NCBI GenBank assembly: GCA_965267575.1
Contig: OZ254086.1
Span: forward strand, 2,439,805 to 2,503,804
Direction of reading: 5' to 3'
Length of the DNA: 64,000 bases
DNA from: Calditrichales bacterium
Lineage (GTDB): Bacteria; Calditrichota; Calditrichia; Calditrichales; J004
This document shows positions 1 through 64,000 of the stretch, piece by piece. Positions within the stretch are counted from its first letter, which is position 1, and every line of letters starts with the position of its first letter. Position numbers and translations under genes: made by a program. The notes beneath the pieces were generated by a model that was given only the letters and a program-made list of their open reading frames with translations, did not search any database and was not told where the DNA came from.

Positions 1-1
1 C

Positions 2-3000
2 TTTGGCTACTGGAAAGGCATCATCGCAGGAGCTACGGCGGACAGTGTTTCGCTGCACTGGTTCTCCCTGGAAGGTGCGGAAACCGCCATTGCCAGCGAG
101 GGTGCTTCGGTCTCTTTAACGCTGGGCGGGATAGAAGATAATCTTAGCGGCCTGCATTTAAATAATGCCGCGCTGACCATGAAAAACGTCAACTTTGATT
201 CCAACGCCACGGCTATTAGCCTGGCCGGTACCAGCGTTGCCAATATCAAAAACATTAACATTTTGCGCAGCCTGAGCAGCGGACTGGAGGCCGGCACCGG
301 CACGACCGTCAATCTGAGTAATTCCATTCTTTGGGCCAATCCCGTTTCCGTGAGCAGCGCGGCCGGCAGCAACGTGTCCGTGCGCTACTCCACGGTGGAT
401 AGCATCAACGGACCGGCCGATGTTTTTTCGGTTTCGAAATTGCCGCCATTATTCAACGACGCGGACACGGCTTACTTCCAGCCGCTGTTGATGTCGCCGA
501 CCATTGACGCGGGCGACCCGGCTGATAATTACAGCATGGAGCCGCTGCCAAATGGCAAGCGCGTAAACCAGGGGCTGTACGGGGGAACCTTTTTTGCTAC
601 ACCGACCTTTCAGCCAAAGCTGACCATCCTGCAGGATTCGCTCTCTTTTTCGGCGCCGCTGGGCGGGGCCGATACGCTTAATCTTCGCCTGCGCAACACC
701 GGTAATGTGCCGCTGCAACTGAACTCTGTCACAGTCGCTGATCCGGCTGCCTTCCGCGTTTCAGCACCGGGCACAACCGTGGGTGCCGGCGAAAGCAGCA
801 TCATACGCATCATTTTCCGGGCTTCGGAGCGCGCCGTCTACCACGACAAGCTGGTTATTAACAGCAGTGATCCGCACGCTCCCGTAAAGACAATCGACCT
901 GCGCGGTGATGTTACAAACCGGCTGCCTTACTTTGTGACCAACCCGGCTACGCAGGCGCGTGTGGGGCAGTTTTACAGCCAGCCGCTGGAAGCGCGCGAT
1001 GATGACGGCGATGAACTGAGTATTACAATTTTACAATCGCCGCAATGGCTCGGGCTAAACGCAGATGCGCTGGAGGGAACACCGGCGCTGGGTGATACCG
1101 GCACGCACGCCGTTTCGGTTCAGGCGCAGGATGTGCTGGGAGGAACTGGCCGTCTGGATTTCGATGTGCATGTGACATTTATTAACGGTGCCCCGCAGTG
1201 GAGTGTGAGCGATACGCTGCTTGTCAACGAGGATGAAAGCGCTGTTTTCGACCTTGCGGAATTCGTAAGTGATGACGACACGGCGCCCGACCTGCTGCGC
1301 TTTGAGGTAACGGCTGTCAGCGATTCCCAAAATATAAAGTATGCATTGGATAAATCCGCGCTGAGCATATCTCCGGCGGCGGACTATTTTTCCGAGGAAA
1401 CAGATTGGCTGCGCGTTTCGGCGACCGACGCCGGCGGACTGAACAGTGTGGGGCAGCTTTTCCTGGTGGTTACGCCGCAGAATGATGCGCCGCGCTTTAC
1501 GGCGCTGCGGGACACCGTTTTGTACACACATTTGGAATACCGCCGCACCTGGCCGGTCAGCGAAGTGGACGGCGATCTTTTAACCTTTGCGGATAATACA
1601 AGCCTATTTAATATCAATGACGCGGGGCAGATTGCCTTTACGCCGACTTTGCAGGATACGGGTGCTCATGAGGTTGTTTTGTCGGCAAGTGACGGATTTT
1701 TCACAGTCTCCGATACGGTCATCTTTAGTATCATGCCCAACGTGGTTCCAGCGCCGGAGACGCTTTTTCTCTCGGCCAGGGACCGGGCCATCGATCTCTC
1801 TTTCCGCGTGCATCCGTCGGAGTTTTACAGCGGCACGATCGTCGTAATTTCCGGGGAAGCTGCCGTGAATGCGCCGGACCAGGGACTGCTGACGCTGGAT
1901 ACGGTCTTTGCCGTCGCCGACTCCGCTGTTAACGCGAATGTCGCCATCGACGACCTGGGCATCAACCGCCGCTATTATGTGAGCGTTTTTAATTACTATG
2001 ACGAAAACGGCGTGATTTATTCGCGGCCAATTCAGGGACAAATTCAGACACCGGCGCCACGCCTGGTGCTGCCCGAACGCAGCAGCCGTTTTGTCTTGCC
2101 GGTTAACAAAACGCAGACCGCCGCCATTAAAGTTAAAAATGATGGCGGGGGCACGCTGCAGGGCAAGTGGATCTACACACCCGACTCACTGACACAGGTA
2201 TGGTTCCATGCCGATACGGCCGGTCGTGCGATCGCCCCGGGAGACTCGGCCGAATTTGAAATCAACCTGCACCCCAACAAATACATGCCGCGCGGCAACA
2301 GGCAGGTTACGCTGGCTTTTGTCAGCAATGATCCGCTGCAGCAAGGCGGGGCGACTTTCAGCGTGGTGCTGGAACCCATTTTTGATGATTTCGCGCCACG
2401 CGTGGTCTGGCAATCGCTTCCGGACAGCATCCTGCGCCAATCGGCTTTGGTGGCGCACTACGCCCTGGACGATACCAGCGGCAGGCCTATTGGTGATCCG
2501 CCGGCAGCCCTGCAATCGGCCTGGCGTTTACAAAAACTAGATGGCGACATTGTAGCTGCCACGGACAGCAGCAGCGACCTTGCCGCGCGCGTTTACCCGC
2601 TTGAAGACGGTGTTTACCGCCTGACCGTTTGGGGTTTTGATTCCGAAGGCAATGGCGTGGACGCCTCGTCGGCCAGCCACTTTGCTTTTCGCGTACAGGC
2701 TTCAGCGATCGTTTTACCGGCAAAACGCTGGCTGCTGGTGGGTCTGCCCAGACCGCACGAAGGGACCTGGCAGCAATTCAGCGATTCCACGCGGCGCTTG
2801 TATAAGTGGGACAATGCCGAGGAACGCTACCTGACCGACAGCGAATTTGCCAGCTCAACAGCCGTGGATGGCCAGGCGGTATGGATGATCAGCGAACGCC
2901 CGGTTCCGGTTGACATGAGCGGGCACAGGCAGCCCGGCGCGCAGGATACGCTGGCGGTCGACATTGTTACCGGATGGAACCAGGTAGCCGTGCCGGTGAG

Positions 3001-4006
3001 CTACAGCACCTTCTGGAAAAAGATGCTTTTTCAGCCGCAGGGCCAGCAGGCCGTGACCCTGGAGCAGGCCGGAAGAGACGGGTTGGTCACACCGGCCGTT
3101 TACTGGTATCAATACAAAGATGACAGGCAGGGCTATGATTGGGCTGCGCTGGATTCTGCGTACAGCATGCCCTGGCGCGGGTTCTGGCTGCAAAGTACAA
3201 CGCCCGGCAGGTTATACTTCACCACAGAGGCCGCTGATCTTTTTGAAATGCGCAAGGCCAACGCCATTGTCGGGCTGGCAAAAGGACAATCCGCGCAAGG
3301 CTGGCGCCTTAATCTGACCCTCGAAAACGATAGCTATATAGACAAGGGCAACGTGATTGGCGAAGGGGGCAGCTTTATGCAACAGCGCATTGAAGAGCCG
3401 CCGCACTTTGGCAGCTACTGCGCTCTTAGCATAACATCAAACGGCAAAAACTGGACCCAGGATATCCGCGAACAGAGCGGCGATGTGCACAAGTGGGCGC
3501 TGCGGGTAAGCTCCCAGGAAGCATCGCGGGAACATCTTATCTACTGGAATCACCGCGTGCTTGAAGAACAGGGTGTTTTTCTTTTCCTTGTTGATCCGCG
3601 CAACGGAACGGCCATAGAGATGAACAGCGAGAGCAGCTACCGCTTTACGCCATCCCGCGAGACAGTGGCATTTGAAATTTACGCGTCCTACGATCCTGCC
3701 TTTGAACCGGTGATCGTTCCCGAAACATTGCGCCTGGAGCAGAACTATCCCAATCCTTTCAATCCGGCCACAACGATTCGTTTTGCCGTACCGGGCAGTG
3801 ACGCGCAGAATGTGCGCCTGGAAGTATTCAATACCTTGGGCCAGCAGGTGGCTGTTTTAACTGACAAAAAATACAAGCCCGGCTATCATGACCTGCAATG
3901 GAAGGGTGTTGACCACAGTGGCCGACCATTGCCGGCCGGCGTTTATTTCTACCGCTTAAAGGCCGCTGGCAACCAGCTTGTGCGCAAGATGGTGCTGTTG
4001 AAATAA
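2..4006 (+). CDS. Large secreted adhesin-like protein, 5'-truncated by the window edge. Beta-helix-like repeats, He_PIG/cadherin-like Ig repeats and a T9SS C-terminal sorting domain.
   Basis: The frame of ORF 179..4006 stays open back to nt 2 (FGYWKGIIAGATADSVSLHW...), so the ATG at 179 is internal. Repeats of the type DDDGDELSITILQSPQWLGL...GTPALGDTGTH and NDAPRF. C-terminus QNYPNPFNPATTIRF...GVYFYRLKAAGNQLVRKMVLLK. Confidence 0.8.
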   Translation, partial: FGYWKGIIAGATADSVSLHWFSLEGAETAIASEGASVSLTLGGIEDNLSGLHLNNAALTMKNVNFDSNATAISLAGTSVANIKNINILRSLSSGLEAGTGTTVNLSNSILWANPVSVSSAAGSNVSVRYSTVDSINGPADVFSVSKLPPLFNDADTAYFQPLLMSPTIDAGDPADNYSMEPLPNGKRVNQGLYGGTFFATPTFQPKLTILQDSLSFSAPLGGADTLNLRLRNTGNVPLQLNSVTVADPAAFRVSAPGTTVGAGESSIIRIIFRASERAVYHDKLVINSSDPHAPVKTIDLRGDVTNRLPYFVTNPATQARVGQFYSQPLEARDDDGDELSITILQSPQWLGLNADALEGTPALGDTGTHAVSVQAQDVLGGTGRLDFDVHVTFINGAPQWSVSDTLLVNEDESAVFDLAEFVSDDDTAPDLLRFEVTAVSDSQNIKYALDKSALSISPAADYFSEETDWLRVSATDAGGLNSVGQLFLVVTPQNDAPRFTALRDTVLYTHLEYRRTWPVSEVDGDLLTFADNTSLFNINDAGQIAFTPTLQDTGAHEVVLSASDGFFTVSDTVIFSIMPNVVPAPETLFLSARDRAIDLSFRVHPSEFYSGTIVVISGEAAVNAPDQGLLTLDTVFAVADSAVNANVAIDDLGINRRYYVSVFNYYDENGVIYSRPIQGQIQTPAPRLVLPERSSRFVLPVNKTQTAAIKVKNDGGGTLQGKWIYTPDSLTQVWFHADTAGRAIAPGDSAEFEINLHPNKYMPRGNRQVTLAFVSNDPLQQGGATFSVVLEPIFDDFAPRVVWQSLPDSILRQSALVAHYALDDTSGRPIGDPPAALQSAWRLQKLDGDIVAATDSSSDLAARVYPLEDGVYRLTVWGFDSEGNGVDASSASHFAFRVQASAIVLPAKRWLLVGLPRPHEGTWQQFSDSTRRLYKWDNAEERYLTDSEFASSTAVDGQAVWMISERPVPVDMSGHRQPGAQDTLAVDIVTGWNQVAVPVSYSTFWKKMLFQPQGQQAVTLEQAGRDGLVTPAVYWYQYKDDRQGYDWAALDSAYSMPWRGFWLQSTTPGRLYFTTEAADLFEMRKANAIVGLAKGQSAQGWRLNLTLENDSYIDKGNVIGEGGSFMQQRIEEPPHFGSYCALSITSNGKNWTQDIREQSGDVHKWALRVSSQEASREHLIYWNHRVLEEQGVFLFLVDPRNGTAIEMNSESSYRFTPSRETVAFEIYASYDPAFEPVIVPETLRLEQNYPNPFNPATTIRFAVPGSDAQNVRLEVFNTLGQQVAVLTDKKYKPGYHDLQWKGVDHSGRPLPAGVYFYRLKAAGNQLVRKMVLLK

Positions 4007-4047
4007 GGAAATATTTCCTAAACGTAATAGTCAGAAGCAAGAAATAG

Positions 4048-4085
4048 AATCCCTGTCGTCTAACCATGGTCGGCAGGGATTTTTA
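4048..4085. terminator. Rho-independent terminator hairpin between convergent genes
   Basis: AATCCCTGTCG (12-nt loop) CGGCAGGGATT, an 11-bp stem with one G-U pair, followed by TTTTAT. Confidence 0.6.
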
Positions 4086-4099
4086 TATAAAATCAGAGT

Positions 4100-4831
4100 T
4101 TAGCGGAGAGTACGCAGTACTTTTATAGCGTTTTTGTTTTTTGGGTTAAGTTGCAGTGATTTATTGTAGTGCACCCGCGCGTTGCTGCTGTCTCCGCTTG
4201 CCAGGTAAGCTTCGCCCAGGCTGTCATGCACATTTGCCGATTGCGGATAAAACTTGGCATTCAGCTTAAATACAGCCAGGGCATCGCCGACGCTTTGCTC
4301 CATAACGCGGTAGCCAAAATAATTCAATGAGCCTTCACCGAAATCAAAAGTAAAACCGCCATAATAGCGTTTCCTGAGTTCGCCATATTTATCCAGCGCC
4401 GCTTCAAGTCCCTGCTCTTCATAGCTTTCCAGCAACACCAGGTAAAGATGCTTTGGCTCTTTGTAGCCGCGGTGGCAGGTCATACAGGCAACACCTGTTG
4501 CTTGCGGGTCGTGCCGCCTTACTTCTCCGATAAATCTATCGTTGATCAGCCGTGTCATTTTAATCATTTCGCGGGCAATTTTCTTTTGCGGCTTGGCATC
4601 CGAAGCAAAATCTATCTGTTCAAGTTTTTTGCCTTTACTGTCGTCGTGGCAATGGTTGCAGCGTACACCAAGCGATGTGCTGAACGCGATCATCTCTCTC
4701 TTCAGATCATCTGCACTGATGGAATCGCTGAAAACCTGCAGGTTCTTGCGTTCCATATCCCACGAAAATTGGGCCTGGAGAGGGGAGATCAAGTTTACCG
4801 CCAGACCACACATTACAATGATTTTCAACAT
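4100..4831 (-). CDS. Secreted dihaem c-type cytochrome (reaction-centre cytochrome c subunit-like haem motifs) fused to C-terminal TPR repeats
   Basis: Two CxxCH motifs (VRCNHCH, ACMTCHRG) with the K..AREMIKMTRLIN context. Signal peptide MLKIIVMCGLAVNLISPLQA. TPR-like tail (EAYLASGDSSNARVHYNKSLQLNP). Start moved to the ATG at 4831, which is preceded by GGAGGA; the longer ORF would overlap the upstream gene. Confidence 0.75.
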   Translation of the reverse strand: MLKIIVMCGLAVNLISPLQAQFSWDMERKNLQVFSDSISADDLKREMIAFSTSLGVRCNHCHDDSKGKKLEQIDFASDAKPQKKIAREMIKMTRLINDRFIGEVRRHDPQATGVACMTCHRGYKEPKHLYLVLLESYEEQGLEAALDKYGELRKRYYGGFTFDFGEGSLNYFGYRVMEQSVGDALAVFKLNAKFYPQSANVHDSLGEAYLASGDSSNARVHYNKSLQLNPKNKNAIKVLRTLR

Positions 4832-4841
4832 CGGTCCTCCT

Positions 4842-6617
4842 TTATTTTGTAAGCACCATTTTTTTGCTGAAAGTAAGGCCATCTGCGCTAACCCTGTAAA
4901 AGTAGATGCCACTGGGCAGATTAACCGCGTTAAAAACAAAACGATGGGTTCCGGCGCTCTTAAATCCATCAAACAATGTCGCTACCTTTTGCCCGTTCAG
5001 GTTAAATACGTCAAGCTGCAGCTTAATATGTTTGCCCGCGCTTTCCGGAATTGTAAGCTCAATTGTTGTGGAGGGGTTAAAGGGGTTAGGCCAGTTTTGC
5101 CGTAATGAAAAGCCCTGTGGCAATACCGTTTTACTTTGCTCAATCGAGGTGACGGCTCTCGTTAACAGACCACCTTCTTCCAGGATGTAAAAGTCATTTG
5201 CTTCAACAGCCGTAAACGTCTGTTTTAAACCGGAAGGCCATTCAACTATGATGCTGTCAATCTGGGTGGCGGCTCCAAGCCCGAAGTGGACGCGGTTGTC
5301 ATTCTGGCTGTTGTAGCCATGCTGGGCGTTTATCTCCCGCATCTGCCATACAGGCCGGTCGTTAATGGCTGCCTTCAAACGAATCTTTGTTCCAATGGCT
5401 GAGGCGTTTGATTGCCTGCCGTAATGCTTTATCTGGATCCAGTTATTTCCTATAGTTTCATTGCGGTAAAGCGTGTTATTGTTGCCACCGCGGTTGGCTA
5501 CAAAAAGATCCAGGTCCCCATCGTTGTCGTAGTCGGCCCAGGCCGAAGCCATGGAATTTTCAACGTCGTTAACGATCGCGCCATCCGATAGCTTATTGAA
5601 TGCATAATCCGGATAGCCGCTGTTTTCATAAAGAAAATTCTTGTTGTCGCTCCAATTACTTACAAACAAATCCAGGTCGCCGTCGTTGTCAAAATCGATA
5701 AAGCTGCCCGAGATTGACATGCTGTTTTCGTTGACGACCTCCCCGGAGCGAATGGGCGTTAGCGAGCCATCGCCGTTGTTTACATAGAGATCGTTTACAA
5801 AATTAGCCTGGTTAGCCACAAAAAGGTCCTGCCGGCCATCGTTGTTAAAATCTCCCCACGTTGCGCCCATCGAGGCGCGTTTGTCTGTCGTAATTGCGCC
5901 ACTGTCCAGCTTACTAAACGAGCCGTCGCCCCGGTTTATGTAAAACAGGTTTGTTTTTCCAGCCGAACCGGCATTTGTGACCATAAGATCGCTGTCACCA
6001 TCGTTATCAAAATCGGACCAGGCACAGCCTATTGATGTATTGGTTTCTTTCGTAGGGTGGCCTTCGTTCATTTTACTAAACGTGCCCACGTTGTTGGAGT
6101 AGAGGAATGACGGAGCAAAAAAATTGGTCACGAAAAGGTCGATATAACCGTTGTTATCGAAGTCCGTCCAGCCTGCCGAATTGGAATTGCCACCATCAGT
6201 AACAATAGCGTTATCGGCTATTTGCTGAAACTGAAAATTCCCATGGTTCAGGTACAAAAAATTGTTTTGATTGTCGCGGTTGGCTACGGCAATATCATCC
6301 AGACCATCGTTATTGTAATCCGCGATCGTCGCGCCATTGGATCTGCTGTTGCCGTTGACGATCTGGCCCTCCTGCAAAGCGCTGAAGGTTCCGTCACCAT
6401 TATTCATGTACAGGAAATTATCGGCGTTTTTGCCGGAAGCGCCGCCATTGGATATAAACAAATCGCTGAAGCCGTCATTGTTAAGGTCGGCCCAGGCTAC
6501 CCCAAACGATTCGCCGCCATCTGTAACATGCGGACCTTCTGCTATTTTGGTGAAGCTTTGCGCGTTCAGAAATCCTATCTGGGAAAAGAACAATATTAAA
6601 TGACAGAGCCGCTTCAT
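4842..6617 (-). CDS. FG-GAP/VCBS-repeat protein with an ASPIC/UnbV-like domain (CRTAC1-like) and a T9SS C-terminal domain
   Basis: Repeated DxDNDGxxDLFV calcium-binding FG-GAP motifs. UnbV-like block GTKIRLKA...QNDNRVHFGLG...VEWPSG. C-terminus QNWPNPFNPSTTI...GIYFYRV...KKMVLTK. N-terminal signal peptide. Confidence 0.85.
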   Translation of the reverse strand: MKRLCHLILFFSQIGFLNAQSFTKIAEGPHVTDGGESFGVAWADLNNDGFSDLFISNGGASGKNADNFLYMNNGDGTFSALQEGQIVNGNSRSNGATIADYNNDGLDDIAVANRDNQNNFLYLNHGNFQFQQIADNAIVTDGGNSNSAGWTDFDNNGYIDLFVTNFFAPSFLYSNNVGTFSKMNEGHPTKETNTSIGCAWSDFDNDGDSDLMVTNAGSAGKTNLFYINRGDGSFSKLDSGAITTDKRASMGATWGDFNNDGRQDLFVANQANFVNDLYVNNGDGSLTPIRSGEVVNENSMSISGSFIDFDNDGDLDLFVSNWSDNKNFLYENSGYPDYAFNKLSDGAIVNDVENSMASAWADYDNDGDLDLFVANRGGNNNTLYRNETIGNNWIQIKHYGRQSNASAIGTKIRLKAAINDRPVWQMREINAQHGYNSQNDNRVHFGLGAATQIDSIIVEWPSGLKQTFTAVEANDFYILEEGGLLTRAVTSIEQSKTVLPQGFSLRQNWPNPFNPSTTIELTIPESAGKHIKLQLDVFNLNGQKVATLFDGFKSAGTHRFVFNAVNLPSGIYFYRVSADGLTFSKKMVLTK

Positions 6618-6725
6618 AATATCCTCCTTTGTTTAAACGAGGATATGATCGAAGGTGGTACGCTCAAACGCGCAAGTGACAGACGCGCCGGTTAATGTTA
6701 TGGACGGAAAAAAAGGTGGGATAAT

Positions 6726-7493
6726 CTACCTGATAAGCCGGTTCAGATTGTCACGATAACTTTTACCGCTTACAACTTCAGCACCGGATTTAAGAATGAT
6801 TTTATAACTGCCGCTGAACCAGTTTACGATTTCTTTTATGCTTTTTATTCTGACAATAGCCGAGCGCTGAACCCGAATAAATTCGGCGGGGTCAAGTTTC
6901 TGCTCCAGGTTTTTTATTGTCTCGCGGATCAACTCTTCCCGGGCACCAACGTGCAGCTTTATGTAATTGCCTTCAGCTTCAAACCAGTCCACTTCCTGCG
7001 CTTCCACAAAGCTGATACGTCCGGCATTTTTTATCACAAAACGTTGTACATAATCGGGCTTTTCGTTGCTGCTTAAATGTTGCACGAGGGAAAGAATATT
7101 CTCGTTAAGCTTTTCGGATGTGCGGGTGAGCAGGCGCTCTTTGGATTTTTTCAGAGCAGTAAAAAAGCGCTCTTTGTCATAGGGCTTCAGCAGATAGTCC
7201 AGGGCGTTTACTTCGAAAGCCTTAAGCGCGAAAGAATCGTAAGCTGTAACAAAGATAACCTCGGGGATTTCATGCTGTGCCAGTTTGGCCAGAACTTCAA
7301 AACCATTTAGTCCCGGCATCTGGATATCCAGGAACACAAGATCCGGCTTCCGTTCAAGAATAGAACGCAGGGCCTCCGTGCCATTGTCGCTTTCTCCCAC
7401 TACTGTAATGTCAGCATCATTGCGCAAAAGCTCGCGTATTCTCTCCCGTGCCAGCGGTTCATCATCAATTATCAAAACCCGAATTTTGTTCAT
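6726..7493 (-). CDS. LytR/AlgR-family response regulator (REC + LytTR DNA-binding domain)
   Basis: MNKIRVLIIDDEPLARERI...DLVFLDIQMPGLNG receiver motifs and a C-terminal LytTR-like region. 4-nt overlap with the upstream kinase gene. Confidence 0.9.
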   Translation of the reverse strand: MNKIRVLIIDDEPLARERIRELLRNDADITVVGESDNGTEALRSILERKPDLVFLDIQMPGLNGFEVLAKLAQHEIPEVIFVTAYDSFALKAFEVNALDYLLKPYDKERFFTALKKSKERLLTRTSEKLNENILSLVQHLSSNEKPDYVQRFVIKNAGRISFVEAQEVDWFEAEGNYIKLHVGAREELIRETIKNLEQKLDPAEFIRVQRSAIVRIKSIKEIVNWFSGSYKIILKSGAEVVSGKSYRDNLNRLIR

Positions 7494-8632
7494 GGTTCTT
7501 TTGGGATTTTTAGGGTTACGGTCAAACCTTTGTCGTTGTTGTTTTTTATCAGGAATTCAAAATTATCACCAAAAAAATATTTAAGGCGGTCACGTGTGTT
7601 GCTCAACCCAATTCCCTGCTTGAAGTTCTTTTTAATGCCCGGCCCCGTATCTTTTACTGCCAGATGAATATGTTGATTATGTTGTTGCGCCGCAATTTGA
7701 ATGGACTGCTTTTGTGTTTCTGCTTCCACGCCGTATTTAACCGCGTTTTCAACGATGGGCTGTAAAATAAACGCCGGCAGCATTGTATCCAGCAGCGTCT
7801 TGTCCACGTTAAACTCAACGTCTATTTTTCCCTCGTAACGGATTTTTTGTATCTCCAGATATTTTTCTAAAAACTCCAGTTCGTCTTTTAGTGTCACACT
7901 TTTCTTGCCCAATCCATCCAGTGAGATACGCAGCAGGTCACTTAGCCTTGCCAGCACTTTTTCCGCCAGGTTTACATCGCGGTGCATTAGCGTTGTAACG
8001 GCGTTTAAGGTGTTAAACAAAAAGTGCGGCTGAAGCTGCGACTTGAGCAGTTCAACCCGGGCTTCGGCCAACTTTGTTTCCAATTGCGATTTTAGCAGCT
8101 CGCTTTCCCGGTGTCTCCTGTAATAAATGATACTGACAATAACAGATACGATCAGTCCATAGACAAAAAGACTATCGAAGCTGCCGCCCAAAATAGCAAA
8201 CCTGGCCGATTGCAAAGCTTCCAAAATACCGCGGTCCAGTTCACCGTCCAGGTCGCGGATTACAAACGTGACAAAAATAGAAAGAGCGCGATGAACAAGG
8301 GAAATGCCAATTCCGCTAAATAACAATATCCTTATGTTTTTGGCCAAATGCTTCTTTGACAAAGTAAGCCCATTTACGATCCTGTAAACAATGGGCGTAA
8401 AAAATGCCCATAACATGTAATTGGACACGCGATACGTAAGATTTCCGTACCAGTTAAAAGGCTGGTCGTTGCTGGCGCTGTAGATGTACTGTGGTATCAC
8501 GAAGAAAAACCCCAGAAGCGTCCACGCGGCGAGCAGGTAAAAAAAATAATATCGTTTATGAAAAGCTTTATTTGTCAATTCGATGTCCCGGATAATATTG
8601 GCAATTATATAAAACTGCGTTGCCAAATGCAT
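7490..8632 (-). CDS. LytS/YehU-type sensor histidine kinase
   Basis: Multiple N-terminal TM helices, His_kinase box LQPHFLFNTLN, and HATPase_c motifs (ENAVKYG, DTGPGI). Confidence 0.85.
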   Translation of the reverse strand: MHLATQFYIIANIIRDIELTNKAFHKRYYFFYLLAAWTLLGFFFVIPQYIYSASNDQPFNWYGNLTYRVSNYMLWAFFTPIVYRIVNGLTLSKKHLAKNIRILLFSGIGISLVHRALSIFVTFVIRDLDGELDRGILEALQSARFAILGGSFDSLFVYGLIVSVIVSIIYYRRHRESELLKSQLETKLAEARVELLKSQLQPHFLFNTLNAVTTLMHRDVNLAEKVLARLSDLLRISLDGLGKKSVTLKDELEFLEKYLEIQKIRYEGKIDVEFNVDKTLLDTMLPAFILQPIVENAVKYGVEAETQKQSIQIAAQQHNQHIHLAVKDTGPGIKKNFKQGIGLSNTRDRLKYFFGDNFEFLIKNNNDKGLTVTLKIPKEP

Positions 8633-8787
8633 GTCCGGAGTGACAAAACCACGTTTTATTGGGACAAACGCTTAATTGCTTTAGGGTTTTTCGTCTCAAT
8701 TAATTTTGGTTTTTGTTGCTAAATATAGCATCTTTCGTTCGTTATACCCCGCTATGAATTATTGATATTTCAATCCTGGGGACAGCC

Positions 8788-11319
8788 ATGGGAAAAAAGG
8801 CACTTCTGCTTATCCTTTTATTTTTTCTTCCCGCATCTCTTCTTTCACAAATCCGGCACGTGGAATCATTTGAGAACACGGCTAATGATACACATTATTG
8901 GCAATTACGGACCTCGCCTAACGCCGCGGACAGTCTCGGTTTTATCGCCCTGAAGGACGATTCCATGCACTTTATGGAGGGCAATGCCTCTTTGCGGATG
9001 GACTGGAGCGTTGATAACTGCGAGATATGGGGCGGGCTTTCAAGAATTGAACACTGGCTGCCGGGTGACAGCTTGTTTGATATTGCCTTTTATGACACGC
9101 TTTCCCTCTGGTATTATGTCGACCAGCCGGCCTCCGCGCCTGGCGCCGTTGAGCTGCGCCTGCTTTTGTTTGATGTAAGTGACAGCGAGAAAGGAAACAT
9201 AAGCGATTGTTCGGATTCCGTGGAAGTGTATTACTCTTTTCATTATATCCTGGATCAGGCACCCGGTTGGCAGCGCCTGCTGATTCCGCTGAAGCAGAGT
9301 ATGTCACTCGGTGAGCAGGGATTCAATTTAACGCAATGGAGCGGAATCTCCGGTAATGAGGTGTTGGACCTGGATAAGATAAAGGGCTATGCGTTTGAGT
9401 TTGCTATCAGCCAGGATACTGACAGTTACAAGGTTGATGGCACTTTGCATATGGATGCCATGTCTGTTTTTACGACGCGCGACCGCCACGACTTTATTTT
9501 TAACGGAATCGCTTATCCGGCCAACATAACTGCTTCATATATCGGACAGGACGGCGGTATAGAGATTTCTGAAGAAGAATCCTACTCGGCTTCCAAAAGT
9601 ATCAAATGGACAACCTCCGCCAATGAACTATTTACCGGTCCTGTTTTCACTTTCGAGCAACCGCTTGATTACAGTCTGCATTGGCAAAAGGCGCCGCTCA
9701 GTTTCAAGTTGCGCATGGGCGAAGCGCGCGGCGATATAAAGATCGTTATCAGCGATGATGACAGCGATGGCGACGGACCCGATCAGTCTTTTTACGCGGA
9801 AGATGTTATTGAGAGCATGTGGATGAATTACAATGGATTCTGGGATGCCTTCCGGATGCCGCTGCAGAATTTTGATCGTTTTGCCGGCGCGGCGCCAATG
9901 GACTCCTCGCGGCTTTGGCAGGTCAGGTTTCTTATTACGGACAGCGCCAGCCTGGGCAAAACAATCTACATGGATGACATCTTGTTAGGTGAACCCTTTG
10001 ATTCCGGCAGGCCAGAGCAGCCCGTTTTCACGGCATTTCCCGATGATGAAGCCTACTGTAATGTTATCTCCTGGGAAGATCTATCTGTAGAAACAAATGA
10101 ATCCTACACCATTTATTACAGCGAAGCACCCATCACGCCGCAAAACTTTCACAGTGATGACGTTGAAGTGGCTGCGGCCGGCATCCCTGCGGACGTACAG
10201 TTTTTCCGCCACCGGCTTATCGCACCCCTGAACGACCGCGAGTTGAACTATTACTACGCCGTAACCTGCGTTGATATTAGGGGAAACGAGAGCTTGCCTG
10301 TTGACGATTGTCTTGTTGTAAACCAGGGCAGGGGCTGGGCGGTTATTTCCTATCTGCCGGCATTTCCGTTCAGCGCAGATGGGAATCTGGCGGAGTGGAC
10401 CGACCAGAAGCCGTTCATCATGAAACCGTCGGATGGCAGCGGGACGATTGTTGATGGTACGACCATCGACGGAGACGCTGACCTTTCCGCGCGGATATGG
10501 CTGGCCTGTGATGCCGAAGCACTTTACGTGGCCTTTGAAATAGAGGACGATACGCTGATTTGCGGCATGCCCGAACGCGACCTGTGGGATAATGATTCGC
10601 CGGAACTCTTCATCGGGCTATACAATGCCCATAACCTGCCGCATGAAGAACAGCAAGGAGGCAGCGAGCCGGACTATCAATTCAACTTTGGCACGGCAGG
10701 CGTTTTTCATCATGTGTCCGGGCTCTTTGTTGTCGATTCTTCCTTTGCTGATTACCGTTTTGCCGCAGGCAACGGGCAATACAGGGTTGAAGCACGGCTT
10801 CCCTTTGAGCGGATTGCCGCTTTGCGTCCCGATTCACTCTTCGTGCCGCAGCCCGGACAACGCATCCCGCTGGATGTTTCGATAAATGACATCGATTCAG
10901 GAAATAAGCGCGACGGTATTTTAACACTATCGCCGGATAACCAGGATATGTCCTGGCGCGATGTGAGCCGCTGGAGCCACACCTGGGTTTGGGATGAGGC
11001 AAACGCCCTGCATGAGCCTTTGAATATGCTGCCATCGGAACTTGAATTGCTTCCCAACTTCCCCAATCCGTTCAATGCTGAAACCACTTTAAGATTTACG
11101 GTTTCTTCCGGCAAAAGAAGGGCCGTGCGAATTACCGTCTATAACATCACGGGCCAGCAGATTACAGTGCTCGCGGACGATCTGTTTGAGCCCGGCGCGC
11201 ACCGGATTAGTTGGGATGGCAGCGATCATAACGGACAGCCTTTACCGGCCGGTGTCTATTTCTACCTTTTGGAGTCTGGCGCTACGCGGCTTGCCGGCAA
11301 AATGGTTCTTCTCAAATAG
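8788..11319 (+). CDS. Secreted protein with a CBM9/DOMON-like sugar-binding region and a T9SS C-terminal domain
   Basis: Signal peptide MGKKALLLILLFFLPASLLSQ. Region ARIWLACDAEALYVAFEIEDD resembles CBM9-type modules. C-terminus PNFPNPFNAETTLRF...GVYFYLL...GKMVLLK. Confidence 0.7.
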   Translation: MGKKALLLILLFFLPASLLSQIRHVESFENTANDTHYWQLRTSPNAADSLGFIALKDDSMHFMEGNASLRMDWSVDNCEIWGGLSRIEHWLPGDSLFDIAFYDTLSLWYYVDQPASAPGAVELRLLLFDVSDSEKGNISDCSDSVEVYYSFHYILDQAPGWQRLLIPLKQSMSLGEQGFNLTQWSGISGNEVLDLDKIKGYAFEFAISQDTDSYKVDGTLHMDAMSVFTTRDRHDFIFNGIAYPANITASYIGQDGGIEISEEESYSASKSIKWTTSANELFTGPVFTFEQPLDYSLHWQKAPLSFKLRMGEARGDIKIVISDDDSDGDGPDQSFYAEDVIESMWMNYNGFWDAFRMPLQNFDRFAGAAPMDSSRLWQVRFLITDSASLGKTIYMDDILLGEPFDSGRPEQPVFTAFPDDEAYCNVISWEDLSVETNESYTIYYSEAPITPQNFHSDDVEVAAAGIPADVQFFRHRLIAPLNDRELNYYYAVTCVDIRGNESLPVDDCLVVNQGRGWAVISYLPAFPFSADGNLAEWTDQKPFIMKPSDGSGTIVDGTTIDGDADLSARIWLACDAEALYVAFEIEDDTLICGMPERDLWDNDSPELFIGLYNAHNLPHEEQQGGSEPDYQFNFGTAGVFHHVSGLFVVDSSFADYRFAAGNGQYRVEARLPFERIAALRPDSLFVPQPGQRIPLDVSINDIDSGNKRDGILTLSPDNQDMSWRDVSRWSHTWVWDEANALHEPLNMLPSELELLPNFPNPFNAETTLRFTVSSGKRRAVRITVYNITGQQITVLADDLFEPGAHRISWDGSDHNGQPLPAGVYFYLLESGATRLAGKMVLLK

Positions 11320-11363
11320 CGGATTCTTTTATAGACCGAAGCTATACAAAAATAAACATAAAA

Positions 11364-11384
11364 GGGCTCCCTTTCGAGGAGCCC
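11364..11384. terminator. Hairpin between convergent genes
   Basis: GGGCTCC-CTTTCGA-GGAGCCC, a perfect 7-bp stem. Flanking T/A runs are weak. Confidence 0.45.
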
Positions 11385-11400
11385 TGATTCGGTAGGCGGA

Positions 11401-11754
11401 TTACTGCTGTTCTTCGCCTTTCTCCGTTTTTCTGGCGACGGCATAAACAAGTAACAGTCCAATGCCGGGCAGTAAAAAGATCAGACCGGCGATCGTTTCA
11501 TCCTGGACGGATGGATCTACATAAGCGCCAATCAGAATGGCCAGACCTACACCAATCAAAACCGCACCAATTTTCAACGTGAGCATGCCGGCCCCCTCTT
11601 TTTTGCGCGAAGGCAAAAGGAAGGCTAGCTGGTCATCGCTTACGCCTTTTTCGATAATGGCCATACGCTCGGTGTGGCGGTTTTTAATGAAGTGGTACAG
11701 GATTACAGCAGTTGCTACAAATAACGTAATCGGAATCAAAATCTCTTCTTGCAT
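11401..11754 (-). CDS. Small two-TM membrane protein, divergent from the ECF sigma gene
   Basis: ATG at 11754 is preceded by GGAGGT. Hydrophobic helices at both ends. No recognisable catalytic motif. Confidence 0.6.
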   Translation of the reverse strand: MQEEILIPITLFVATAVILYHFIKNRHTERMAIIEKGVSDDQLAFLLPSRKKEGAGMLTLKIGAVLIGVGLAILIGAYVDPSVQDETIAGLIFLLPGIGLLLVYAVARKTEKGEEQQ

Positions 11755-11867
11755 TGTTACCTCCGGGTTTGTTTTGATCAATAAGACAGGCGCAGTTTTA
11801 AAACGGTTTCAGCTAAATAATTTTTTTTGGTTGAAACCGATATTAATTTCAGACTGTCTTAAGGGGT

Positions 11868-12437
11868 ATGGAAATGGAAGATACATATATCCGGCGATTG
11901 AAGAGCGGCGATTCTTCGGCTCTGGAACCTCTGATGCGCCTGCACCAGGATATGGTGTTTACGGTCGCTTTGCGTATGGTGAAAGATCGTTCCGTGGCCG
12001 AAGAGGTGACACAGGATGTATTTATAAAGGTGTTCCGGAAAATTGACAGCTACGAACAACGCAGCAAGTTTACCACCTGGCTCTACACCATCGCCTACAG
12101 AACGTGTCTTAACTATTTGCAGAAAAAAGACGTGACCGTTGCCCAAAGCAGGCTAAGCGATGCCCAACGCCGTCAGGGTGAGATTGATGACAGCCGCAGG
12201 GTTGCAACACCGCACAAAAAGCGCGAGGACCAGGAGGCAATCTGGCAGGCCATAGACACGCTGGAGCCGCTGCAGGGGGTAACAATAAGCCTGTTTTACC
12301 TGCAGATGTTCAGCGTAAAGGAGATATCGGACATAATGGAAATACCGGAAAATACCGTAAAAACCCACCTGCACCGCGGCAGAAAGGAGTTGCGCAAAGT
12401 TCTGCTGGCGCAATATCGCGACGAGGAGTTGGTATGA
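11868..12437 (+). CDS. ECF-type sigma-70 family RNA polymerase sigma factor
   Basis: Region 2 (VAEEVTQDVFIKVF...FTTWLYTIAYRTCLNYL) and region 4 (ISDIMEIPENTVKTHLHRGRKELR). Confidence 0.9.
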   Translation: MEMEDTYIRRLKSGDSSALEPLMRLHQDMVFTVALRMVKDRSVAEEVTQDVFIKVFRKIDSYEQRSKFTTWLYTIAYRTCLNYLQKKDVTVAQSRLSDAQRRQGEIDDSRRVATPHKKREDQEAIWQAIDTLEPLQGVTISLFYLQMFSVKEISDIMEIPENTVKTHLHRGRKELRKVLLAQYRDEELV

Positions 12438-12934
12438 AACAACATGTGAATGAAAAAAGAATCGAATCCGTATTTGAAAACCGCCTGGAGTTTTCCAGTG
12501 AAGAAAAGCAGCATATCGAACAGTGCCCTTCCTGCCGCTCGCTTGTCGATCAGGAGCAGAGGCTGGATGCAATACTGCGCGGCCTGAAGGCTCAGAAAGC
12601 GCCTCGCGGCCTGCTGCAAAAAGTTTTGGAAAAGGCAAGCGTTCGCAATAACGGTCGCGACTGGTGGTTTGTCGCCGCCGCCTTTTCGCTTGCTGTTTTA
12701 AGCGGATACTACATCTTTACCAGTAATCCGATCATTGCTGAAATTTTTTCAGCTTTTGGATTATGGCTCTCTCCGATTGCGGAAAAAGCGGCAAGTTACC
12801 TGCCCAAAGTCTCCTTTGGTATCAATATTTCCGGGGGCCTTCCGTTTAATGTCAATTTACTGCTTGCCGGTGTTTTGGCCTTCGGCTTTTTTATGATGCT
12901 GGATCGCTTTTGGGGCAGGCGTTTCAGGCATTAA
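12434..12934 (+). CDS. Anti-sigma factor (zf-HC2-like N-terminus, membrane-anchored)
   Basis: 4-nt overlap with the ECF sigma gene. H-x3-C-x2-C motif (HIEQCPSC), then TM helices. Confidence 0.7.
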   Translation: MKQHVNEKRIESVFENRLEFSSEEKQHIEQCPSCRSLVDQEQRLDAILRGLKAQKAPRGLLQKVLEKASVRNNGRDWWFVAAAFSLAVLSGYYIFTSNPIIAEIFSAFGLWLSPIAEKAASYLPKVSFGINISGGLPFNVNLLLAGVLAFGFFMMLDRFWGRRFRH

Positions 12935-13125
12935 CGCGTTAAAGTGCCAGAGTGCTAGTGTGTTTAGGTGTTAGAGTTTTCGGTAGCTGTGTAGTTTCTC
13001 CATTTGCATTTTAGAATCATTGATTCATCTATTCAGCGATTCAATTCTTCAGCCATTCATCTCATTGCTTGTACTTCCAAAATTAGCAGTTGATGCAATG
13101 GGATGAGCATTGTAAATTTGCCCTC

Positions 13126-14043
13126 ATGAAAAAGTCAATCACACCTTTGACCACTTTCGAAACATCCCTGATACCCGCCACTACCCACTTTTTGAATAAG
13201 GCGCTGGACTACGATTTCTTTACCGAGAACCTGCTCAAAGACAAGACCCTCGATGATCCGGACTATGATGCGGATTTGTGCTTGCTGTTGCTGGAAAATG
13301 AACTACCGCAAGCGTTTGCAATGGGTGTTATCCGCAGAAACATTCGTGGCGAAGATATTGCCTATATAAAACTGCTGGCCGTTGCGCCACCGCGCCGCCG
13401 CCAAGGCCTGGCTTCTCGTTTATACTATCAGTTGGAACAGGCCTTTCGCGAGCAGGGTGCAGACAAAGTGCGCGTGTACGATGCGCCGTTTAATTACTTC
13501 ATGCCCGGCATCGATCCTCGCTACACGGAAGCGATCGCTTTTTTTGAACGGCTGGGCTTTAAGCGATTTGCCGACACATCCAACATGAATGTGGATCTGC
13601 TGGCGCGCGATTGGGACACAAAACGGGAAGAAGATGCGCTAAAAAAGGCGAATATTCACATTAGACGCTGCCATGCCGATGATGAAAAGGTGTTAATGGA
13701 TTTTGTGGACAAATGGTTTGACTTGTGGCGTCCGGAGGTAGAACGCATGTTGCAGAATAAGCCGCGCAGCGTACATATCGCTTTTGAAGAGGATGAAATG
13801 GTCGCGTTTTCCGGTCATTCCGGAAATAATGCGGGCATGCCCTGGTTTGGCCCTATGGGTACGCACCCCGAAAAGCGTGGTCGTGGCGTTGGCGGCATTT
13901 TGCTTAAGCGTTGCCTGCGTGATCTTAAACAGGAGGGCTACAGCAGGGCGATCATTCCCTGGGTGGGTCCGGTTTCCTTTTACCAGTATCACGCGGCTGC
14001 ACGTGTTGATCGTATCTTCTGGCGCTACGAAAAACATCTTTAA
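13126..14043 (+). CDS. GNAT-family N-acetyltransferase (two GNAT-like halves)
   Basis: Acetyl-CoA motif A-like RRRQGLASRLY and RGRGVGGILL. The start could also be the upstream codon at 13090. Confidence 0.75.
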   Translation: MKKSITPLTTFETSLIPATTHFLNKALDYDFFTENLLKDKTLDDPDYDADLCLLLLENELPQAFAMGVIRRNIRGEDIAYIKLLAVAPPRRRQGLASRLYYQLEQAFREQGADKVRVYDAPFNYFMPGIDPRYTEAIAFFERLGFKRFADTSNMNVDLLARDWDTKREEDALKKANIHIRRCHADDEKVLMDFVDKWFDLWRPEVERMLQNKPRSVHIAFEEDEMVAFSGHSGNNAGMPWFGPMGTHPEKRGRGVGGILLKRCLRDLKQEGYSRAIIPWVGPVSFYQYHAAARVDRIFWRYEKHL

Positions 14044-14049
14044 TTGCTT

Positions 14050-14997
14050 ATGGCTTCTTTGAAGATTGGGCTGGTGCTCGGCGGTGGCGGTGCCCGCGGT
14101 CTGGCGCATATCGGCGTACTTAAGGTCCTGGAGAAAAATAATATCCCCATCCATGTGATTACGGGAACGAGCATGGGCGCCCTCATCGGCGCGCTATATG
14201 CGCAGCATCCCGATGCGGAATGGGTGGAAAACCGTGTTCAGCAATTCCTGAATAGTGACGTTTTCCGGCGCTCCGGCGGCAATGTTTTTAAACAACACCG
14301 CGCGGATTATGAACCGGAAGACGTTCTGCGCCAGCTGAGTCATCGTATAAAAAAGCGCATTGTGATCAACCTGGCGGCGCACCGCATCAGCCTGATGAAG
14401 GGCGAGCGGCTGCAGCTGGCCATTGACGAGCTGATCGACGACGGCAAAATAGAGGATACAAAGATACCGTTTGCCTGCGCATCCACGGACCTGCGCTACG
14501 GGGAAACGGTTGTTTTTACAAATGGCAGCCTGCGTTACGCTTTACGCGCCAGTGCCGCTATTCCGGGCTTTATCCCGCCCGTGGCGCAAAACGGTCGTCT
14601 GCTTATCGACGGCAGCGTATGCAACAATTTTCCCGTGGAAGCGGCCCGCATGCTGGGCGCGAATTTCATTATCGCCAGCGATGTTATGCTGGACGTTGAT
14701 CCCAAAATTGAGTTGAAAAACGTTATTGATATTGTTATACGCTCCAACATGGTTTCCACCAATGCTGTTAATTCACTGCTGCTGGAAAAGGTAGAGCATG
14801 TAATTCGCCCGCAGACAGGCAAGACCCATTGGAGCGATTTTGAAGATTTTGACTCTCTTTTCCGTAAAGGATATGACGCGGCACATGAGGAGATTGAAAA
14901 GATAAAATTGCACATTAGCCGAAGGAACTCTTTGACCGGTCGCGTAAAGTACTGGCTGTACAATTGGATAAAAAACTGGTATTTGAATGGCATCTGA
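14050..14997 (+). CDS. Patatin-like phospholipase
   Basis: GGGGARG oxyanion motif, GTSMG nucleophile elbow and DGS catalytic Asp motif. First ATG at 14050; the ORF track starts at a TTG at 14044. Confidence 0.9.
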   Translation: MASLKIGLVLGGGGARGLAHIGVLKVLEKNNIPIHVITGTSMGALIGALYAQHPDAEWVENRVQQFLNSDVFRRSGGNVFKQHRADYEPEDVLRQLSHRIKKRIVINLAAHRISLMKGERLQLAIDELIDDGKIEDTKIPFACASTDLRYGETVVFTNGSLRYALRASAAIPGFIPPVAQNGRLLIDGSVCNNFPVEAARMLGANFIIASDVMLDVDPKIELKNVIDIVIRSNMVSTNAVNSLLLEKVEHVIRPQTGKTHWSDFEDFDSLFRKGYDAAHEEIEKIKLHISRRNSLTGRVKYWLYNWIKNWYLNGI

Positions 14998-16171
14998 GAT
15001 AAAACGCGCTTTTTGCATCGTTCTGGACGGTGTCGGCATAGGTTCTCTTCCCGATGCAGCCTCCTATGGGGATGACGGAAGCGATACGCTGGGACACATC
15101 GCCCGGCATGTTAATGGTCTAAACCTGCCTACAATGGAGAGCATGGGCCTCGGCAATATCCGGGCGTTGCAAGGCGTTGAACCACAGCATAGCGCGTTGG
15201 GCTGTTACGGCAAAATGGCGGAAGTTTCTGCCGGTAAAGATTCGACCACCGGCCATTGGGAGATTGCCGGCATTCAGCTGGACAAGCCTTTTCCAACTTA
15301 CCCCAACGGCTTTCCGAGGGAAGTGATTGAATCATTTGAAGAGCAAACCGGTCGCAAAACGCTTGGCAATAAAACCGCTTCCGGCACCGACATCATTAAA
15401 GAACTCGGGGAAGCGCATATTGCATCCGGCGATTTGATCGTTTACACATCCGCCGATTCCGTTTTTCAGATTGCCGCCCACACAGATATTGTGCCGTTGG
15501 AAGAGTTGTACCGTTTTTGCCGTATCGCCCGCGAAATTTTGCAGGGTGAGCATGCCGTCGCCCGCGTGATAGCGCGTCCTTTCAGCGGCAAAAACGCCGA
15601 TGATTTTACCCGCACAAAAGACCGTAAAGATTTTTCCATAAAGCCATTTTCAGAAACGGTGCATGCGGCGTTATTGTCCGCGGGGATACATACGGTGGGT
15701 ATCGGCAAAGTAAACGATCTGTACGCCTGTTGCGGAATTGCCGAAAGCCACTATACAAAAACAAACGCTGAAGGCATGCAGGCACTGGAAGAAGCACTGG
15801 ACCTGGAAAAACAATCCTTTGTGATGGCCAATCTTGTGGACTTTGATACATTGTATGGTCATCGCAACGATCCCGATGGATTTTATGCGGCGCTCAGGGA
15901 ATTCGACGGCTGGTTGCCCCGTTTCCTTAAACGTATGCAAAACAATGACTTACTGATCATCATCGCCGATCACGGCAATGATCCCCTTTTCCCGGGAACG
16001 GATCATACCCGCGAATATGTCCCGCTGCTCGCTTACGGACCCTCTCTGCGAAACAATCAGGATCTTGGTTCACGCAAAACTTTCAGTGATATAAGTGCAA
16101 CCTTGCGGGACTATTTTGATGTCTCACGTGGTTCCACAGGCAGCAGTTTTTTGGATCAACTAATAAAATGA
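14987..16171 (+). CDS. deoB: Phosphopentomutase
   Basis: Full-length match by eye to DeoB signatures: VLDGVGIG, DSTTGHWE, NLVDFD..YGHRND, ADHGNDP. Confidence 0.92.
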   Translation: MASEIKRAFCIVLDGVGIGSLPDAASYGDDGSDTLGHIARHVNGLNLPTMESMGLGNIRALQGVEPQHSALGCYGKMAEVSAGKDSTTGHWEIAGIQLDKPFPTYPNGFPREVIESFEEQTGRKTLGNKTASGTDIIKELGEAHIASGDLIVYTSADSVFQIAAHTDIVPLEELYRFCRIAREILQGEHAVARVIARPFSGKNADDFTRTKDRKDFSIKPFSETVHAALLSAGIHTVGIGKVNDLYACCGIAESHYTKTNAEGMQALEEALDLEKQSFVMANLVDFDTLYGHRNDPDGFYAALREFDGWLPRFLKRMQNNDLLIIIADHGNDPLFPGTDHTREYVPLLAYGPSLRNNQDLGSRKTFSDISATLRDYFDVSRGSTGSSFLDQLIK

Positions 16172-16181
16172 GAGCAAACGG

Positions 16182-16451
16182 ATGCTTTTAGGAAAAGTGA
16201 TTGGCACGGTGTGGGCTACACGCAAAGACGAAAAGCTCACGGGGATGAAACTATTGCTGGTGCGGCATGTTGAACCGGACTACAGTTTTAAAAACAGTTA
16301 TGTTGTGGCCGCGGACAGCGTGGGTGCGGGCGTTGGAGAAATTGTAATGATAACGACGGGAAGTTCTGCGCGGCAGTCTAAGCTTACCGATGGCAAGCCT
16401 GTCGACGCGGTTGTTTCCGGCATCATAGATAAAGTTGATATCGTGGAGTGA
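16182..16451 (+). CDS. EutN/CcmL-family bacterial microcompartment vertex (BMC-P) protein
   Basis: MLLGKVIGTVWATRK...VGAGVGEIVMITTGSSARQ...PVDAVVSGIID closely parallels EutN/CcmL. Confidence 0.85.
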   Translation: MLLGKVIGTVWATRKDEKLTGMKLLLVRHVEPDYSFKNSYVVAADSVGAGVGEIVMITTGSSARQSKLTDGKPVDAVVSGIIDKVDIVE

Positions 16452-16455
16452 TGGA

Positions 16456-16725
16456 ATGGATTTGGGTCGTGTCATCGGGTCGGTTTGGGCCACGCAAAAA
16501 CATGAGCCTCTGGAAGGGCTGAAGCTTTATCTGGTCCAGCCGGAAGATATTGAAGGAAACAAAAACGGCAGCGTTTTGATTGCCGCAGATACGGTCGGCG
16601 CCGGAATCGGAGAGCTGGTCTATTACACTACCGCCTATGAAGCCGTAATACCTTTACGCAAAAAGCCGGCATTGTGTGATGCATCCATAGTGGGAATTGT
16701 GGAGAAACTGGAGGTACAGCGATGA
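16456..16725 (+). CDS. Second, more divergent EutN/CcmL-family (BMC-P) protein
   Basis: MDLGRVIGSVWATQK...TVGAGIGELVYYTT...DASIVGIVEKL. The GSSAR motif is replaced by TAYEA. ATG at 16456, just after the stop of the first copy. Confidence 0.75.
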   Translation: MDLGRVIGSVWATQKHEPLEGLKLYLVQPEDIEGNKNGSVLIAADTVGAGIGELVYYTTAYEAVIPLRKKPALCDASIVGIVEKLEVQR

Positions 16726-17018
16726 CTTTAAGAGACAAAATGTCCCGCCTTCTGAAGGATTCTCTTGATTATGCGACCGAAGTTACGTCAGAATATACGC
16801 GTAAGGGCCGCATACGTCTTGAAATACTGGCCCTTAAAAAAGAGATAGAAGAAAAAATGTTGCAACTTGGCGGGGATGTTTATCATCTGGTAAAAGAAGA
16901 CGGCGCAAAAATGGTTGAGCAGCATAACCGAGTAAGCCACCTGATCCGCCAAATAGAGGAGCTGGAAAAAGAGCTCGAAGATTGGATGACAAAGCTAAAA
17001 CAAGTAAACAATGGCTGA
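16722..17018 (+). CDS. Small coiled-coil protein, function unknown
   Basis: ATGA overlap with the preceding EutN-like gene. Heptad-rich sequence (LEILALKKEIEEKMLQL...IRQIEELEKELEDWMTKLKQ). Confidence 0.5.
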   Translation: MTLRDKMSRLLKDSLDYATEVTSEYTRKGRIRLEILALKKEIEEKMLQLGGDVYHLVKEDGAKMVEQHNRVSHLIRQIEELEKELEDWMTKLKQVNNG

Positions 17019-17111
17019 AATGGCCGATAATAAAGAAAAAGTTTAAAAATATAAACAATTGTTGTATTTTAAAAACTTTTGCGCAAAAAGTAAAAAACCG
17101 GAGAAGCTTCT

Positions 17112-17957
17112 GTGAGTGATTTTTTTATAAGCAAAAACCAATCCCTGGAAAACTATCTGCGTGAGATAGGCGAAGTAAAATTGCTAACGCCTGATGAAGA
17201 AATCGAGCTGGCCAAACGCATCAAGCAAAACGATCAGCGGGCGCTGAAGCGTCTTGTGAGTGCCAACCTGCGATTTGTGGTCAGTGTTGCCAAATCATAT
17301 CAAAATTACGGACTTTCGCTCGAAGATCTTATAAACGAGGGTAACCTTGGTTTGATGAAAGCGGCTTACCGGTTTGATGAAACGCGTGGTTTTAAGTTTA
17401 TTTCCTATGCCGTTTGGTGGATCAAGCAGTCCATTCTGCAGGCGATTGCTGAACAATCGAGACTTGTGCGTTTGCCGCTTAACCGTGTGGGCACACTTAC
17501 AAAAATCGGTAAAGTATACAGTATGCTGGAGCAGGAGTATGAGCGTGAGCCCACTCCGGAAGAGATTGCCAATGTACTGGAAGTGGACAGCGGTGACATC
17601 ACCGATACGATTAAAATGGCTACCCGTTCGGTCTCAATGGATTCGCCATTGCAAAAGAACAGCGACAGCCGTTTGATAGATATTATACAGAACCAGCAGG
17701 ATCCGGAACCGGATTCTGATGTGATGGGTGAATCATTAAAAGAAGAAGTAAACTATATCCTTTCAACGCTGAGTGCGCGCGAAGCAAAAATTCTTAAGCT
17801 CTACTTTGGGCTTGACGGAGAGAAGCCACACACGCTAGAAGAGATTGGTGTAAAATTTAAATTAACCCGTGAACGTGTGCGTCAGATCAAAGAGAAAGCT
17901 CTTCGCCGCTTGCGCCATAGTTCAAGAAGCAAAGTGTTGAGGTACTATTTAGGATAA
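17112..17957 (+). CDS. Sigma-70 family sigma factor, RpoD/SigA-like short form
   Basis: Regions 1.2 to 4 are recognisable ([58 protein letters not shown]). GTG start with an upstream GGAGAA. Confidence 0.9.
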
Positions 17958-18094
17958 AATGCCCTAAACACCTGTAAAATCACGACTTTTTCGTTTATTC
18001 GGTGCTTGCTTGATTAATTTTTTTTACGTAGGTTGTGATTAGCTTAACAATTGTATTGTTTGTGCTCGGGGGGAACGATTAAGGAACAGAGTCC

Positions 18095-19036
18095 ATGAAG
18101 GATGAATCGCGACTGATATTTGTTGCTAAAGACCAAAAAGCTGTCAGAGAATTTAAAATATCTCGCCTGAAATTGTTTACCTACATTTCCATTTTCCTAG
18201 TAAGTTTTACTTTCTTTGGAAAAATAGGTCTGGATTTGTTGGTGGATTTTAGTCATAATTCACGCATTAAAACACTCGAGAGAACCAATGCTGTTCTCAA
18301 AGACCGTTTGCTTGAAGCCAAAACCCGCATAGATAGCATTAATCTTGCCATCGCAGATATCATTCGTAAAGATGACCAGCTGCGCGTTGTGCTGGGCTTA
18401 GATAAGCTCAGTTCGGATATGCGCGAAGTGGGTATCGGGGGTGCTGACTTTAATTATGATTTTAAAGACGAAGTAAGCGGCTTTGAAGACAACATCGGGT
18501 TGGGTGAGCAGCTTTCCGAGTTGGCCAAACTGGAGCGTGAAGTGGCGCTTGCCAGGCGCAGTTATGAAGAGTTGATGGTTACCTTTAACAGCAAACAGGA
18601 TTCCATTCAATTCCTGCCTTCACTTAAACCCGTTCTTGACGGTTTTGTCTCCAGCAATTATGGAATGAGACGCCATCCTATTCTTAAAAGAGTCCGGCAT
18701 CATGATGGTATGGATTTTTCAGCCCGCCGCGGCACACCCGTGTACGCTTCAGCTGATGGCCATGTGGCCTATGTTGGCTATGCCGGCGGCTACGGCAAGG
18801 TTGTAAAAATTAACCACAAATACGGTTATGAGACATTTTACGGTCACCTTGATAAGTATGTAGTGCGAAAAGGTCAGGAAATAAAGCGCGGCCAGAAACT
18901 AGGTGAAGTGGGCAGCACGGGCCTCTCCACAAGTTCGCACCTGCACTATGAAGTGCGCTTTAAAGGTAAGCCTGTTAATCCCGAATTATATTATTTCGAT
19001 GACAACATTCTCAACGAGATGGTTGTTCAAAAGTAG
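18095..19036 (+). CDS. M23-family metallopeptidase (murein endopeptidase-like) with an N-terminal TM helix and coiled coil
   Basis: HHDGMDF...G.PVYASADGHV...GHL...SSHLHYEV zinc-ligand pattern. Confidence 0.9.
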   Translation: MKDESRLIFVAKDQKAVREFKISRLKLFTYISIFLVSFTFFGKIGLDLLVDFSHNSRIKTLERTNAVLKDRLLEAKTRIDSINLAIADIIRKDDQLRVVLGLDKLSSDMREVGIGGADFNYDFKDEVSGFEDNIGLGEQLSELAKLEREVALARRSYEELMVTFNSKQDSIQFLPSLKPVLDGFVSSNYGMRRHPILKRVRHHDGMDFSARRGTPVYASADGHVAYVGYAGGYGKVVKINHKYGYETFYGHLDKYVVRKGQEIKRGQKLGEVGSTGLSTSSHLHYEVRFKGKPVNPELYYFDDNILNEMVVQK

Positions 19037-19057
19037 TTAAAAACACTTTTAAAATTT

Positions 19058-19082
19058 AAACCGCCCACGTGGCGGTTTTTTT
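19058..19082 (+). terminator. Rho-independent terminator
   Basis: AAACCGCC-CACGT-GGCGGTTT followed by a T-run. Confidence 0.7.
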
Positions 19083-19098
19083 GTTTGTGGTCAGCTAA

Positions 19099-20067
19099 AT
19101 GAAAAAATACCTGTACCTTTTAGCGATTGCATTTTTGGTCTCTTCCGTTGCAGGCCAGGATAGCATTAAGATTTATTTTACGGGCGACGTCACCCTCTCC
19201 AATCATTTCGAGAATCATGTCGGCCGCAATTATGGCTATGCGTTTGAACGCATGCCCTGGTTCGCCGATGCTGATATTAGCATGGTAAATCTGGAAAACC
19301 CTCTTACGAGACGGGGTGAACCACAGGAAAAGCTGTTTACTTTCAGGGCGCCTCCGGAGTATTGTGAAGTGCTTAAGGCCGGCGGTATTGATATAGTGAC
19401 TTTAGCCAATAACCATATGTATGATTTTGGTGATGCCGGCTTGCTCGACACGATCGAATATTTGCGTAAAGCAGGGATTCTTTATGTTGGTGCGGGGCGT
19501 AATATGGATGAAGCACGCGCGCCCGTTATTATGGAGATTAAAGGTCTCCGAGTGGCATTTTTAGGTTACTATGGAACAGGCCGCCATTCCAACTCGCGTC
19601 CGGCAACGGCAGATTCCGCAGGGACGGCAATGCGCTACTTACCCTATATCGAAACGGATATAGCCGCTATACGCGACAAAGTAGATTATATCATTATCAA
19701 CTTTCACTGGGGGTTGGAAAAGGCAAATTACCCCACGCCCGAAGAACAGTACTTCGCGCGCAAGGTTGTTGATGCCGGTGCTGATGTCATTGTAGGACAT
19801 CATCCACATGTACTTCAGGGGATAGAGAAGTATAAGGGCAGGATAATTGCTTATTCGCTTGGGAATTTTATTTTTGGCGGCAATTCGCGGACGCATGAGA
19901 AGTCGGCGATACTGGAATTAAAATTAAGCAAAGATAATATGCAGGCTGATATAATCCCCATTTCTATCGACTTTTGGCAGCCTTCACGGCTGAATGGAGA
20001 GGCGGCAAAAGCGGTCATAGATTCAGTGAAAAAGTATTCAACAATATTTGAAGAAACGATTTTTTAA
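19099..20067 (+). CDS. CapA-family (PGA_cap metallophosphatase-like) protein
   Basis: Signal peptide. Motifs GDV...N.E, ANNH..D.G, HWG.E and VIVGHHPHVLQG typical of CapA. Confidence 0.85.
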   Translation: MKKYLYLLAIAFLVSSVAGQDSIKIYFTGDVTLSNHFENHVGRNYGYAFERMPWFADADISMVNLENPLTRRGEPQEKLFTFRAPPEYCEVLKAGGIDIVTLANNHMYDFGDAGLLDTIEYLRKAGILYVGAGRNMDEARAPVIMEIKGLRVAFLGYYGTGRHSNSRPATADSAGTAMRYLPYIETDIAAIRDKVDYIIINFHWGLEKANYPTPEEQYFARKVVDAGADVIVGHHPHVLQGIEKYKGRIIAYSLGNFIFGGNSRTHEKSAILELKLSKDNMQADIIPISIDFWQPSRLNGEAAKAVIDSVKKYSTIFEETIF

Positions 20068-20113
20068 GCTTACTTTTAAAGTTTTGTATTATTAAAATTG
20101 TATTGGAATTATC

Positions 20114-20400
20114 ATGTCGGTTAGCGTGAAAGACCTGGAGAAAATAGCCCAACTGGCGCGGCTCAATTTAAGCGAGGAAGAGAAAAAGACATTCCTGGCG
20201 CAGTTCAATGACATCCTTGGTTATGTGGAAAAGCTTTCCGAACTGGACACGGAGGGAGTTGAGCCTTTGGCCCATAGCCTGGACCTGCAAAATGTGATGC
20301 GCGAAGATAAAGAAAAACCTTCGCTGGATCGTGACAAGGCGCTGCAGAACGCGCCATCGCACAACTCCGAATTTTTCCGGGTACCGAAGGTCGTATCAAA

Positions 20401-20404
<4 letters not shown>
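20114..20404 (+). CDS. gatC: Asp/Glu-tRNA(Asn/Gln) amidotransferase subunit C
   Basis: IAQLARLNLSEEEKKTFLAQFNDILGYVEKLSELDTEGVEPL is canonical GatC. Confidence 0.9.
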
Positions 20405-22771
<2,367 letters not shown>

Positions 22772-22822
22772 CTTATGCTTCATACCGAGTTTTAACATAA
22801 TACCCCACGGTTTAAAGCTGGT

Positions 22823-23800
22823 ATGAGAGAATCATTAAAAAAGAAAATAGCGCTCGTTAAATGCTCCGATGAGCTTAGGCCGCAAGTCCGCGAATGGCTG
22901 GTTCAGATGCCCGGGCAAACGGATACTGTGTTTGCCGCTTCTTTCCTGGAAATAAAGGATAAAGTGGTTTTTGATGATATTATCCTGGTACTTTCCGAGC
23001 TGAACACTGAACACGACAAAAGCATCGAGTTTCTGCGCTCTGTCATGTCGGTTAACCCGCTTATCCAGCGCATCGCCATCCTGAATGATCTTGATTTTTC
23101 TTCCCTGAGTCGTGCCGTAAACCGCGCCCATATTGACTACGTCATAACCAAGCCGCTGGACAAAATGCATTTTCAACATATCGTTCATAAAGCGCTGCGC
23201 CGCTACGAGATTGTCTCCAAGCCGTTCCGCAAGTTCGAGGTTTTAAGTGAGGTGACCGAAGACCTGCTGCAGCAAAATGAGCGTTTTCGCCAGGAAGCAT
23301 CCAGCGACCCTTTGACCAAGCTGCTTAACCGCCGCTCGTTCGATTCCTTCTGCATGCGTTTCTGGGAGCGCTGGCAGCGCAGCCAGGTTACCTTTTGCCT
23401 GGCGCTGATCGATCTGGACCATTTCAAATCGATCAATGACACGTACGGACATGTCTGCGGGGACGAAGTTTTGCGCAGCGTGGCACAAATGCTGCAAAAG
23501 AACCAACGCTCGGGTATCGACTTTGCGTTTCGCTACGGCGGGGAGGAATTCGCCGTCTTGTCGATTACCACGGAGCCGGATGAGATGCATAACTACATCA
23601 AAAGGCTGGTGCGCGAATTGCGCGAAAGCGTGATCCGTACGGGCGACGGCAAGCAGGTCCGCGTTACGATGAGTGCCGGTATTTCAACCGTCTATACCAG
23701 CGACTCCCTGGAAGAATTAATCGCCAAAGCCGACGAAGCACTGTATAAAGCTAAAGAAGCCGGACGCGACCGCGCCATACTCAATTACGATCTTTTTTAG
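22823..23800 (+). CDS. Diguanylate cyclase (GGDEF, active-site GGEEF) with an N-terminal receiver-like domain
   Basis: DPLTKLLNRRSF, DLDHFKSINDTYGH, RYGGEEF. N-terminal REC-like fold ending in TKPLD. Confidence 0.88.
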   Translation: MRESLKKKIALVKCSDELRPQVREWLVQMPGQTDTVFAASFLEIKDKVVFDDIILVLSELNTEHDKSIEFLRSVMSVNPLIQRIAILNDLDFSSLSRAVNRAHIDYVITKPLDKMHFQHIVHKALRRYEIVSKPFRKFEVLSEVTEDLLQQNERFRQEASSDPLTKLLNRRSFDSFCMRFWERWQRSQVTFCLALIDLDHFKSINDTYGHVCGDEVLRSVAQMLQKNQRSGIDFAFRYGGEEFAVLSITTEPDEMHNYIKRLVRELRESVIRTGDGKQVRVTMSAGISTVYTSDSLEELIAKADEALYKAKEAGRDRAILNYDLF

Positions 23801-23871
23801 TCATACCAAAAATTACCTTCCACGCATATTTCTTAGTACATTAGCTGCTTTCACAAAATGGCACAGGGAAA

Positions 23872-24522
23872 ATGAAATACAAAGGTGTACTGCTCGACTT
23901 TGACGGGGTGGTTTTAAAAAGCATGGAGCAACATTATGATGCCTGGAGCAGGGTGTTCGCCGAAAAGGGCACGCGCATAGAGCGGAAGGTATTTTACCGT
24001 ATGGAGGGACAGGGCATAAACACCATTGCCCGGCAACTGGCCGAACATTACAATCTCAATCCCGACGAAACAGAAGAGTGGGTGACGGCGAAGGTGCGCT
24101 ACTATTACCAGCAGGAAAAAGCGGAATTTTATCCCTATTTCAGGGAGATGCTTAAGAATTTAAACGATCGTTCCGTGCCGCTGGCCGTGGTTACCGGCGG
24201 CAATAAACAACGTGTTAAAAGTACGATTGACAAGCACCTGGATGGTCGTTTTGACGCGCTGGTAAGCTTTGATGACGTTGAAAACGGCAAACCCCACCCT
24301 GAGCCCTTTTTGCGTGGCGCGGAAAAGCTGGGTCTGCCGGCTTCCGAATGTATTGTAATTGAAAACGCGCCGCTGGGCATCCGCTCGGCCCGGGATGCCG
24401 GATGCCACGTGATCGCCATTACGACGACACTGCCCGCCGAAGAGCTAGACGGCGCCCATACGATAGTAAATGATTTCCGCCAGGCTGAAGAAATTTTGCA
24501 AAAACTGCTGGCGTTCAGCTGA
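23872..24522 (+). CDS. HAD-superfamily hydrolase (beta-phosphoglucomutase-like subfamily IA)
   Basis: LLDFDGVV motif I, VVTGG motif II, K...ENAPLGIRSARDAG motifs III/IV. Confidence 0.85.
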   Translation: MKYKGVLLDFDGVVLKSMEQHYDAWSRVFAEKGTRIERKVFYRMEGQGINTIARQLAEHYNLNPDETEEWVTAKVRYYYQQEKAEFYPYFREMLKNLNDRSVPLAVVTGGNKQRVKSTIDKHLDGRFDALVSFDDVENGKPHPEPFLRGAEKLGLPASECIVIENAPLGIRSARDAGCHVIAITTTLPAEELDGAHTIVNDFRQAEEILQKLLAFS

Positions 24523-24539
24523 ATAATTAAGGATTAAAA

Positions 24540-24905
24540 ATGTACAAACTTTCAACCCGAACCATGATTAGCGCGGCCCATGTGCTGCGTGACTATGACG
24601 GCCCCTGTTCGCGCCTGCATGGCCACAACTGGACCGTTAAGGTGGATGTGCTGGCCGAACAACTTAACAAAGTGGGGCTGGCCATCGATTTTAAGGATAT
24701 TGACCTCATCGTGCAGAAGGTGGTGGGCCGATTTGATCATCAGAATTTTAACGAGATCGCGCCTTTTGACAAAATCAATCCCACGGCCGAAAATATCGCG
24801 CGTTACTTTTACCATGAGATAAAGGCGCATTTGCCGGAAGCCATCCGGCTGGATAAAGTAAGTATCTGGGAGACGGAGAATTACCTTGTCGAGTACTTCG
24901 AATAA
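24540..24905 (+). CDS. queD: 6-carboxy-5,6,7,8-tetrahydropterin synthase
   Basis: CSRLHGHNW...FDHQNFNE...ENIARYF is the QueD/PTPS pattern. Confidence 0.9.
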   Translation: MYKLSTRTMISAAHVLRDYDGPCSRLHGHNWTVKVDVLAEQLNKVGLAIDFKDIDLIVQKVVGRFDHQNFNEIAPFDKINPTAENIARYFYHEIKAHLPEAIRLDKVSIWETENYLVEYFE

Positions 24906-25554
24906 GAAAAAAGACGCGCTGCGCATCAACGAGATTTTTTACAGTATCCAGGGCGAATCGACATGGGCCGGCAGCCCCTGCGTGTTTGTGCGCCTGACCT
25001 ACTGCAATTTGCGTTGCCGCTGGTGTGACACGGAATATTCGTTCTACGAAGGCGATTGGCGCAGCTTTGATGACATCATCGGCGAGGTGAAAAGCTACGG
25101 CTGCAAGCTGGTGGAGGTGACCGGCGGTGAGCCGCTGGTACAGCAAAATGTGCTGCCGTTTATGCAACGCCTGTGCGATGAAGGTTTTACCGTGCTGCTG
25201 GAAACCGGCGGTCATATGGACCTCTCCGCGGTGGATGAGCGTGTCGGGCGCATCATCGATGTAAAGTGTCCCGGCAGTGGCGAGTCCGAAAAAATGTACT
25301 GGCCCAACCTGCAAAATATCAGGCCGGCCGACCAGGTCAAATTCGTTATCGCGGACCGCCCTGATTTTGACTATGCCCTGAATGTAATCAACAAATACGA
25401 CCTTGCGACGCGCACAACAGCGCTGCTTTCCCCGGTGTTTGGCGAACTGCAGCCCGTGGAGCTGGCGCAATGGATTCTTGAATCAAAGCTGCCCCTGCGC
25501 ATGCAACTGCAAATGCACAAATTTATCTGGGAGCCCGACACACGCGGCGTGTAG
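24886..25554 (+). CDS. queE: 7-carboxy-7-deazaguanine synthase (radical SAM)
   Basis: INEIFYSIQGEST...VRLTYCNLRCRWCDT. TTG start overlapping the end of queD, with no in-frame ATG upstream of the conserved N-terminus. Confidence 0.9.
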   Translation: MSSTSNKKKDALRINEIFYSIQGESTWAGSPCVFVRLTYCNLRCRWCDTEYSFYEGDWRSFDDIIGEVKSYGCKLVEVTGGEPLVQQNVLPFMQRLCDEGFTVLLETGGHMDLSAVDERVGRIIDVKCPGSGESEKMYWPNLQNIRPADQVKFVIADRPDFDYALNVINKYDLATRTTALLSPVFGELQPVELAQWILESKLPLRMQLQMHKFIWEPDTRGV

Positions 25555-25668
25555 GGAAACTGTTAAAATTCGGAGCGCGATACTCTCAGGTGTCATTCTG
25601 AACGAAGTAAAGAATCCTTATGTTTTGTATTGAGGCTTTAAAAGGGAATAAAAAAAGCGGAGAAAAAA

Positions 25669-26022
25669 ATGTCCAAAATTGAAGTTTTTGAAAACAAATA
25701 TCCCGATCGTGACTATTACATCACGCACGTCAATGAAGAATTCACGTCGGTTTGTCCCAAGACAGGCCTGCCCGATTTTGGCACCATTACCATCGATTAC
25801 ATTCCGGACAAGCTGTGCCTGGAACTGAAGTCGCTGAAATACTACTTCCTGGAATTCCGCAACGAAGGCATTTTTTACGAGCAGGTGACCAATAAAATCC
25901 TCGATGACCTGGTGGCGGCCTGCAATCCGCGCTTTATGTCCATTACCGGCGAATTCAGTGTACGCGGCGGAATGCACTCCACGGTGGTGGCCGAATACCA
26001 CGGCAAGGACAAAGAGGCGTGA
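25669..26022 (+). CDS. queF: NADPH-dependent 7-cyano-7-deazaguanine reductase (unimodular type)
   Basis: EFTSVCPKTGLPDFGTI...SLKYYFLEFRNEGIFYE. Confidence 0.9.
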   Translation: MSKIEVFENKYPDRDYYITHVNEEFTSVCPKTGLPDFGTITIDYIPDKLCLELKSLKYYFLEFRNEGIFYEQVTNKILDDLVAACNPRFMSITGEFSVRGGMHSTVVAEYHGKDKEA

Positions 26023-26708
26023 AGCCGGCGGCGGTTGTTTTAGTAAGCGGGGGCATGGATAGTTGTGTCAGCGCGGCCATTGCGGCGCAATCGCACGAGC
26101 CGGCCTTTCTGCATTTGAATTACGGGCAGAAAACGGAGCGCCGTGAGTTGAGGGCGTTTCATGATATCGCCTCCTATTATGCTGTACCCGAAGACCGTCG
26201 GCTGGTGGTGGACATGCGTCACTTCAGCGTGATCGGTGGCAGCAGCCTTACCGACAGCGGCATGCCCGTCAGCAAAGCGGACCTGACCAATAAGGAAATC
26301 CCCAGCAGCTACGTGCCGTTCCGTAATGCCAATATTTTGTCGATTGCGGTAAGCTACGCGGAAGTTATCGGCGCCAAAGCGATTTTTATCGGGGCGGTGG
26401 AGGAAGATTCATCGGGGTACCCCGACTGCCGGGAGAGTTTTTTCAAAGCTTTTAACCGTGTGATTGATGAGGGCACCAAACCGGATACACACATCGATAT
26501 CATCACGCCGTTAATACATATGAATAAAAAGCAGATTGTTGAACGCGGGATAGCGCTGAAAGCGCCGCTGGATAAAACCTGGTCCTGCTACCAGAATGAA
26601 GAAGAGGCCTGTGGTGTGTGCGACAGTTGCGCGTTGCGTCTGCGCGGATTCCGCCAGGCCGGCCAGGAAGACCCGCTGCCTTACGTTACCCGCCCGGACT
26701 ATTCGTAG
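26019..26708 (+). CDS. queC: 7-cyano-7-deazaguanine synthase
   Basis: VLVSGGMDS PP-loop and a C-terminal zinc cluster C..C..CDSC..R. GTG start overlapping queF. Confidence 0.93.
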   Translation: MKPAAVVLVSGGMDSCVSAAIAAQSHEPAFLHLNYGQKTERRELRAFHDIASYYAVPEDRRLVVDMRHFSVIGGSSLTDSGMPVSKADLTNKEIPSSYVPFRNANILSIAVSYAEVIGAKAIFIGAVEEDSSGYPDCRESFFKAFNRVIDEGTKPDTHIDIITPLIHMNKKQIVERGIALKAPLDKTWSCYQNEEEACGVCDSCALRLRGFRQAGQEDPLPYVTRPDYS

Positions 26709-27403
26709 ATATCAATATCCCTGAACAGGTATTCCAGATCCTGCAGCCTTTTCTCGATGGAGAAGGGCAACTCCTTGGCAAATACATCCAGAACCACAAG
26801 CGCGTTGAGGTTGGCGTCCTTGTCGACGGCGGAACGCATACGCGCGGCCATGCCCTGGTTTACGACCTGAATGCTGTTATAAATATCAGTGAGGTTGGAC
26901 ATATCCCAGTCCGGCTCTTTGCCGGCTTTGAGCTTGAAGTATTGCCCCAACAGGTAGCTGCTGGCGGAGCGGAAGACGGTCTCTTCGATGCTGGCGAAGG
27001 GGAGGTGAAAACGGACCATCGGGCGCAACGGCGCCATTACCGGGCAATCGCTGGTAACCATGAAGATGCCGAGCATTGCGCTCAGGCCGGATTGCAGCTG
27101 CGTATTCTGCGAATAATTGCGCTCGGCCGTTTCCACGATCACGTGGGCCTTTTCAAAAGAAAACATGCCGGAAAAGCGTTCGATGACCGGGCGCAGGTTG
27201 AGCGCCAGCGGACATTCCGGGTATTCCTCTTTGCTCAGCGGGCAGTTGCGGCACTGGTGGTGCTCCAGCTTCGTCCACGCCGAAGGTTCCGGGGCTTTAA
27301 AGTGCTGCAGCTTAAGCGTTTCCCTGTCCAGGTAAATTTCAAAATTTTCCTTTTTGCCGTCTTCAAAGATGAAGAAATATTTGAAATAGAGTGTATTTTC
27401 CAT
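26699..27403 (-). CDS. Hypothetical Cys-containing protein; no family recognised
   Basis: Coding-like composition on the minus strand, whereas the plus-strand ORF 26618..27472 is R/A/G-rich antisense noise. ATG at 27403 (MENTLYFKYF...). Contains HHQCRNCP...YPECP. Its 3' end overlaps queC by 10 nt. Confidence 0.6.
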   Translation of the reverse strand: MENTLYFKYFFIFEDGKKENFEIYLDRETLKLQHFKAPEPSAWTKLEHHQCRNCPLSKEEYPECPLALNLRPVIERFSGMFSFEKAHVIVETAERNYSQNTQLQSGLSAMLGIFMVTSDCPVMAPLRPMVRFHLPFASIEETVFRSASSYLLGQYFKLKAGKEPDWDMSNLTDIYNSIQVVNQGMAARMRSAVDKDANLNALVVLDVFAKELPFSIEKRLQDLEYLFRDIDIYE

Positions 27404-27503
27404 AAAAGCCTGTCCCTTATTATCGTAATAAACAGAGTCGCTTACCGCCGGAAGTCTCAAAACTCGGCATAAAATAATACTATTGCCAATAAAATGTTTA
27501 TTT

Positions 27504-27536
27504 CAAAAAAAGGAGCAAGGGGTTGGCCCTTGCTCC
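27504..27536 (-). terminator. Rho-independent terminator of the 27575..29866 gene
   Basis: On the minus strand: GGAGCAAGGG-CCAAC-CCCTTGCTCC followed by T7. Confidence 0.75.
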
Positions 27537-27574
27537 CTGTATAGAGCGAAATATTCCGTTGCTGTATTTTTCGC

Positions 27575-29866
27575 TTATTTGATCAACAGCATCTTGCGTA
27601 CATCCACGTCAACACCGTTAACCATAAGGCGGACAAACAGCATACCGCTGCTGTGGGTAGTACCGTTGTAGGTGGCGCTGTAGTCCCCGGGAGCCATGCG
27701 GCTGTCTACCAGCGTTTGCAGCTTGCGCCCGCTAACATCATAGACCTCCAGCACGATGTGCGCTTCTTTGGCCACGCTGTAGGTTATCGTCGTTTGCGGG
27801 TTAAACGGGTTGGGGTAGTTTTGCTTTAACGTAAACGATTGCGGCGTTGCCCTGTGCAGCTCATCTTCATCGAGGCCGGTGGGCTGCTCAACAAGCAGCA
27901 TGCGCTTTACATATTTTTCTTCTGCATTATTGGCATCCACATGGATGGAGTAGAAGTACGCATCCTGACTTTGACCGGCATTGGTGAGGGCGGCAATCTG
28001 GCCGTCGCCTTGCGGAATGCTGTCCACGTGCACCGTCCATGTGTGCGAAACGGAGGTGTTGCCGGGGATGCCACCGTAAACGACGCTGGAATCGTTCTTG
28101 CCGTCCACAGATAAACCGGCCGGCAGGTACAACGTGCTGAAACTGCTGTCCGCGGCCACATTGCCGTTATTAAAAATATTCACTACAACATCAAAATATT
28201 CCGGTTCTACCACATCGCCATCGGCCTTAACGCTGGTGGGCGCTTCCACAACGGTAACAAGCGGCGGCAGCAGATCCATATTGGGAACGATGAAACGGAA
28301 GGACGTATTGTTGGAGCTGTTGGATTCGACGATGCTGGAGGAACGGTCGATCGCCACATAAACGGCGTGGTACTCCGGCGCGTCGGGCACTGTCCAGTCC
28401 TGCATAAAGGTCACGCTTTCACCGGCCGGGATGGAATCGGCGACAAAAACCAGGCTGATCGAATAACCGGCCTGCGGATCGCCGTCGAAAAACTGCACCG
28501 GCACGTTGTAGGCCGTTTCAAAACCGACGTTGGTGATCTCGGCCGAAACCTTGATCGGATCGCCGGGGTTACGCTCGGCGGAATCAGGATCGAAGGTGAT
28601 ATCGGCGGAAGAGATGGAAAGATCGGGCAGGGCCAGCGCGAAGTTCAGCGGCATGAAGTCGGCGCCAAAACCACCATTGGTGGAGGTGATGATCGAGACG
28701 TTCTCACTGCTGTTCACTTCATAGATCGCTTTGGTGGACGCCAGCCTGTGATGACCGCCGGCGGGCAGCACGTCATTGTAGACGGTATCGCCCGTTGCAG
28801 TGTTTGTAATAAGGATCTGGTTGTTGTTCTCAAAGGAGAAAATATCAAAATCGCCGCCGATGACCGGTGTATAAAAATGGGTGCCCAGACCCAAACCCGA
28901 TTCGTCGATCTGGCGGGCCATGTAATAATAGTTGCCCGTCCATGCCGCGTAAGGCGTGTTGCAGACGGTCACGGGTTTATCGGTCATAACTTCCCAGTAA
29001 GTATCACCATAAATGGAAACGGAAGCGGCTTCACCGGCGGAAATGACGCCCTGGTCCAGCGTATCACCGCTGACCTTGTCGGTAATCAGGTAATTGGTGG
29101 AATCGTTGTAGGCGGTAACGATTACGCCATTGGCCCAGCTGCCCACGTAGCCGGAGAATCCGTAGAAATGCGAGCCGCTGAAGGTGCCGTTTGTGGCCGG
29201 GATAAAGTAGCCCTGGTCGGCATAGCTGAGCGCGGAAACCGGCTTGTTAGCGGTAACACCCAAAAATTTACTGAATTGATTGTCCAGCACCATGTGTTCG
29301 CCTTTGTTGAGAATACCGGCGGCCACCGTAGAGGTATCGGTAAGGCTTTTCACGGTCACTTCGGTACCGTCGTTATAGGCGAAGACGATAAAGTGCTCGC
29401 CGCCCCAGTAAGAGGCCGGCATAAACGTGTTAAGGCGCGTGGAAACGGGACTGCCCGATTCGTCCACGGCAAAAAATCCCATTACGCTCTGCGATACCGG
29501 GTCGCCGATAAGCAGCGAAAAAGAGTTGTTGCCTTCAATGCGGTAGATACCGGCGCCGGGAGAAAAAGAGTGAAACTGGTTGGCATCGAGATAGACCGTA
29601 TCCAGCGGCACGCTGTCCTGGCTGATGAGATAAAAAACGGACTCGTTAAAGTAGCTGAAAAGCACGATATCCTGGAATGTGTACGTCGTTGTGGCAAAAA
29701 CGAATGTATCATCCAGGAAAGATGTAGCGACGCGCGGCGGTTGTGCCGGCATCATGGCTTGTGGCTCAAATTGCGGCTGCTGTCCGGGCGCCGCACCGGG
29801 AGCGTTTTGGGAATAAAGGCCGGAAAGAGAAAAAAGCAGGGTTATTAGGATTGTAAAAAAGCGCAT
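27575..29866 (-). CDS. Secreted protein with a CARDB-like region and a T9SS C-terminal domain
   Basis: Signal peptide MRFFTILITLLFSLSGLYSQ; ATG at 29866 is 6 nt from GGAGGT. C-terminus QNYPNPFNPQTTITY...RKMLLIK. Confidence 0.75.
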   Translation of the reverse strand: MRFFTILITLLFSLSGLYSQNAPGAAPGQQPQFEPQAMMPAQPPRVATSFLDDTFVFATTTYTFQDIVLFSYFNESVFYLISQDSVPLDTVYLDANQFHSFSPGAGIYRIEGNNSFSLLIGDPVSQSVMGFFAVDESGSPVSTRLNTFMPASYWGGEHFIVFAYNDGTEVTVKSLTDTSTVAAGILNKGEHMVLDNQFSKFLGVTANKPVSALSYADQGYFIPATNGTFSGSHFYGFSGYVGSWANGVIVTAYNDSTNYLITDKVSGDTLDQGVISAGEAASVSIYGDTYWEVMTDKPVTVCNTPYAAWTGNYYYMARQIDESGLGLGTHFYTPVIGGDFDIFSFENNNQILITNTATGDTVYNDVLPAGGHHRLASTKAIYEVNSSENVSIITSTNGGFGADFMPLNFALALPDLSISSADITFDPDSAERNPGDPIKVSAEITNVGFETAYNVPVQFFDGDPQAGYSISLVFVADSIPAGESVTFMQDWTVPDAPEYHAVYVAIDRSSSIVESNSSNNTSFRFIVPNMDLLPPLVTVVEAPTSVKADGDVVEPEYFDVVVNIFNNGNVAADSSFSTLYLPAGLSVDGKNDSSVVYGGIPGNTSVSHTWTVHVDSIPQGDGQIAALTNAGQSQDAYFYSIHVDANNAEEKYVKRMLLVEQPTGLDEDELHRATPQSFTLKQNYPNPFNPQTTITYSVAKEAHIVLEVYDVSGRKLQTLVDSRMAPGDYSATYNGTTHSSGMLFVRLMVNGVDVDVRKMLLIK

Positions 29867-29977
29867 TTGCACCTCCTGTGTTTGACTAAAATCCTTGAGG
29901 TATATTTCGGAATTAATACGGCGCTTTTTAGGGGAAATGTTTTTGCGGCTGTCTTTTGTGATACAGAACAGGCAAGG

Positions 29978-30175
29978 TCAGTCTTTTTGCGCTCCCGAGA
30001 TATTAAAGCGCTTGAGGAAAAGCGCTTCCGACTCCACGGTACTGATCATTATCATTTCGCTGTTTTCGGCAAGCTGCGTGCCGGCTTTGGGGTTGATCTC
30101 CTTGGTGCCGTTTTTGCGTAGGCCGATGATGCTGCAGCCGGTCTGTCTGCGGAAGTCGGTTTGGGCGTAAGCTAT
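29978..30175 (-). pseudogene. 3' remnant of a gene encoding a TrkA-C (RCK_C) domain
   Basis: The minus-strand frame reads ...AQTDFRRQTGCSIIGLRKNGTKEINPKAGTQLAENSEMIMISTVESEALFLKRF...*, a TrkA-C consensus shape. There is no upstream gene body; homology stops where the AT-rich DNA begins. Confidence 0.55.
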
Positions 30176-30427
30176 TAGATTTATCCCTAAACATTTGTTT
30201 TTTAATACTCTGCGGATAGTTTCTGAGTATTGCCAGGAGGGGTGATAAAACCGGGTGTCGCAGGTTTAAGTCAAAATAGAATTGTCTTAGGGTAAATGTG
30301 ACGGTTATATTATGAAAGCTAAAACAACGCTAATAAACCAAGTATATAATGTGCATAATTAGGAATGTTATAACATGGATTTTAGTACGTCTAATACTTG
30401 TTATTGTTTTTTAATAGGAGATTTGAA

Positions 30428-31510
30428 ATGAAAAAAGTAATATTTTTACTAATTATAACTCTATCAGCTTGCTCTGAGAAGTCATCAGAACCTAAAAATT
30501 TATATACAGTTTCAGGGATCATTTATCAGAATGGGCAACCAAGCATCAATACTGTTGTTTCCATTGATGATAAATTAAATTTATCGACCACGACAAATGA
30601 GAATGGTGAATTTTCTATTGGTAATGTTCCTGAAGGAGATAGATTATTTAAAACTTCAAAAACCTATGTTGATGGAAGTTTTGTTGAGAATACTTCAAAC
30701 ATTAGTGTAAATAATGACATTGAATTGAATTCACTTATTCTTCCAAATCCAACAAAACTAAATGACGTTAACGTTAAAACAGATAACTCGATAACACTAA
30801 CATGGTCACCTTCCAATGCATTAGATTTCAGGGAATATAAAATATACCGCAATTCAACACCTGGATTAGATGAGCAGACGGGTACTTTAGTTTATGTGAC
30901 TATTGATAAAAATGACACTTCGTTTGTGGACGAAAATCTGGATGCCTTAGAGACATATTACTATCGTGTATTTGTAATGAATGAGTTTAGCCGCCTTGGT
31001 GGCAGTAATATTGTGTCAGCTACAACAAATAATAAAAATTATATCTGGAATGGTGATTTTGAATTGCAGGAGAATCCTTTAGTTTGGTGGAATAGTTATA
31101 ATTTTGGTCAAATCCAAATTACAGATAGCATTAAGATTTCTGGTAACTATTCTTTACTGTTAAAATCTGAACAATCAAGTGTAGGTCATCTTCTCTCTGA
31201 TCTCTCAAAATGGGGGGCAACATTTAAATTAGTAGGAGACCGTACGTACAAAATATCCGGATGGGTTAAAACAGAAGGTGAGTATAGTGAATATGTTGGG
31301 GATTTTTGGGGTGATCAAACAACAGAAAAAGCCGGATTTTTATCTTATAGTTTTTTTGGAATATTAGGTGTTCCACCCAATTCAGATTGGACATACTTAG
31401 AAAAAACTTTTTTTGTAAGTTCAGCTGATGTAAATAATTTTAGTTTAAGTTTACGAAGCTCATGTGAGTATACTTGGTTTGATGACTTAAAATTGGAAAT
31501 AGTTGAGTAA
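30428..31510 (+). CDS. Lipoprotein with CarboxypepD_reg-like, fibronectin type III-like and CBM-like regions; low-GC gene
   Basis: Lipobox MKKVIFLLIITLSAC. FN3-like LTWSPSNALDFREYKIYR...YYYRVFV. One hand-counted 60-nt sample was 35% GC. Confidence 0.7.
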   Translation: MKKVIFLLIITLSACSEKSSEPKNLYTVSGIIYQNGQPSINTVVSIDDKLNLSTTTNENGEFSIGNVPEGDRLFKTSKTYVDGSFVENTSNISVNNDIELNSLILPNPTKLNDVNVKTDNSITLTWSPSNALDFREYKIYRNSTPGLDEQTGTLVYVTIDKNDTSFVDENLDALETYYYRVFVMNEFSRLGGSNIVSATTNNKNYIWNGDFELQENPLVWWNSYNFGQIQITDSIKISGNYSLLLKSEQSSVGHLLSDLSKWGATFKLVGDRTYKISGWVKTEGEYSEYVGDFWGDQTTEKAGFLSYSFFGILGVPPNSDWTYLEKTFFVSSADVNNFSLSLRSSCEYTWFDDLKLEIVE

Positions 31511-31624
31511 TTACACAATAACAAATCATTAACGCGGAACAAAAGCTCTGAGCATGATTGGGCAGATGGTAGTTTTACTTGCCTTTGTCCGGTTATCTCA
31601 GCGTTATAAGCACCAAAACTCTTC

Positions 31625-32059
31625 ATGGAAATAGTACAAACAAAGCTGCAGCACCAGCATACATGGGTGGCCGTTCGCAAGCGGCTTTGGCCCGGTGATC
31701 CCGAAAATCATAAACAGGAAACGGCCGCCATTGTTGCCGCGGATTCGGAAAACGCCTTCCTGCTGATCGACGGGCAGGGGAAGGCCCACGGTTTTATCGA
31801 AGGCAAGTACTACCACGCCAAAGGGCAAAAATACGGTCACGTGGAAGGCTGGTTTGTGGAGCCGCAGCTACGGGGGCAAGGTTTTGGCGCGCAACTGCTG
31901 GAGGCCCTCGAACACTGGTTCCTGCACCATTCCATCACCTGCTTCCATTCCGACACCATCGAAGAAGAGTATCCTTTGAGCAAACGGGCCCACATCCAAA
32001 ACGGCTATGAGCCGATCTATCAGATCACTGTCCTTTTAAAAAAGGCAGGGAGGAAATAG
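31625..32059 (+). CDS. GNAT acetyltransferase, aminoglycoside 6'-N-acetyltransferase-like
   Basis: WVAVRKRLWPGD...VEGWFVEPQLRGQGFGAQLLEALEHW resembles AAC(6')-I type enzymes. The assignment is by memory of motifs only. Confidence 0.65.
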   Translation: MEIVQTKLQHQHTWVAVRKRLWPGDPENHKQETAAIVAADSENAFLLIDGQGKAHGFIEGKYYHAKGQKYGHVEGWFVEPQLRGQGFGAQLLEALEHWFLHHSITCFHSDTIEEEYPLSKRAHIQNGYEPIYQITVLLKKAGRK

Positions 32060-32272
32060 CCATGTGGACTTTCTGCGTGCCGTAATCATTGTTTCTGTTT
32101 ATGCTTTTGGCTTGTGATGATACGGGCCGTGTTTACATCACACCTGCCCAAAAACTGCGCCGGATAAAGTGTGGTTGCATGATGGCCTTTAGATCCGCTG
32201 CCATTCTACCGTCCCGCATACGTTATTCCTTAATATATTTGCTTTTCACCCGATCATGAGCAATAGAATTTT

Positions 32273-32992
32273 ATGGAGCAGCGCAAGATGGCATCAGATA
32301 CACAAAAGGCCGGCTTTGAAATACCGGAAACCGTTCTCAAAAAATGGCAGGATATCATCGATACGATCGCTGAATTGTTTCATGTACCTGCCGCGCTCAT
32401 CATGCGTATTGTGGAAAGCGACATCGAGGTGTTTGTTTCCAGTAACAGCGCGGGCAATCCCTATAAACCGGGCGACCATGAACATTTTCTGGGGTCCGGC
32501 TTGTATTGCGAAACGGTGGTAAATAAAAACCGGAAGCTGCTGGTGCCCAACGCGCTGAAAGACGAAAAGTGGAAAAACAATCCCGATATTAAACTGAACA
32601 TGATTTCCTACCTGGGCTTCCCGATCCTGCAGCCGGACGGCAAGGCCTTTGGCACCATCTGCGTGCTGGATGATAAGGAAAACGCCTACACCGAAACCTA
32701 TGAAAAGCTTCTGGCGCAGTTCCGCGATATTATTCAGAACAACCTGGAGCTGGTTTATATGAACCATGTGCTGGGAAGTGAGAACAAGCGGCTGAGCGAT
32801 TATATGTCCGAGATACAGACCTTGCGGCGGATCGTTCCTCTATGCGGCCACTGCAAAAGTGTTCGCGATGATGAAGGCTATTGGCAGACTGTCGAAAGCT
32901 ATATCGCGCGGCTTTCGGAAGCACAGATCAGCCACGGCATTTGTCCTGCCTGTGTAAAAAAGTATTACCCCGAACTGGATGATGTTATCTAA
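32273..32992 (+). CDS. GAF-domain protein with a C-terminal Cys/His cluster
   Basis: GAF-like core (YLGFPILQPDGKAFGTICVLD). Tail PLCGHCKSVRDDEGYW...ISHGICPACVKKYYP. Confidence 0.7.
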   Translation: MEQRKMASDTQKAGFEIPETVLKKWQDIIDTIAELFHVPAALIMRIVESDIEVFVSSNSAGNPYKPGDHEHFLGSGLYCETVVNKNRKLLVPNALKDEKWKNNPDIKLNMISYLGFPILQPDGKAFGTICVLDDKENAYTETYEKLLAQFRDIIQNNLELVYMNHVLGSENKRLSDYMSEIQTLRRIVPLCGHCKSVRDDEGYWQTVESYIARLSEAQISHGICPACVKKYYPELDDVI

Positions 32993-33145
32993 GCCGGCCG
33001 CTTAAACTCACCCGTTTATTGCGCGACTGCTTCATTACCTTTCTTCCCGCCCAGGGACCCCGGTATTTTTTGATTACCTTTCTGCCTGTAATATTTTATC
33101 CCGGCCAGGGCAGTTTAATTTTCATCAGACGACAAAGGAGAGCAC

Positions 33146-34015
33146 ATGGCGGGCCTTAGTACAGCATTGCTCGTGCTGGCGGCCTTTTTCTGGGGCTTAT
33201 CCGGCGGGATCGGCGCCGTTCTGATAGCGGATGGCTGGGACGCGTTTGTCGTTTCGTTTTACCGTGGCGCGATCGGATTGCTGTTTGTTGCCGCCTGGCT
33301 GGCGCTGAGTCCGCGTGGCAGCGGATTGGCCAACGGCCGCTTGTGGTTCTGGTCGGCGGTTGCCGGGCTGGGTGTGGCAGGCAACTTTGCCTTCTATTTT
33401 ATCAGCATTGCCGAGGGCAGCGTGGCGGTGGCGGTTACGCTGATGTACTGCGCGCCGGTGTTCGTTTACCTCGTGTCGTTCCTGCTTAAGCTGGAAAAAC
33501 CTTCCCCGTTTAAGTGGTCGGCGATCGTGATCGTGATGATTGGTATTGTATTGCTTACCCAGGTGTATGACATCGGCGGCGGCGATGTTACGGCGGTTGC
33601 CGTGGGCGCCGGGCTGCTTGCCGGAATGTCTTACGCCGTGTTCATTTTCGGTTTTAAATATGCCGCGCCGCACGGCAGCCCGCAGGCCATTCTGATGATA
33701 GCGTTCGCCGTGCTTGCCGTCGTCCTCATCTGGCCGGCCGACAGCGGGCAGACCGTTGCCGCGCTGACCTCGCCGGGCTGGCCTTTGTTTGCCGCGCTGG
33801 GTGTGCTTGGCGCGGGACTGTCGTTTATCCTTTATGTTATCGGTCTTAGCCGCAGTACGCCGGCCGTGGCATCCATTGTGGCGATGGTCGAGCCGGTTAC
33901 CGCCGCGCTGTTTGGCGTTGTGCTTTTGCATGAAAGCCTGGACAGCATACAGCTTTTGGGCATGGGGCTGATATTGTTTGCCGTGACCGGGCTTAGCGTG
34001 CATTCGAGTCCTTAG
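33146..34015 (+). CDS. EamA/DMT-family transporter
   Basis: About 10 TM helices in two EamA-like halves. Confidence 0.88.
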   Translation: MAGLSTALLVLAAFFWGLSGGIGAVLIADGWDAFVVSFYRGAIGLLFVAAWLALSPRGSGLANGRLWFWSAVAGLGVAGNFAFYFISIAEGSVAVAVTLMYCAPVFVYLVSFLLKLEKPSPFKWSAIVIVMIGIVLLTQVYDIGGGDVTAVAVGAGLLAGMSYAVFIFGFKYAAPHGSPQAILMIAFAVLAVVLIWPADSGQTVAALTSPGWPLFAALGVLGAGLSFILYVIGLSRSTPAVASIVAMVEPVTAALFGVVLLHESLDSIQLLGMGLILFAVTGLSVHSSP

Positions 34016-34142
34016 CTGCCGGGCAGGGATGAGGTACCAGGGGCAAGCGCGATGCGGGCATCATTAATTTTTTAAAGGTTGTATGCCGGCGGTTGTATAA
34101 CAAAAATATCTTCATATCTTTATTAACATCTCCCCGCACGCA

Positions 34143-34625
34143 ATGGTAAAGAATATCTTTACAACGGAGAAGAATATGACACAACGCGAAGCAAGACCCG
34201 CCCTTATTTACCTTCTTTTGGCCTTGGTTTTTTTCCAGGGTGTCAGTGGCATCTTTGGTGGCATCGGCCTGGTGCTGGACCCGTCGGGCCGGGCGCTGCA
34301 GATTCCGCTCAAATGGCTGGCCGGCTCGCCTTTTGGCAATTATTTCATCCCGGGCATTATCCTGCTGTTTGTGCTGGGTATATACCCGCTGGTGGTTTTT
34401 TACGGTCTTTTCCGGCGATTGCCCTGGTCCTGGCCGGGAGCTTTGCTGCTGGGCATAGCCCTGCTGATCTGGATTGGTGTTGAGATTCTGGTTATCGGCT
34501 ACCAGCCGCAACCGCCGCTGCAATTGATATACGGTTTGGTGGGAGTGCTTATTCTTGCCGTGGCCCTGCTGCCTGCCGTGCGGGGATTTTATAGGGCGGG
34601 GGAGCAAATTAATTCGGGCCATTAA
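34143..34625 (+). CDS. Small multi-TM membrane protein (intact copy of the triplicated gene end)
   Basis: Four predicted TM helices. The start is uncertain (34143 or the internal ATG of MTQREARP). Its 3' part recurs at 38091 and 39149. Confidence 0.6.
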   Translation: MVKNIFTTEKNMTQREARPALIYLLLALVFFQGVSGIFGGIGLVLDPSGRALQIPLKWLAGSPFGNYFIPGIILLFVLGIYPLVVFYGLFRRLPWSWPGALLLGIALLIWIGVEILVIGYQPQPPLQLIYGLVGVLILAVALLPAVRGFYRAGEQINSGH

Positions 34626-34711
34626 ACAATCCGTCATTAAATTTTTGAGAATCCCAGACTCCAACGTTTATATTCCCCTTAAGCTTGCCACCATACTAAG
34701 GGGAAGAAATC

Positions 34712-34805
34712 ATGTTTATTAAACACGCATTGCTCATTGGCTCCTTTTGTTTTCCCCATTTCCGGTTGCAGCAGTAACGGTGATGAGAGTTCAACGGGAC
34801 CGGAA
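34712..34805 (+). pseudogene. Frameshifted 5' fragment of a paralogue of the 38325..38792 lipoprotein gene
   Basis: The ATG and signal-peptide region align with 38325..38420 (ATTTCCGGTTGCAGCAG shared). The reading frame from the ATG hits TAA after 21 codons. Similarity ends near 34805. Confidence 0.55.
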
Positions 34806-34809
34806 AGTC

Positions 34810-35088
34810 GGAGAGCCCCTGCAGTCGATCGCGCGGCCCATTTCATCTGTGGTCGAAAGCACGAATTGTTTGACGATGTTGACCTCCTTCCCGAAGCACA
34901 GGAAGCACATTGCCATAGTCTATGATGAATATGGCGGCCTTGATGGACTTGTTACCATGGAAGACCTGATGGAGACAGTTCTGGGCGATGAGATCATCGA
35001 TAAAACAGATCGGATTGTTGATTTACAGAAGGCCGCTCGTAAGTGCGAGTTTGATAGTAAAACCGGCGGAAAAGAGGATAAATTATGA
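34810..35088 (+). pseudogene. 3' fragment of a CBS-pair gene (CorC/HlyC-type), 5'-truncated
   Basis: Frame of ORF 34747..35088: ...FPKHRKHIAIVYDEYGGLDGLVTMEDLMETVLGDEIIDKTD is the second CBS / transporter-associated region. No N-terminal part is present. The stop overlaps the next gene's ATG. Confidence 0.6.
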
Positions 35089-35918
35089 GCTATGAACAAT
35101 TCCTTGCAGACCTGGGAAAACTACTGATTCAGTTTAAAGAAAACCTGATCGCATTTTTTCCGCAACTTGTTCTTGCGATCGTAATCGTCCTGGTCGGTAT
35201 TATCGTTGGCCGTATCTTCCGGGCGTTGGTGAACCGTTTTATCGGGGGGCTGGACCGGTTCGTTGCCAACCGAAAAGTCCAGGGCAGGCTCCAACAACTA
35301 CAGCTGGAACGATCCGGCAAGCTGGTTGGAAAGATGGTCTATTGGATCATCATCGTCTTCTTTTTGACCGCTGCCACGGAAGTACTCGGTATGCCCATCA
35401 TCACCACCTGGCTGAGCGGGCTGGTGCGTTACTTACCCAATATCCTGATAGCCGTAATGATCGTCTTACTCGGCATCATAGGCGGCCGCCTGGTGAATAA
35501 TTTCATCACTACCACTTCGTCCACGGCAGGATTGTTGTATGGAAATATGCTGGGGAGGATCGCGCAGTATGTCATTATCCTGATAACCATTTTAGTGGCC
35601 GTGGACCAGATCGGAATCGAAATCGCAATACTAACCGGCGTGATCAATATCGTTATAGCAGCCATTCTATTTGGCGCGGCCCTCGCTTTCGGGTTGGGCG
35701 CCCGCACATCGGTTAACAACATTCTCGCATCCTATTACCTGCAGGGCCGCTACCGCGAGGGACAAACGGTGAAAATCGGAGATTTTACAGGCCAGATTAT
35801 TCAAATTACTCCCACTGCGGTCATCCTGCAGACAGAAGAAGGACAGGTATCCGTTCCTGCCAAGAAGTTTAGCGAAGATATCTCCACGTTAGTGAAACGG
35901 GAAGGAGCCACAACATGA
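35085..35918 (+). CDS. Membrane protein with conserved-TM-helix repeats and an MscS-like beta domain (mechanosensitive channel-like)
   Basis: Repeated TM helix modules. C-terminal GQTVKIGDFTGQIIQITPTAVILQTEEGQVSVP resembles the MscS beta domain. Confidence 0.55.
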   Translation: MSYEQFLADLGKLLIQFKENLIAFFPQLVLAIVIVLVGIIVGRIFRALVNRFIGGLDRFVANRKVQGRLQQLQLERSGKLVGKMVYWIIIVFFLTAATEVLGMPIITTWLSGLVRYLPNILIAVMIVLLGIIGGRLVNNFITTTSSTAGLLYGNMLGRIAQYVIILITILVAVDQIGIEIAILTGVINIVIAAILFGAALAFGLGARTSVNNILASYYLQGRYREGQTVKIGDFTGQIIQITPTAVILQTEEGQVSVPAKKFSEDISTLVKREGATT

Positions 35919-36751
35919 ACAGCGACCTGCTCATACTGGAGAGTTTTATCAAACAGCACCCCGCGGATGTGGCGCGCATAGTGGAACGGCAGAAGGTCGA
36001 GGACAGCGCTGCACTGCTGCAGGAAATTCCTTTCGAGCTTGCCGTAGAAGTTTTTCGGCATCTGGAAAGCTACACGGCGGTGAGATGTCTTGAACTACTG
36101 GATGCCGACCGAGCTGCGGCGATTGTTGAGAAGCTTCCTTTACAGGTAGTGGCTGTTTTTCTGCGCCAGGTTAACGAAGAGCTGCGAGAGACGATCCTCG
36201 GGTTGGTAGCAGAAGAAACCGCCATCCCCTTACGCAGAATACTGAGTTATCCTCAGGGCAGTGCCGGTGCTCTGGCCGACCCGCAAGTGCTTACATTGCC
36301 GGACGACATTGCGGTCGAAGAGGCTTTAAGACGCGTTCAAAAACGCCCGGAGAATGCAATATATTATCTCTACCTTGTCAACCGGAACCAGGCGCTCAGC
36401 GGGGTTATTACTTTGCGCGAGTTGTTGTTGGCGCATTCCGGCGAGCCGCTTTCCGCGGTGATGTCTGCAGAGGTGCAGTGGTTACACGCAGACCTTGGTT
36501 TTCAGGCTATCATTAATCATTCCGCATGGCAGGAATATCACGCGCTGCCCGTGGTGGATAACAGCGGCATGCTGCTGGGCGTGGTTCGTTACGAGACGCT
36601 GCGGCGGATTGAAAAGGACAGCAAAAAAGGCGTTTTGCCGCGCCACGCGTTAACCGCCAGTGCTTCGCTTGGCGAACTGTATAAGATTGGACTCTCGAGT
36701 CTGGTTCGCAGTGTCACGATGCCGGTGAAGGATCTTTTAGAAGAGAAATAA
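35915..36751 (+). CDS. Soluble MgtE-like protein (MgtE N-domain + CBS pair, no TM domain)
   Basis: MgtE_N-like helices (AALLQEIPFELAVEVFRHL) and a CBS pair. Ends before any TM segment. 4-nt overlap with the upstream gene. Confidence 0.75.
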   Translation: MNSDLLILESFIKQHPADVARIVERQKVEDSAALLQEIPFELAVEVFRHLESYTAVRCLELLDADRAAAIVEKLPLQVVAVFLRQVNEELRETILGLVAEETAIPLRRILSYPQGSAGALADPQVLTLPDDIAVEEALRRVQKRPENAIYYLYLVNRNQALSGVITLRELLLAHSGEPLSAVMSAEVQWLHADLGFQAIINHSAWQEYHALPVVDNSGMLLGVVRYETLRRIEKDSKKGVLPRHALTASASLGELYKIGLSSLVRSVTMPVKDLLEEK

Positions 36752-36768
36752 AAAAAAGAGGCAGCCAA

Positions 36769-38085
36769 ATGCAAAAAACAGCTTCAATTGTTACCAGGTC
36801 TCTGATAGAGGGTTTCTTTCAGCTTTACCCGGGGGAAGCAGCGAGATTGCTGAATTCCTTTAAAACGCAAGAAATACTTAAGCATTTACAAGCGCAGCCA
36901 ATCGACCGCGCCGCGCAAATCTATGCCCTTCTAAACACGGATATTGCAGCGAACCTGATCGGGAGCATGGAAAAAGAATTCTTCTTGCAGCTTTTTACAT
37001 CCATTGATCCGTCGCTGGCAGGCCGATTGCTGGCCCGCCTTGATGACAAGGTTGTCCGGGAACGGCTGTCGCTATTGCCGGAAAACATTGCCAAAGAAAC
37101 AAGAACATTGATGCAATACCCACCGGGAACCGCCGGCCACCTGATGTATCGCCGGGTGTTGGCGTTCCATCCGGATGACAGCGTTGAAGACGCCCTGAAA
37201 ATCGTGCGTGCCACCCGCGACCGCCGAATTATATACATCTATCTTGCAGACGAGGATGGAAAACTTGTGGGCATGCTGCCGCTTCAGGAGATTGTCGTAG
37301 CCCAACCGAATGACCGGCTTGGCGGGCTGATCCACACCCGGCCCGTGACAGTCCAGGCGATGTCCCCCCTGGAAGATGTGGTGCAGCTTTTGGAAGAACG
37401 CAAGCTGATCAGCCTGCCGGTTGTGGACATCGAGGGCAAGCTGCTGGGCATTATCCGCAATGATGCTCTGGTTAGCGCTGCCCGGGAAGACGCCAGCGAA
37501 GACTTACAGGCAATGTTTGGCGCCGGCCGGAATGAACGCGCCCTCTCAAAAGTCTCGTTTGCAGTTCGTAAGCGGCTTCCATGGCTTGAAATGAACCTGG
37601 CAACGGCTTTCCTGGCCGCGGCGGTTGTCGGAATATTCGAGGATACCATTGCCAGAATTACGGTGCTGGCCGTATTCCTGCCGGTAGTTGCCGGACAATC
37701 CGGCAATACGGGCTCCCAGGCCCTGGCGGTGACCATGCGCGGCCTGGCCCTGCGCGAGATTCGCACACGCCACTGGTTTCGCGTGGCGCGCAAGGAGATT
37801 ATAGTCGGCAGCATAAACGGTTGTGCCGTCGCCCTGACCACCGCACTGATAGTGTTTTTTTGGGCCGGTTCCCTGAGCCTGGCTGCGGTGATCGCGGTAG
37901 CGATGGTGCTTTCTATGGCGATTGCAGGATTATCGGGTGCGGTTATCCCGATTATTCTTCAGGCCTTAGGCCAGGATCCGGCGCAATCCTCATCGATTGT
38001 CCTGACCACTGTCACCGATGTAGTGGGTTTTCTTAGTTTCCTGGGGTTGGCCACACTGTTTGCGAACGTTATCAACCCCGGTTGA
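36769..38085 (+). CDS. mgtE: Magnesium transporter MgtE (full length)
   Basis: MgtE_N, a CBS pair and the C-terminal TM domain with VAGQSGNTGSQALAV and TDVVGF motifs. Confidence 0.9.
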   Translation: MQKTASIVTRSLIEGFFQLYPGEAARLLNSFKTQEILKHLQAQPIDRAAQIYALLNTDIAANLIGSMEKEFFLQLFTSIDPSLAGRLLARLDDKVVRERLSLLPENIAKETRTLMQYPPGTAGHLMYRRVLAFHPDDSVEDALKIVRATRDRRIIYIYLADEDGKLVGMLPLQEIVVAQPNDRLGGLIHTRPVTVQAMSPLEDVVQLLEERKLISLPVVDIEGKLLGIIRNDALVSAAREDASEDLQAMFGAGRNERALSKVSFAVRKRLPWLEMNLATAFLAAAVVGIFEDTIARITVLAVFLPVVAGQSGNTGSQALAVTMRGLALREIRTRHWFRVARKEIIVGSINGCAVALTTALIVFFWAGSLSLAAVIAVAMVLSMAIAGLSGAVIPIILQALGQDPAQSSSIVLTTVTDVVGFLSFLGLATLFANVINPG

Positions 38086-38090
38086 GACCG

Positions 38091-38243
38091 TGGGGCATCG
38101 CCCTGCTTATCCGGATTGGCGTTGAGATTTTGGTTATCGGTTACCAGCCGCAACCGCCGTTGAGTTATAACCGCTTCGCGGTCCGTGTCTGCTGCGCGGG
38201 GTTTTATGGTTTGGCCGACATGAACGCGGGCGCAATAAAATAA
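38091..38243 (+). pseudogene. 3' remnant (copy B) of the 34143..34625 membrane-protein gene family
   Basis: Translates WGIALLIRIGVEILVIGYQPQPPL..., versus LGIALLIWIGVEILVIGYQPQPPL in the intact gene. No 5' part. Begins 6 nt after the mgtE stop. Confidence 0.6.
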
Positions 38244-38324
38244 ATCTTGCCACAAAATTTTGAGTATAGCGGCCCTAAGCGTTTATATTGCCTTTAAGCA
38301 CGCCACCATATAAGGGGAAAAATC

Positions 38325-38792
38325 ATGTTAATCCAACGCCTATTGGTTACAGGTCTCCTTTTATTTTTCATCATTTCCGGTTGCAGCAGCACGGATGATG
38401 ATAATGCAACCGGACCGGAGGACGGGCATCCCCCGGCTGAAATGATAGGCACGTGGATATTCCAGGCGGTAACGGTGGACAGTGTTCCCGCCAGCCTGGC
38501 GCTTGTAATGGAGTGGGTGCCGGATGCCGTGCAGGCCCGCTTCCATGTGGTGAATGATATCGGCTCTTTTGTTTATGAAGAGGTCAATCTTATGGGTGGC
38601 CAGCTCTACGCGGCATCGGGTTTTGTTTACGTGGAAGGCAACGAGATAGACATAAACCTGCTACAGGATCACGAGGGCAACGAACTAGATGAAACCATCT
38701 TTATGACGTTTGCCCTTGAAGCCGATACGCTGACCCTGAACGAAACGGACCAGGGGCAGGCTATCACCTATACACTTTACAGGAAGCAATAA
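38325..38792 (+). CDS. Small lipoprotein
   Basis: Lipobox LFFIISGCSS; 155 aa; no catalytic motif. Confidence 0.65.
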   Translation: MLIQRLLVTGLLLFFIISGCSSTDDDNATGPEDGHPPAEMIGTWIFQAVTVDSVPASLALVMEWVPDAVQARFHVVNDIGSFVYEEVNLMGGQLYAASGFVYVEGNEIDINLLQDHEGNELDETIFMTFALEADTLTLNETDQGQAITYTLYRKQ

Positions 38793-38964
38793 AAGCCTGC
38801 TATATTTGCCGCATTCCTGTGATGGTTTTTGGGGGGCGGGTTTATCTTTGGTATTACTAGGAACGGATTTTAGCCCGCCTTATACTGCGATATATATTTG
38901 AGCTTATTTAAAACCTGCAAACTACACGAAGCATCTCACATACACATAGGAGCGAAAACAAAAT

Positions 38965-39141
38965 ATGAAAAATGAAAAAACCGTCATTTTAGGCGCGGCA
39001 TTTGGTGCAGCGTTTGGAAGTGTCATAGGCGTTCTGACAGATAACTTAGGTTTATGGATTAGTTTGGGCATTGCATTGGGTGCCGGCGTTGGTTTTACGT
39101 TAGAGAAAAGGCAGAAAAAAGACAATGGCGATAAAAGCTAA
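38965..39141 (+). CDS. 58-aa glycine-zipper-like membrane miniprotein (below the ORF-track cutoff)
   Basis: ATG at 38965 preceded by AGGAG. MKNEKTVILGAAFGAAFGSVIGVLTDNLGLWISLGIALGAGVGFTLEKRQKKDNGDKS. Confidence 0.45.
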   Translation: MKNEKTVILGAAFGAAFGSVIGVLTDNLGLWISLGIALGAGVGFTLEKRQKKDNGDKS

Positions 39142-39148
39142 AATATAA

Positions 39149-39249
39149 GCCGCAACCGCCGCTGCAGCTTATTTATGGTTTGGTGGGACTGCAATATTCT
39201 GTGTGGTGGCCTTGCTGCGTGCGTTCGGGGCTTTTATGCTGGCGTATAG
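39149..39249 (+). pseudogene. 3' remnant (copy C) of the 34143..34625 membrane-protein gene family
   Basis: AGCCGCAACCGCCGCTGCAG...GGTTTGGTGGGA aligns with 34504 onward. Encodes PQPPLQLIYGLVG, then a 1-nt indel, then ...VRGFYAG. Confidence 0.5.
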
Positions 39250-39372
39250 GAAATTAGATTTTTTTTTGCTTTATTTTTTAACGGGATGATTGTATAATGT
39301 TCGAGACTGAAAGAGCAATGGAAAATTACCGCCCCCAAACAAACCATTTGAGGAAATGATGGAGACGAAACA

Positions 39373-42300
39373 ATGAGTGGTGCCGTTCTGGATAATATCG
39401 GTGATCAGCAAGAGCAGGAGGAGATCCTACTTCCTTCGCTTAAATGGCAAAAGAAGTGTGATATCGGAGTGATTTCCCATATAGTTCGCCCAGAGCACGT
39501 CGAAAGAACTACCGCGCGTACAAACATTAAGGTCTCGCCGCGGATTGAGCAGCCTTTGCTCGTCCTGGAGTCGGGTGAGCGTATAGTCCTCACCAGGCGA
39601 AAAAAATGCCCCGTACCTGAAGGAGTTGATGGTGTCCTTCACGAGACGGATCCCGGCTCATTTTCCTGGCAGTTCCATCGCGATCTCGCCGGGCAGGACG
39701 ACTCTACGCAATGGGAAGAAAAGAAATCACAGGTGGCGAAATCCTGGAGGAGTGGAATCCGGTACGCCTCAGAACAAGTGGATGCTGAGGGTAATCCGAT
39801 ACGGCCCGGACTCCGTTCGCCCCAGATTGGCGCCCTTCATTCCATCGGCGCACATTGGAGCCTGTATAGCACGCCGGCCACGATTGTTATGCCCACCGGG
39901 ACCGGGAAAACAGAGACTATGATTGCGGTGTTGGTCGGACAGGTAAGAGGAACGCTGCTTGTCGTCGTCCCCTCCTCACCGCTTCGCGAGCAAACCGTGA
40001 AAAAGTTTCTCACACTGGGTCTACTCAGGAAGCTCAGAGTCATTCCGGAAGATATGCCTAATCCGATCGTTGGTGTGATCAACAATCGTCCGCGTTCAGA
40101 AGCCGATCTTGATATCTTCGATATGTGTCATGTCGTGGTCTCGACAATGGCAGCCGTGAGCCAGGGTACTGCTACAGACCTTGTACCGAAGATTGCTGAG
40201 CGGTCCTCGTGCCTTGTCGTTGATGAGGCGCACCATGTGGGCGCAAAGAGCTGGGCTGCATTCAGAAAAGAATTTTATGCCACGCGGGTCCTGCAATTCA
40301 CAGCAACGCCGTTCAGACGTGACGGCGTGCTTGTAGACGGAGATGTGATCTACTCCTATCCGCTTCGGCGCGCTCAGGAAGATCAGTATTTCAAGCCGAT
40401 AAGGTTTGATCCGGTCTGTGAAATTGAGCTGCAGAATGCTGATCGCTCCATTGCTGAGAAGGCGATCGCGCAGCTTGACACCGATTTGGATGCTGGGTTA
40501 GACCACCTGTTGATGGCGCGCTGCAACAAGATCCAAAGGGCGACACAGATTCGCACCCTTTATCAGGATCTGGCGCCAGAACACGAACCGATCCTAGTAC
40601 ACTCTGAAGATTCTTCGTCAGCTCGTCAGTTAGAACGACTATACAACCGCGATAGCCGCATTGTCGTTTGTGTCGAGATGCTTGGTGAAGGCTTCGACCT
40701 GCCGCAACTCAAGATTGCCGCTATTCACGATACGCACAAGAGTCTGGCTGTCTTGCTCCAGTTCACAGGCCGTTTTACCCGCACGGCAGGTGACAACATC
40801 GGGGCTGCGACAGTGATCGCGAACATCGCCGACCAAGATGTATCAGTGGGACTCGAAAGGCTCTATAGCGAGGATGCCGACTGGAACACGCTTCTTGCAG
40901 AGATGAGCTCAGATGCCGTTCGTGAGCATAGAGAGCTCGTCGAGTTTCTGTCTCAGTCGGTTTCTTTGGCAGATGAAGATGACGACGATGCGCTCACATC
41001 GATTTCTCCGGCGTTACTCCGGCCAAAATTTAGTACCGTCGCGTACAGGGCCGGTGAATTTAATCCGCGTCGTTTCCACCGTGCAGTACCGACAGACAGC
41101 GAGGTACACCGCGTGTGGCTCCATGAGGAATCCAGCACGCTTTATTATGTAACGAAAACAGAGCCGCCCGTACGCTGGACTCGAGCGCAATCGATCCAGG
41201 ACCGTGAATGGCACTTGTATGTCGTTCACTATGATGCCGATCTCGGCTTGCTGTTCATCCACTCAAGCGACAAGTCCTCCCTGCATGAGAAACTCGCCAA
41301 AGAGGTCGGCGGAGCGAACGTCGCTTTGGTTCGTGGGGATTCTGTGTTCCGCACCCTTGCCGGTATCAACCGGCTTCAGTTTCAGAATGTCGGTGTCACC
41401 AAGCATGCGCGCCGCAATTTACGTTATGCGATGTACACTGGCGCGGACGTTCGCCAAGCGCTGGAGATCTCTCAAACCGCCGGTTCCACGAAGTCCGTGC
41501 TCCAGGGTACAGGCTACGAGAACGGTTTGCCGGTTGCGATCGGCTGCTCATTCAAAGGCCGTGTGTGGTCGAAGGAAGGTGGACCGATCGCCCATCTAAC
41601 CAAGTGGTGCAAATGCGTTGGCTCGAAGCTCATCGATGACGCGATCAGTACAGATGAGATCCTTCAGAATGTATTGGTGCCAGAGGAGATTTCAAAGTTC
41701 CCTGAGGCAACGGTGCTTACCCTGGAATGGCCGCTGGAAATCCTCCAGCAGCAAGAGGACAAAGTCCAGCTCGTTCGGAGTGGTGTCGAAACCCCATTGT
41801 CCTACTTTGATCTCCGTTTTGAAGATATTGGCGAGGACCGTCAAACCATGCGTTTTTGCCTCGTATTTGAAGGAGAGCGGTCAGGATATATCCTCCGCCT
41901 TGGTGTTGCCAACGCCTACGAGTTTGCGCACGTGGCCGGGCCAGCTCTCTCGATCGGCGTAGCACGCCGTGAACTACCACTGGCTGATTTCTTGAATGAC
42001 TATCCGCTCTTGGTTCGCTTCGCCGACCTTAGTGAACTGGATGGTCATTTGCTAATCAAGCCGGAGGAGGCAAAGGATCTGTCGTTTCCAGCAGATAGAT
42101 TCGATGTGTGGGATTGGGACGGTATCGACGTCACCAAAGAATCCCTCTGGCGGGATGGCGCGGTGCATGAAGACACTGTCCAGGCGCGCGCAGCCCGGTA
42201 CTTCATTGACGCCGGCTATGGCGTCATTTTCGACGATGACGCTGCGGGTGAAGCTGCTGATCTGATCTGTTTTAAGATGGACGATGAGACCATTCACTTT

Positions 42301-42675
42301 GCTCTCGTTCACTGCAAGTTCAGCGCCAATGTCGGTGGCGCTCGCCTTGAGGATGCCGTTGAAGTCTGCTCCCAGGCGGTGCGCTCAGGACGCTGGCTTT
42401 GGAAGTTTAAGGAACTATGTCGTCACATCGCGAAACGGGAGCAGCGCCTTCGGTCTGACATACGGCCGAGCCGTTTTCTGCACGGTGGCACGCACGAGAT
42501 GGGCAGCATTCTCCGCGCAAGCCGATTCAAGGAGATCCAGGGACAGATTGTCATTGTACAGCCGGGGATTTCGCGCGAGAGGCATAGCGATCGTCAGGCA
42601 ATGATCCTCGCGGCAGCGTACAATTTCCTGATGGATACAGTTGGCGTACCGTTGGACATAGTTTGCGCGGAGTAG
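39373..42675 (+). CDS. 1100-aa SF2 (DEAH, ResIII-like) helicase with a C-terminal PD-(D/E)xK-like putative nuclease module
   Basis: Walker A MPTGTGKTE (nt 39889-39915), VVDEAHHV (D284 at nt 40222), FTATPFRRDG, and a motif VI-like QFTGRFTR. C-terminal GEAADLICF-x11-VHCKFS (nt about 42220-42330). GGAGA lies 8 nt upstream of the ATG. Confidence 0.85.
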   Translation: MSGAVLDNIGDQQEQEEILLPSLKWQKKCDIGVISHIVRPEHVERTTARTNIKVSPRIEQPLLVLESGERIVLTRRKKCPVPEGVDGVLHETDPGSFSWQFHRDLAGQDDSTQWEEKKSQVAKSWRSGIRYASEQVDAEGNPIRPGLRSPQIGALHSIGAHWSLYSTPATIVMPTGTGKTETMIAVLVGQVRGTLLVVVPSSPLREQTVKKFLTLGLLRKLRVIPEDMPNPIVGVINNRPRSEADLDIFDMCHVVVSTMAAVSQGTATDLVPKIAERSSCLVVDEAHHVGAKSWAAFRKEFYATRVLQFTATPFRRDGVLVDGDVIYSYPLRRAQEDQYFKPIRFDPVCEIELQNADRSIAEKAIAQLDTDLDAGLDHLLMARCNKIQRATQIRTLYQDLAPEHEPILVHSEDSSSARQLERLYNRDSRIVVCVEMLGEGFDLPQLKIAAIHDTHKSLAVLLQFTGRFTRTAGDNIGAATVIANIADQDVSVGLERLYSEDADWNTLLAEMSSDAVREHRELVEFLSQSVSLADEDDDDALTSISPALLRPKFSTVAYRAGEFNPRRFHRAVPTDSEVHRVWLHEESSTLYYVTKTEPPVRWTRAQSIQDREWHLYVVHYDADLGLLFIHSSDKSSLHEKLAKEVGGANVALVRGDSVFRTLAGINRLQFQNVGVTKHARRNLRYAMYTGADVRQALEISQTAGSTKSVLQGTGYENGLPVAIGCSFKGRVWSKEGGPIAHLTKWCKCVGSKLIDDAISTDEILQNVLVPEEISKFPEATVLTLEWPLEILQQQEDKVQLVRSGVETPLSYFDLRFEDIGEDRQTMRFCLVFEGERSGYILRLGVANAYEFAHVAGPALSIGVARRELPLADFLNDYPLLVRFADLSELDGHLLIKPEEAKDLSFPADRFDVWDWDGIDVTKESLWRDGAVHEDTVQARAARYFIDAGYGVIFDDDAAGEAADLICFKMDDETIHFALVHCKFSANVGGARLEDAVEVCSQAVRSGRWLWKFKELCRHIAKREQRLRSDIRPSRFLHGGTHEMGSILRASRFKEIQGQIVIVQPGISRERHSDRQAMILAAAYNFLMDTVGVPLDIVCAE

Positions 42676-42914
42676 TAGACGAGAGAAATTTGATGGCACG
42701 ATACGCATAACAGATTTCGGCACAGATCGACACAGTATCCATGCCTCCCTCAGAGCGTGAGGATTTTTGGAGAGGATTAGGGGAGTAATCATTTCGCTTT
42801 TAAAAAAAAGATGATTGCTCAGGCGGCTTTTTTTGGCTTCGACATATTAGGCTCGTTGAAATACCATATAGTGAAAAAATTAAGAAAGATAAACCACGTT
42901 CTGGAGGAACTGAA

Positions 42915-44504
42915 ATGAAGAGAGTAACTGATTTAAACCTCGGTTTTAGAGACGCAGAAAACTATCATCGAAGGGAAAACAAGCAGCTATTTGAGTCTAT
43001 CTTTATAAAGAGTATTTTTCTTGACCAACTTTTGAAACAGAGTTGTTTTTTCGTGATTGGCGAAAAGGGAACAGGTAAGACCGCCTACGCAGTCTATTTG
43101 TCAAATAATCACTACGAGAACAATATATCCGAACTGAAATATATCCGGGAAACAGAATACCAAAAATTTGTCAAACTAAAACAAGAAAATCATCTCCAAC
43201 TCTCCGATTATACGTCCATTTGGAAGGTTATAATTCTGTTACTATTGGCTAGGTCTGTAAGACCAGATGAACTCGACCATTTACCATTCAGCAAAAATGC
43301 GAAGATAAGGGCACTTAACAAGGCAATAGATGATTACTATCAGAATGCGTTTTCTCCTGAAATTGTCTATGCTTTAGATTTGATCGAGAATTCAAAAATT
43401 GCAGCTGAATTGATATCAAAACATCTTAAGCTTGGCGGGGAAAGTTATTCTAGCGCTACATTCCATGAATCGAAATTTCAAGTAAACCTGCTTTATATTC
43501 AAAAGCAATTTGAGACGGCATTGAGCGATATCAAAATCAAGGACAACCACTTATTGTTTATTGATGGGATCGACATCCGACCAGGATCAATTCCTTATCG
43601 CGATTACCTTGATTGTGTCAAGGGTTTGGCGAACGCAATTTGGAGTCTAAACAACGATTTTTTCCCAACAATTCGTGATTCAAAGGGACGATTTAGAGCC
43701 ATCCTACTATGTCGACCGGACATCTTTAACTCTGTAGGCCTTCAAAATGCAACAAACAAAGTAAGGGATAACTCAGTTTATCTTGATTGGCGAACGACAT
43801 ACCCAAGCTACCGAAGCTCGCATTTGTTCCAACTTTCAGACAGATTACTTGCCTCGCAGCAAACGCATTCTCCGGATCTTGGTAAAGCTTGGGATTATTA
43901 TTTTCCGTGGCGCATCCCATCCGTTCACAGGGATCGAAAGTTCGACGATTCATTCGTTGCAATTCTACGAATGTCCTATTCAAGGCCACGTGATGTAGTA
44001 TCTATCCTCCAGGTCCTTCAGGAAGAGTTCTCTCAGAAAGCTAAAAATACAGACGCAGTTTTTTCAGAACGTGATATTAAAAGCAATGATTTCAAAAATA
44101 AATATTCTCAGTACTTGATGGGTGGTGTTCGGGATCAATTAGCATTCTATTACAATGACAAAGACTACGAGATGTTTTTGAAGTTCTTTACTTTCCTAAA
44201 CGGCAAGTCAGAATTCACCTATGAGAGTTATATGACTGCTTATGAAAAGTTTACTGAATATGTTTTGACCCATCACGATGATATTCCTGAATTCGTCGAG
44301 ACTCCAGACCAGTTTATTCAATTTCTTTATGACACTAACATAATTTGCTATATAGAGGATACCGATTTTGAACGGTTATTTCGATGGTGTTACCGCGAGC
44401 GCAATCCATCAAACATTTCGCCCAAGGTAAAGCTTGACACAAGGTATCGTATTCACTATGGTTTGCAGAAAGCTTTAAATGTTGGATCTCAATTGGTCCG
44501 CTAA
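42915..44504 (+). CDS. Orphan P-loop NTPase (N-terminal ATPase domain, uncharacterised about 300-aa C-terminal region); low GC
   Basis: Walker A GEKGTGKT (nt 43059-43082) and Walker B-like LLFIDGID (nt 43551-43574). GGAGGA RBS. Two hand-counted 60-nt samples were 35% and 38% GC. Confidence 0.8.
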   Translation: MKRVTDLNLGFRDAENYHRRENKQLFESIFIKSIFLDQLLKQSCFFVIGEKGTGKTAYAVYLSNNHYENNISELKYIRETEYQKFVKLKQENHLQLSDYTSIWKVIILLLLARSVRPDELDHLPFSKNAKIRALNKAIDDYYQNAFSPEIVYALDLIENSKIAAELISKHLKLGGESYSSATFHESKFQVNLLYIQKQFETALSDIKIKDNHLLFIDGIDIRPGSIPYRDYLDCVKGLANAIWSLNNDFFPTIRDSKGRFRAILLCRPDIFNSVGLQNATNKVRDNSVYLDWRTTYPSYRSSHLFQLSDRLLASQQTHSPDLGKAWDYYFPWRIPSVHRDRKFDDSFVAILRMSYSRPRDVVSILQVLQEEFSQKAKNTDAVFSERDIKSNDFKNKYSQYLMGGVRDQLAFYYNDKDYEMFLKFFTFLNGKSEFTYESYMTAYEKFTEYVLTHHDDIPEFVETPDQFIQFLYDTNIICYIEDTDFERLFRWCYRERNPSNISPKVKLDTRYRIHYGLQKALNVGSQLVR

Positions 44505-44530
44505 CCATAATCGGGTTTTACAATAAGCAA

Positions 44531-44650
44531 ATGTGTTTTAATTGTATTTCAAAAAGCCAAACAAGCAAATTCAGCCGATTCACTTCTCGTACAGGATTTA
44601 TAGTTTGCGGAAGTTGTAGTGATTCCTGGGTATCTTTAATGTGTGAATGA
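44531..44650 (+). CDS. Possible 39-aa zinc-ribbon miniprotein
   Basis: MCFNCISKSQTSKFSRFTSRTGFIVCGSCSDSWVSLMCE (CxxC-x20-CxxC). No clear RBS. Could be non-coding or a gene remnant. Confidence 0.25.
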   Translation: MCFNCISKSQTSKFSRFTSRTGFIVCGSCSDSWVSLMCE

Positions 44651-44798
44651 ATCGCGTCTGGTTTTCGGTGTCCACCGGATCAAGTTTTACATAAATTTAG
44701 CCACTTCTCTTTTTCCTAAATATTTACATTTTTGCCACAAATGCCATAGATTAAAAGACGTTTGTGACGACGCAAAAACACAAATCTAAAACCACTAA

Positions 44799-47478
<2,680 letters not shown>

Positions 47479-48008
47479 TATATAATCAAATGTAAAGAGC
47501 TTCGTTTAATTATATAAAAGTTTTACCGTGTAATGTTTGTTCTTTTATCGGGGAGTGATTATACTAAACCCATTCTGCTTGATTCTTCGTTTGTCTCAAT
47601 CTGCGGTTTGTTTTTAAGATTGTCGAAATTTTAGCTGATTAAAAAAACTGACTATTTTATTTGCCCAATGGTCCTGGCATTGATATTACTTATTTAGCCA
47701 ACGTATTTAGATCCATAGATCCTGGTTGCTGATCTGATGGGGTCTTATTTAACAGACGTTATCTTTATATAGGCAAATAAGCCGTTTGAAATAAGAAATC
47801 TGTGATCAGGAGAGCATATGGATTCTTCTTATTCTTTTGCAAAAAGAGAGTTAATTCGTTGTAGTCGCACATACACAGATTGTGTAAGTCCCCGGTCCCC
47901 TCAGGATTTTTATTTAAAAGTATGTTTTAAATACATGTTTGACTGCTTCTGACAGGTCATGCTTTTTCTATTACGTTTTTAAAGTCAAGAAAAAGGAAGG
48001 ATTAAATT

Positions 48009-49607
48009 ATGAAGCATACTTTAAAGGTAATAATATTTCTTATAGGTGTTTGTTCTGTACACGGCCAAACACCTCAATGGCTATGGGCACAAGAGGGTGG
48101 TGGAGACGACATTGTTGTGGATGGCTTGGGCAACATTCTTGTGGCGGTGGATGATGGCACTTCCGGGGACGATTTAATTTCTAAATATGATGAGAATGGA
48201 AATTTGATTTGGACTGAGCAGGCAGATGGCGTTGCTAGGCGCATCGCTGTGGATGCCTCCGGCAATTATTTGGTAACCGGAACTTTTGAAGGTATTGCGT
48301 TCTTCGGAGATACAAATCTGGTGACCGCCGGTGGAGAGGATATCTTTCTTGCAAAATATGATGGAGCCGGCAATTTGCTTTGGGTAGAACAAGCGGGCGG
48401 ACAGTGGGACGATGTAGGACGTGGTGTCACTGTAGATGCTTCCGGCGGCGATATCCTATTGACTGGAGATTTTTGGTATACTAGTACTTTTGGTGACACT
48501 GCCCTAACCAGCGAGGGCGATAATGATTTTTTCCTTGCAAAATATGATGGAAATGGCAACTTGCGTTGGATCAAACAAACAGGTGGATCTGAATTAGATA
48601 GAGGTTTAAGTATTGCTGTTGACGAGTCAGGAAACAGCCTGGTGGCCGGAGATACCTTCGGTGGAGCAACCTTTGGTGATACAACGTTAACCGATCCCGC
48701 TATCTTTATCGCCAAATATGACATGAATGGGAAATTAGTTTGGGTTGAAACAGGGGAGTATATTAGATATATCGAAGATATTGCAGTTGACGGATTCGGT
48801 AATTGTTTTATTACCGGATCATTTACTGGCACTGCAACCTTTGGCGATACGACCTTGACAAGTATAGACGGAACTCCTGACGTCTTTGTTACTAAGTATG
48901 ATGGAAATGGCAACTGGATATGGACTAGGCAAGCTGGTGGGGCATCAGGTAATCATGTTTATAGTGACGCTGGACAAAGCATCGCGGTAGACAATTCAGG
49001 CAATAGCCTGATAACAGGATATTTTTCTGAGACGGCAATATTTGGAGATACAATTCTTACAAGTGCCGGAGGATATGATGTTTTTGTTTCAAAATATGAT
49101 GCTGATGGTAATATGATTTGGACCGAACAAGTTGGTGGTGAAGGCGGTTCCTTTACTTCTGAATCGGGCCGCGGCATAGCTGTCGATGCTTCGGGCAACG
49201 CTCTGGTAAGCGGAAGGTTCTTCGGTCCAGCAGCCTTTGGTGATACCACCATTGGTAGCTACCAAAGTCGATTTATCGCTAAAATCGGAGATGTTACTAC
49301 AGGAATTGAAACTACTTTAGCTTCACCAAATAATTTTCGTGTACACCAAAATTACCCCAACCCATTTAACCCGGCGACCACAATCAAATACCAGCTACCC
49401 AAGTCTGCACAGGTGGAGCTTACCGTTTATAATCTACTCGGACAAAAGGTGATAACGCTGGTTAGTGCATTTCAAACCGCAGGGGAAAAATCTGTGGTTT
49501 GGGATGGCACAAATGCCGCCGAGCAGCCGGTGGGCACCGGTATTTATTTTTATAGTCTGCAGACTGGGGATTTTACGGATACACGAAAGATGTTGCTGGT
49601 GCGGTAG
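48009..49607 (+). CDS. SBBP-type beta-propeller repeat protein with a T9SS C-terminal domain
   Basis: About 8 repeats of the pattern G..IAVD.SGN..VTG.F.GTA.FGDT.LTS.G..D.F..KYD..GN..W. C-terminus QNYPNPFNPATTIKY...GIYFYSL...RKMLLVR. Confidence 0.8.
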   Translation: MKHTLKVIIFLIGVCSVHGQTPQWLWAQEGGGDDIVVDGLGNILVAVDDGTSGDDLISKYDENGNLIWTEQADGVARRIAVDASGNYLVTGTFEGIAFFGDTNLVTAGGEDIFLAKYDGAGNLLWVEQAGGQWDDVGRGVTVDASGGDILLTGDFWYTSTFGDTALTSEGDNDFFLAKYDGNGNLRWIKQTGGSELDRGLSIAVDESGNSLVAGDTFGGATFGDTTLTDPAIFIAKYDMNGKLVWVETGEYIRYIEDIAVDGFGNCFITGSFTGTATFGDTTLTSIDGTPDVFVTKYDGNGNWIWTRQAGGASGNHVYSDAGQSIAVDNSGNSLITGYFSETAIFGDTILTSAGGYDVFVSKYDADGNMIWTEQVGGEGGSFTSESGRGIAVDASGNALVSGRFFGPAAFGDTTIGSYQSRFIAKIGDVTTGIETTLASPNNFRVHQNYPNPFNPATTIKYQLPKSAQVELTVYNLLGQKVITLVSAFQTAGEKSVVWDGTNAAEQPVGTGIYFYSLQTGDFTDTRKMLLVR

Positions 49608-49618
49608 AAGTTTTTTGT

Positions 49619-50155
49619 TTGTCACGGAATTTCTTCTCCGCCTGGAACAAGGTGATGAACCTGGACCGCTTAGATCTGCAATAGGGATTGAATGATTGAA
49701 ATTAAAGGCTCCGTGGGTGTTTGGCCCGCGGGGCCTTTTTTGTTTTGGGGTATTTTATGTGGCGTACCGATGGCACGTAGGTTTTTTGTAGATGCCGTTT
49801 TCTACCTATGTTTTGTCCCTGCGGGACATATCTGAAGTATGGATTGATTCAAGTAATTGTTGATTTATGCGTAATATTCGATCGTATGTTTTTGAAGAAT
49901 CCGCATTTCATTGGTAGGCAGCATTATTCACCGTCCGTCCCGTAAGGGACATGATATGGGTAGAATGGGTATACGAAATACAGGGGTCTGGGCCGCTAGG
50001 TACAGTATGTAATACGACGCGATTGAAATACATAAATGTGAATCGATGCATAAATCGGACACGAAATTTTCTCCCCATTAAATGATCTTATGGTGTACCG
50101 ACGGTATGCTCGGTTTTTTGTAGATGCTGTTGTCTACCCATGTTTTGTCCCGAGG
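49619..50155 (+). repeat. Direct repeat copy 2: katG 3' fragment (non-functional) + terminator copy + REP-like units
   Basis: CGCCTGGAACAAGGTGATGAACCTGGACCGCTT.GATCTGCAAT.AGGATTGAATGATTGAAATTAAAGGCTCCGTGGG... matches 46948 onward. Confidence 0.85.
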
Positions 50156-50730
50156 GGACAAAACGAATAAACCGGTAAAATATCTGTCCAAAGATTTAAT
50201 CGTTTATTTTGACGAATCGAGTCTGTCCCGAAGGGACGCAATATGGGTAGACTAGGAGGTTTTCGTAATCTCATTCTGTGCCGTCAGGTACAGCGCAAAA
50301 GCGGACCCAATAAATATGTGTGGAGAATTTGAAGTGTACCGATGGCACACCCGGATACATGTTTGCGTGGCCGGTTACCTATGTATTGTCCCTTCGGGAC
50401 ACACCTGTATTTCAATAGTAATGATCTTTCCCGTCCCGAAGGGACATAATATGGGTAGCGCATGGCGTGATTGATTAAACCCGGTTTGTACCTTCAGGTA
50501 CAGTACAAAAACGGACCCAATAAATCTTTGTGGTCAATTTTAAAGCGTACCGATGGTACGCCCGCATCTATATTTACTTGATGTGCCTACCTATGTGTTG
50601 TTCCTTCGGGACACTACTTTATGTTTGAGGTTTGATTGTTGTGATGCCAATATTTCTATCCCGTCCCGAAGGGACATAATATGGGTAGACAAGGAGGTTA
50701 ATTTAACCCGACCTGTACCGTCAGGTACAA
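49762..50730 (+). repeat. REP-like array upstream of the Y1 transposase gene: four units, each of four hairpins (A, B, B', A')
   Basis: A = GCGTACCGATGGTACGC-like (49762, 50093, 50334, 50545). B = CTACCYATGTNTTGTCCCTTCGGGACA (49801, 50132, 50373, 50585). B' = GTCCCGAAGGGACATAATATGGGTAGA (49937, 50225, 50433, 50663). A' = CTGTACCGTCAGGTACAG-like (49988, 50277, 50486, 50713). Confidence 0.8.
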
Positions 50731-51371
50731 CATTAAAGCCAGATGCAATGAAATTCGTCTAAATTATTCCTATATTTTCTCCATAAGACTCCCACGTAAA
50801 AAAAACAAAATTTTATCACAAACCTAAAATACACCATGGCAAACACCTATACCCAAATTCATATTCACACCGTCTTCGCTGTTCAAAATCGTCAAAGCCT
50901 GATCGCTGATACATGGGAAACTGACCTCTATAAATACATCAATGGCATCGTTAAAAATAATGGTCATAAACTGCTTCAGATTAACGGCATGCCGGACCAT
51001 GTGCATCTCCTGGTGGGCTTGCGACCGATCCAGGCATTGTCGGAGTTAATGAAATACGTAAAGCAGGATTCGTCCAAGTGGATCAACCAAAACCGTTTTG
51101 CTAAGGGGCGCTTTTCGTGGCAGGCCGGTTACGGAGCGTTTTCGCTGTCACGTTCTCAAGTGCCACAGGTGATAAGCTACATCAGGAACCAAAAAGAACA
51201 CCACCGCAAGAAAAGCTTTAGAGAAGAATACGTAGAGTTTTTGGAGCGAAGCGGGATTGAATATGATACGCAATATATTTTTAAGCCGATTGAATAATCG
51301 GGTGGCGTACCCTAGGCACGCCCGCTTCAGCATCTACATTTTGGCTACCCATGTGCCGTCCCTTCGGGACA
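50663..51371 (+). mobile_element. Putative minimal RAYT-bearing element: B'/A' hairpins, Y1 transposase gene, A/B hairpins (inverted termini)
   Basis: B' at 50663..50689 and B at 51343..51371 are reverse complements of one another and bracket the transposase gene. The same B'...B arrangement recurs without a gene as modules of about 180 bp. Confidence 0.55.
50836..51297 (+). CDS. IS200/IS605-like HUH Y1 transposase, REP-associated tyrosine transposase (RAYT)-type
   Basis: HUH motif PDHVHLLV (H55-V-H57, nt 50998-51006) and catalytic Tyr context VISYIRNQKEHH (Y115, nt 51178-51180). 153 aa. Flanked by hairpin repeats. Confidence 0.88.
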   Translation: MANTYTQIHIHTVFAVQNRQSLIADTWETDLYKYINGIVKNNGHKLLQINGMPDHVHLLVGLRPIQALSELMKYVKQDSSKWINQNRFAKGRFSWQAGYGAFSLSRSQVPQVISYIRNQKEHHRKKSFREEYVEFLERSGIEYDTQYIFKPIE

Positions 51372-51679
51372 TGTACCTGTGGTAATTGTCAGATTGGTTC
51401 CGTCTCGAAGGGACTTAATGTGGGTAAAATGGCGTGATTGATCAGACCCCGGTTTGTGCCGTCAGGTACAGTATAATAACGGATGCCCATGTATCTGTTG
51501 CGCGGAATTTTGTAGCGTACCGATGGCACGCTTGATACATATTTTATTGGCCGGTCTACCTATGTTTTGTCCCTTCGGGACATGCATGCGATACTTGTAT
51601 TGCTTGGTTCTGTCCCGAAGGGACATAATGTGGGTAGAATGGAATAAGCAATATCTTCCGGTCTGTGCCGTCAGGTACG
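51305..51679 (+). repeat. REP-like array downstream of the Y1 transposase gene: two A-B-B'-A' units
   Basis: A at 51305 and 51515; B at 51343 and 51554; B' at 51401 and 51612; A' at 51454 and 51662. Same orientation as the upstream units. Confidence 0.8.
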
Positions 51680-51808
51680 GAATAGAAAAAGGAAACCCGC
51701 CCAGTTTATCAATATATTTTTTCCAGATGACGCTGGGCAAAACATTAAAAACGTTTTATGGTGATCGAAATATTTTTAAATCCTTTTTGAATGATCTGAC
51801 GGTGAACT

Positions 51809-52672
51809 ATGGATGCACTAGATAAAGCAAAACTGAGCCTCCGTGGTCTGGCTACGGGTGACGCATTTGGAGAGCGTCTTGCCGGACTGGCCATGGAGTC
51901 TTTTGTGAAAACGCGCAAGCTGCCGGAGGGAATCTGGCGTTGGACAGACGACACGGCCATGGCCATCTCAGTTGTCGAAAATCTGCGCGACTTTGGATCG
52001 ATCAACCAGGATGAGCTGGCGCAATCCTTTGCAAAACGCTACCGCACCGATCGTTACCGTGGCTACGGTGCCGGCGTGCATCTTCTGCTTACACAACTCA
52101 GTGAAGGTGCCGATTGGCGTGCTGCCGCGCCCGCCCTGTTTGATGGCGGCTCCTATGGCAACGGCGCCTCCATGCGTATTGCCCCGTTGGGCGGCTACTA
52201 TTCCGGCAATCCGGAGAAGGCAGCACAAGAAGCGGCGAAATCGGCGGTTATAACCCATGCCCACCAGGAGGCGCAGGCCGGCGCGATGGCTATTGCTGTG
52301 GCTGCAGCCCTGGCCGCGACGCAACAAAAAATGGGCCGTAACCCCTTTATTGAGGCCGTTTTGGATTTTGTGCCGGAAAGTGAAGTGGCTTCTAAAATGT
52401 ATCTTTCACGGGTTATAGAAAAAGATAAAACCGCGTTGGCCGTCCAGGCGTTGGGCAACGGTTCGCGGATTTCGGCACAGGACACGGTGCCGTTTTGCGT
52501 CTGGTGTGCCGCCAATAACCTCGTTGATTATGAAGCTGCTCTCTGGCAAACGGTTTCCGGTGGAGGCGATCAGGATACCACTTGCGCCATGGTTGGCGGT
52601 ATTGTTGCTTTGTCCTGCGGCTCTATCCCGCAAAACCTGGCAAAACAGACCGAAGAATTGCCGGAGATATAA
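51809..52672 (+). CDS. ADP-ribosylglycohydrolase-family protein
   Basis: GLATGDAFGE...WTDDTAMA...GNGASMRIAPLG...GGDQDTTCAMVGGI matches the ARH/DraG metal-binding motifs. Confidence 0.85.
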   Translation: MDALDKAKLSLRGLATGDAFGERLAGLAMESFVKTRKLPEGIWRWTDDTAMAISVVENLRDFGSINQDELAQSFAKRYRTDRYRGYGAGVHLLLTQLSEGADWRAAAPALFDGGSYGNGASMRIAPLGGYYSGNPEKAAQEAAKSAVITHAHQEAQAGAMAIAVAAALAATQQKMGRNPFIEAVLDFVPESEVASKMYLSRVIEKDKTALAVQALGNGSRISAQDTVPFCVWCAANNLVDYEAALWQTVSGGGDQDTTCAMVGGIVALSCGSIPQNLAKQTEELPEI

Positions 52673-52687
52673 CGCACGGAGACATTT

Positions 52688-53161
52688 ATGAAACTGGATT
52701 ACCTCGCCAACCATACCGGCGCCATTGCAACAATCGCCAAATGGTACGTGGACGAATGGGGCCACCTGCCCGGGGTTAGCAGTATGGCTCAGGCTGAAGA
52801 TAACCTGCGGGCTTACCTGAATACGGATAAAATCCCCTTAATGATCATCGCAAAAGAGGGTGATGAAATATTGGGGGCGGCGCAACTCAAGTACAGGGAA
52901 ATGGATATTTACCCGGAAAAAGAACATTGGCTTGGTGGTGTTTACGTGGCCAAAGAACACCGCGGCAAAGGTATCGCTGAGAAGATTATCCTGGAAATCA
53001 TCAGGCAGGCGCAACGGCTGGGCGTGCACACGCTGCATCTTCAAACCGAAAACCTCACTGGCGGCCTTTACCGGCGCATGGGTTGGAGGCCCGTCGAACA
53101 GGTTCATTTTGATGGCAGGGACGTGCTGGTGATGGAAAAGTCCATAGCCCCATCATTATGA
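52688..53161 (+). CDS. GNAT-family N-acetyltransferase
   Basis: VAKEHRGKGIAEKIILEIIRQA is acetyl-CoA binding motif A. Confidence 0.8.
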   Translation: MKLDYLANHTGAIATIAKWYVDEWGHLPGVSSMAQAEDNLRAYLNTDKIPLMIIAKEGDEILGAAQLKYREMDIYPEKEHWLGGVYVAKEHRGKGIAEKIILEIIRQAQRLGVHTLHLQTENLTGGLYRRMGWRPVEQVHFDGRDVLVMEKSIAPSL

Positions 53162-53250
53162 TATGCTGGTTAGCCATCACGGTTTCATTTGAAACAATCA
53201 TGCCAATGTTCTATAATCCAAAAGCCCGACCAAAAAAATAAAAGGAAATT

Positions 53251-53388
53251 ATGAATAGAAGAAATAAAGCTGTCTCTCTCGGAGCCGGCGCAGGAATGAT
53301 CGCCGGATGGCTGGCAGGTAATATTGCGGCCGGCATGGTGCTGGGCGCTTTTGCGGGATTACTGGCGGACTATTTAAAAAACAAGTAG
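53251..53388 (+). CDS. 45-aa glycine-zipper-like miniprotein (below the ORF-track cutoff)
   Basis: MNRRNKAVSLGAGAGMIAGWLAGNIAAGMVLGAFAGLLADYLKNK, with an upstream AAGGAAA. Confidence 0.4.
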   Translation: MNRRNKAVSLGAGAGMIAGWLAGNIAAGMVLGAFAGLLADYLKNK

Positions 53389-53433
53389 AATCCATTTAAC
53401 AAAAGCTTATAGTAAACTATCCGGAGGATTAAG

Positions 53434-54033
53434 ATGAGAACACGGTTTCAAGCTGTGATTGTTGCCTTAAGCTTTATCGGTGCGCCGATTTTAATGTTGA
53501 TCACGGATACCCTTAATCTGCTTACGCCCGGTCAATATCAATGGTTTGCCTCGGTTACTTTTTGGTTTTCATTTTGTGCCTATGTTGCGGTTATAATGGG
53601 CATGGTCAAATTGTCCGGCGACACCAACCTGGCGAGCGTTGCCGCCATACTGGCCATCATGGGCACCTTGATCGGCATTACCATAATCGGAACATCCAGG
53701 GTCGGGATGTCGATGCTTATGCAAGGTATTGAAAAAGAAATGATAATGGCAGCCATGTACGAGCCCATCGTTTTCTTTACCAGCCGCGCGCCGGGGATTC
53801 TTTTTCCTGTGGGCCTTATCCTTTTGACTATAACTATGAAGAAAGCCGGCTCTATAAATACGGTTAATAGCGCTATTTTACTTGTAGGGATAATTCTCTT
53901 CCCGGTGGGCAGGATTCCTCAAATGGTGGGCTTCAATGTTGCCGGGGATATTTTGATGCTTATCGTTTTGGCACAGATTGGGCTTAACATAATTAAACGG
54001 CGCGTAGAGTTAGATACGGGCAGCGCGTCATGA
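53434..54033 (+). CDS. Multi-TM membrane protein, unknown function
   Basis: About 6 hydrophobic helices. GGAGGA RBS upstream. Confidence 0.55.
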   Translation: MRTRFQAVIVALSFIGAPILMLITDTLNLLTPGQYQWFASVTFWFSFCAYVAVIMGMVKLSGDTNLASVAAILAIMGTLIGITIIGTSRVGMSMLMQGIEKEMIMAAMYEPIVFFTSRAPGILFPVGLILLTITMKKAGSINTVNSAILLVGIILFPVGRIPQMVGFNVAGDILMLIVLAQIGLNIIKRRVELDTGSAS

Positions 54034-54578
54034 GTCCTTCCAATACTAAAACAAAAGTCGTCCAGCGTCTTTTTATTGCACAGATTGCACTGGTGATGAC
54101 GTTCACGCTGTTGACATTTCTCGCCTATTCCTGGCCGGAACGTATAGGTTCCTATTTCTTTGCGGCCATCCTGGGCTGTCTCGGCGGCAGCATCACCCTG
54201 TTGCGGCGTGTTAAAAAAGAAGCCGGCACGCTGGTGGAGGAAATGGCGGCCTCGTGGATTGCCACGCTGATGCCGCTGCTCTATGCCGGGCTGATGGCCA
54301 GCGTGGCCTACCTGCTTTTCATGTCGGGCATTGTTTCCGGGGACGGTGGCAACGGGCTGCTTTCCAGCAACCTGTTTCCAAATTTTACAAACCCAAATCC
54401 GGACGGTGCCGAATTGCTCTCCTTTAAACATGTGGCACAGATGCGCCCGGCCTCTTTACAGGATTTGGGCAAGCTGATGGTCTGGTGTTTCCTGGCCGGC
54501 TACTCGGAGCGCTTTGTCATCGGTATTTTAAAACAACTGGAGCGCAAGGGTGCGTCGTCGTCAAAACACGTTGATTAA
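54030..54578 (+). CDS. Multi-TM membrane protein, unknown function
   Basis: 4-nt overlap with the upstream gene. About 4 TM helices. Confidence 0.55.
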   Translation: MSPSNTKTKVVQRLFIAQIALVMTFTLLTFLAYSWPERIGSYFFAAILGCLGGSITLLRRVKKEAGTLVEEMAASWIATLMPLLYAGLMASVAYLLFMSGIVSGDGGNGLLSSNLFPNFTNPNPDGAELLSFKHVAQMRPASLQDLGKLMVWCFLAGYSERFVIGILKQLERKGASSSKHVD

Positions 54579-54584
54579 AAAAAT

Positions 54585-54617
54585 AGGACGGATGTTGGTT
54601 ATCCGTCCTGCTTTTTT
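54585..54617. terminator. Terminator hairpin between convergent genes
   Basis: AGGACGGAT-GTTGGTT-ATCCGTCCT followed by GCTTTTTT, with an A-run on the other side. Confidence 0.75.
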
Positions 54618-54633
54618 GTAATAATTTTTATAG

Positions 54634-57600
54634 TCAAACTGCCTCAGCGCCTGCACCTGCGGCAATGCCCTTATCCGCCATCTTAAACCACTTGACGCGT
54701 ATTTTGCGCGTGGCGTTTTCCACAACGATGTAAATAACAGGCACAACAATCAATGTCAGCACGGTGGCGATGGTCAGTCCGCCCATGACGGCACGGGCCA
54801 TCGGTGCCCAGCTTTCGCCGCTTTCACCGACGCCCAGCGCCAGCGGCAGCATGGCCATAATTGTCGTCATCGCGGTCATCAGCACGGGGCGCAGGCGGAT
54901 ACGTCCGGCCTCGCGGATGGCTTCAAACAGGTCACGTCCGCGGTTGCGCAATTGGTTTACATAGTCCACCAAAACAATCCCGTTATTGACCACAATGCCC
55001 ACCAGCATCACCATCCCGATCAGCGCCATCACGCTTAAGGCTGTTCCCGTGATCACCAGCGCTAAGGCCACTCCTATAAAAGACATGGGGATGGTAAATA
55101 TGATGATGAACGGCGACAGGAATGACTCAAACTGCGCCGCCATCACCATGTAGGTGAGCACAATGGCCACCAGGAAGGCCAGTCCCAAATACATAAACGA
55201 CTTCTGTTGCTCTTCGGCGGTACCGCCAATTTCCATGCGAAAATCGGTGGGTACGGCAACCCCGGCAATGGCTGTTTTCACGTCGTTGGTCACGCTTTGC
55301 AAATCGCGCCCGGCAATGCTGATGTTGACGGCAACCATGCGCTCCTGGTCCTCGCGTTTAATTTCCTTGGGCGCTGTGGTGTATTCAACGGTGGCAACGG
55401 AGCGCAGGGGTATCTGCCTTTGCATAGGCGTCATCAGCAGGATGTTTTCAATGTCGCTCTTGCTGGTGCGGGCTTCTTTTTCCAGTTGCACGCGGATGTC
55501 AAATTCATCGCCGCCTTCGCGGTAGCGCGTGGCAACGGTGCCCAGGATGCTGCTGCTTACCGCCTGTCCGATCTGCGCGGTACTTAATCCCAGATCGGAG
55601 ATGCGTTGGCGGTCCAGGTGCACCTGCAGCTCCGGCGATGATTCCTTGATGCTGCTTTCGGCGTGTACGACACCTTCAATCTTGCTCACCTTGTCGATGA
55701 CCTGTCCGGCGAGAGCCTGGCTCATATTCATATCATGGCCGAATATTTCCACGGCGATGTCCGAGCCGGTGCCAAACATGGCGTTGTTACCGCGGTCCTC
55801 AAAACGCGCGTCCACATCGGGCAGATTTTTGAATTTCTCACGAAGAGCATCCTGGATTTCATGCATGCCGCGTTCACGGTCGGAGAGATTTCGCAGGCGC
55901 ATGGTGATGTCACCTTCACTTGAACCGCGGCTGGAGAACAGCGCAAATATGCCCTCGCCCTGTCCGAATGTTGAGTAAACGATCTCCGCCTCAGTCACTT
56001 CTTCCAGGATGATTTCATTCAGCTGATGCATGCTCTTTTCCATGGCCGGCATGCTTGTACCCGGCGTGCGGTCCACGGCGATGGAGATAAAGCCCATGTC
56101 GTTTTCGGGGAAGAACTCGCCACCCATGTTGGCTACCAGCACAACCGAAAGCACAAACATACCAAGCGTGGAAAAGATGACCGTCTTACGGCGTTGAATG
56201 GCCCAGTCCAGCGCCACCGAATAACCGGCATGAAGATTGTCCAGTCCTGCCGTCACGGTTTCAGAGGTACGCCGGATCAGGCGGCTTTCCAGTGTCTTTT
56301 GGCGCATGGCCAGGAAGCGTGACGCCAACAAAGGGATAAATGTCAGGGCCACCAATAGTGACACACTCAGCGAGAAGACAATCGTAACCACCATATCGCT
56401 GAACAATTCGCCGGCGATACCGGGCACAAAAAGAACCGGAATAAAGACCGAAAGCGTGGTCAGCGTGGAGGCGGTTATGGCCATGGCCACTTCACCCGCG
56501 CCACCCGATGCCGCATCCCGCGGGGAAGCGCCTTCTTCACGGTGCCGGAAAATGCTTTCCAAAACCACGATCGAGTTGTCAACAAGCAGGCCGACAGCCA
56601 GGGCCAGCCCGGCCATGGAGATGATGTTGAGTGTCAGGTCGGCCTGGTACATAACGGCGAAGGTTACAATCAGCGAAATGGGAATCGACACCGCGACGAT
56701 AAGGGAGCTGCGCAGGTTACGCAAGAACAAGAGCAATACCAGTATGGTCAGCGCGATAGCCTGAAACGCCGTATTGCCCAGGTTGGCCATCGAGCGGTTG
56801 ATAAAAGTCGACATATCAATAATGGTATCGATGTGAACGCCCTGGGGCAGGGCCTCCTGGATTTCGGCGAGGCGGCTAGTTACTTCGCGGCACACCGTTA
56901 CCGTGTTGGCATCGGATTGCTTTTGCACCATCAGCATCACCGCCGGCTCGTTGTTGTTCCACACCTGGCTGCGCTGCTCGGCAAAGCCGTCTTCCACCCG
57001 CGCCACGTCTTTTACCTTGACCAGTTCAGTGCCCGTTGCCTTCACGCTAGTGTTCTCAATTTGGCTGATATTGTTAAATTCACCGATGGTTTGCAGGGTG
57101 AATTCCTGTTGGTTGTTATCGATCCAGCCTGACGGGAATTGCAGATTGTTGCTCTGCAGCGCGGCAATCAGATTGTTAATGGAGATGTTGTGGGCGCGCA
57201 TTTTGAGCGGATCGGCCAGCACCCTGATCTCGCGCTTCATACCGCCGGCGGTGAATGCCGAAGCCACGCCGGGAATGCGTTCCATGCGCGGCTCCACGTC
57301 TTTCTCGGAAATATTGCGCAGTTCCGCCTGGCCGTGCAGATCCGATGTGACAGCCAGGTAGAGTATAGGCTGCGATGAGGGGTCAAAGGCAAATACCAAC
57401 GGCTGGCTGATATCGTTGGGCAGGGCGTCGCGTATCAGTTCCATGTTATTGCGCACGTCGATCTCCGCCTGCTTCATGTCCGTGCCCCATTCAAATTCCA
57501 GCATCACCAGCGACATCCCTATCGTCGATGTGGAGCTTACTTTTTTAATATTTTCCACCGATGAAACCGTTTCCTCGATGGGCCGTGTGATGACGTTTTC

Positions 57601-57777
57601 AATATCATTCGGCCCCACGCCGGTGTACTGTGTAATTACCGCCAGCACCGGAAATTCCAGCTTGGGATAGAGGTCCACGTTTAGCTGCGACAGTGAAAAG
57701 AAGCCGAAGCCGACGGCAATCAGGTAGAGCATGGCCGTGGTGACGCCGCGCCGAATGGCTGTGTTGGTGATTTTCAT
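54634..57777 (-). CDS. RND efflux transporter permease (AcrB/HAE1-like)
   Basis: 1047 aa with a 12-TM AcrB architecture and conserved blocks (GLAVGLLVDNSIVVLESI, VMLVGIVVNNGIVLVDY). Confidence 0.95.
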   Translation of the reverse strand: MKITNTAIRRGVTTAMLYLIAVGFGFFSLSQLNVDLYPKLEFPVLAVITQYTGVGPNDIENVITRPIEETVSSVENIKKVSSTSTIGMSLVMLEFEWGTDMKQAEIDVRNNMELIRDALPNDISQPLVFAFDPSSQPILYLAVTSDLHGQAELRNISEKDVEPRMERIPGVASAFTAGGMKREIRVLADPLKMRAHNISINNLIAALQSNNLQFPSGWIDNNQQEFTLQTIGEFNNISQIENTSVKATGTELVKVKDVARVEDGFAEQRSQVWNNNEPAVMLMVQKQSDANTVTVCREVTSRLAEIQEALPQGVHIDTIIDMSTFINRSMANLGNTAFQAIALTILVLLLFLRNLRSSLIVAVSIPISLIVTFAVMYQADLTLNIISMAGLALAVGLLVDNSIVVLESIFRHREEGASPRDAASGGAGEVAMAITASTLTTLSVFIPVLFVPGIAGELFSDMVVTIVFSLSVSLLVALTFIPLLASRFLAMRQKTLESRLIRRTSETVTAGLDNLHAGYSVALDWAIQRRKTVIFSTLGMFVLSVVLVANMGGEFFPENDMGFISIAVDRTPGTSMPAMEKSMHQLNEIILEEVTEAEIVYSTFGQGEGIFALFSSRGSSEGDITMRLRNLSDRERGMHEIQDALREKFKNLPDVDARFEDRGNNAMFGTGSDIAVEIFGHDMNMSQALAGQVIDKVSKIEGVVHAESSIKESSPELQVHLDRQRISDLGLSTAQIGQAVSSSILGTVATRYREGGDEFDIRVQLEKEARTSKSDIENILLMTPMQRQIPLRSVATVEYTTAPKEIKREDQERMVAVNISIAGRDLQSVTNDVKTAIAGVAVPTDFRMEIGGTAEEQQKSFMYLGLAFLVAIVLTYMVMAAQFESFLSPFIIIFTIPMSFIGVALALVITGTALSVMALIGMVMLVGIVVNNGIVLVDYVNQLRNRGRDLFEAIREAGRIRLRPVLMTAMTTIMAMLPLALGVGESGESWAPMARAVMGGLTIATVLTLIVVPVIYIVVENATRKIRVKWFKMADKGIAAGAGAEAV

Positions 57778-58901
57778 TGCCGGCCTCCTTCCGCGGCGAT
57801 AACGGCCACCAACGTGCTGTCACGCAGGTTATTCTGCCCGGCCACAACAATGCGATCGCCGGCCTTGATGCCGCCGTTTACTGCCATGGAAATGTGGTTT
57901 ACATAGCTGACATCCAGCTTGGCACGCCGCGAATAATTACTGTCCACTTTAAACACATAGTAGTTGCGGACAACCTTTTCCTTACCGTTTACGCGCTCCA
58001 TGGTCGTGCTTTCCAGCGTGGCGTGGCGCGGCACCACCAGCACATCATGCAAGATAGACGTGGTCACTTCGACGTTGGCGAACATGCCTGGCTTAAGCAT
58101 GCCGGCTCGGTTGGGCACCAACACTTCCACCTCTGCCATCCGTGTCAGCGGGTCGAGTATCGGGCTGATCTTTACCACTTTTCCGGCGAAGACCGTATCG
58201 GGGTAAGCTTTTACTTTTACGTCAGCGCGCTGGCCAATAGCCAGTTTGCCCAGATCTTCTTCTGTGGCGTTAAACTCTATACGAACGCGTTCCATCTGCA
58301 CAATGCGCAGCAACGGCGCTGATGGCGTGGCCATGTCGCCGTTTTCAAAATAGCGTTTACCGATAATACCGCTGATCGGCGCGGTTATCAGGGCATCCTT
58401 AAACAGGCTGCCCGCGCTTTTAAAGGCGGCTTCGGCCTGTTCGGTTTGCGCTGCCGACGCCTCATACTGCGTTTTTACCGCATCGTATTGTTGTTTGCTC
58501 AGCGCGTCTTCTCCGTAGAGGCGTTCGGCCCGTTCAAATTCCAGCTTCAGGTTGCTCTGCTGCACGCGGGCGGCAAGCAGCGCCGCCTCGGCTTGTTTAA
58601 CACCCTGCTCGATGGTCCCCGCCAGGATGCGCGCCAGCGGCTGGCCCTTTTGAACGTAATCGCCCTCATCCACATAAAAAGTCTCTATGCGGTCAGCGAT
58701 CTTGGAAAAGACGTTCACTTCAAATTCAGCGCAAATATCACCGGTGTAGGAAAGCGACTGCACGATGTCGCCGCGTTTGACGGTCATGATTTCCACCGGG
58801 ACGCTCTCTTCGGCGGCGTTCGTTCCGCCATCAGACGCCTGGCAACTCCAGAGAGCGGCGATAGCGGCCAGGGCCAGTATAGTTTTGATCCACGTTTTCA
58901 T
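57774..58901 (-). CDS. RND efflux periplasmic adaptor (MFP), lipoprotein
   Basis: Lipobox ALWSC after the ATG at 58901 (GGAGA RBS). Barrel-sandwich hybrid and coiled-coil hairpin regions. 4-nt overlap with the RND gene. Confidence 0.9.
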   Translation of the reverse strand: MKTWIKTILALAAIAALWSCQASDGGTNAAEESVPVEIMTVKRGDIVQSLSYTGDICAEFEVNVFSKIADRIETFYVDEGDYVQKGQPLARILAGTIEQGVKQAEAALLAARVQQSNLKLEFERAERLYGEDALSKQQYDAVKTQYEASAAQTEQAEAAFKSAGSLFKDALITAPISGIIGKRYFENGDMATPSAPLLRIVQMERVRIEFNATEEDLGKLAIGQRADVKVKAYPDTVFAGKVVKISPILDPLTRMAEVEVLVPNRAGMLKPGMFANVEVTTSILHDVLVVPRHATLESTTMERVNGKEKVVRNYYVFKVDSNYSRRAKLDVSYVNHISMAVNGGIKAGDRIVVAGQNNLRDSTLVAVIAAEGGRQ

Positions 58902-58937
58902 TGTAATTCTCCACATTAAAGTGATTTTGTTTTCAGA

Positions 58938-60314
58938 TTAAAGAATGCCCTGCAGCGAGCCCGTGGCCTTGTGCAGCTGGTAACGGGCCACTTGGTATTC
59001 ATACAGCGAACGGGCGTAATTCATCCTCGCCTGGGTCAGGGCAAGCCGCGAATTCAATACATCCAGCTGCGTATTGCTGCCCTCTTCGTAGAGTAATCCT
59101 GCCAGGCGCAAGGCCTCGGCAGCCAGTTTGACTGTTTCATTGGCCGAGCGGAATTTCTGCTGCGCCTCGCGGAATTTATTGTGCGCAAGCTCCACTTCAG
59201 CCGCGATGCCGTCGCGGATCTGCTTGTCATTTTGCTGCACGATCTTCAGGTCGATTTGCGCCTTCTGGTACTCCTGGCTGGAACGGAAGCCGCTGAACAG
59301 CGGGATTTGCAAGCTGATGCCCGACGTAAAGCCCTGGTTGAAATCATCCGACGTGAAGTTGAAATCGTTACGGCTGGCCAGGTATGAAAAATCGGTGGCA
59401 AAGAAAAGCTTTGGTAAAAAGGCACTGCGGGCAATGGTGATGCCGCGCCGGCCAATCTCCATCTGCTGCTCGGCGATCTGTCGTTCCGGACGCTGCTCCA
59501 CGGCCATCAGTTGCAGCTCCGCAAGCGACAAAGAATCAAATTCTTCGGTTGCAAAAGTAAGCTCGCCGTTTACGCTGATGGCCACATCATTACTTAACCC
59601 AATGATCACGCGCAGGCGAGTAAGCGCGTTTTGCCTGTTGTTGCGCGCGGAAATCAGCTCCGGCTGCAGGTTGGCCACCTCCACTTCCGCCCGCATTTTA
59701 TCAAAACCGGAGGCCGAGCCGGCTTTGTATTTTTTCAGCACAATATCCAGGTTGGCTTCGGCCTGTTTCAGCGCCTCTTCCTGCACGTTGATCAGTTCTT
59801 CCGCCAGCAGGCAGGCATAAAAGGCGTCCGTGGTCTGTAGCAGCAGGTTTTGCCTTTTGGATTCCATCGCGGCCATACTCGCTTTTTCGGCAGCATAGGC
59901 GGCTTTTATCCCGGCGATACCGGCGCCACCGAGGTACAGCGGCTGGCTCAGCGAAGCGCCGTAGGTGAGGCTGTTTTCGAGGCCAAAGGCGATGTTTACA
60001 AAGTCCGGCATTCCGGGAGGCGCGGAAGGCCCCAGCATGGTTTTGATAAAGTTGGGTATGGTCGACTCCTGGATGGTCCAGGCATGCTGCAGGTTGGCGG
60101 AGGCGTTAAGCTGCGGCAGGATCTGCGAATAGGCTATGCGGATATCCGCGCCGGATTTTTGTACCTCTTTTTGGGCAATCTGGAAATCTGGATTATGTTC
60201 CAGCGCCATAGCGATGCTCGATTCCAGCGTCAAAGCCAGGGGTTGGTTTTCGCCCGCCTGCAATCCGCCAGATGCCAGCAGAAGGGCGCATATCATAAAG
60301 GTGTACGGTTTCAT
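58938..60314 (-). CDS. TolC-family outer-membrane efflux protein
   Basis: Two OEP repeats, a signal peptide and typical coiled-coil heptads. Confidence 0.88.
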   Translation of the reverse strand: MKPYTFMICALLLASGGLQAGENQPLALTLESSIAMALEHNPDFQIAQKEVQKSGADIRIAYSQILPQLNASANLQHAWTIQESTIPNFIKTMLGPSAPPGMPDFVNIAFGLENSLTYGASLSQPLYLGGAGIAGIKAAYAAEKASMAAMESKRQNLLLQTTDAFYACLLAEELINVQEEALKQAEANLDIVLKKYKAGSASGFDKMRAEVEVANLQPELISARNNRQNALTRLRVIIGLSNDVAISVNGELTFATEEFDSLSLAELQLMAVEQRPERQIAEQQMEIGRRGITIARSAFLPKLFFATDFSYLASRNDFNFTSDDFNQGFTSGISLQIPLFSGFRSSQEYQKAQIDLKIVQQNDKQIRDGIAAEVELAHNKFREAQQKFRSANETVKLAAEALRLAGLLYEEGSNTQLDVLNSRLALTQARMNYARSLYEYQVARYQLHKATGSLQGIL

Positions 60315-60325
60315 TTTTCGCTCCG

Positions 60326-60931
60326 TTATTCGTTGATGCCCAGAAAGAGCGTGTTTACGATCTCTTCAGCCAGGCTGTCACTTAATATTTTATCTTCGCT
60401 GTTTAGCTGCTTCCAGGTGAAGTGTGTAATGGCCGCGACAAAAAGCTCGGCGGCCATTTCCGGTTTGGCCCGCGGCCCAAATTCACCGCTCGCGATGCCT
60501 TCCTTAAGCAGATCGATCAGGAGCTTGCGCCGTTTCATGGCCTCGTCCACGTACTTTTCCAGAAAGGGCAGTTTTTCCGGCTGCGTAAACAGCACAAGGA
60601 AAAATTTTGCCAGCTCCGGGTAATCGGTCACCTGCCGGAAACGCAATCGCGCCAGGGTGATCATTTTTTCCTTGTAGCTCATTTCCTCCCGGATTATGTC
60701 TTCGAAAAGTTGTGTGTTAAAGCGCAGCACGGTCTCAACCAGTGTTTTGTAAATGCCTTCCTTGTTGCCAAAGTGGTAATAAATGGTGGGCTTGGACAGG
60801 CCTGTTCTTTGCGACAGTTCACGCATGGAAACGCCGTTGTATCCTTTTTGTGAAAAAAGTGTAACGGCCTCACGGAAGATGCGTGCTTTGCTGCTGTCCT
60901 TTTCAAATGGTTCATAAACAGATTTGGTCAT
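60326..60931 (-). CDS. TetR/AcrR-family transcriptional regulator
   Basis: HTH FSQKGYNGVSMRELSQRTGLSKPTIYYHFGNKEGIY. ATG at 60931 with a GGAGA RBS. Confidence 0.9.
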   Translation of the reverse strand: MTKSVYEPFEKDSSKARIFREAVTLFSQKGYNGVSMRELSQRTGLSKPTIYYHFGNKEGIYKTLVETVLRFNTQLFEDIIREEMSYKEKMITLARLRFRQVTDYPELAKFFLVLFTQPEKLPFLEKYVDEAMKRRKLLIDLLKEGIASGEFGPRAKPEMAAELFVAAITHFTWKQLNSEDKILSDSLAEEIVNTLFLGINE

Positions 60932-60952
60932 ATATTTCTCCGTACATTTACC

Positions 60953-60964
60953 TACCGTTCGGTA
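60953..60964. promoter_or_regulatory. Short inverted repeat upstream of the TetR gene; possible operator half-sites
   Basis: TACCG-TT-CGGTA lies 22 nt upstream of the TetR start. The arms are only 5 bp. Confidence 0.2.
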
Positions 60965-61214
60965 TATGCGCAAAGTTAACGAAAAGGCATCCACTTTGTT
61001 ACATATTTCTCAAACTTTTTTTAGCCTTGTTTTTGTCAACAGCCTAAAGCTACAATGCACACGCCACTAAAAAACTTTTTGATGATGAACGTGTGTTATA
61101 AATAGCCCAACGCCGGCGATGGCAGGATAAGCGGGGTCGTAATATTTGTATTATTTTTTCGATGCTATGATTATATTTGTGGCAGGTGTTTTTGAAGCAA
61201 CAGGAGAGCGAAAT

Positions 61215-61679
61215 ATGGAAGCCAAACGGAAAAGACTCGGCGAGCTGGTTTTGCGCAGCGCCAACCCGCAGGCGCTGGTTGAATTTTACCGCAATGTAAT
61301 TGGGCTTGAGCCTTACGCTAGATTAGGCAGCGCCACCTTCCTCAAAGTGGATGATGATTTTGAGGGGCATCCGCAGTTGCTGGCCATATTTAATCAATCG
61401 CATAGCTATAGCGGACCCAGGGATATGAGCCCGGATATGGCCGATTCGCGCCGTGGCACGCTGCAGCATTTTGCTTTTGTACTGGAGCATCAGCATTTCC
61501 TGAGTGAAAAAGAGCGTCTGCAGAAGAATAGTGTGGAATTCCAGCTGGCGGAGCATCCGCAGTTCGGTTGGCGTTCGCTCTACCTGCACGACCCCGACGG
61601 TAACTCAGTGGAGCTGGTTTGCTATGATGCTTCGGTTTTGGATAGCGCTGCCAACAAAAGAGCGCGACAATCTCACTAA
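61215..61679 (+). CDS. VOC/glyoxalase-family protein
   Basis: LVLRSANPQALVEFYRNVIGL...HFAFVL...SLYLHDPDGNSVEL. ATG at 61215 with an AGGAGA RBS. Confidence 0.75.
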   Translation: MEAKRKRLGELVLRSANPQALVEFYRNVIGLEPYARLGSATFLKVDDDFEGHPQLLAIFNQSHSYSGPRDMSPDMADSRRGTLQHFAFVLEHQHFLSEKERLQKNSVEFQLAEHPQFGWRSLYLHDPDGNSVELVCYDASVLDSAANKRARQSH

Positions 61680-61704
61680 CGGCATAGCCGCAGAAACAGT
61701 GTTA

Positions 61705-62553
61705 ATGAAAAATCTTACAGGCTTATTCGGACTCCTGCGATTTGAATTGCCGCTTTCGGCGGGTATATGTGTGGTAATGGGACAGATGCTGGCCCTGGGT
61801 GAGTTTGCTTCTCTGCCAACAACGTTGTTTGGTTTTTGCGCGGTCTTTTTTATCTCTGCCTCCATCCTCGTTCTTAATGATGTTATGGACGTGGAAACCG
61901 ACCGCGTCAACGCCCCGCAAAGGCCGATTCCCGCGGGCCTGGTGTCTCTGCCACAAGCGCTGATTTTTTCCGTTGTTCTTTTAATTGCCGGTTTGGGCTT
62001 CAGCCTGGCCAGCGGTTTTCCCGTTTTTGTAATTGCCGTTGTTCTCGCCCTGGTGGGATTTCTTTACAACCGTTATTTCAAAAAAAGCGGATTGCCCGGA
62101 AATCTTATGGTCAGTTTTTCCGTGGGAATGACCTTTGTATTTGGCGGGGCCACGGTCGGGATGCCGTTCAATAAAATGGTGCTCTTTTTCGCGCTGATTG
62201 CGGCATTGGTTGACCTGGCTGAAGAGATCGCCGCCGATGCCATGGACATGAAAGGAGACATGCTGATCCAGTCCAACTCACTGGCTATCAGGCGCGGTGC
62301 GCCGGCCGCGATACGGGTTAGTGTAGGCCTATTCTTCCTGGTGGTGCTGTTATCGCTTATTCCTTTTATGCTGGGCTGGTTTGGGCTTATTTACCTCATT
62401 CCCATCGGGATAATGGATATCGCGATTGCCTGGCCGGCTTTGCGCCTTTTACGCGCCAAAGACGAAGAGGGCCGCGTACTTATCCGGTATATTTATCTCG
62501 GCGCGACCTTTGGCCTCGTAGTGTTCCTTATTATGCGGATGAGTGGCGTGTAA
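61705..62553 (+). CDS. UbiA-family prenyltransferase
   Basis: NDVMDVETDRVNAPQRPIP (first Asp-rich motif) and DAMDMKGD (second). About 8 TM helices. The 5' extension of ORF 61504..62553 overlaps the VOC gene and is not coding-like. Confidence 0.85.
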   Translation: MKNLTGLFGLLRFELPLSAGICVVMGQMLALGEFASLPTTLFGFCAVFFISASILVLNDVMDVETDRVNAPQRPIPAGLVSLPQALIFSVVLLIAGLGFSLASGFPVFVIAVVLALVGFLYNRYFKKSGLPGNLMVSFSVGMTFVFGGATVGMPFNKMVLFFALIAALVDLAEEIAADAMDMKGDMLIQSNSLAIRRGAPAAIRVSVGLFFLVVLLSLIPFMLGWFGLIYLIPIGIMDIAIAWPALRLLRAKDEEGRVLIRYIYLGATFGLVVFLIMRMSGV

Positions 62554-62561
62554 ATCGCCCA

Positions 62562-63653
62562 TTAAGGTTTCCTGGTAAACTCAATTTTCCAGTTCTGCGT
62601 TGTTGTTTCTCCGCGGTCCGATGTGTTCAGCGAGTGCCATTTATAGCTGTCCTGCTGCATATCGTGGAAAATCCAGTAAGAGTAGGGTTGTGCCGCGTCA
62701 GCCTGGAACGCGGTTAGGATAATTCGGTTCTCATCTTTTACCCCGCCAAAATGCAGCACGGTATTAAAGCGGTTGGTAACAAACAGATTTTCCCAGCGGC
62801 GCATGGCGCGGTTGTACATGCGGATGATCGTCGTGGCAGCCTCGGGCAGGTTGGGGTCTGTATTAAACCAATTGTATTCCATAACGGCCCTGCCATCCAG
62901 CGTAAAAACAGCCGTGGCATTAGCCCTCCATTGTACGCGACGGCCGGCCTGCGGCAAATACATGTCATGCATGGCTTTCCATTCTCCCACCAGGAAATCA
63001 AATTGATCGGCTTCCGCTGCCCTGTCTTTTGCCGCCACGCCGTAACCTGCGCCGGAATCCGGTAGAACAATAGTCTGATCGCCACGCAGGTACTCTTTTG
63101 TGAGTACGGTACTCCAGGTGTCACCATCGGTGGAGCTTTGCAGAGTATAACGTTTGTTATTTTCTGATACGGATGTCCACGTAGCGCGGTAGTGCTGTAG
63201 TTGTATGCTGCCGCGAGGGCGTTCGCTGTTGTACAGGACTAGTTTTCCTGCCATCATGTTGCCGCTAAATACGCTGCAGTTTTCCTTGTAGCCATCGGCA
63301 ATGCCCATAGACCAAACCGGGACATTGCGTCCTTTAACAAGCATGGTAATAACTTCGTAGTGTTTTCCGCTGCCCTGATAGTTTCCGCTAAAATAACGTT
63401 CAATGTAGCCGTGCCCACGGTTGAATAATGAGATATGGGCCTGCCCTTTAAATACCTTCTGCGTCGTATCGTTTACGGCTACAGTTGTCGTCACATCCCA
63501 GTCGCCCAGCCATGTTTGCAGGGCTTCCGTGCCCGCTGGTGCGTCGGAGCTGGGCCGGGTCATTTTTAAACCCTGGTCAAAGATGCGACCGTTTTTGCCG
63601 GTTTGAGCAAAGATAAACGTAGTGATAAATAAACTAAGAATGATAAAACGCAT
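62562..63653 (-). CDS. Secreted hypothetical protein (two internally similar halves)
   Basis: Signal peptide MRFIILSLFITTFIFAQ. No catalytic motif recognised. Confidence 0.6.
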   Translation of the reverse strand: MRFIILSLFITTFIFAQTGKNGRIFDQGLKMTRPSSDAPAGTEALQTWLGDWDVTTTVAVNDTTQKVFKGQAHISLFNRGHGYIERYFSGNYQGSGKHYEVITMLVKGRNVPVWSMGIADGYKENCSVFSGNMMAGKLVLYNSERPRGSIQLQHYRATWTSVSENNKRYTLQSSTDGDTWSTVLTKEYLRGDQTIVLPDSGAGYGVAAKDRAAEADQFDFLVGEWKAMHDMYLPQAGRRVQWRANATAVFTLDGRAVMEYNWFNTDPNLPEAATTIIRMYNRAMRRWENLFVTNRFNTVLHFGGVKDENRIILTAFQADAAQPYSYWIFHDMQQDSYKWHSLNTSDRGETTTQNWKIEFTRKP

Positions 63654-63775
63654 GTTTGCCTCCGTCTGACATTATGGTGGGTTTTAGCGGGCACGGGCGC
63701 AGTATACGGAAATGCCTTTAGAATGTTATCACAGAAGTGTAACAGAGCAGACTTTAAGAGGAGGCACTTGAAAGG

Positions 63776-64000
63776 CTATTTATCCGCCCGGCTTTTTTTG
63801 TTAAGCATTTCCACAATGGAGGGCAGCTCTTCCGGCTCCACCATGCGGTTACGCTGACCAATCATCTTGATCACCGCCAGCACCTCGTTTACCAGCTCAT
63901 CGGGCAGATCATTAAGCCCCTGGGAGCGCAGGGCGTAGCGCACGGAGGTTATGCCCGACATATGATCCAGGGCGAAATGCCTCTCCCTGCCCAGGATGTC
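63776..64000 (-). CDS. C-terminal fragment of a gene running off the window; possibly an HMGL-like (isopropylmalate/homocitrate/citramalate synthase-type) protein
   Basis: The frame stays open to nt 64000 (DILGRERHFALDHMSGITSVRYALRSQGL...). The resemblance to the regulatory/linker part of HMGL-like synthases is weak. Confidence 0.35.
   Translation of the reverse strand, partial: DILGRERHFALDHMSGITSVRYALRSQGLNDLPDELVNEVLAVIKMIGQRNRMVEPEELPSIVEMLNKKSRADK

Follow-up and report, generated by a model that had tools for sequence, protein, structure and literature searches.

Displaced copies of a membrane-protein gene end bracket variable cargo modules in a Calditrichales genome

In the 64-kb stretch of Calditrichales DNA analysed here (the window), the 3' end of a small membrane-protein gene, termed M, recurs as displaced stumps in the same orientation behind the intact gene, and the stumps separate cargo modules that are mutually unrelated and in part of foreign composition. 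The stretch between M and katG is a variable hotspot, which may well have been filled by serial single-crossover (Campbell-type) homologous integration of circles carrying an M tail, a promoter-like spacer and cargo. The array looks like the work of ordinary homologous recombination recording gene gain, rather than a new kind of mobile element.

The intact M gene (34143..34625 in the ORF list, likely true start ATG 34176; on the forward strand like all features described below) encodes a four-helix transmembrane protein of about 140 amino acids, for which no family match was found in Pfam or NCBIfam. An invariant IGYQPQPPLQLIYG motif is common to 183 M homologues of about 140 amino acids, and the gene tail encodes a transmembrane helix conserved across the family. 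In about 65 other species M is present as a single intact gene; no stumps accompany it there, and no recurrent integrase was observed among 120 downstream neighbours.

When positions 34100-34850 were compared with the whole window by blastn, copy B was recovered at 38093-38419 (E = 6e-38, 70.8% identity across 359 nt); copy C, at 39148-39237, matched with 82.4% identity across 91 nt (E = 7e-18). The 64 kb yielded no additional copies, a result with which an M-family HMM run in six frames agreed. The three copies of a preliminary description of this DNA are confirmed. The intact gene is followed by 3' fragments of identical orientation, which retain variable lengths of the conserved region. Copy A (34451..34805) comprises the 3' end of M (34451-34625), a non-coding spacer (34626-34711) with a promoter-like TTGAGA-18-TATATT at 34645-34674, and a 5' stub of a lipoprotein gene, L (34712-34805). 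This is the composition originally given, with the added detail that the stub, starting at ATG 34712, is frameshifted and stops at 34775-34777. The same three parts had been assigned to copy B and are indeed present, but a 20-nt REP-like hairpin (38166-38185) stands in place of about 45 nt of M just 3' of a short conserved core, and M resumes behind it. The displaced M tail of copy B (38093..38324) accordingly consists of M nt 309-378 (38093-38162), the hairpin, what remains of the M end (about 38186-38243) and, up to 38324, the M-L spacer. Copies A and B are 90% identical in the M part (34451-34520 versus 38093-38162), 73% in the spacer and 80% in the first ~94 nt of L, so that the repeat continues through the spacer into the next gene and the similarity reaches well beyond the QPQPPL-coding motif. 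Copy C (39148..39301), correctly described as a third stump beginning at the core, differs from the earlier account, which gave a 1-nt indel: 2 nt are inserted and 1 nt is deleted (net 1 nt). Its M part, from nt 362 to the gene end (39148-39237), is followed by a 64-nt segment, 'tail2' (39238-39301), a T-run followed by TTTTTTAACGGGATGATTGTATAAT, T-rich and ending in TATAAT. Copy C would be the oldest displaced M tail in the window, and the present 3' end of M, from 34504, the youngest tail of the array.

The order in the window is M, an Mg2+ operon, stump B, L with a 58-aa gene, stump C and a defence-like island. Directly after the A/B homology ends at 34805, a 3' fragment of a CBS/CorC-like gene (34806..35088; Pfam CBS match, C-terminal part only) is fused to the L stub, which identifies the left junction of the Mg cassette as an illegitimate gene-gene fusion. 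The stop of this fragment overlaps the start of cargo 1, a three-gene Mg2+/ion operon (35085..38085) with Pfam matches to an MscS-like channel (35085-35918), an MgtE_N-CBS protein (35915-36751) and MgtE (36769-38085). Homology of the operon to other genomes begins only at 35085, and in the next relatives (L089-L092) it is located at loci without M. At its right side the end of mgtE meets M nt 309 in a second illegitimate junction. Cargo 2 (38325..39141), delimited by ORFs, contains intact L (38325-38792) and a gene for a 58-aa glycine-zipper membrane protein (38965-39141). Homologues of L were found on few contigs only, and among these none adjoins M outside this lineage. Cargo 3 (39302..44693), a variable island of low GC content in part, encodes a ResIII/DEAD helicase (39373-42675) and a Sll1717-family P-loop ATPase (42915-44504). 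In self-blast the bracket sequences are repeated and the cargo is not. A simple tandem segmental duplication (X-Y-X-Y) was rejected on these grounds, since the interior cargo is present once only.

Comparison within the lineage covers two genomes, that of the window and a related metagenome contig (L001/L077). The latter has five M-3' copies at this locus; its additional cargo consists of a DUF4386 gene, a 67-aa gene, a degraded Y1 transposase and a MazE-Fic pair. The contig holds two to three more stumps than the window at the same place, and behind its last stump an OLD/AriA/GajA-like ATPase and a 318-aa protein replace cargo 3. Each cargo module is bounded by M-3' copies, the two arrays differ by whole modules, and three stumps (A/s1, B/s2 and C/s4) are common to both genomes. 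Tail2 is part of the repeat unit in L077, and homology between the genomes ends directly after its TATAAT. The proposal that the M 3' end is a recurrent point of recombination or insertion, with a partial copy left by each event, is borne out by the larger number of stumps and the different cargo in L077, whose array is not identical to that of the window.

The presence of the same locus with extra cargo in L077 demonstrates that the cargo varies between relatives and that the array is no assembly artefact. An origin in misassembly or a chimeric contig, or in chance similarity confined to a GC-rich motif, might have been suspected, as the comparison contigs are metagenomic and the region around the repeats is rearranged and rich in REP sequences. 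It is effectively refuted by the E-values given above, by similarity that covers coding and non-coding parts, and by orthologues of stump C in independent assemblies of other samples (L077, L078 and L079), the first of which also contains those of A and B. Moreover, the copies have diverged from each other, so that collapsed or expanded reads are impossible; the repeats had rightly been held not to be an assembly-type duplication.

Alignment of the M-3' copies delineates the core CAGCCGCAACCGCCGCTGCA (34503..34522, coding for QPQPPLQ), an imperfect palindrome (CAGCCGC-AACC-GCCGCTG). It is the longest identity block among the copies, and no other block is unchanged across all eight of them in the two genomes; within the window it is matched only at 34503, 38145 and 39147. 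Breakpoints and exchange boundaries cluster at the shared AGCCGCAACCGCCGCTGCA core: non-homologous junctions are situated at the edges of this 17-19-nt segment at the left end of C/s4 and at the breaks in B and in stump s3 of L077. The left ends of the repeated segments in both genomes nevertheless fall at four different positions, M nt ~215, 309, 329 and 362. A switch in similarity maps to the same place. On the 5' side of the core M displays 11 window-specific sites, whereas on the 3' side the tail of M in the window agrees with stump s1 of L077 at 22/25 informative sites, and intact M of L077 possesses a different tail, only 75-78% identical to that of the window. The informative sites place the switch between 34499 and 34523, within 34500-34522. 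From there, the window and L077 share 97% identity over the tract 34504-38085, in contrast to 84-91% in the flanks, which indicates that homologous exchange at the locus is recent and ongoing. Within this tract even the non-functional spacer and L stub are 99-100% identical.

Homologous integration through a circular intermediate is indirectly suggested by the identity switch at the core and the recently exchanged 97% tract; circles, RecA-type recombination and the order of events are inferred. An incoming small circle would carry cargo genes behind a 3' fragment of M and the spacer downstream of it (the promoter-like tail2 or the M-L spacer). Crossing over would take place inside the M homology, preferentially in its longest identical block, the core, joining the M tail of the circle to the resident 5' part and placing the cargo directly downstream. 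M would thereby stay intact, and its previous tail would be moved further downstream to form a 3' stump that starts, on its left, where the M homology on the circle began. Differing left ends are thus expected, since each circle would bring a different length of homology. Repeated integration would build an array in which the newest module adjoins M. The duplicated spacers may act as promoters for the cargo, and recombination between the direct repeats could delete modules or excise them as circles, which could thus supply other cells.

Several observations count against this circle model. Neither a circular form nor a donor genome with a single-copy arrangement of M, tail2 and cargo was observed, and recombination between copies 71-90% identical over 100-350 nt is inefficient. 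One circle explains just one of the two illegitimate junctions of the Mg2+ module. Furthermore, the clustering of junctions at the core edges, together with the insertion of an IS21 element in the same codons of a Chloroflexia M gene, is more than plain homologous recombination predicts; the clustering would suit a site-specific or structure-specific activity.

The window holds a second, younger bracket at the 3' end of katG (44826-47009). Here the last ~65 nt of the gene and ~460 nt of downstream terminator/REP sequence (46944..47471) are followed by cargo (47472..49617), composed of a gene for a T9SS-sorted beta-propeller protein (48009-49607) and its upstream region, and then by a displaced katG 3' stump with downstream sequence (49618..50151). 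The two katG-end copies are 93.8% identical over 534 nt in self-blast, whereas L077 has a single copy, i.e. an empty site, and lacks the cargo. The 94% repeats and the empty site imply that this insertion-type event is recent. No core-like motif was found at the katG bracket. A generic homology-driven process fits both the M and the katG cases.

A different history would invoke neither circles nor directed insertion. Tandem full-length M-L paralogues or local tandem duplications could have decayed in situ by deletions and illegitimate insertions, with the extra M copies losing their 5' parts and the Mg operon brought in. The order of M, spacer and L stub, then M stump, spacer and L, is that of a tandem duplication with an L/CorC junction, and three stumps are common to both genomes. 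Divergence of copies A and B (10-27%) exceeds that between the genomes, and their duplication must therefore be old. However, all stumps (seven counted in the two genomes) keep the 3' end and none the 5' end of M, whereas random decay should leave 5' or internal pieces as well. Between the stumps lies unrelated cargo, some of it foreign in composition, the Mg operon resides at non-M loci in the next relatives, and the divergent tail of intact M in L077 comes along with a new gene. The empty katG site with its 94% repeats also speaks against decay, and such a history is considered unlikely.

In agreement with the preliminary description, no recombinase gene is present: Pfam searches of all large ORFs in the 64 kb detected no tyrosine, serine or DDE recombinase, and precomputed Pfam annotation of the 20-kb array of L077 gave the same result. 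The sole transposase in the window, 11 kb away, is of the Y1 IS200/RAYT type. As this type makes no duplication and the repeats measure 90-534 nt, target-site duplication by a transposon or IS was rejected. The proposed analogy to att sites did not hold up as a mechanism. Att-site duplication by an integrative element conflicts with the missing recombinase, the four left ends, the continuation of the repeat into the next gene and the coreless katG bracket. Moreover, neither a relative of M nor an attP-like M fragment was found in IMG/VR viral contigs, and three exact 19-mer matches there have no M flanks.

Site-specific recombination could still be supplied in trans, by an integrase whose gene lies elsewhere or on a helper element and which reads the palindromic core as attB. 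Integrase-less, CIME-like or cassette-like modules of core plus replacement M tail would then accrete in tandem, in the manner of islands at tRNA/tmRNA or fda 3' ends. The invariance and inverted-repeat character of the core, the similarity switch mapping to it, the exact start of C/s4 at the core and the loss of homology in B and s3 exactly behind it would all suit such an activity, as would the IS21 insertion into the same M codons in another phylum; tandem att repeats at gene 3' ends have precedents (PMC3146451, PMC5704250). Yet neither the window nor L077 yielded an integrase, none was seen beside M in the ~65 other species, and viral contigs gave no attP-like fragment. Three of the four stump classes hold 33-147 nt of M upstream of the core, although an attR needs none, and the longest identity block is also the place where a homologous crossover between diverged copies is expected. 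With the coreless bracket at katG, recombination in trans appears slightly less probable still than decay in situ, and single-crossover homologous insertion accounts for more of the data. In a bolder variant, core and tail2 would form the attachment site of an integron-like capture platform. A recombinase encoded at another locus would serve this site, or else the Y1/HUH enzyme nearby would act on the core hairpin, and promoter-equipped cassettes, defence systems among them, would accumulate behind a housekeeping gene for a membrane protein. This is regarded as improbable. An integron or CALIN proper was rejected, as IntI is absent and the repeat is a gene fragment with a T-rich tail; its attC part was only weakly tested, Rfam revealing no structured RNA or DNA family in 32000-52000 and the junctions no consistent GTTRRRY.

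If serial homologous integration is the right reading, the locus is a clean natural record of a hotspot being filled without dedicated mobile-element machinery, in which each gain spares the flanking gene, adds a promoter-bearing spacer and leaves a dated stump. The term '3'-end displacement', so far applied to polymorphic toxin genes, would then extend to ordinary genes such as M and katG, and its cargo would come to include ion transport, toxin-antitoxin and anti-phage candidates. Searches for recombination-driven hotspots and defence-island turnover in uncultured phyla might use strings of gene-end stumps in one orientation as a signature. The finding overturns nothing; its value is that of a well-resolved example and a search handle.

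The method of Campbell insertion-duplication is mainly used in the laboratory, and plasmid or prophage co-integrates also arise in this way. As there, the order at M is homology, insert, homology, the left copy being continuous with the intact gene upstream and the right one with intact sequence downstream; unlike in the laboratory, the process proposed here would be natural, repeated gene gain between diverged relatives. Integron and CALIN arrays likewise consist of short modules, mostly of one to three genes, in one orientation, with a recurring separator and promoter-like sequence facing the cargo, but the M locus lacks IntI, no attC-type structure was found there, and its recurring element is a gene fragment. 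Islands mobilised by integrases and integrase-less CIMEs accrete in tandem at gene 3' ends, as at fda in streptococci and ssrA in Dehalococcoides (PMC5704250, PMC3146451). In common with the M array, direct repeats of the 3' end delimit their modules, the target gene stays intact and some modules lack a recombinase. However, those repeats are short and end at fixed positions, and an integrase occurs in one or more of the modules or else in relatives, whereas the M repeats measure 90-355 nt and have four left ends, and no integrase was found in the two arrays or next to M in ~65 species. Arrays formed by 3'-end displacement are known from rhs, orphan cdiA-CT/cdiI and mafB, for which homologous recombination with small circular intermediates has been proposed (Jackson et al. 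2009, PMC2935791; Poole et al. 2011, PMC3150448). There too an intact gene precedes same-orientation 3' fragments, each with a variable length of conserved sequence before the exchange point; the intervening genes move together with the fragments, and the arrays differ between related strains. In contrast to these systems, M encodes no polymorphic toxin, its displaced tails contain no toxin domains, and the cargo comprises an ion-transport operon, a lipoprotein, small membrane proteins, a toxin-antitoxin pair and defence-like genes instead of immunity genes. The M repeat further includes a non-coding promoter-like tail, and the same structure is found at the unrelated katG end.

The small membrane-protein gene M (34143–34625 in the ORF list, probable start 34176) matched no Pfam or NCBIfam family in the family scans. 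Its 183 homologues of about 140 amino acids are distributed across the FCB group and other phyla, and share IGYQPQPPLQLIYG as their most conserved motif. The nearest named relatives of both M and MgtE are Calditrichota MAGs. Five proteins in the 64 kb carry T9SS C-terminal sorting domains (within 179–11319, 27575–29872 and 48009–49607), which fits an organism of the FCB group, probably one related to Calditrichota.

The three M 3' ends proposed in the preliminary description were confirmed. In addition to copy A (34451–34805), which includes the end of the intact gene, a blastn comparison of 34100–34850 with the whole window returned copy B at 38093–38419 (70.8% over 359 nt, E = 6e-38) and copy C at 39148–39237 (82.4% over 91 nt, E = 7e-18). 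When the window was translated in six frames and searched with an M-family HMM, the same three sites and no further copy were found. The similarity might have been confined to the QPQPPL-coding motif. Copies A and B, however, are 90% identical in the M 3' end, 73% in the non-coding spacer and 80% in the first ~94 nt of the lipoprotein gene L (intact at 38325–38792), and since the likeness spans all three parts, it is not a coincidence at the level of a motif. In copy A the L stub (from 34712) is frameshifted and joined at 34805/34806 to a CBS/CorC-like 3' fragment (to 35088), whose own stop overlaps the start of an mscS-like gene. Copy C is followed by tail2, a T-rich tail of 64 nt (39238–39301) ending in TGTATAAT.

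The genes between and after the copies, termed cargo here, are as described earlier: an MscS-like / MgtE_N-CBS / MgtE operon lies between copies A and B, copy B is followed by L in its intact form and by a 58-aa glycine-zipper protein, and a ResIII/DEAD helicase, a Sll1717-family ATPase and then katG follow copy C. Promoter-like sites are located in the duplicated spacers (34645–34674 and 38260–38289), and the end of tail2 is the exact point where cargo starts. From these positions we infer that the M 3' repeat probably also brings expression signals for the cargo. Homology of the Mg operon to its nearest operons begins exactly at the mscS-like ATG, and the fusion of L stub and CorC fragment looks like a promoter capture, by which the Mg operon, cut off from its own upstream region, would be read from the putative L promoter. 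The Mg operons closest to it (MgtE identity 81% and 71%) were rejected as the origin of the CorC-like fragment, as they carry other upstream genes; 46-aa 'members' of the MgtE cluster are eukaryotic LINE-type contigs and were discarded as a clustering artefact.

Among 5.8 billion proteins, a single M homologue exceeds 67% identity. It is 93% identical and resides on JGI contig Ga0256419_1000542, which was taken as locus L001 and, in longer form, as L077. The flanks of L077 are collinear with the window (GAF-EamA-M 5' part and katG, 91% each; GNAT and AcrB genes, 84–85%), and five M 3' copies are found between M and katG. The first is intact M with a different tail, followed by a DUF4386 gene. 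The others are stumps, displaced 3' fragments of M in the same orientation: s1 (from M nt ~215) precedes the L stub, the CorC fragment and the Mg operon as in the window; s2 (from nt 309) carries tail2 and precedes a 67-aa gene; s3 (from nt ~329) is followed by a degraded, repeat-flanked Y1 transposase, MazE-Fic, and then spacer, L and a small gene; and s4 (from nt 362) again carries tail2. Behind s4, an OLD/AriA/GajA-like ATPase and a 318-aa protein replace the helicase and ATPase of the window. Homology between window and L077 ends right after the TATAAT of tail2 (39301 and 10674, respectively) and restarts 130 nt upstream of katG, so that a clean swap of defence-like islands extends from tail2 to katG (window 39302–44693, L077 10675–13997). 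In the window, this island comprises the ResIII helicase, with weak PbeA/Cas3-like matches, and the Sll1717-family ATPase, and its GC content drops to 39%. Local GC minima were noted at 30001–31000 (36%, covering a CarboxypepD_reg/fn3 protein gene) and 43001–45000 (39%, covering the island ATPase), compared with ~50% elsewhere. The part from L through the stump to the island is also present on contigs of two other samples (L078 and L079). Source samples for this clade are JGI 3300023199, JGI 3300022725 and run SRR23862440. In this comparison of two genomes, the stumps are real and partly shared by descent, whereas the cargo between them differs; an identical triplicate array with unvarying cargo, which would have spoken against the preliminary description, was thus not found. 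Shared stumps with variable cargo also remove the explanation as an artefact.

An eight-way alignment of all M 3' copies of both genomes contains only one invariant block, AGCCGCAACC.CCG, which is the QPQPPLQ-coding core of M (34503–34522). Informative sites were scored among window M, intact M of L077 and s1. On the 3' side of the core, the window equals s1 at 22 of 25 informative sites and shows 0 window-specific changes; on the 5' side, 11 sites are window-specific and the others are mixed, which places the switch in similarity between 34499 and 34523. Identity to L077 is 88% at 34364–34503, 97% at 34504–38085 (L077 3410–6991) and 84% at 38086–38162. Within the 97% tract, identity rises to 99% in the spacer and to 100% in the L stub, although both are apparently non-functional except for the promoter-like site of the spacer. 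Given flanks of 84–91%, the tract from the core to the mgtE stop was exchanged between the lineages far more recently than its surroundings diverged, which indicates a recent recombinational import of 34504–38085.

The core forms an imperfect palindrome (CAGCCGC-AACC-GCCGCTG), and non-homologous junctions are found at its edges, namely the left end of C and s4 and the breaks in B and s3. This clustering of illegitimate junctions around a palindrome would be expected of a site- or structure-specific activity supplied in trans, a reading we nevertheless regard as quite unlikely. A scan of all large ORFs in the 64 kb revealed no tyrosine, serine or DDE-type recombinase. An integron-type GTTRRRY motif was considered at the junctions; its one match (GTTGAGT, at the break in B) is not recurrent and was judged to be due to chance. 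The sole DNA-transaction enzyme in the scan is a Y1 transposase of the IS200/RAYT type (50836–51297), and the 20 kb of L077 likewise contain Y1 genes only. Y1 enzymes are not known to make duplications. The Y1 gene is surrounded by arrays of ~210-nt REP/REPIN-like units (47070–47490 and 49750–51730) with hairpins such as GTCCCTTCGGGAC, GTACCGATGGTAC and GTACCTTCAGGTAC. L077 displays an equivalent REP/Y1 arrangement and, inside the M array, a second, frameshifted Y1 gene bracketed by direct repeats of ~300 nt (7650–7950 and 8470–8770). In copy B, about 45 nt on the 3' side of the core are swapped for the REP-like hairpin TATAACCGCTTCGCGGTCC (38166–38185), which recurs identically at L077 8822–8841, adjoining the degraded Y1 gene; insertion or deletion of REP sequences has thus probably reshaped the stumps.

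A second bracket emerged from self-comparison of the window. The last ~65 nt of katG and ~470 nt downstream are duplicated (46944–47471 and 49618–50151, 93.8%) and enclose cargo (47472–49617) with a T9SS-sorted beta-propeller gene (48009–49607). In the alignment with L077 this sequence occurs once after katG and the T9SS gene is absent, representing the empty site. The katG bracket has the architecture of the M stumps but is younger, and no core-like sequence was detected at it. Hence, the order of gene 3' end with downstream sequence, cargo and repeat is not specific to M. Old in-situ duplication followed by decay accounts reasonably for the A/B pair, but leaves unexplained that all seven stumps are strictly 3' fragments, that foreign tails are present and that katG has an empty site in L077, and is therefore considered unlikely.

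Elsewhere, in 69 species-level and 4 metagenome loci, M occurs in nearly all cases as one intact copy that has no stump within 10 kb. None of these loci carries L near M, as the anticipated empty site, with L immediately behind M, would. A 701-kb contig carries a solitary L homologue and no M fragment. Downstream of M in ~65 species, the 120 nearest sizeable ORFs, with 136 Pfam families, revealed no recurrent integrase. IMG/VR yielded no M fragment as a candidate viral attP, three exact 19-mer matches having unrelated flanks, and a metagenome scan for close M relatives returned distant ones only. The array therefore belongs to this lineage and is not a trace of some widespread element that targets M. 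Near lone M 3' stumps in other phyla (L068, L070 and L071) no mobile genes were evident, and these loci were set aside as uninformative. In a Chloroflexia MAG (L072, 5277–10780), an IS21-family element (IstA/IstB), itself interrupted by two tyrosine-recombinase genes, splits an M homologue inside the QAQ|PP codons with a GCAG target duplication; the relevance of this single event to the array is uncertain. An RNA or other structured element was dismissed (no Rfam match in 32–52 kb), as was tail2 as a widespread motif: it occurs once in the window, and of the 30 top-scoring M loci only L001/L077 itself has it downstream of M.

Homologous recombination fits several facts better than a dedicated integrase: the left ends of the stumps vary, the repeats reach into spacers and the next gene, recombinases are lacking, exchange occurred at the longest identity block, one tract was exchanged recently, and katG presents a parallel case. 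The insert lies between two homology segments, the left one running on into the intact upstream gene and the right one into the former downstream sequence, a topology that single-crossover integration of a circle carrying a fragment of homology would produce. Of the mechanism proposed initially, the recurrent recombination point leaving partial copies is upheld by the L077 array, while its att-site component is not supported in view of variable stump ends, missing recombinases and the katG bracket. The locus is best read as a well-resolved natural case of 3'-end displacement, at a hotspot that is driven by recombination and also turns over defence-like genes. Its architecture resembles the 'C-terminal displacement' model of Jackson et al. 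for rhs, with core fragments of variable length, tips and intervening genes, circular intermediates and homologous recombination (PMC2935791). In contrast to rhs, the gene displaced here is not a toxin gene and the cargo is unrelated.

Follow-up and report, generated by a model that had tools for sequence, protein, structure and literature searches.

A probable REPtron-like locus formed by an IS200-like Y1 transposase gene and a two-hairpin repeat in a Calditrichales bacterium

The REP repeats together with the RAYT proteins are the textbook example of how a transposase becomes domesticated in bacteria, while to our knowledge the question of how the REP repeats spread is still unsolved. In the IS200/IS605 insertion sequences the ends are processed on one strand, and in IS608 the left cleavage site lies ~19 nt 5' of its hairpin. 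It was shown that the E. coli TnpA-REP binds single-stranded REP, requiring both GTAG and a stem mismatch, and that its cuts fall within the inverted partner and the linkers, and it was proposed by Ton-Hoang et al. (2012) that BIMEs are amplified locally while the REPtron itself is immobile (PMC3333891). In the survey of Quentin, Siguier, Chandler and Fichant (2018), the class-2 TnpA-Y1 proteins carry the signature motif Y---NP, and subclass 1.2 is described as IS200-like and low-copy, lacking IS features and REPs and with a function given as unknown, the mean number of copies per genome being 1.7 at 36% identity in subclass 1.2 and 4.8 at 99.4% identity in subclass 1.1 (PMC6006769).

In this work we analyse a locus in a stretch of 64 kb (hereafter the window), where a gene for a 153-aa HUH/Y1 protein, tnpA, is surrounded by copies of a hairpin-bearing unit of ~73 nt. 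Two orientations of the unit are called L-type and R-type, hp1 and hp2 denote its two hairpins, and the bit scores are those of a covariance model, R1. The features are as follows.

46944..47471, plus strand: left copy of a direct duplication of 528 bp, with the last ~65 bp of katG, the terminator and three units; 95.4% identical to 49618-50151
47079..47150, minus strand: R-type unit, just past the katG terminator; 76.2 bits
47254..47328, plus strand: L-type unit of the upstream cluster; 66.0 bits
47410..47482, minus strand: R-type unit of the upstream cluster, hp1 disrupted where the arm meets the loop (47466 GTCCC|TTCCGGAT), which is the end of the duplication; 54.3 bits
49618..50151, plus strand: right copy of the duplication, with a dead katG 3' remnant, the duplicated terminator and units one to three of the main array; from the alignment
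49759..49830, minus strand: R-type unit; 72.3 bits
49934..50008, plus strand: L-type unit opening the gene-less module 49937-50160; 63.2 bits
50090..50162, minus strand: R-type unit closing the module 49937-50160; 66.0 bits
50222..50296, plus strand: L-type unit opening the gene-less module 50225-50401; 64.1 bits
50331..50403, minus strand: R-type unit closing the module 50225-50401; 65.6 bits
50430..50506, plus strand: L-type unit opening the gene-less module 50433-50613; 63.6 bits
50542..50615, minus strand: R-type unit closing the module 50433-50613; 64.1 bits
50660..50733, plus strand: L-type unit, left flank of tnpA, with hp1 GTCCC-GAA-GGGAC, ATAATATG, GGTAG, 25 nt and hp2 CTGTACC-GTCA-GGTACA; 72.9 bits, E = 9e-17
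50836..51297, plus strand: tnpA, 153-aa HUH/Y1 protein, IS200-like class 1 with the subclass 1.2 signature
51302..51373, minus strand: R-type unit, right flank of tnpA, inverted relative to the left unit; 59.3 bits, alignment and fold
51399..51474, plus strand: L-type unit opening the gene-less module 51401-51582; 58.3 bits
51512..51584, minus strand: R-type unit closing the module 51401-51582; 72.2 bits
51609..51683, plus strand: L-type unit, last of the array, without an R partner; 72.4 bits

The product of tnpA matches Pfam Y1_Tnp (E = 1e-28) and has DHVH at 54-57, WQ at 95-96 and Y115 in Y115-IRNQKEHH, so that the HUH/Y1 gene of the initial annotation, with HVH at 55-57 and Y115, is confirmed. 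DHVH 54-57, W95-Q96, Y115, Q119, H122 and H123 are invariant in the homologues (sets of 26 and 32), among which F128, E131, Y132, L136 and F149 of the C-terminal part are also conserved. The same annotation had called the protein RAYT-type, and this is not borne out: the NCBIfam IS200 equivalog model NF033573 is passed (76.1 bits vs a cutoff of 55) while REP_Tyr_transpos is failed (34.9 bits vs a cutoff of 80), the class-2 motif Y---NP is absent with YIRNQ (Y---Q--HH) in its place, the nearest solved structures are ISDra2 TnpA and IS608 TnpA, and E. coli TnpA-REP (4ER8) gives no match at E <= 1. Judged by its sequence, the protein is not a canonical RAYT and is nearer to the true IS200/IS605 transposases, from which it differs in that they have Y[IV]ENQ in place of Y---Q--HH. 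As a motif match, distinct from a placement in a tree, it fits the signature of TnpA-Y1 subclass 1.2, with 153 aa vs a median of 148, DH[IV]H and WQ, YIRNQKEHH here vs YIKNQKEHH, a conserved C-terminal tail, a host range of Bacteroidetes or Cyanobacteria and an apparently low copy number (PMC6006769). The AlphaFold model of the protein has a mean pLDDT of 54, from a shallow alignment of 32 sequences, and is not good enough to be used in a fold search. The closest named protein relatives belong to Balneolaceae and Rhodohalobacter and further ones to Cytophagia and Bacteroidetes, which, with the T9SS sorting tail encoded by a neighbouring gene, supports the FCB-group host that had been proposed.

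We turn to the repeat. Four motifs, A, B, B' and A', had been described around the gene, and all of them are present where they had been placed and at numbers far above chance, with 12 matches vs 0.14 expected for GTCCC-loop-GGGAC, 14 vs 0.72 for the A palindrome and 7 vs 0.01 for the A' palindrome. They are not four independent elements, however: A-B on the minus strand and B'-A' on the plus strand align end to end and are thus inverted copies of one unit, in which hairpin 1 is followed by 8 nt (7-8), GGTAG, about 25 nt (22-27) and hairpin 2. Hairpin 1 has a stem of 5-6 bp and a G..A loop, and the B hairpin, which had been spelled with one G too many, is correctly GTCCC-GAA-GGGAC, 13 nt long with a loop of 3 nt. 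Hairpin 2 is of the form GTGCC-loop-GGTAC with a conserved G·T wobble. The conserved box that had been placed outside the GTCCC hairpin is real, GGTAG being better conserved than any other unpaired part of the unit, but when read in modules it lies on the inner side, 7-8 nt away. With the covariance model 15 copies of the unit are found, all of them at 47079-47482 and 49759-51683, and none in the remaining ~59 kb of the window.

The units that flank tnpA each fold as two hairpins in single-stranded DNA, and the stems are also supported by comparison with other organisms. Among 142 distinct units from these, 94.8% of the cells pair, in an alignment that was fitted to the structure of the covariance model and therefore favours pairing, while slid controls pair at 34-56%; 9 of the 11 pairs are changed on both sides, and cells changed on both sides number 195 vs 66.7 in shuffles, with none of the 500 shuffles reaching 195. 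Pairing is kept in all of the stem variants GTCCC, ATCCC, GTTCC, ATTCC, ATGCC and GCCCC, and the loops on the tag strand are GTA, GTTA, GTCA or GAA. The wobble of hairpin 2 is strand-specific and the strand flips between the two sides of the gene, the plus-strand counts of G·T to A·C being 15 to 0 upstream and 2 to 20 downstream. A similar asymmetry in hairpin 1 was dropped, as the one-mismatch class there is mostly background (112 observed vs about 73 expected). Rfam gives no match to the unit other than two sub-threshold chance ones, and a text-string search of the searchable literature for five hairpin sequences found none of them in any paper. It is noted that the automatic REP search of Quentin et al. 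took GT[AG]G at 0-2 nt 5' of a stem of >= 7 bp (PMC6006769). This RAYT-type geometry is not that of the unit here, where GGTAG borders directly on a hairpin solely in the seamless 25-nt arrays of other organisms, and the unit was thus undetectable by that descriptor.

In the array the units alternate in inverted orientation about tnpA, the left one reading on the coding strand and the right one on the other strand. The module coordinates of the initial annotation check out, with four gene-less modules of ~180 bp whose ends are the same as those of the gene-bearing module of 709 bp (50663-51371), so that its picture of a HUH/Y1 gene between inverted hairpin repeats with gene-less derivatives is supported. 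The B-to-B' spacers between modules are variable, 29 to 108 nt, as had been noted, while the A'-to-A linker of ~40 nt is conserved from module to module. Two inverted units joined by this linker make up a gene-less REPIN-like module, and one whole module, 50433-50613, folds as one long single-stranded hairpin (z = -5.05). The units that had been listed upstream and downstream of the gene are present, but the array is larger, with three more units at 47079-47482. It is intergenic, between genes of the same strand, and begins right after the katG terminator (47029-47061), which has a duplicate at 49704-49738. The periodicity of ~210 bp together with the duplication of 528 bp shows that recombination or duplication does act at this locus. 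A few A hairpins precede T runs; most units have no T run, for which reason a reading of these units as terminators was rejected.

The association of gene and unit is also seen in other genomes. Among 80 metagenome loci that were fetched by the protein alone, with no motif criterion, the covariance model finds the unit in 75, at a density of 4.26 per kb up to 200 nt from the gene vs 0.012 per kb beyond 1 kb, and a motif pointing inwards lies upstream of the gene in 38 of 78 loci and downstream in 45 of 73. In the reverse test, at least 118 genome blocks fetched by the motif are listed, nearly all from Bacteroidota, and among these matches 15 have the gene adjoining the motif and about 100 are gene-less copies, occurring solo, as inverted doublets or in tandem arrays. 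The motifs are thus present in relatives and across Bacteroidota, and their absence from there, the chief ground on which the initial annotation would have been refuted, is not observed. The pairing of gene and unit recurs across this phylum, in a subclass that its one survey lists as having no REP. Dispersal of the unit nevertheless looks low, much sparser than that of the classical REPs, with 1-2 motifs or units in 171 kb of distal flanks of the relatives' loci.

The gene itself looks to be kept vertically at one locus. In a relative (locus L001), tnpA and an array of the same kinds of unit, with a different number of modules, lie at the same katG-GNAT-RND locus with flanks 85-91% identical in DNA, and the two products are 87.6% identical with dN/dS of 0.044. 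This synteny argues against recent movement of the gene and makes the 'autonomous-like copy' of the initial annotation doubtful. Note also that dS of tnpA is 1.64, above the 0.33-0.98 of the neighbouring genes, so that a paralogue may have replaced it at this site.

Based on these results, the locus is probably of the REPtron/BIME kind, that is, a resident subclass 1.2 Y1 gene amid copies of its own cognate unit. As in a REPtron, cognate palindromic repeats flank tnpA in inverted orientation. The layout, which had been regarded as unlike that of BIMEs, in which inverted units of two subtypes alternate in tandem and the copy number varies among relatives, is in fact the BIME-2/REPtron pattern (PMC3333891). 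Common to the E. coli system and this one are an apparently single resident Y1 gene, inverted pairs of two REP subtypes in tandem, a copy number at the locus that differs among relatives, a tag containing GTAG with a conserved stem imperfection, and gene-less inverted doublets elsewhere in the genome, here seen in relatives. By contrast, the protein here is of class 1, not class 2, the unit of ~73 nt is built from two short hairpins and not from a single long one, its tag is located 8 nt 3' of hairpin 1 instead of at the 5' foot, and the dispersed copy number appears much lower. With the REPIN-RAYT system (Bertels and Rainey 2011, PMC3116915) the locus shares gene-less modules of two inverted units plus a spacer, foldable into one long single-strand hairpin, and a gene apparently kept vertically at one locus; it differs in that the modules of ~180 bp are clustered beside the gene, not spread in hundreds of copies, and in that the unit sequence is conserved phylum-wide, not species-specific.

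From these comparisons the system would be a variant of the known REPtron/BIME kind in an IS200-like clade, for which we infer the following mechanism. The enzyme would bind the unit as folded single-stranded DNA, telling the strands apart by the hairpin shape, the wobble and the GGTAG tag, and would cut and rejoin next to the unit. The outcome would be local amplification of modules, with their number shifting over time, and occasional seeding of unit copies elsewhere in the genome, while the gene itself would stay put.

An alternative, which we consider unlikely, is that the 709-bp module is an ordinary autonomous insertion sequence of the IS200 family and that the ~180-bp modules are its MITE-like internal deletion derivatives, having inserted successively at a hot spot beside an existing end. 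The IS200 model and the nearest structures given above are as expected from it, the IS200/IS605 members (IS200, IS608, ISDra2) being the best relatives in both sequence and structure databases; like them the module is a single-ORF element of ~0.7 kb, about the size of IS200, with hairpins near both ends. Gene-less and gene-bearing modules have both ends and the linker region in common, the spacers between modules vary as separate insertions would give, and in two species of Haliscomenobacter the homologous region around the gene reaches no further than ~540 bp upstream. Nevertheless, the ends here are inverted copies read on opposite strands, whereas in IS200/IS605 the hairpins of both ends are recognised on one and the same strand. 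A relative in which the flanks have reached dS 0.3-1.0 also retains the gene in synteny. The exact 153-aa sequence is recorded from a single contig and tblastn finds no second copy of the gene in the 64-kb window, and the low number and low identity of copies reported for subclass 1.2 (PMC6006769) are also not those of such an element.

Still less probable is that only the outer hairpin 1 with GGTAG is a host REP-like family, and that the inner part, hairpin 2-tnpA-hairpin 2, is an IS200-like element inserting specifically into inverted pairs of this family, with GGTAG as both target and left cleavage site. The spacing of ~22-27 nt from GGTAG to hairpin 2 is comparable to that of IS608, and in other lineages many dispersed copies consist of hairpin 1 and the tag with no A-type hairpin 2, in arrays with periods of 25, 50, 56 or 59 nt; REPs are also reported as targets of other insertion sequences such as ISPpu9. 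Against this, every gene-less module in the window and in the loci L001, L119 and L114 has hairpin 2 on both sides, no empty inverted pair without hairpin 2 is seen in this lineage, and in many lineages hairpin 2 is a plain second copy of hairpin 1, so that both look like parts of one unit. Finally, that the array is an element with a structural or regulatory role in the host (RNA stem-loop terminators or mRNA stabilisers) grown by slippage or unequal recombination, with the transposase as a bystander, is very improbable, since, although its intergenic position after the katG terminator, the few T runs, the periodicity and the duplication would suit it, the units track the gene and not the host context in 75 of the 80 unrelated loci with a fixed orientation to it, the asymmetry of the wobble is opposite on the two sides of the gene, a pattern that transcription in a single direction does not account for, Rfam has no match and the T run is missing from most units.

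Returning to the REPtron/BIME-like reading, we tentatively suggest, as a broader possibility, that in subclass 1.2 an IS200-type transposase could have been domesticated a second time, separately from the class-2 RAYTs, together with a two-hairpin, 3'-tagged ~73-nt repeat of its own, which would have stayed nearly constant across the orders of Bacteroidota for as long as the protein and possibly extends beyond the phylum. If this is true, the orphan subclass 1.2 would gain its first DNA substrate, and it would seem that the pairing of a Y1 enzyme with a genomic hairpin repeat either has several origins or is older than the divergence of classes 1 and 2. The conserved, strand-specific DNA partner is a concrete candidate substrate for binding and cleavage assays of subclass 1.2, with the structures of ISDra2 and IS608 TnpA close enough to be usable as a starting comparison, and REP searches tuned to the proteobacterial geometry would miss whole families.

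It is also noted that carriage by phages was considered and rejected, as among 2.9 million viral contigs the motif is matched once, within an apparent coding sequence. The Nezha/ISNpu3 MITEs of cyanobacteria were set aside as an earlier description of the unit; they are described with terminal inverted repeats and direct repeats, and no link to the unit was found. In two species of Rhodohalobacter an orthologous solo unit occurs at one site, in 1 copy vs 2, and one homologue of tnpA flanked by the unit sits on a contig labelled Cyanobium.

The contents described in the initial annotation at 49762-51679 are present in the sequence, where the pattern of its B hairpin has 12 matches in the window versus 0.14 expected by chance, its A palindrome 14 versus 0.72 and its A' palindrome 7 versus 0.01, and a repeat finder returns the same motif families, with spacings of ~208-211 bp, and ~740 bp across the gene. 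By contrast, A, B, B' and A' are not four separate elements, since whole-length alignment shows A-B and B'-A' to be the same ~73-nt unit in two inverted copies, called unit U here. The unit has the order hairpin 1 (GTCCC-GAA-GGGAC), 8 nt, GGTAG, ~25 variable nt and hairpin 2 (CTGTGCC-GTCA-GGTACAG or GCGTGCC-ATC-GGTACGC). The B hairpin is thus retained with a loop of 3 nt rather than the length first given, and in place of a GGGTAG box outside each hairpin there is a GGTAG box (the tag, complement CTACC) on the inner side of the module ends. The main features are as follows.

47079-47482, both strands: three units beyond the region first annotated
49759-51683, both strands: array of units holding that region
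50663-51371: gene-bearing module, 709 bp
50836-51297, plus strand: tnpA, the 153-aa HUH/Y1 gene
49786-49806, 50118-50138 and 47107-47127, minus strand: candidate CTACC/GTAGA pairing within R-type units

A covariance model derived from 25 units finds 15 full units in the window, every one with E <= 4e-12 and all at 47079-47482 and 49759-51683, with none elsewhere in the 64 kb; the region first annotated does hold units, but its extent was too short. The orientation alternates from unit to unit, with two consistent subtypes, L on the plus strand and R on the minus strand. In a gene-less module, of ~180 bp, a conserved linker of ~40 nt joins an L unit to an R unit; in one module the 153-aa gene replaces the linker. 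The inter-module spacers of 29-108 nt are weakly conserved. When folded as single-stranded DNA every unit gives its two hairpins, and a whole module is able to form one long hairpin (z = -5.05). It is also noted that in a subset of R-type units, including one at ~10490-10515 of L001, a metagenome contig from a relative, pairing is possible between the CTACC box and a GTAGA upstream of it, e.g. TTTTTTGTAGATGCYGTTKTCTACC; this would form a small extra hairpin sequestering the tag.

The association of the gene and the unit is general, as obtained by two independent routes, through DNA and through protein. By DNA, one genome per species was scanned for GTCCCNNNGGGACNNNANRTRGGTAG, for which we estimate ~17 matches by chance; at least 118 blocks with the motif were found, nearly all of those listed being in Bacteroidota orders. 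In at least 15 blocks a gene homologue of 52-71% identity directly adjoins the motif, and about 100 of the blocks listed are gene-less copies, present as solo units, inverted doublets or direct arrays. The possibility raised initially that the hairpin motifs are absent from relatives is thus not borne out, as they are found there, chiefly in Bacteroidota. By protein only, we collected 80 loci from metagenomes, each coding for a relative of 58-74% identity, and the covariance model finds the unit in 75 of the 80, with 255 matches in all. With a simple pattern, the unit points inward upstream of the gene in 38/78 loci and downstream in 45/73, the opposite orientation occurring in 10 and 12 loci, respectively, and the 171 kb of flank sequence lying more than 1 kb from the gene contains a single motif. 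When the stem sequence is left free (any perfect 5-bp stem, 6-9 nt, GGTA[GA]), the density is 4.26 per kb up to 200 nt from the gene versus 0.012 per kb beyond 1 kb, with almost no matches in shuffled flanks. The same four-part architecture is present in Salinimicrobium, Algoriphagus and one Balneolaceae MAG, and tandem gene-less modules adjoining the gene recur on a contig labelled Cyanobium (L114, gene and two tandem modules). Units on contigs binned outside Bacteroidota, namely in Verrucomicrobiota (L021, L087, L110), Planctomycetota (L033, L043), the Cyanobium MAG (L114) and Limnohabitans (L081), may reflect horizontal spread or mis-binning. The dispersal of units in relatives appears low.

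The hairpins covary. Across 142 distinct units taken from the loci fetched by protein, pairing holds in 94.8% of cells and 9/11 pairs have changes on both sides, in an alignment fitted to the model and hence favouring pairing; the cells with two-sided changes amount to 195 versus 66.7 in shuffles (0/500 shuffles reach 195), and in slid controls the pairing falls to 34-56%. In the raw sequence, stems GTCCC, ATCCC, GTTCC, ATTCC, ATGCC, GTGCC and GCCCC occur with matching partners. The loops on the tag strand are nearly always G/T...A (GTTA 53, GTA 35, GTCA 23), and a G·T wobble is conserved in hairpin 2, on the strand reading hairpin 1, tag, hairpin 2. On the coding strand this wobble gives 15 G·T versus 0 A·C upstream of the gene and 2 G·T versus 20 A·C downstream. 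Since the wobble switches strand between the two sides of the gene, the two ends are read on opposite strands, which is the geometry of REPtrons and REPINs and unlike the same-strand ends of IS200/IS605. This conserved imperfection of the stem is reminiscent of the mismatch on which binding by E. coli TnpA-REP depends (PMC3333891).

The IS200-like Y1 gene of the initial annotation is confirmed as an ORF of 153 aa with a Pfam Y1_Tnp match at E = 1e-28. Its assignment as RAYT-type has to be given up: it is an HUH/Y1 protein, yet no canonical RAYT, scoring 35 bits with NCBIfam REP_Tyr_transpos against a cutoff of 80, and it passes the NCBIfam IS200/IS605 model (76 bits, cutoff 55). The closest solved structures are ISDra2 TnpA (E = 4e-8) and IS608 TnpA, with no match to E. 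coli TnpA-REP at E <= 1. The motifs of the protein are DHVH, WQ and YIRNQKEHH, with a conserved C-terminal tail after them; these do not vary in sets of 26 and 32 homologues. By these motifs it matches subclass 1.2 of the IS200-like class 1, described by Quentin et al. 2018 (PMC6006769) as ~148 aa with DH[IV]H, WQ and YIKNQKEHH, hosted by Cyanobacteria and Bacteroidetes, with a mean of 1.7 copies per genome and 36% identity, under the entry 'REP: no' and with the statement that the subclass lacks the properties shared by ISs. The locus probably works like REPtron/BIME and REPIN-RAYT systems, but it differs from RAYTs in the model matched by the protein, in the Y motif and in the geometry of the tag. 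The protein groups by sequence with the IS200-like class 1, in subclass 1.2, and the locus fails the same-strand-ends test of IS200/IS605. No repeats of subclass 1.2 are reported in PMC6006769, the only description found; its automatic REP search accepted only GT[AG]G placed 0-2 nt 5' of stems no shorter than 7 bp and was therefore blind to unit U. The hairpin strings of unit U occur in no paper of the searchable literature, and in the literature searched no REPIN/RAYT work is linked to Bacteroidetes beyond that survey.

A shortened unit, with hairpin 1, 8 nt and GGTA, is repeated without gaps every 25 nt in other organisms, the last G of the tag also opening the hairpin that follows. Such a repeat thus behaves as complete in itself, bounded by the hairpin-1 foot on one side and by the tag on the other.

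L144:4455-4900, L130:2245-2382 and L148: seamless 25-nt arrays adjoining the gene
L039, L090 and L019 (Ferruginibacter and Flavobacteriales MAGs): arrays of 50, 56 and 59-nt period at gene-less sites

In the window a direct duplication of 528 bp (46944-47471 and 49618-50151, 95.4% identity) contains the katG 3' end, the katG terminator and three units, its left copy stopping precisely where arm meets loop in a hairpin 1 (47466-47473). Between the copies is a 2.1-kb segment (47472-49617) with a 33% GC leader and a gene for an SBBP-repeat protein of 532 aa that carries a T9SS sorting tail; the syntenic L001 lacks this segment. The duplication with this segment looks either nick-driven or like a circle that integrated through recombination inside the array. 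A second case of a long flanking duplication adjoining a module is an isolated gene-less module in a Balneolaceae MAG (L119:4052-4325), flanked by an imperfect ~70-bp direct repeat (~3900-4000 and 4340-4440), apparently the 5' end of the gene next to it.

We propose that the protein would cut and rejoin single-stranded DNA at or beside the tag and the foot of hairpin 1. The site is placed there because of the edges of the 25-nt arrays, the duplication end at 47466-47473 and the precedent of E. coli TnpA-REP, which cuts at C|T, with one site within CTAC, complementary to its GTAG tag (PMC3333891); inverted units in the window present CTACC. The modules may then be amplified locally along the models of Ton-Hoang et al.

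As to whether the gene is resident or mobile, L001 encodes an 88% identical protein in the same order of katG, array and gene, GNAT acetyltransferase and RND pump, with flank DNA 85-91% identical to the window, and it has the same unit types, in modules differing in number and order. Compared with its L001 counterpart (10001-10462), tnpA has dN/dS of 0.044 and is under strong purifying selection. At one orthologous site in two Rhodohalobacter species, a solo unit is present in one copy versus two. A host-resident gene, with the array turning over locally, is favoured by the synteny, the differing modules, the selection, the shared solo unit of Rhodohalobacter, the record of the exact protein sequence from one contig only, the single tnpA copy in the window and the near-absence of the motif from viral contigs.

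Some minor observations are added. Two stretches of the window have no detectable L001 match in the DNA-level comparison, ~51730-52596, with an ADP-ribosylglycohydrolase gene (51809-52672), and 53383-54071, with a 199-aa ORF without Pfam match (53434-54033). L001 also carries a second, frameshifted Y1_Tnp gene (940-1388; 35-43% identity to the first) flanked by different long direct repeats (~560-900 and 1400-1720), which is a distinct Y1/repeat system without counterpart in the window. Note also that the dS of tnpA relative to L001, 1.64, is well above the 0.33-0.98 of the flanking genes, despite the common locus.
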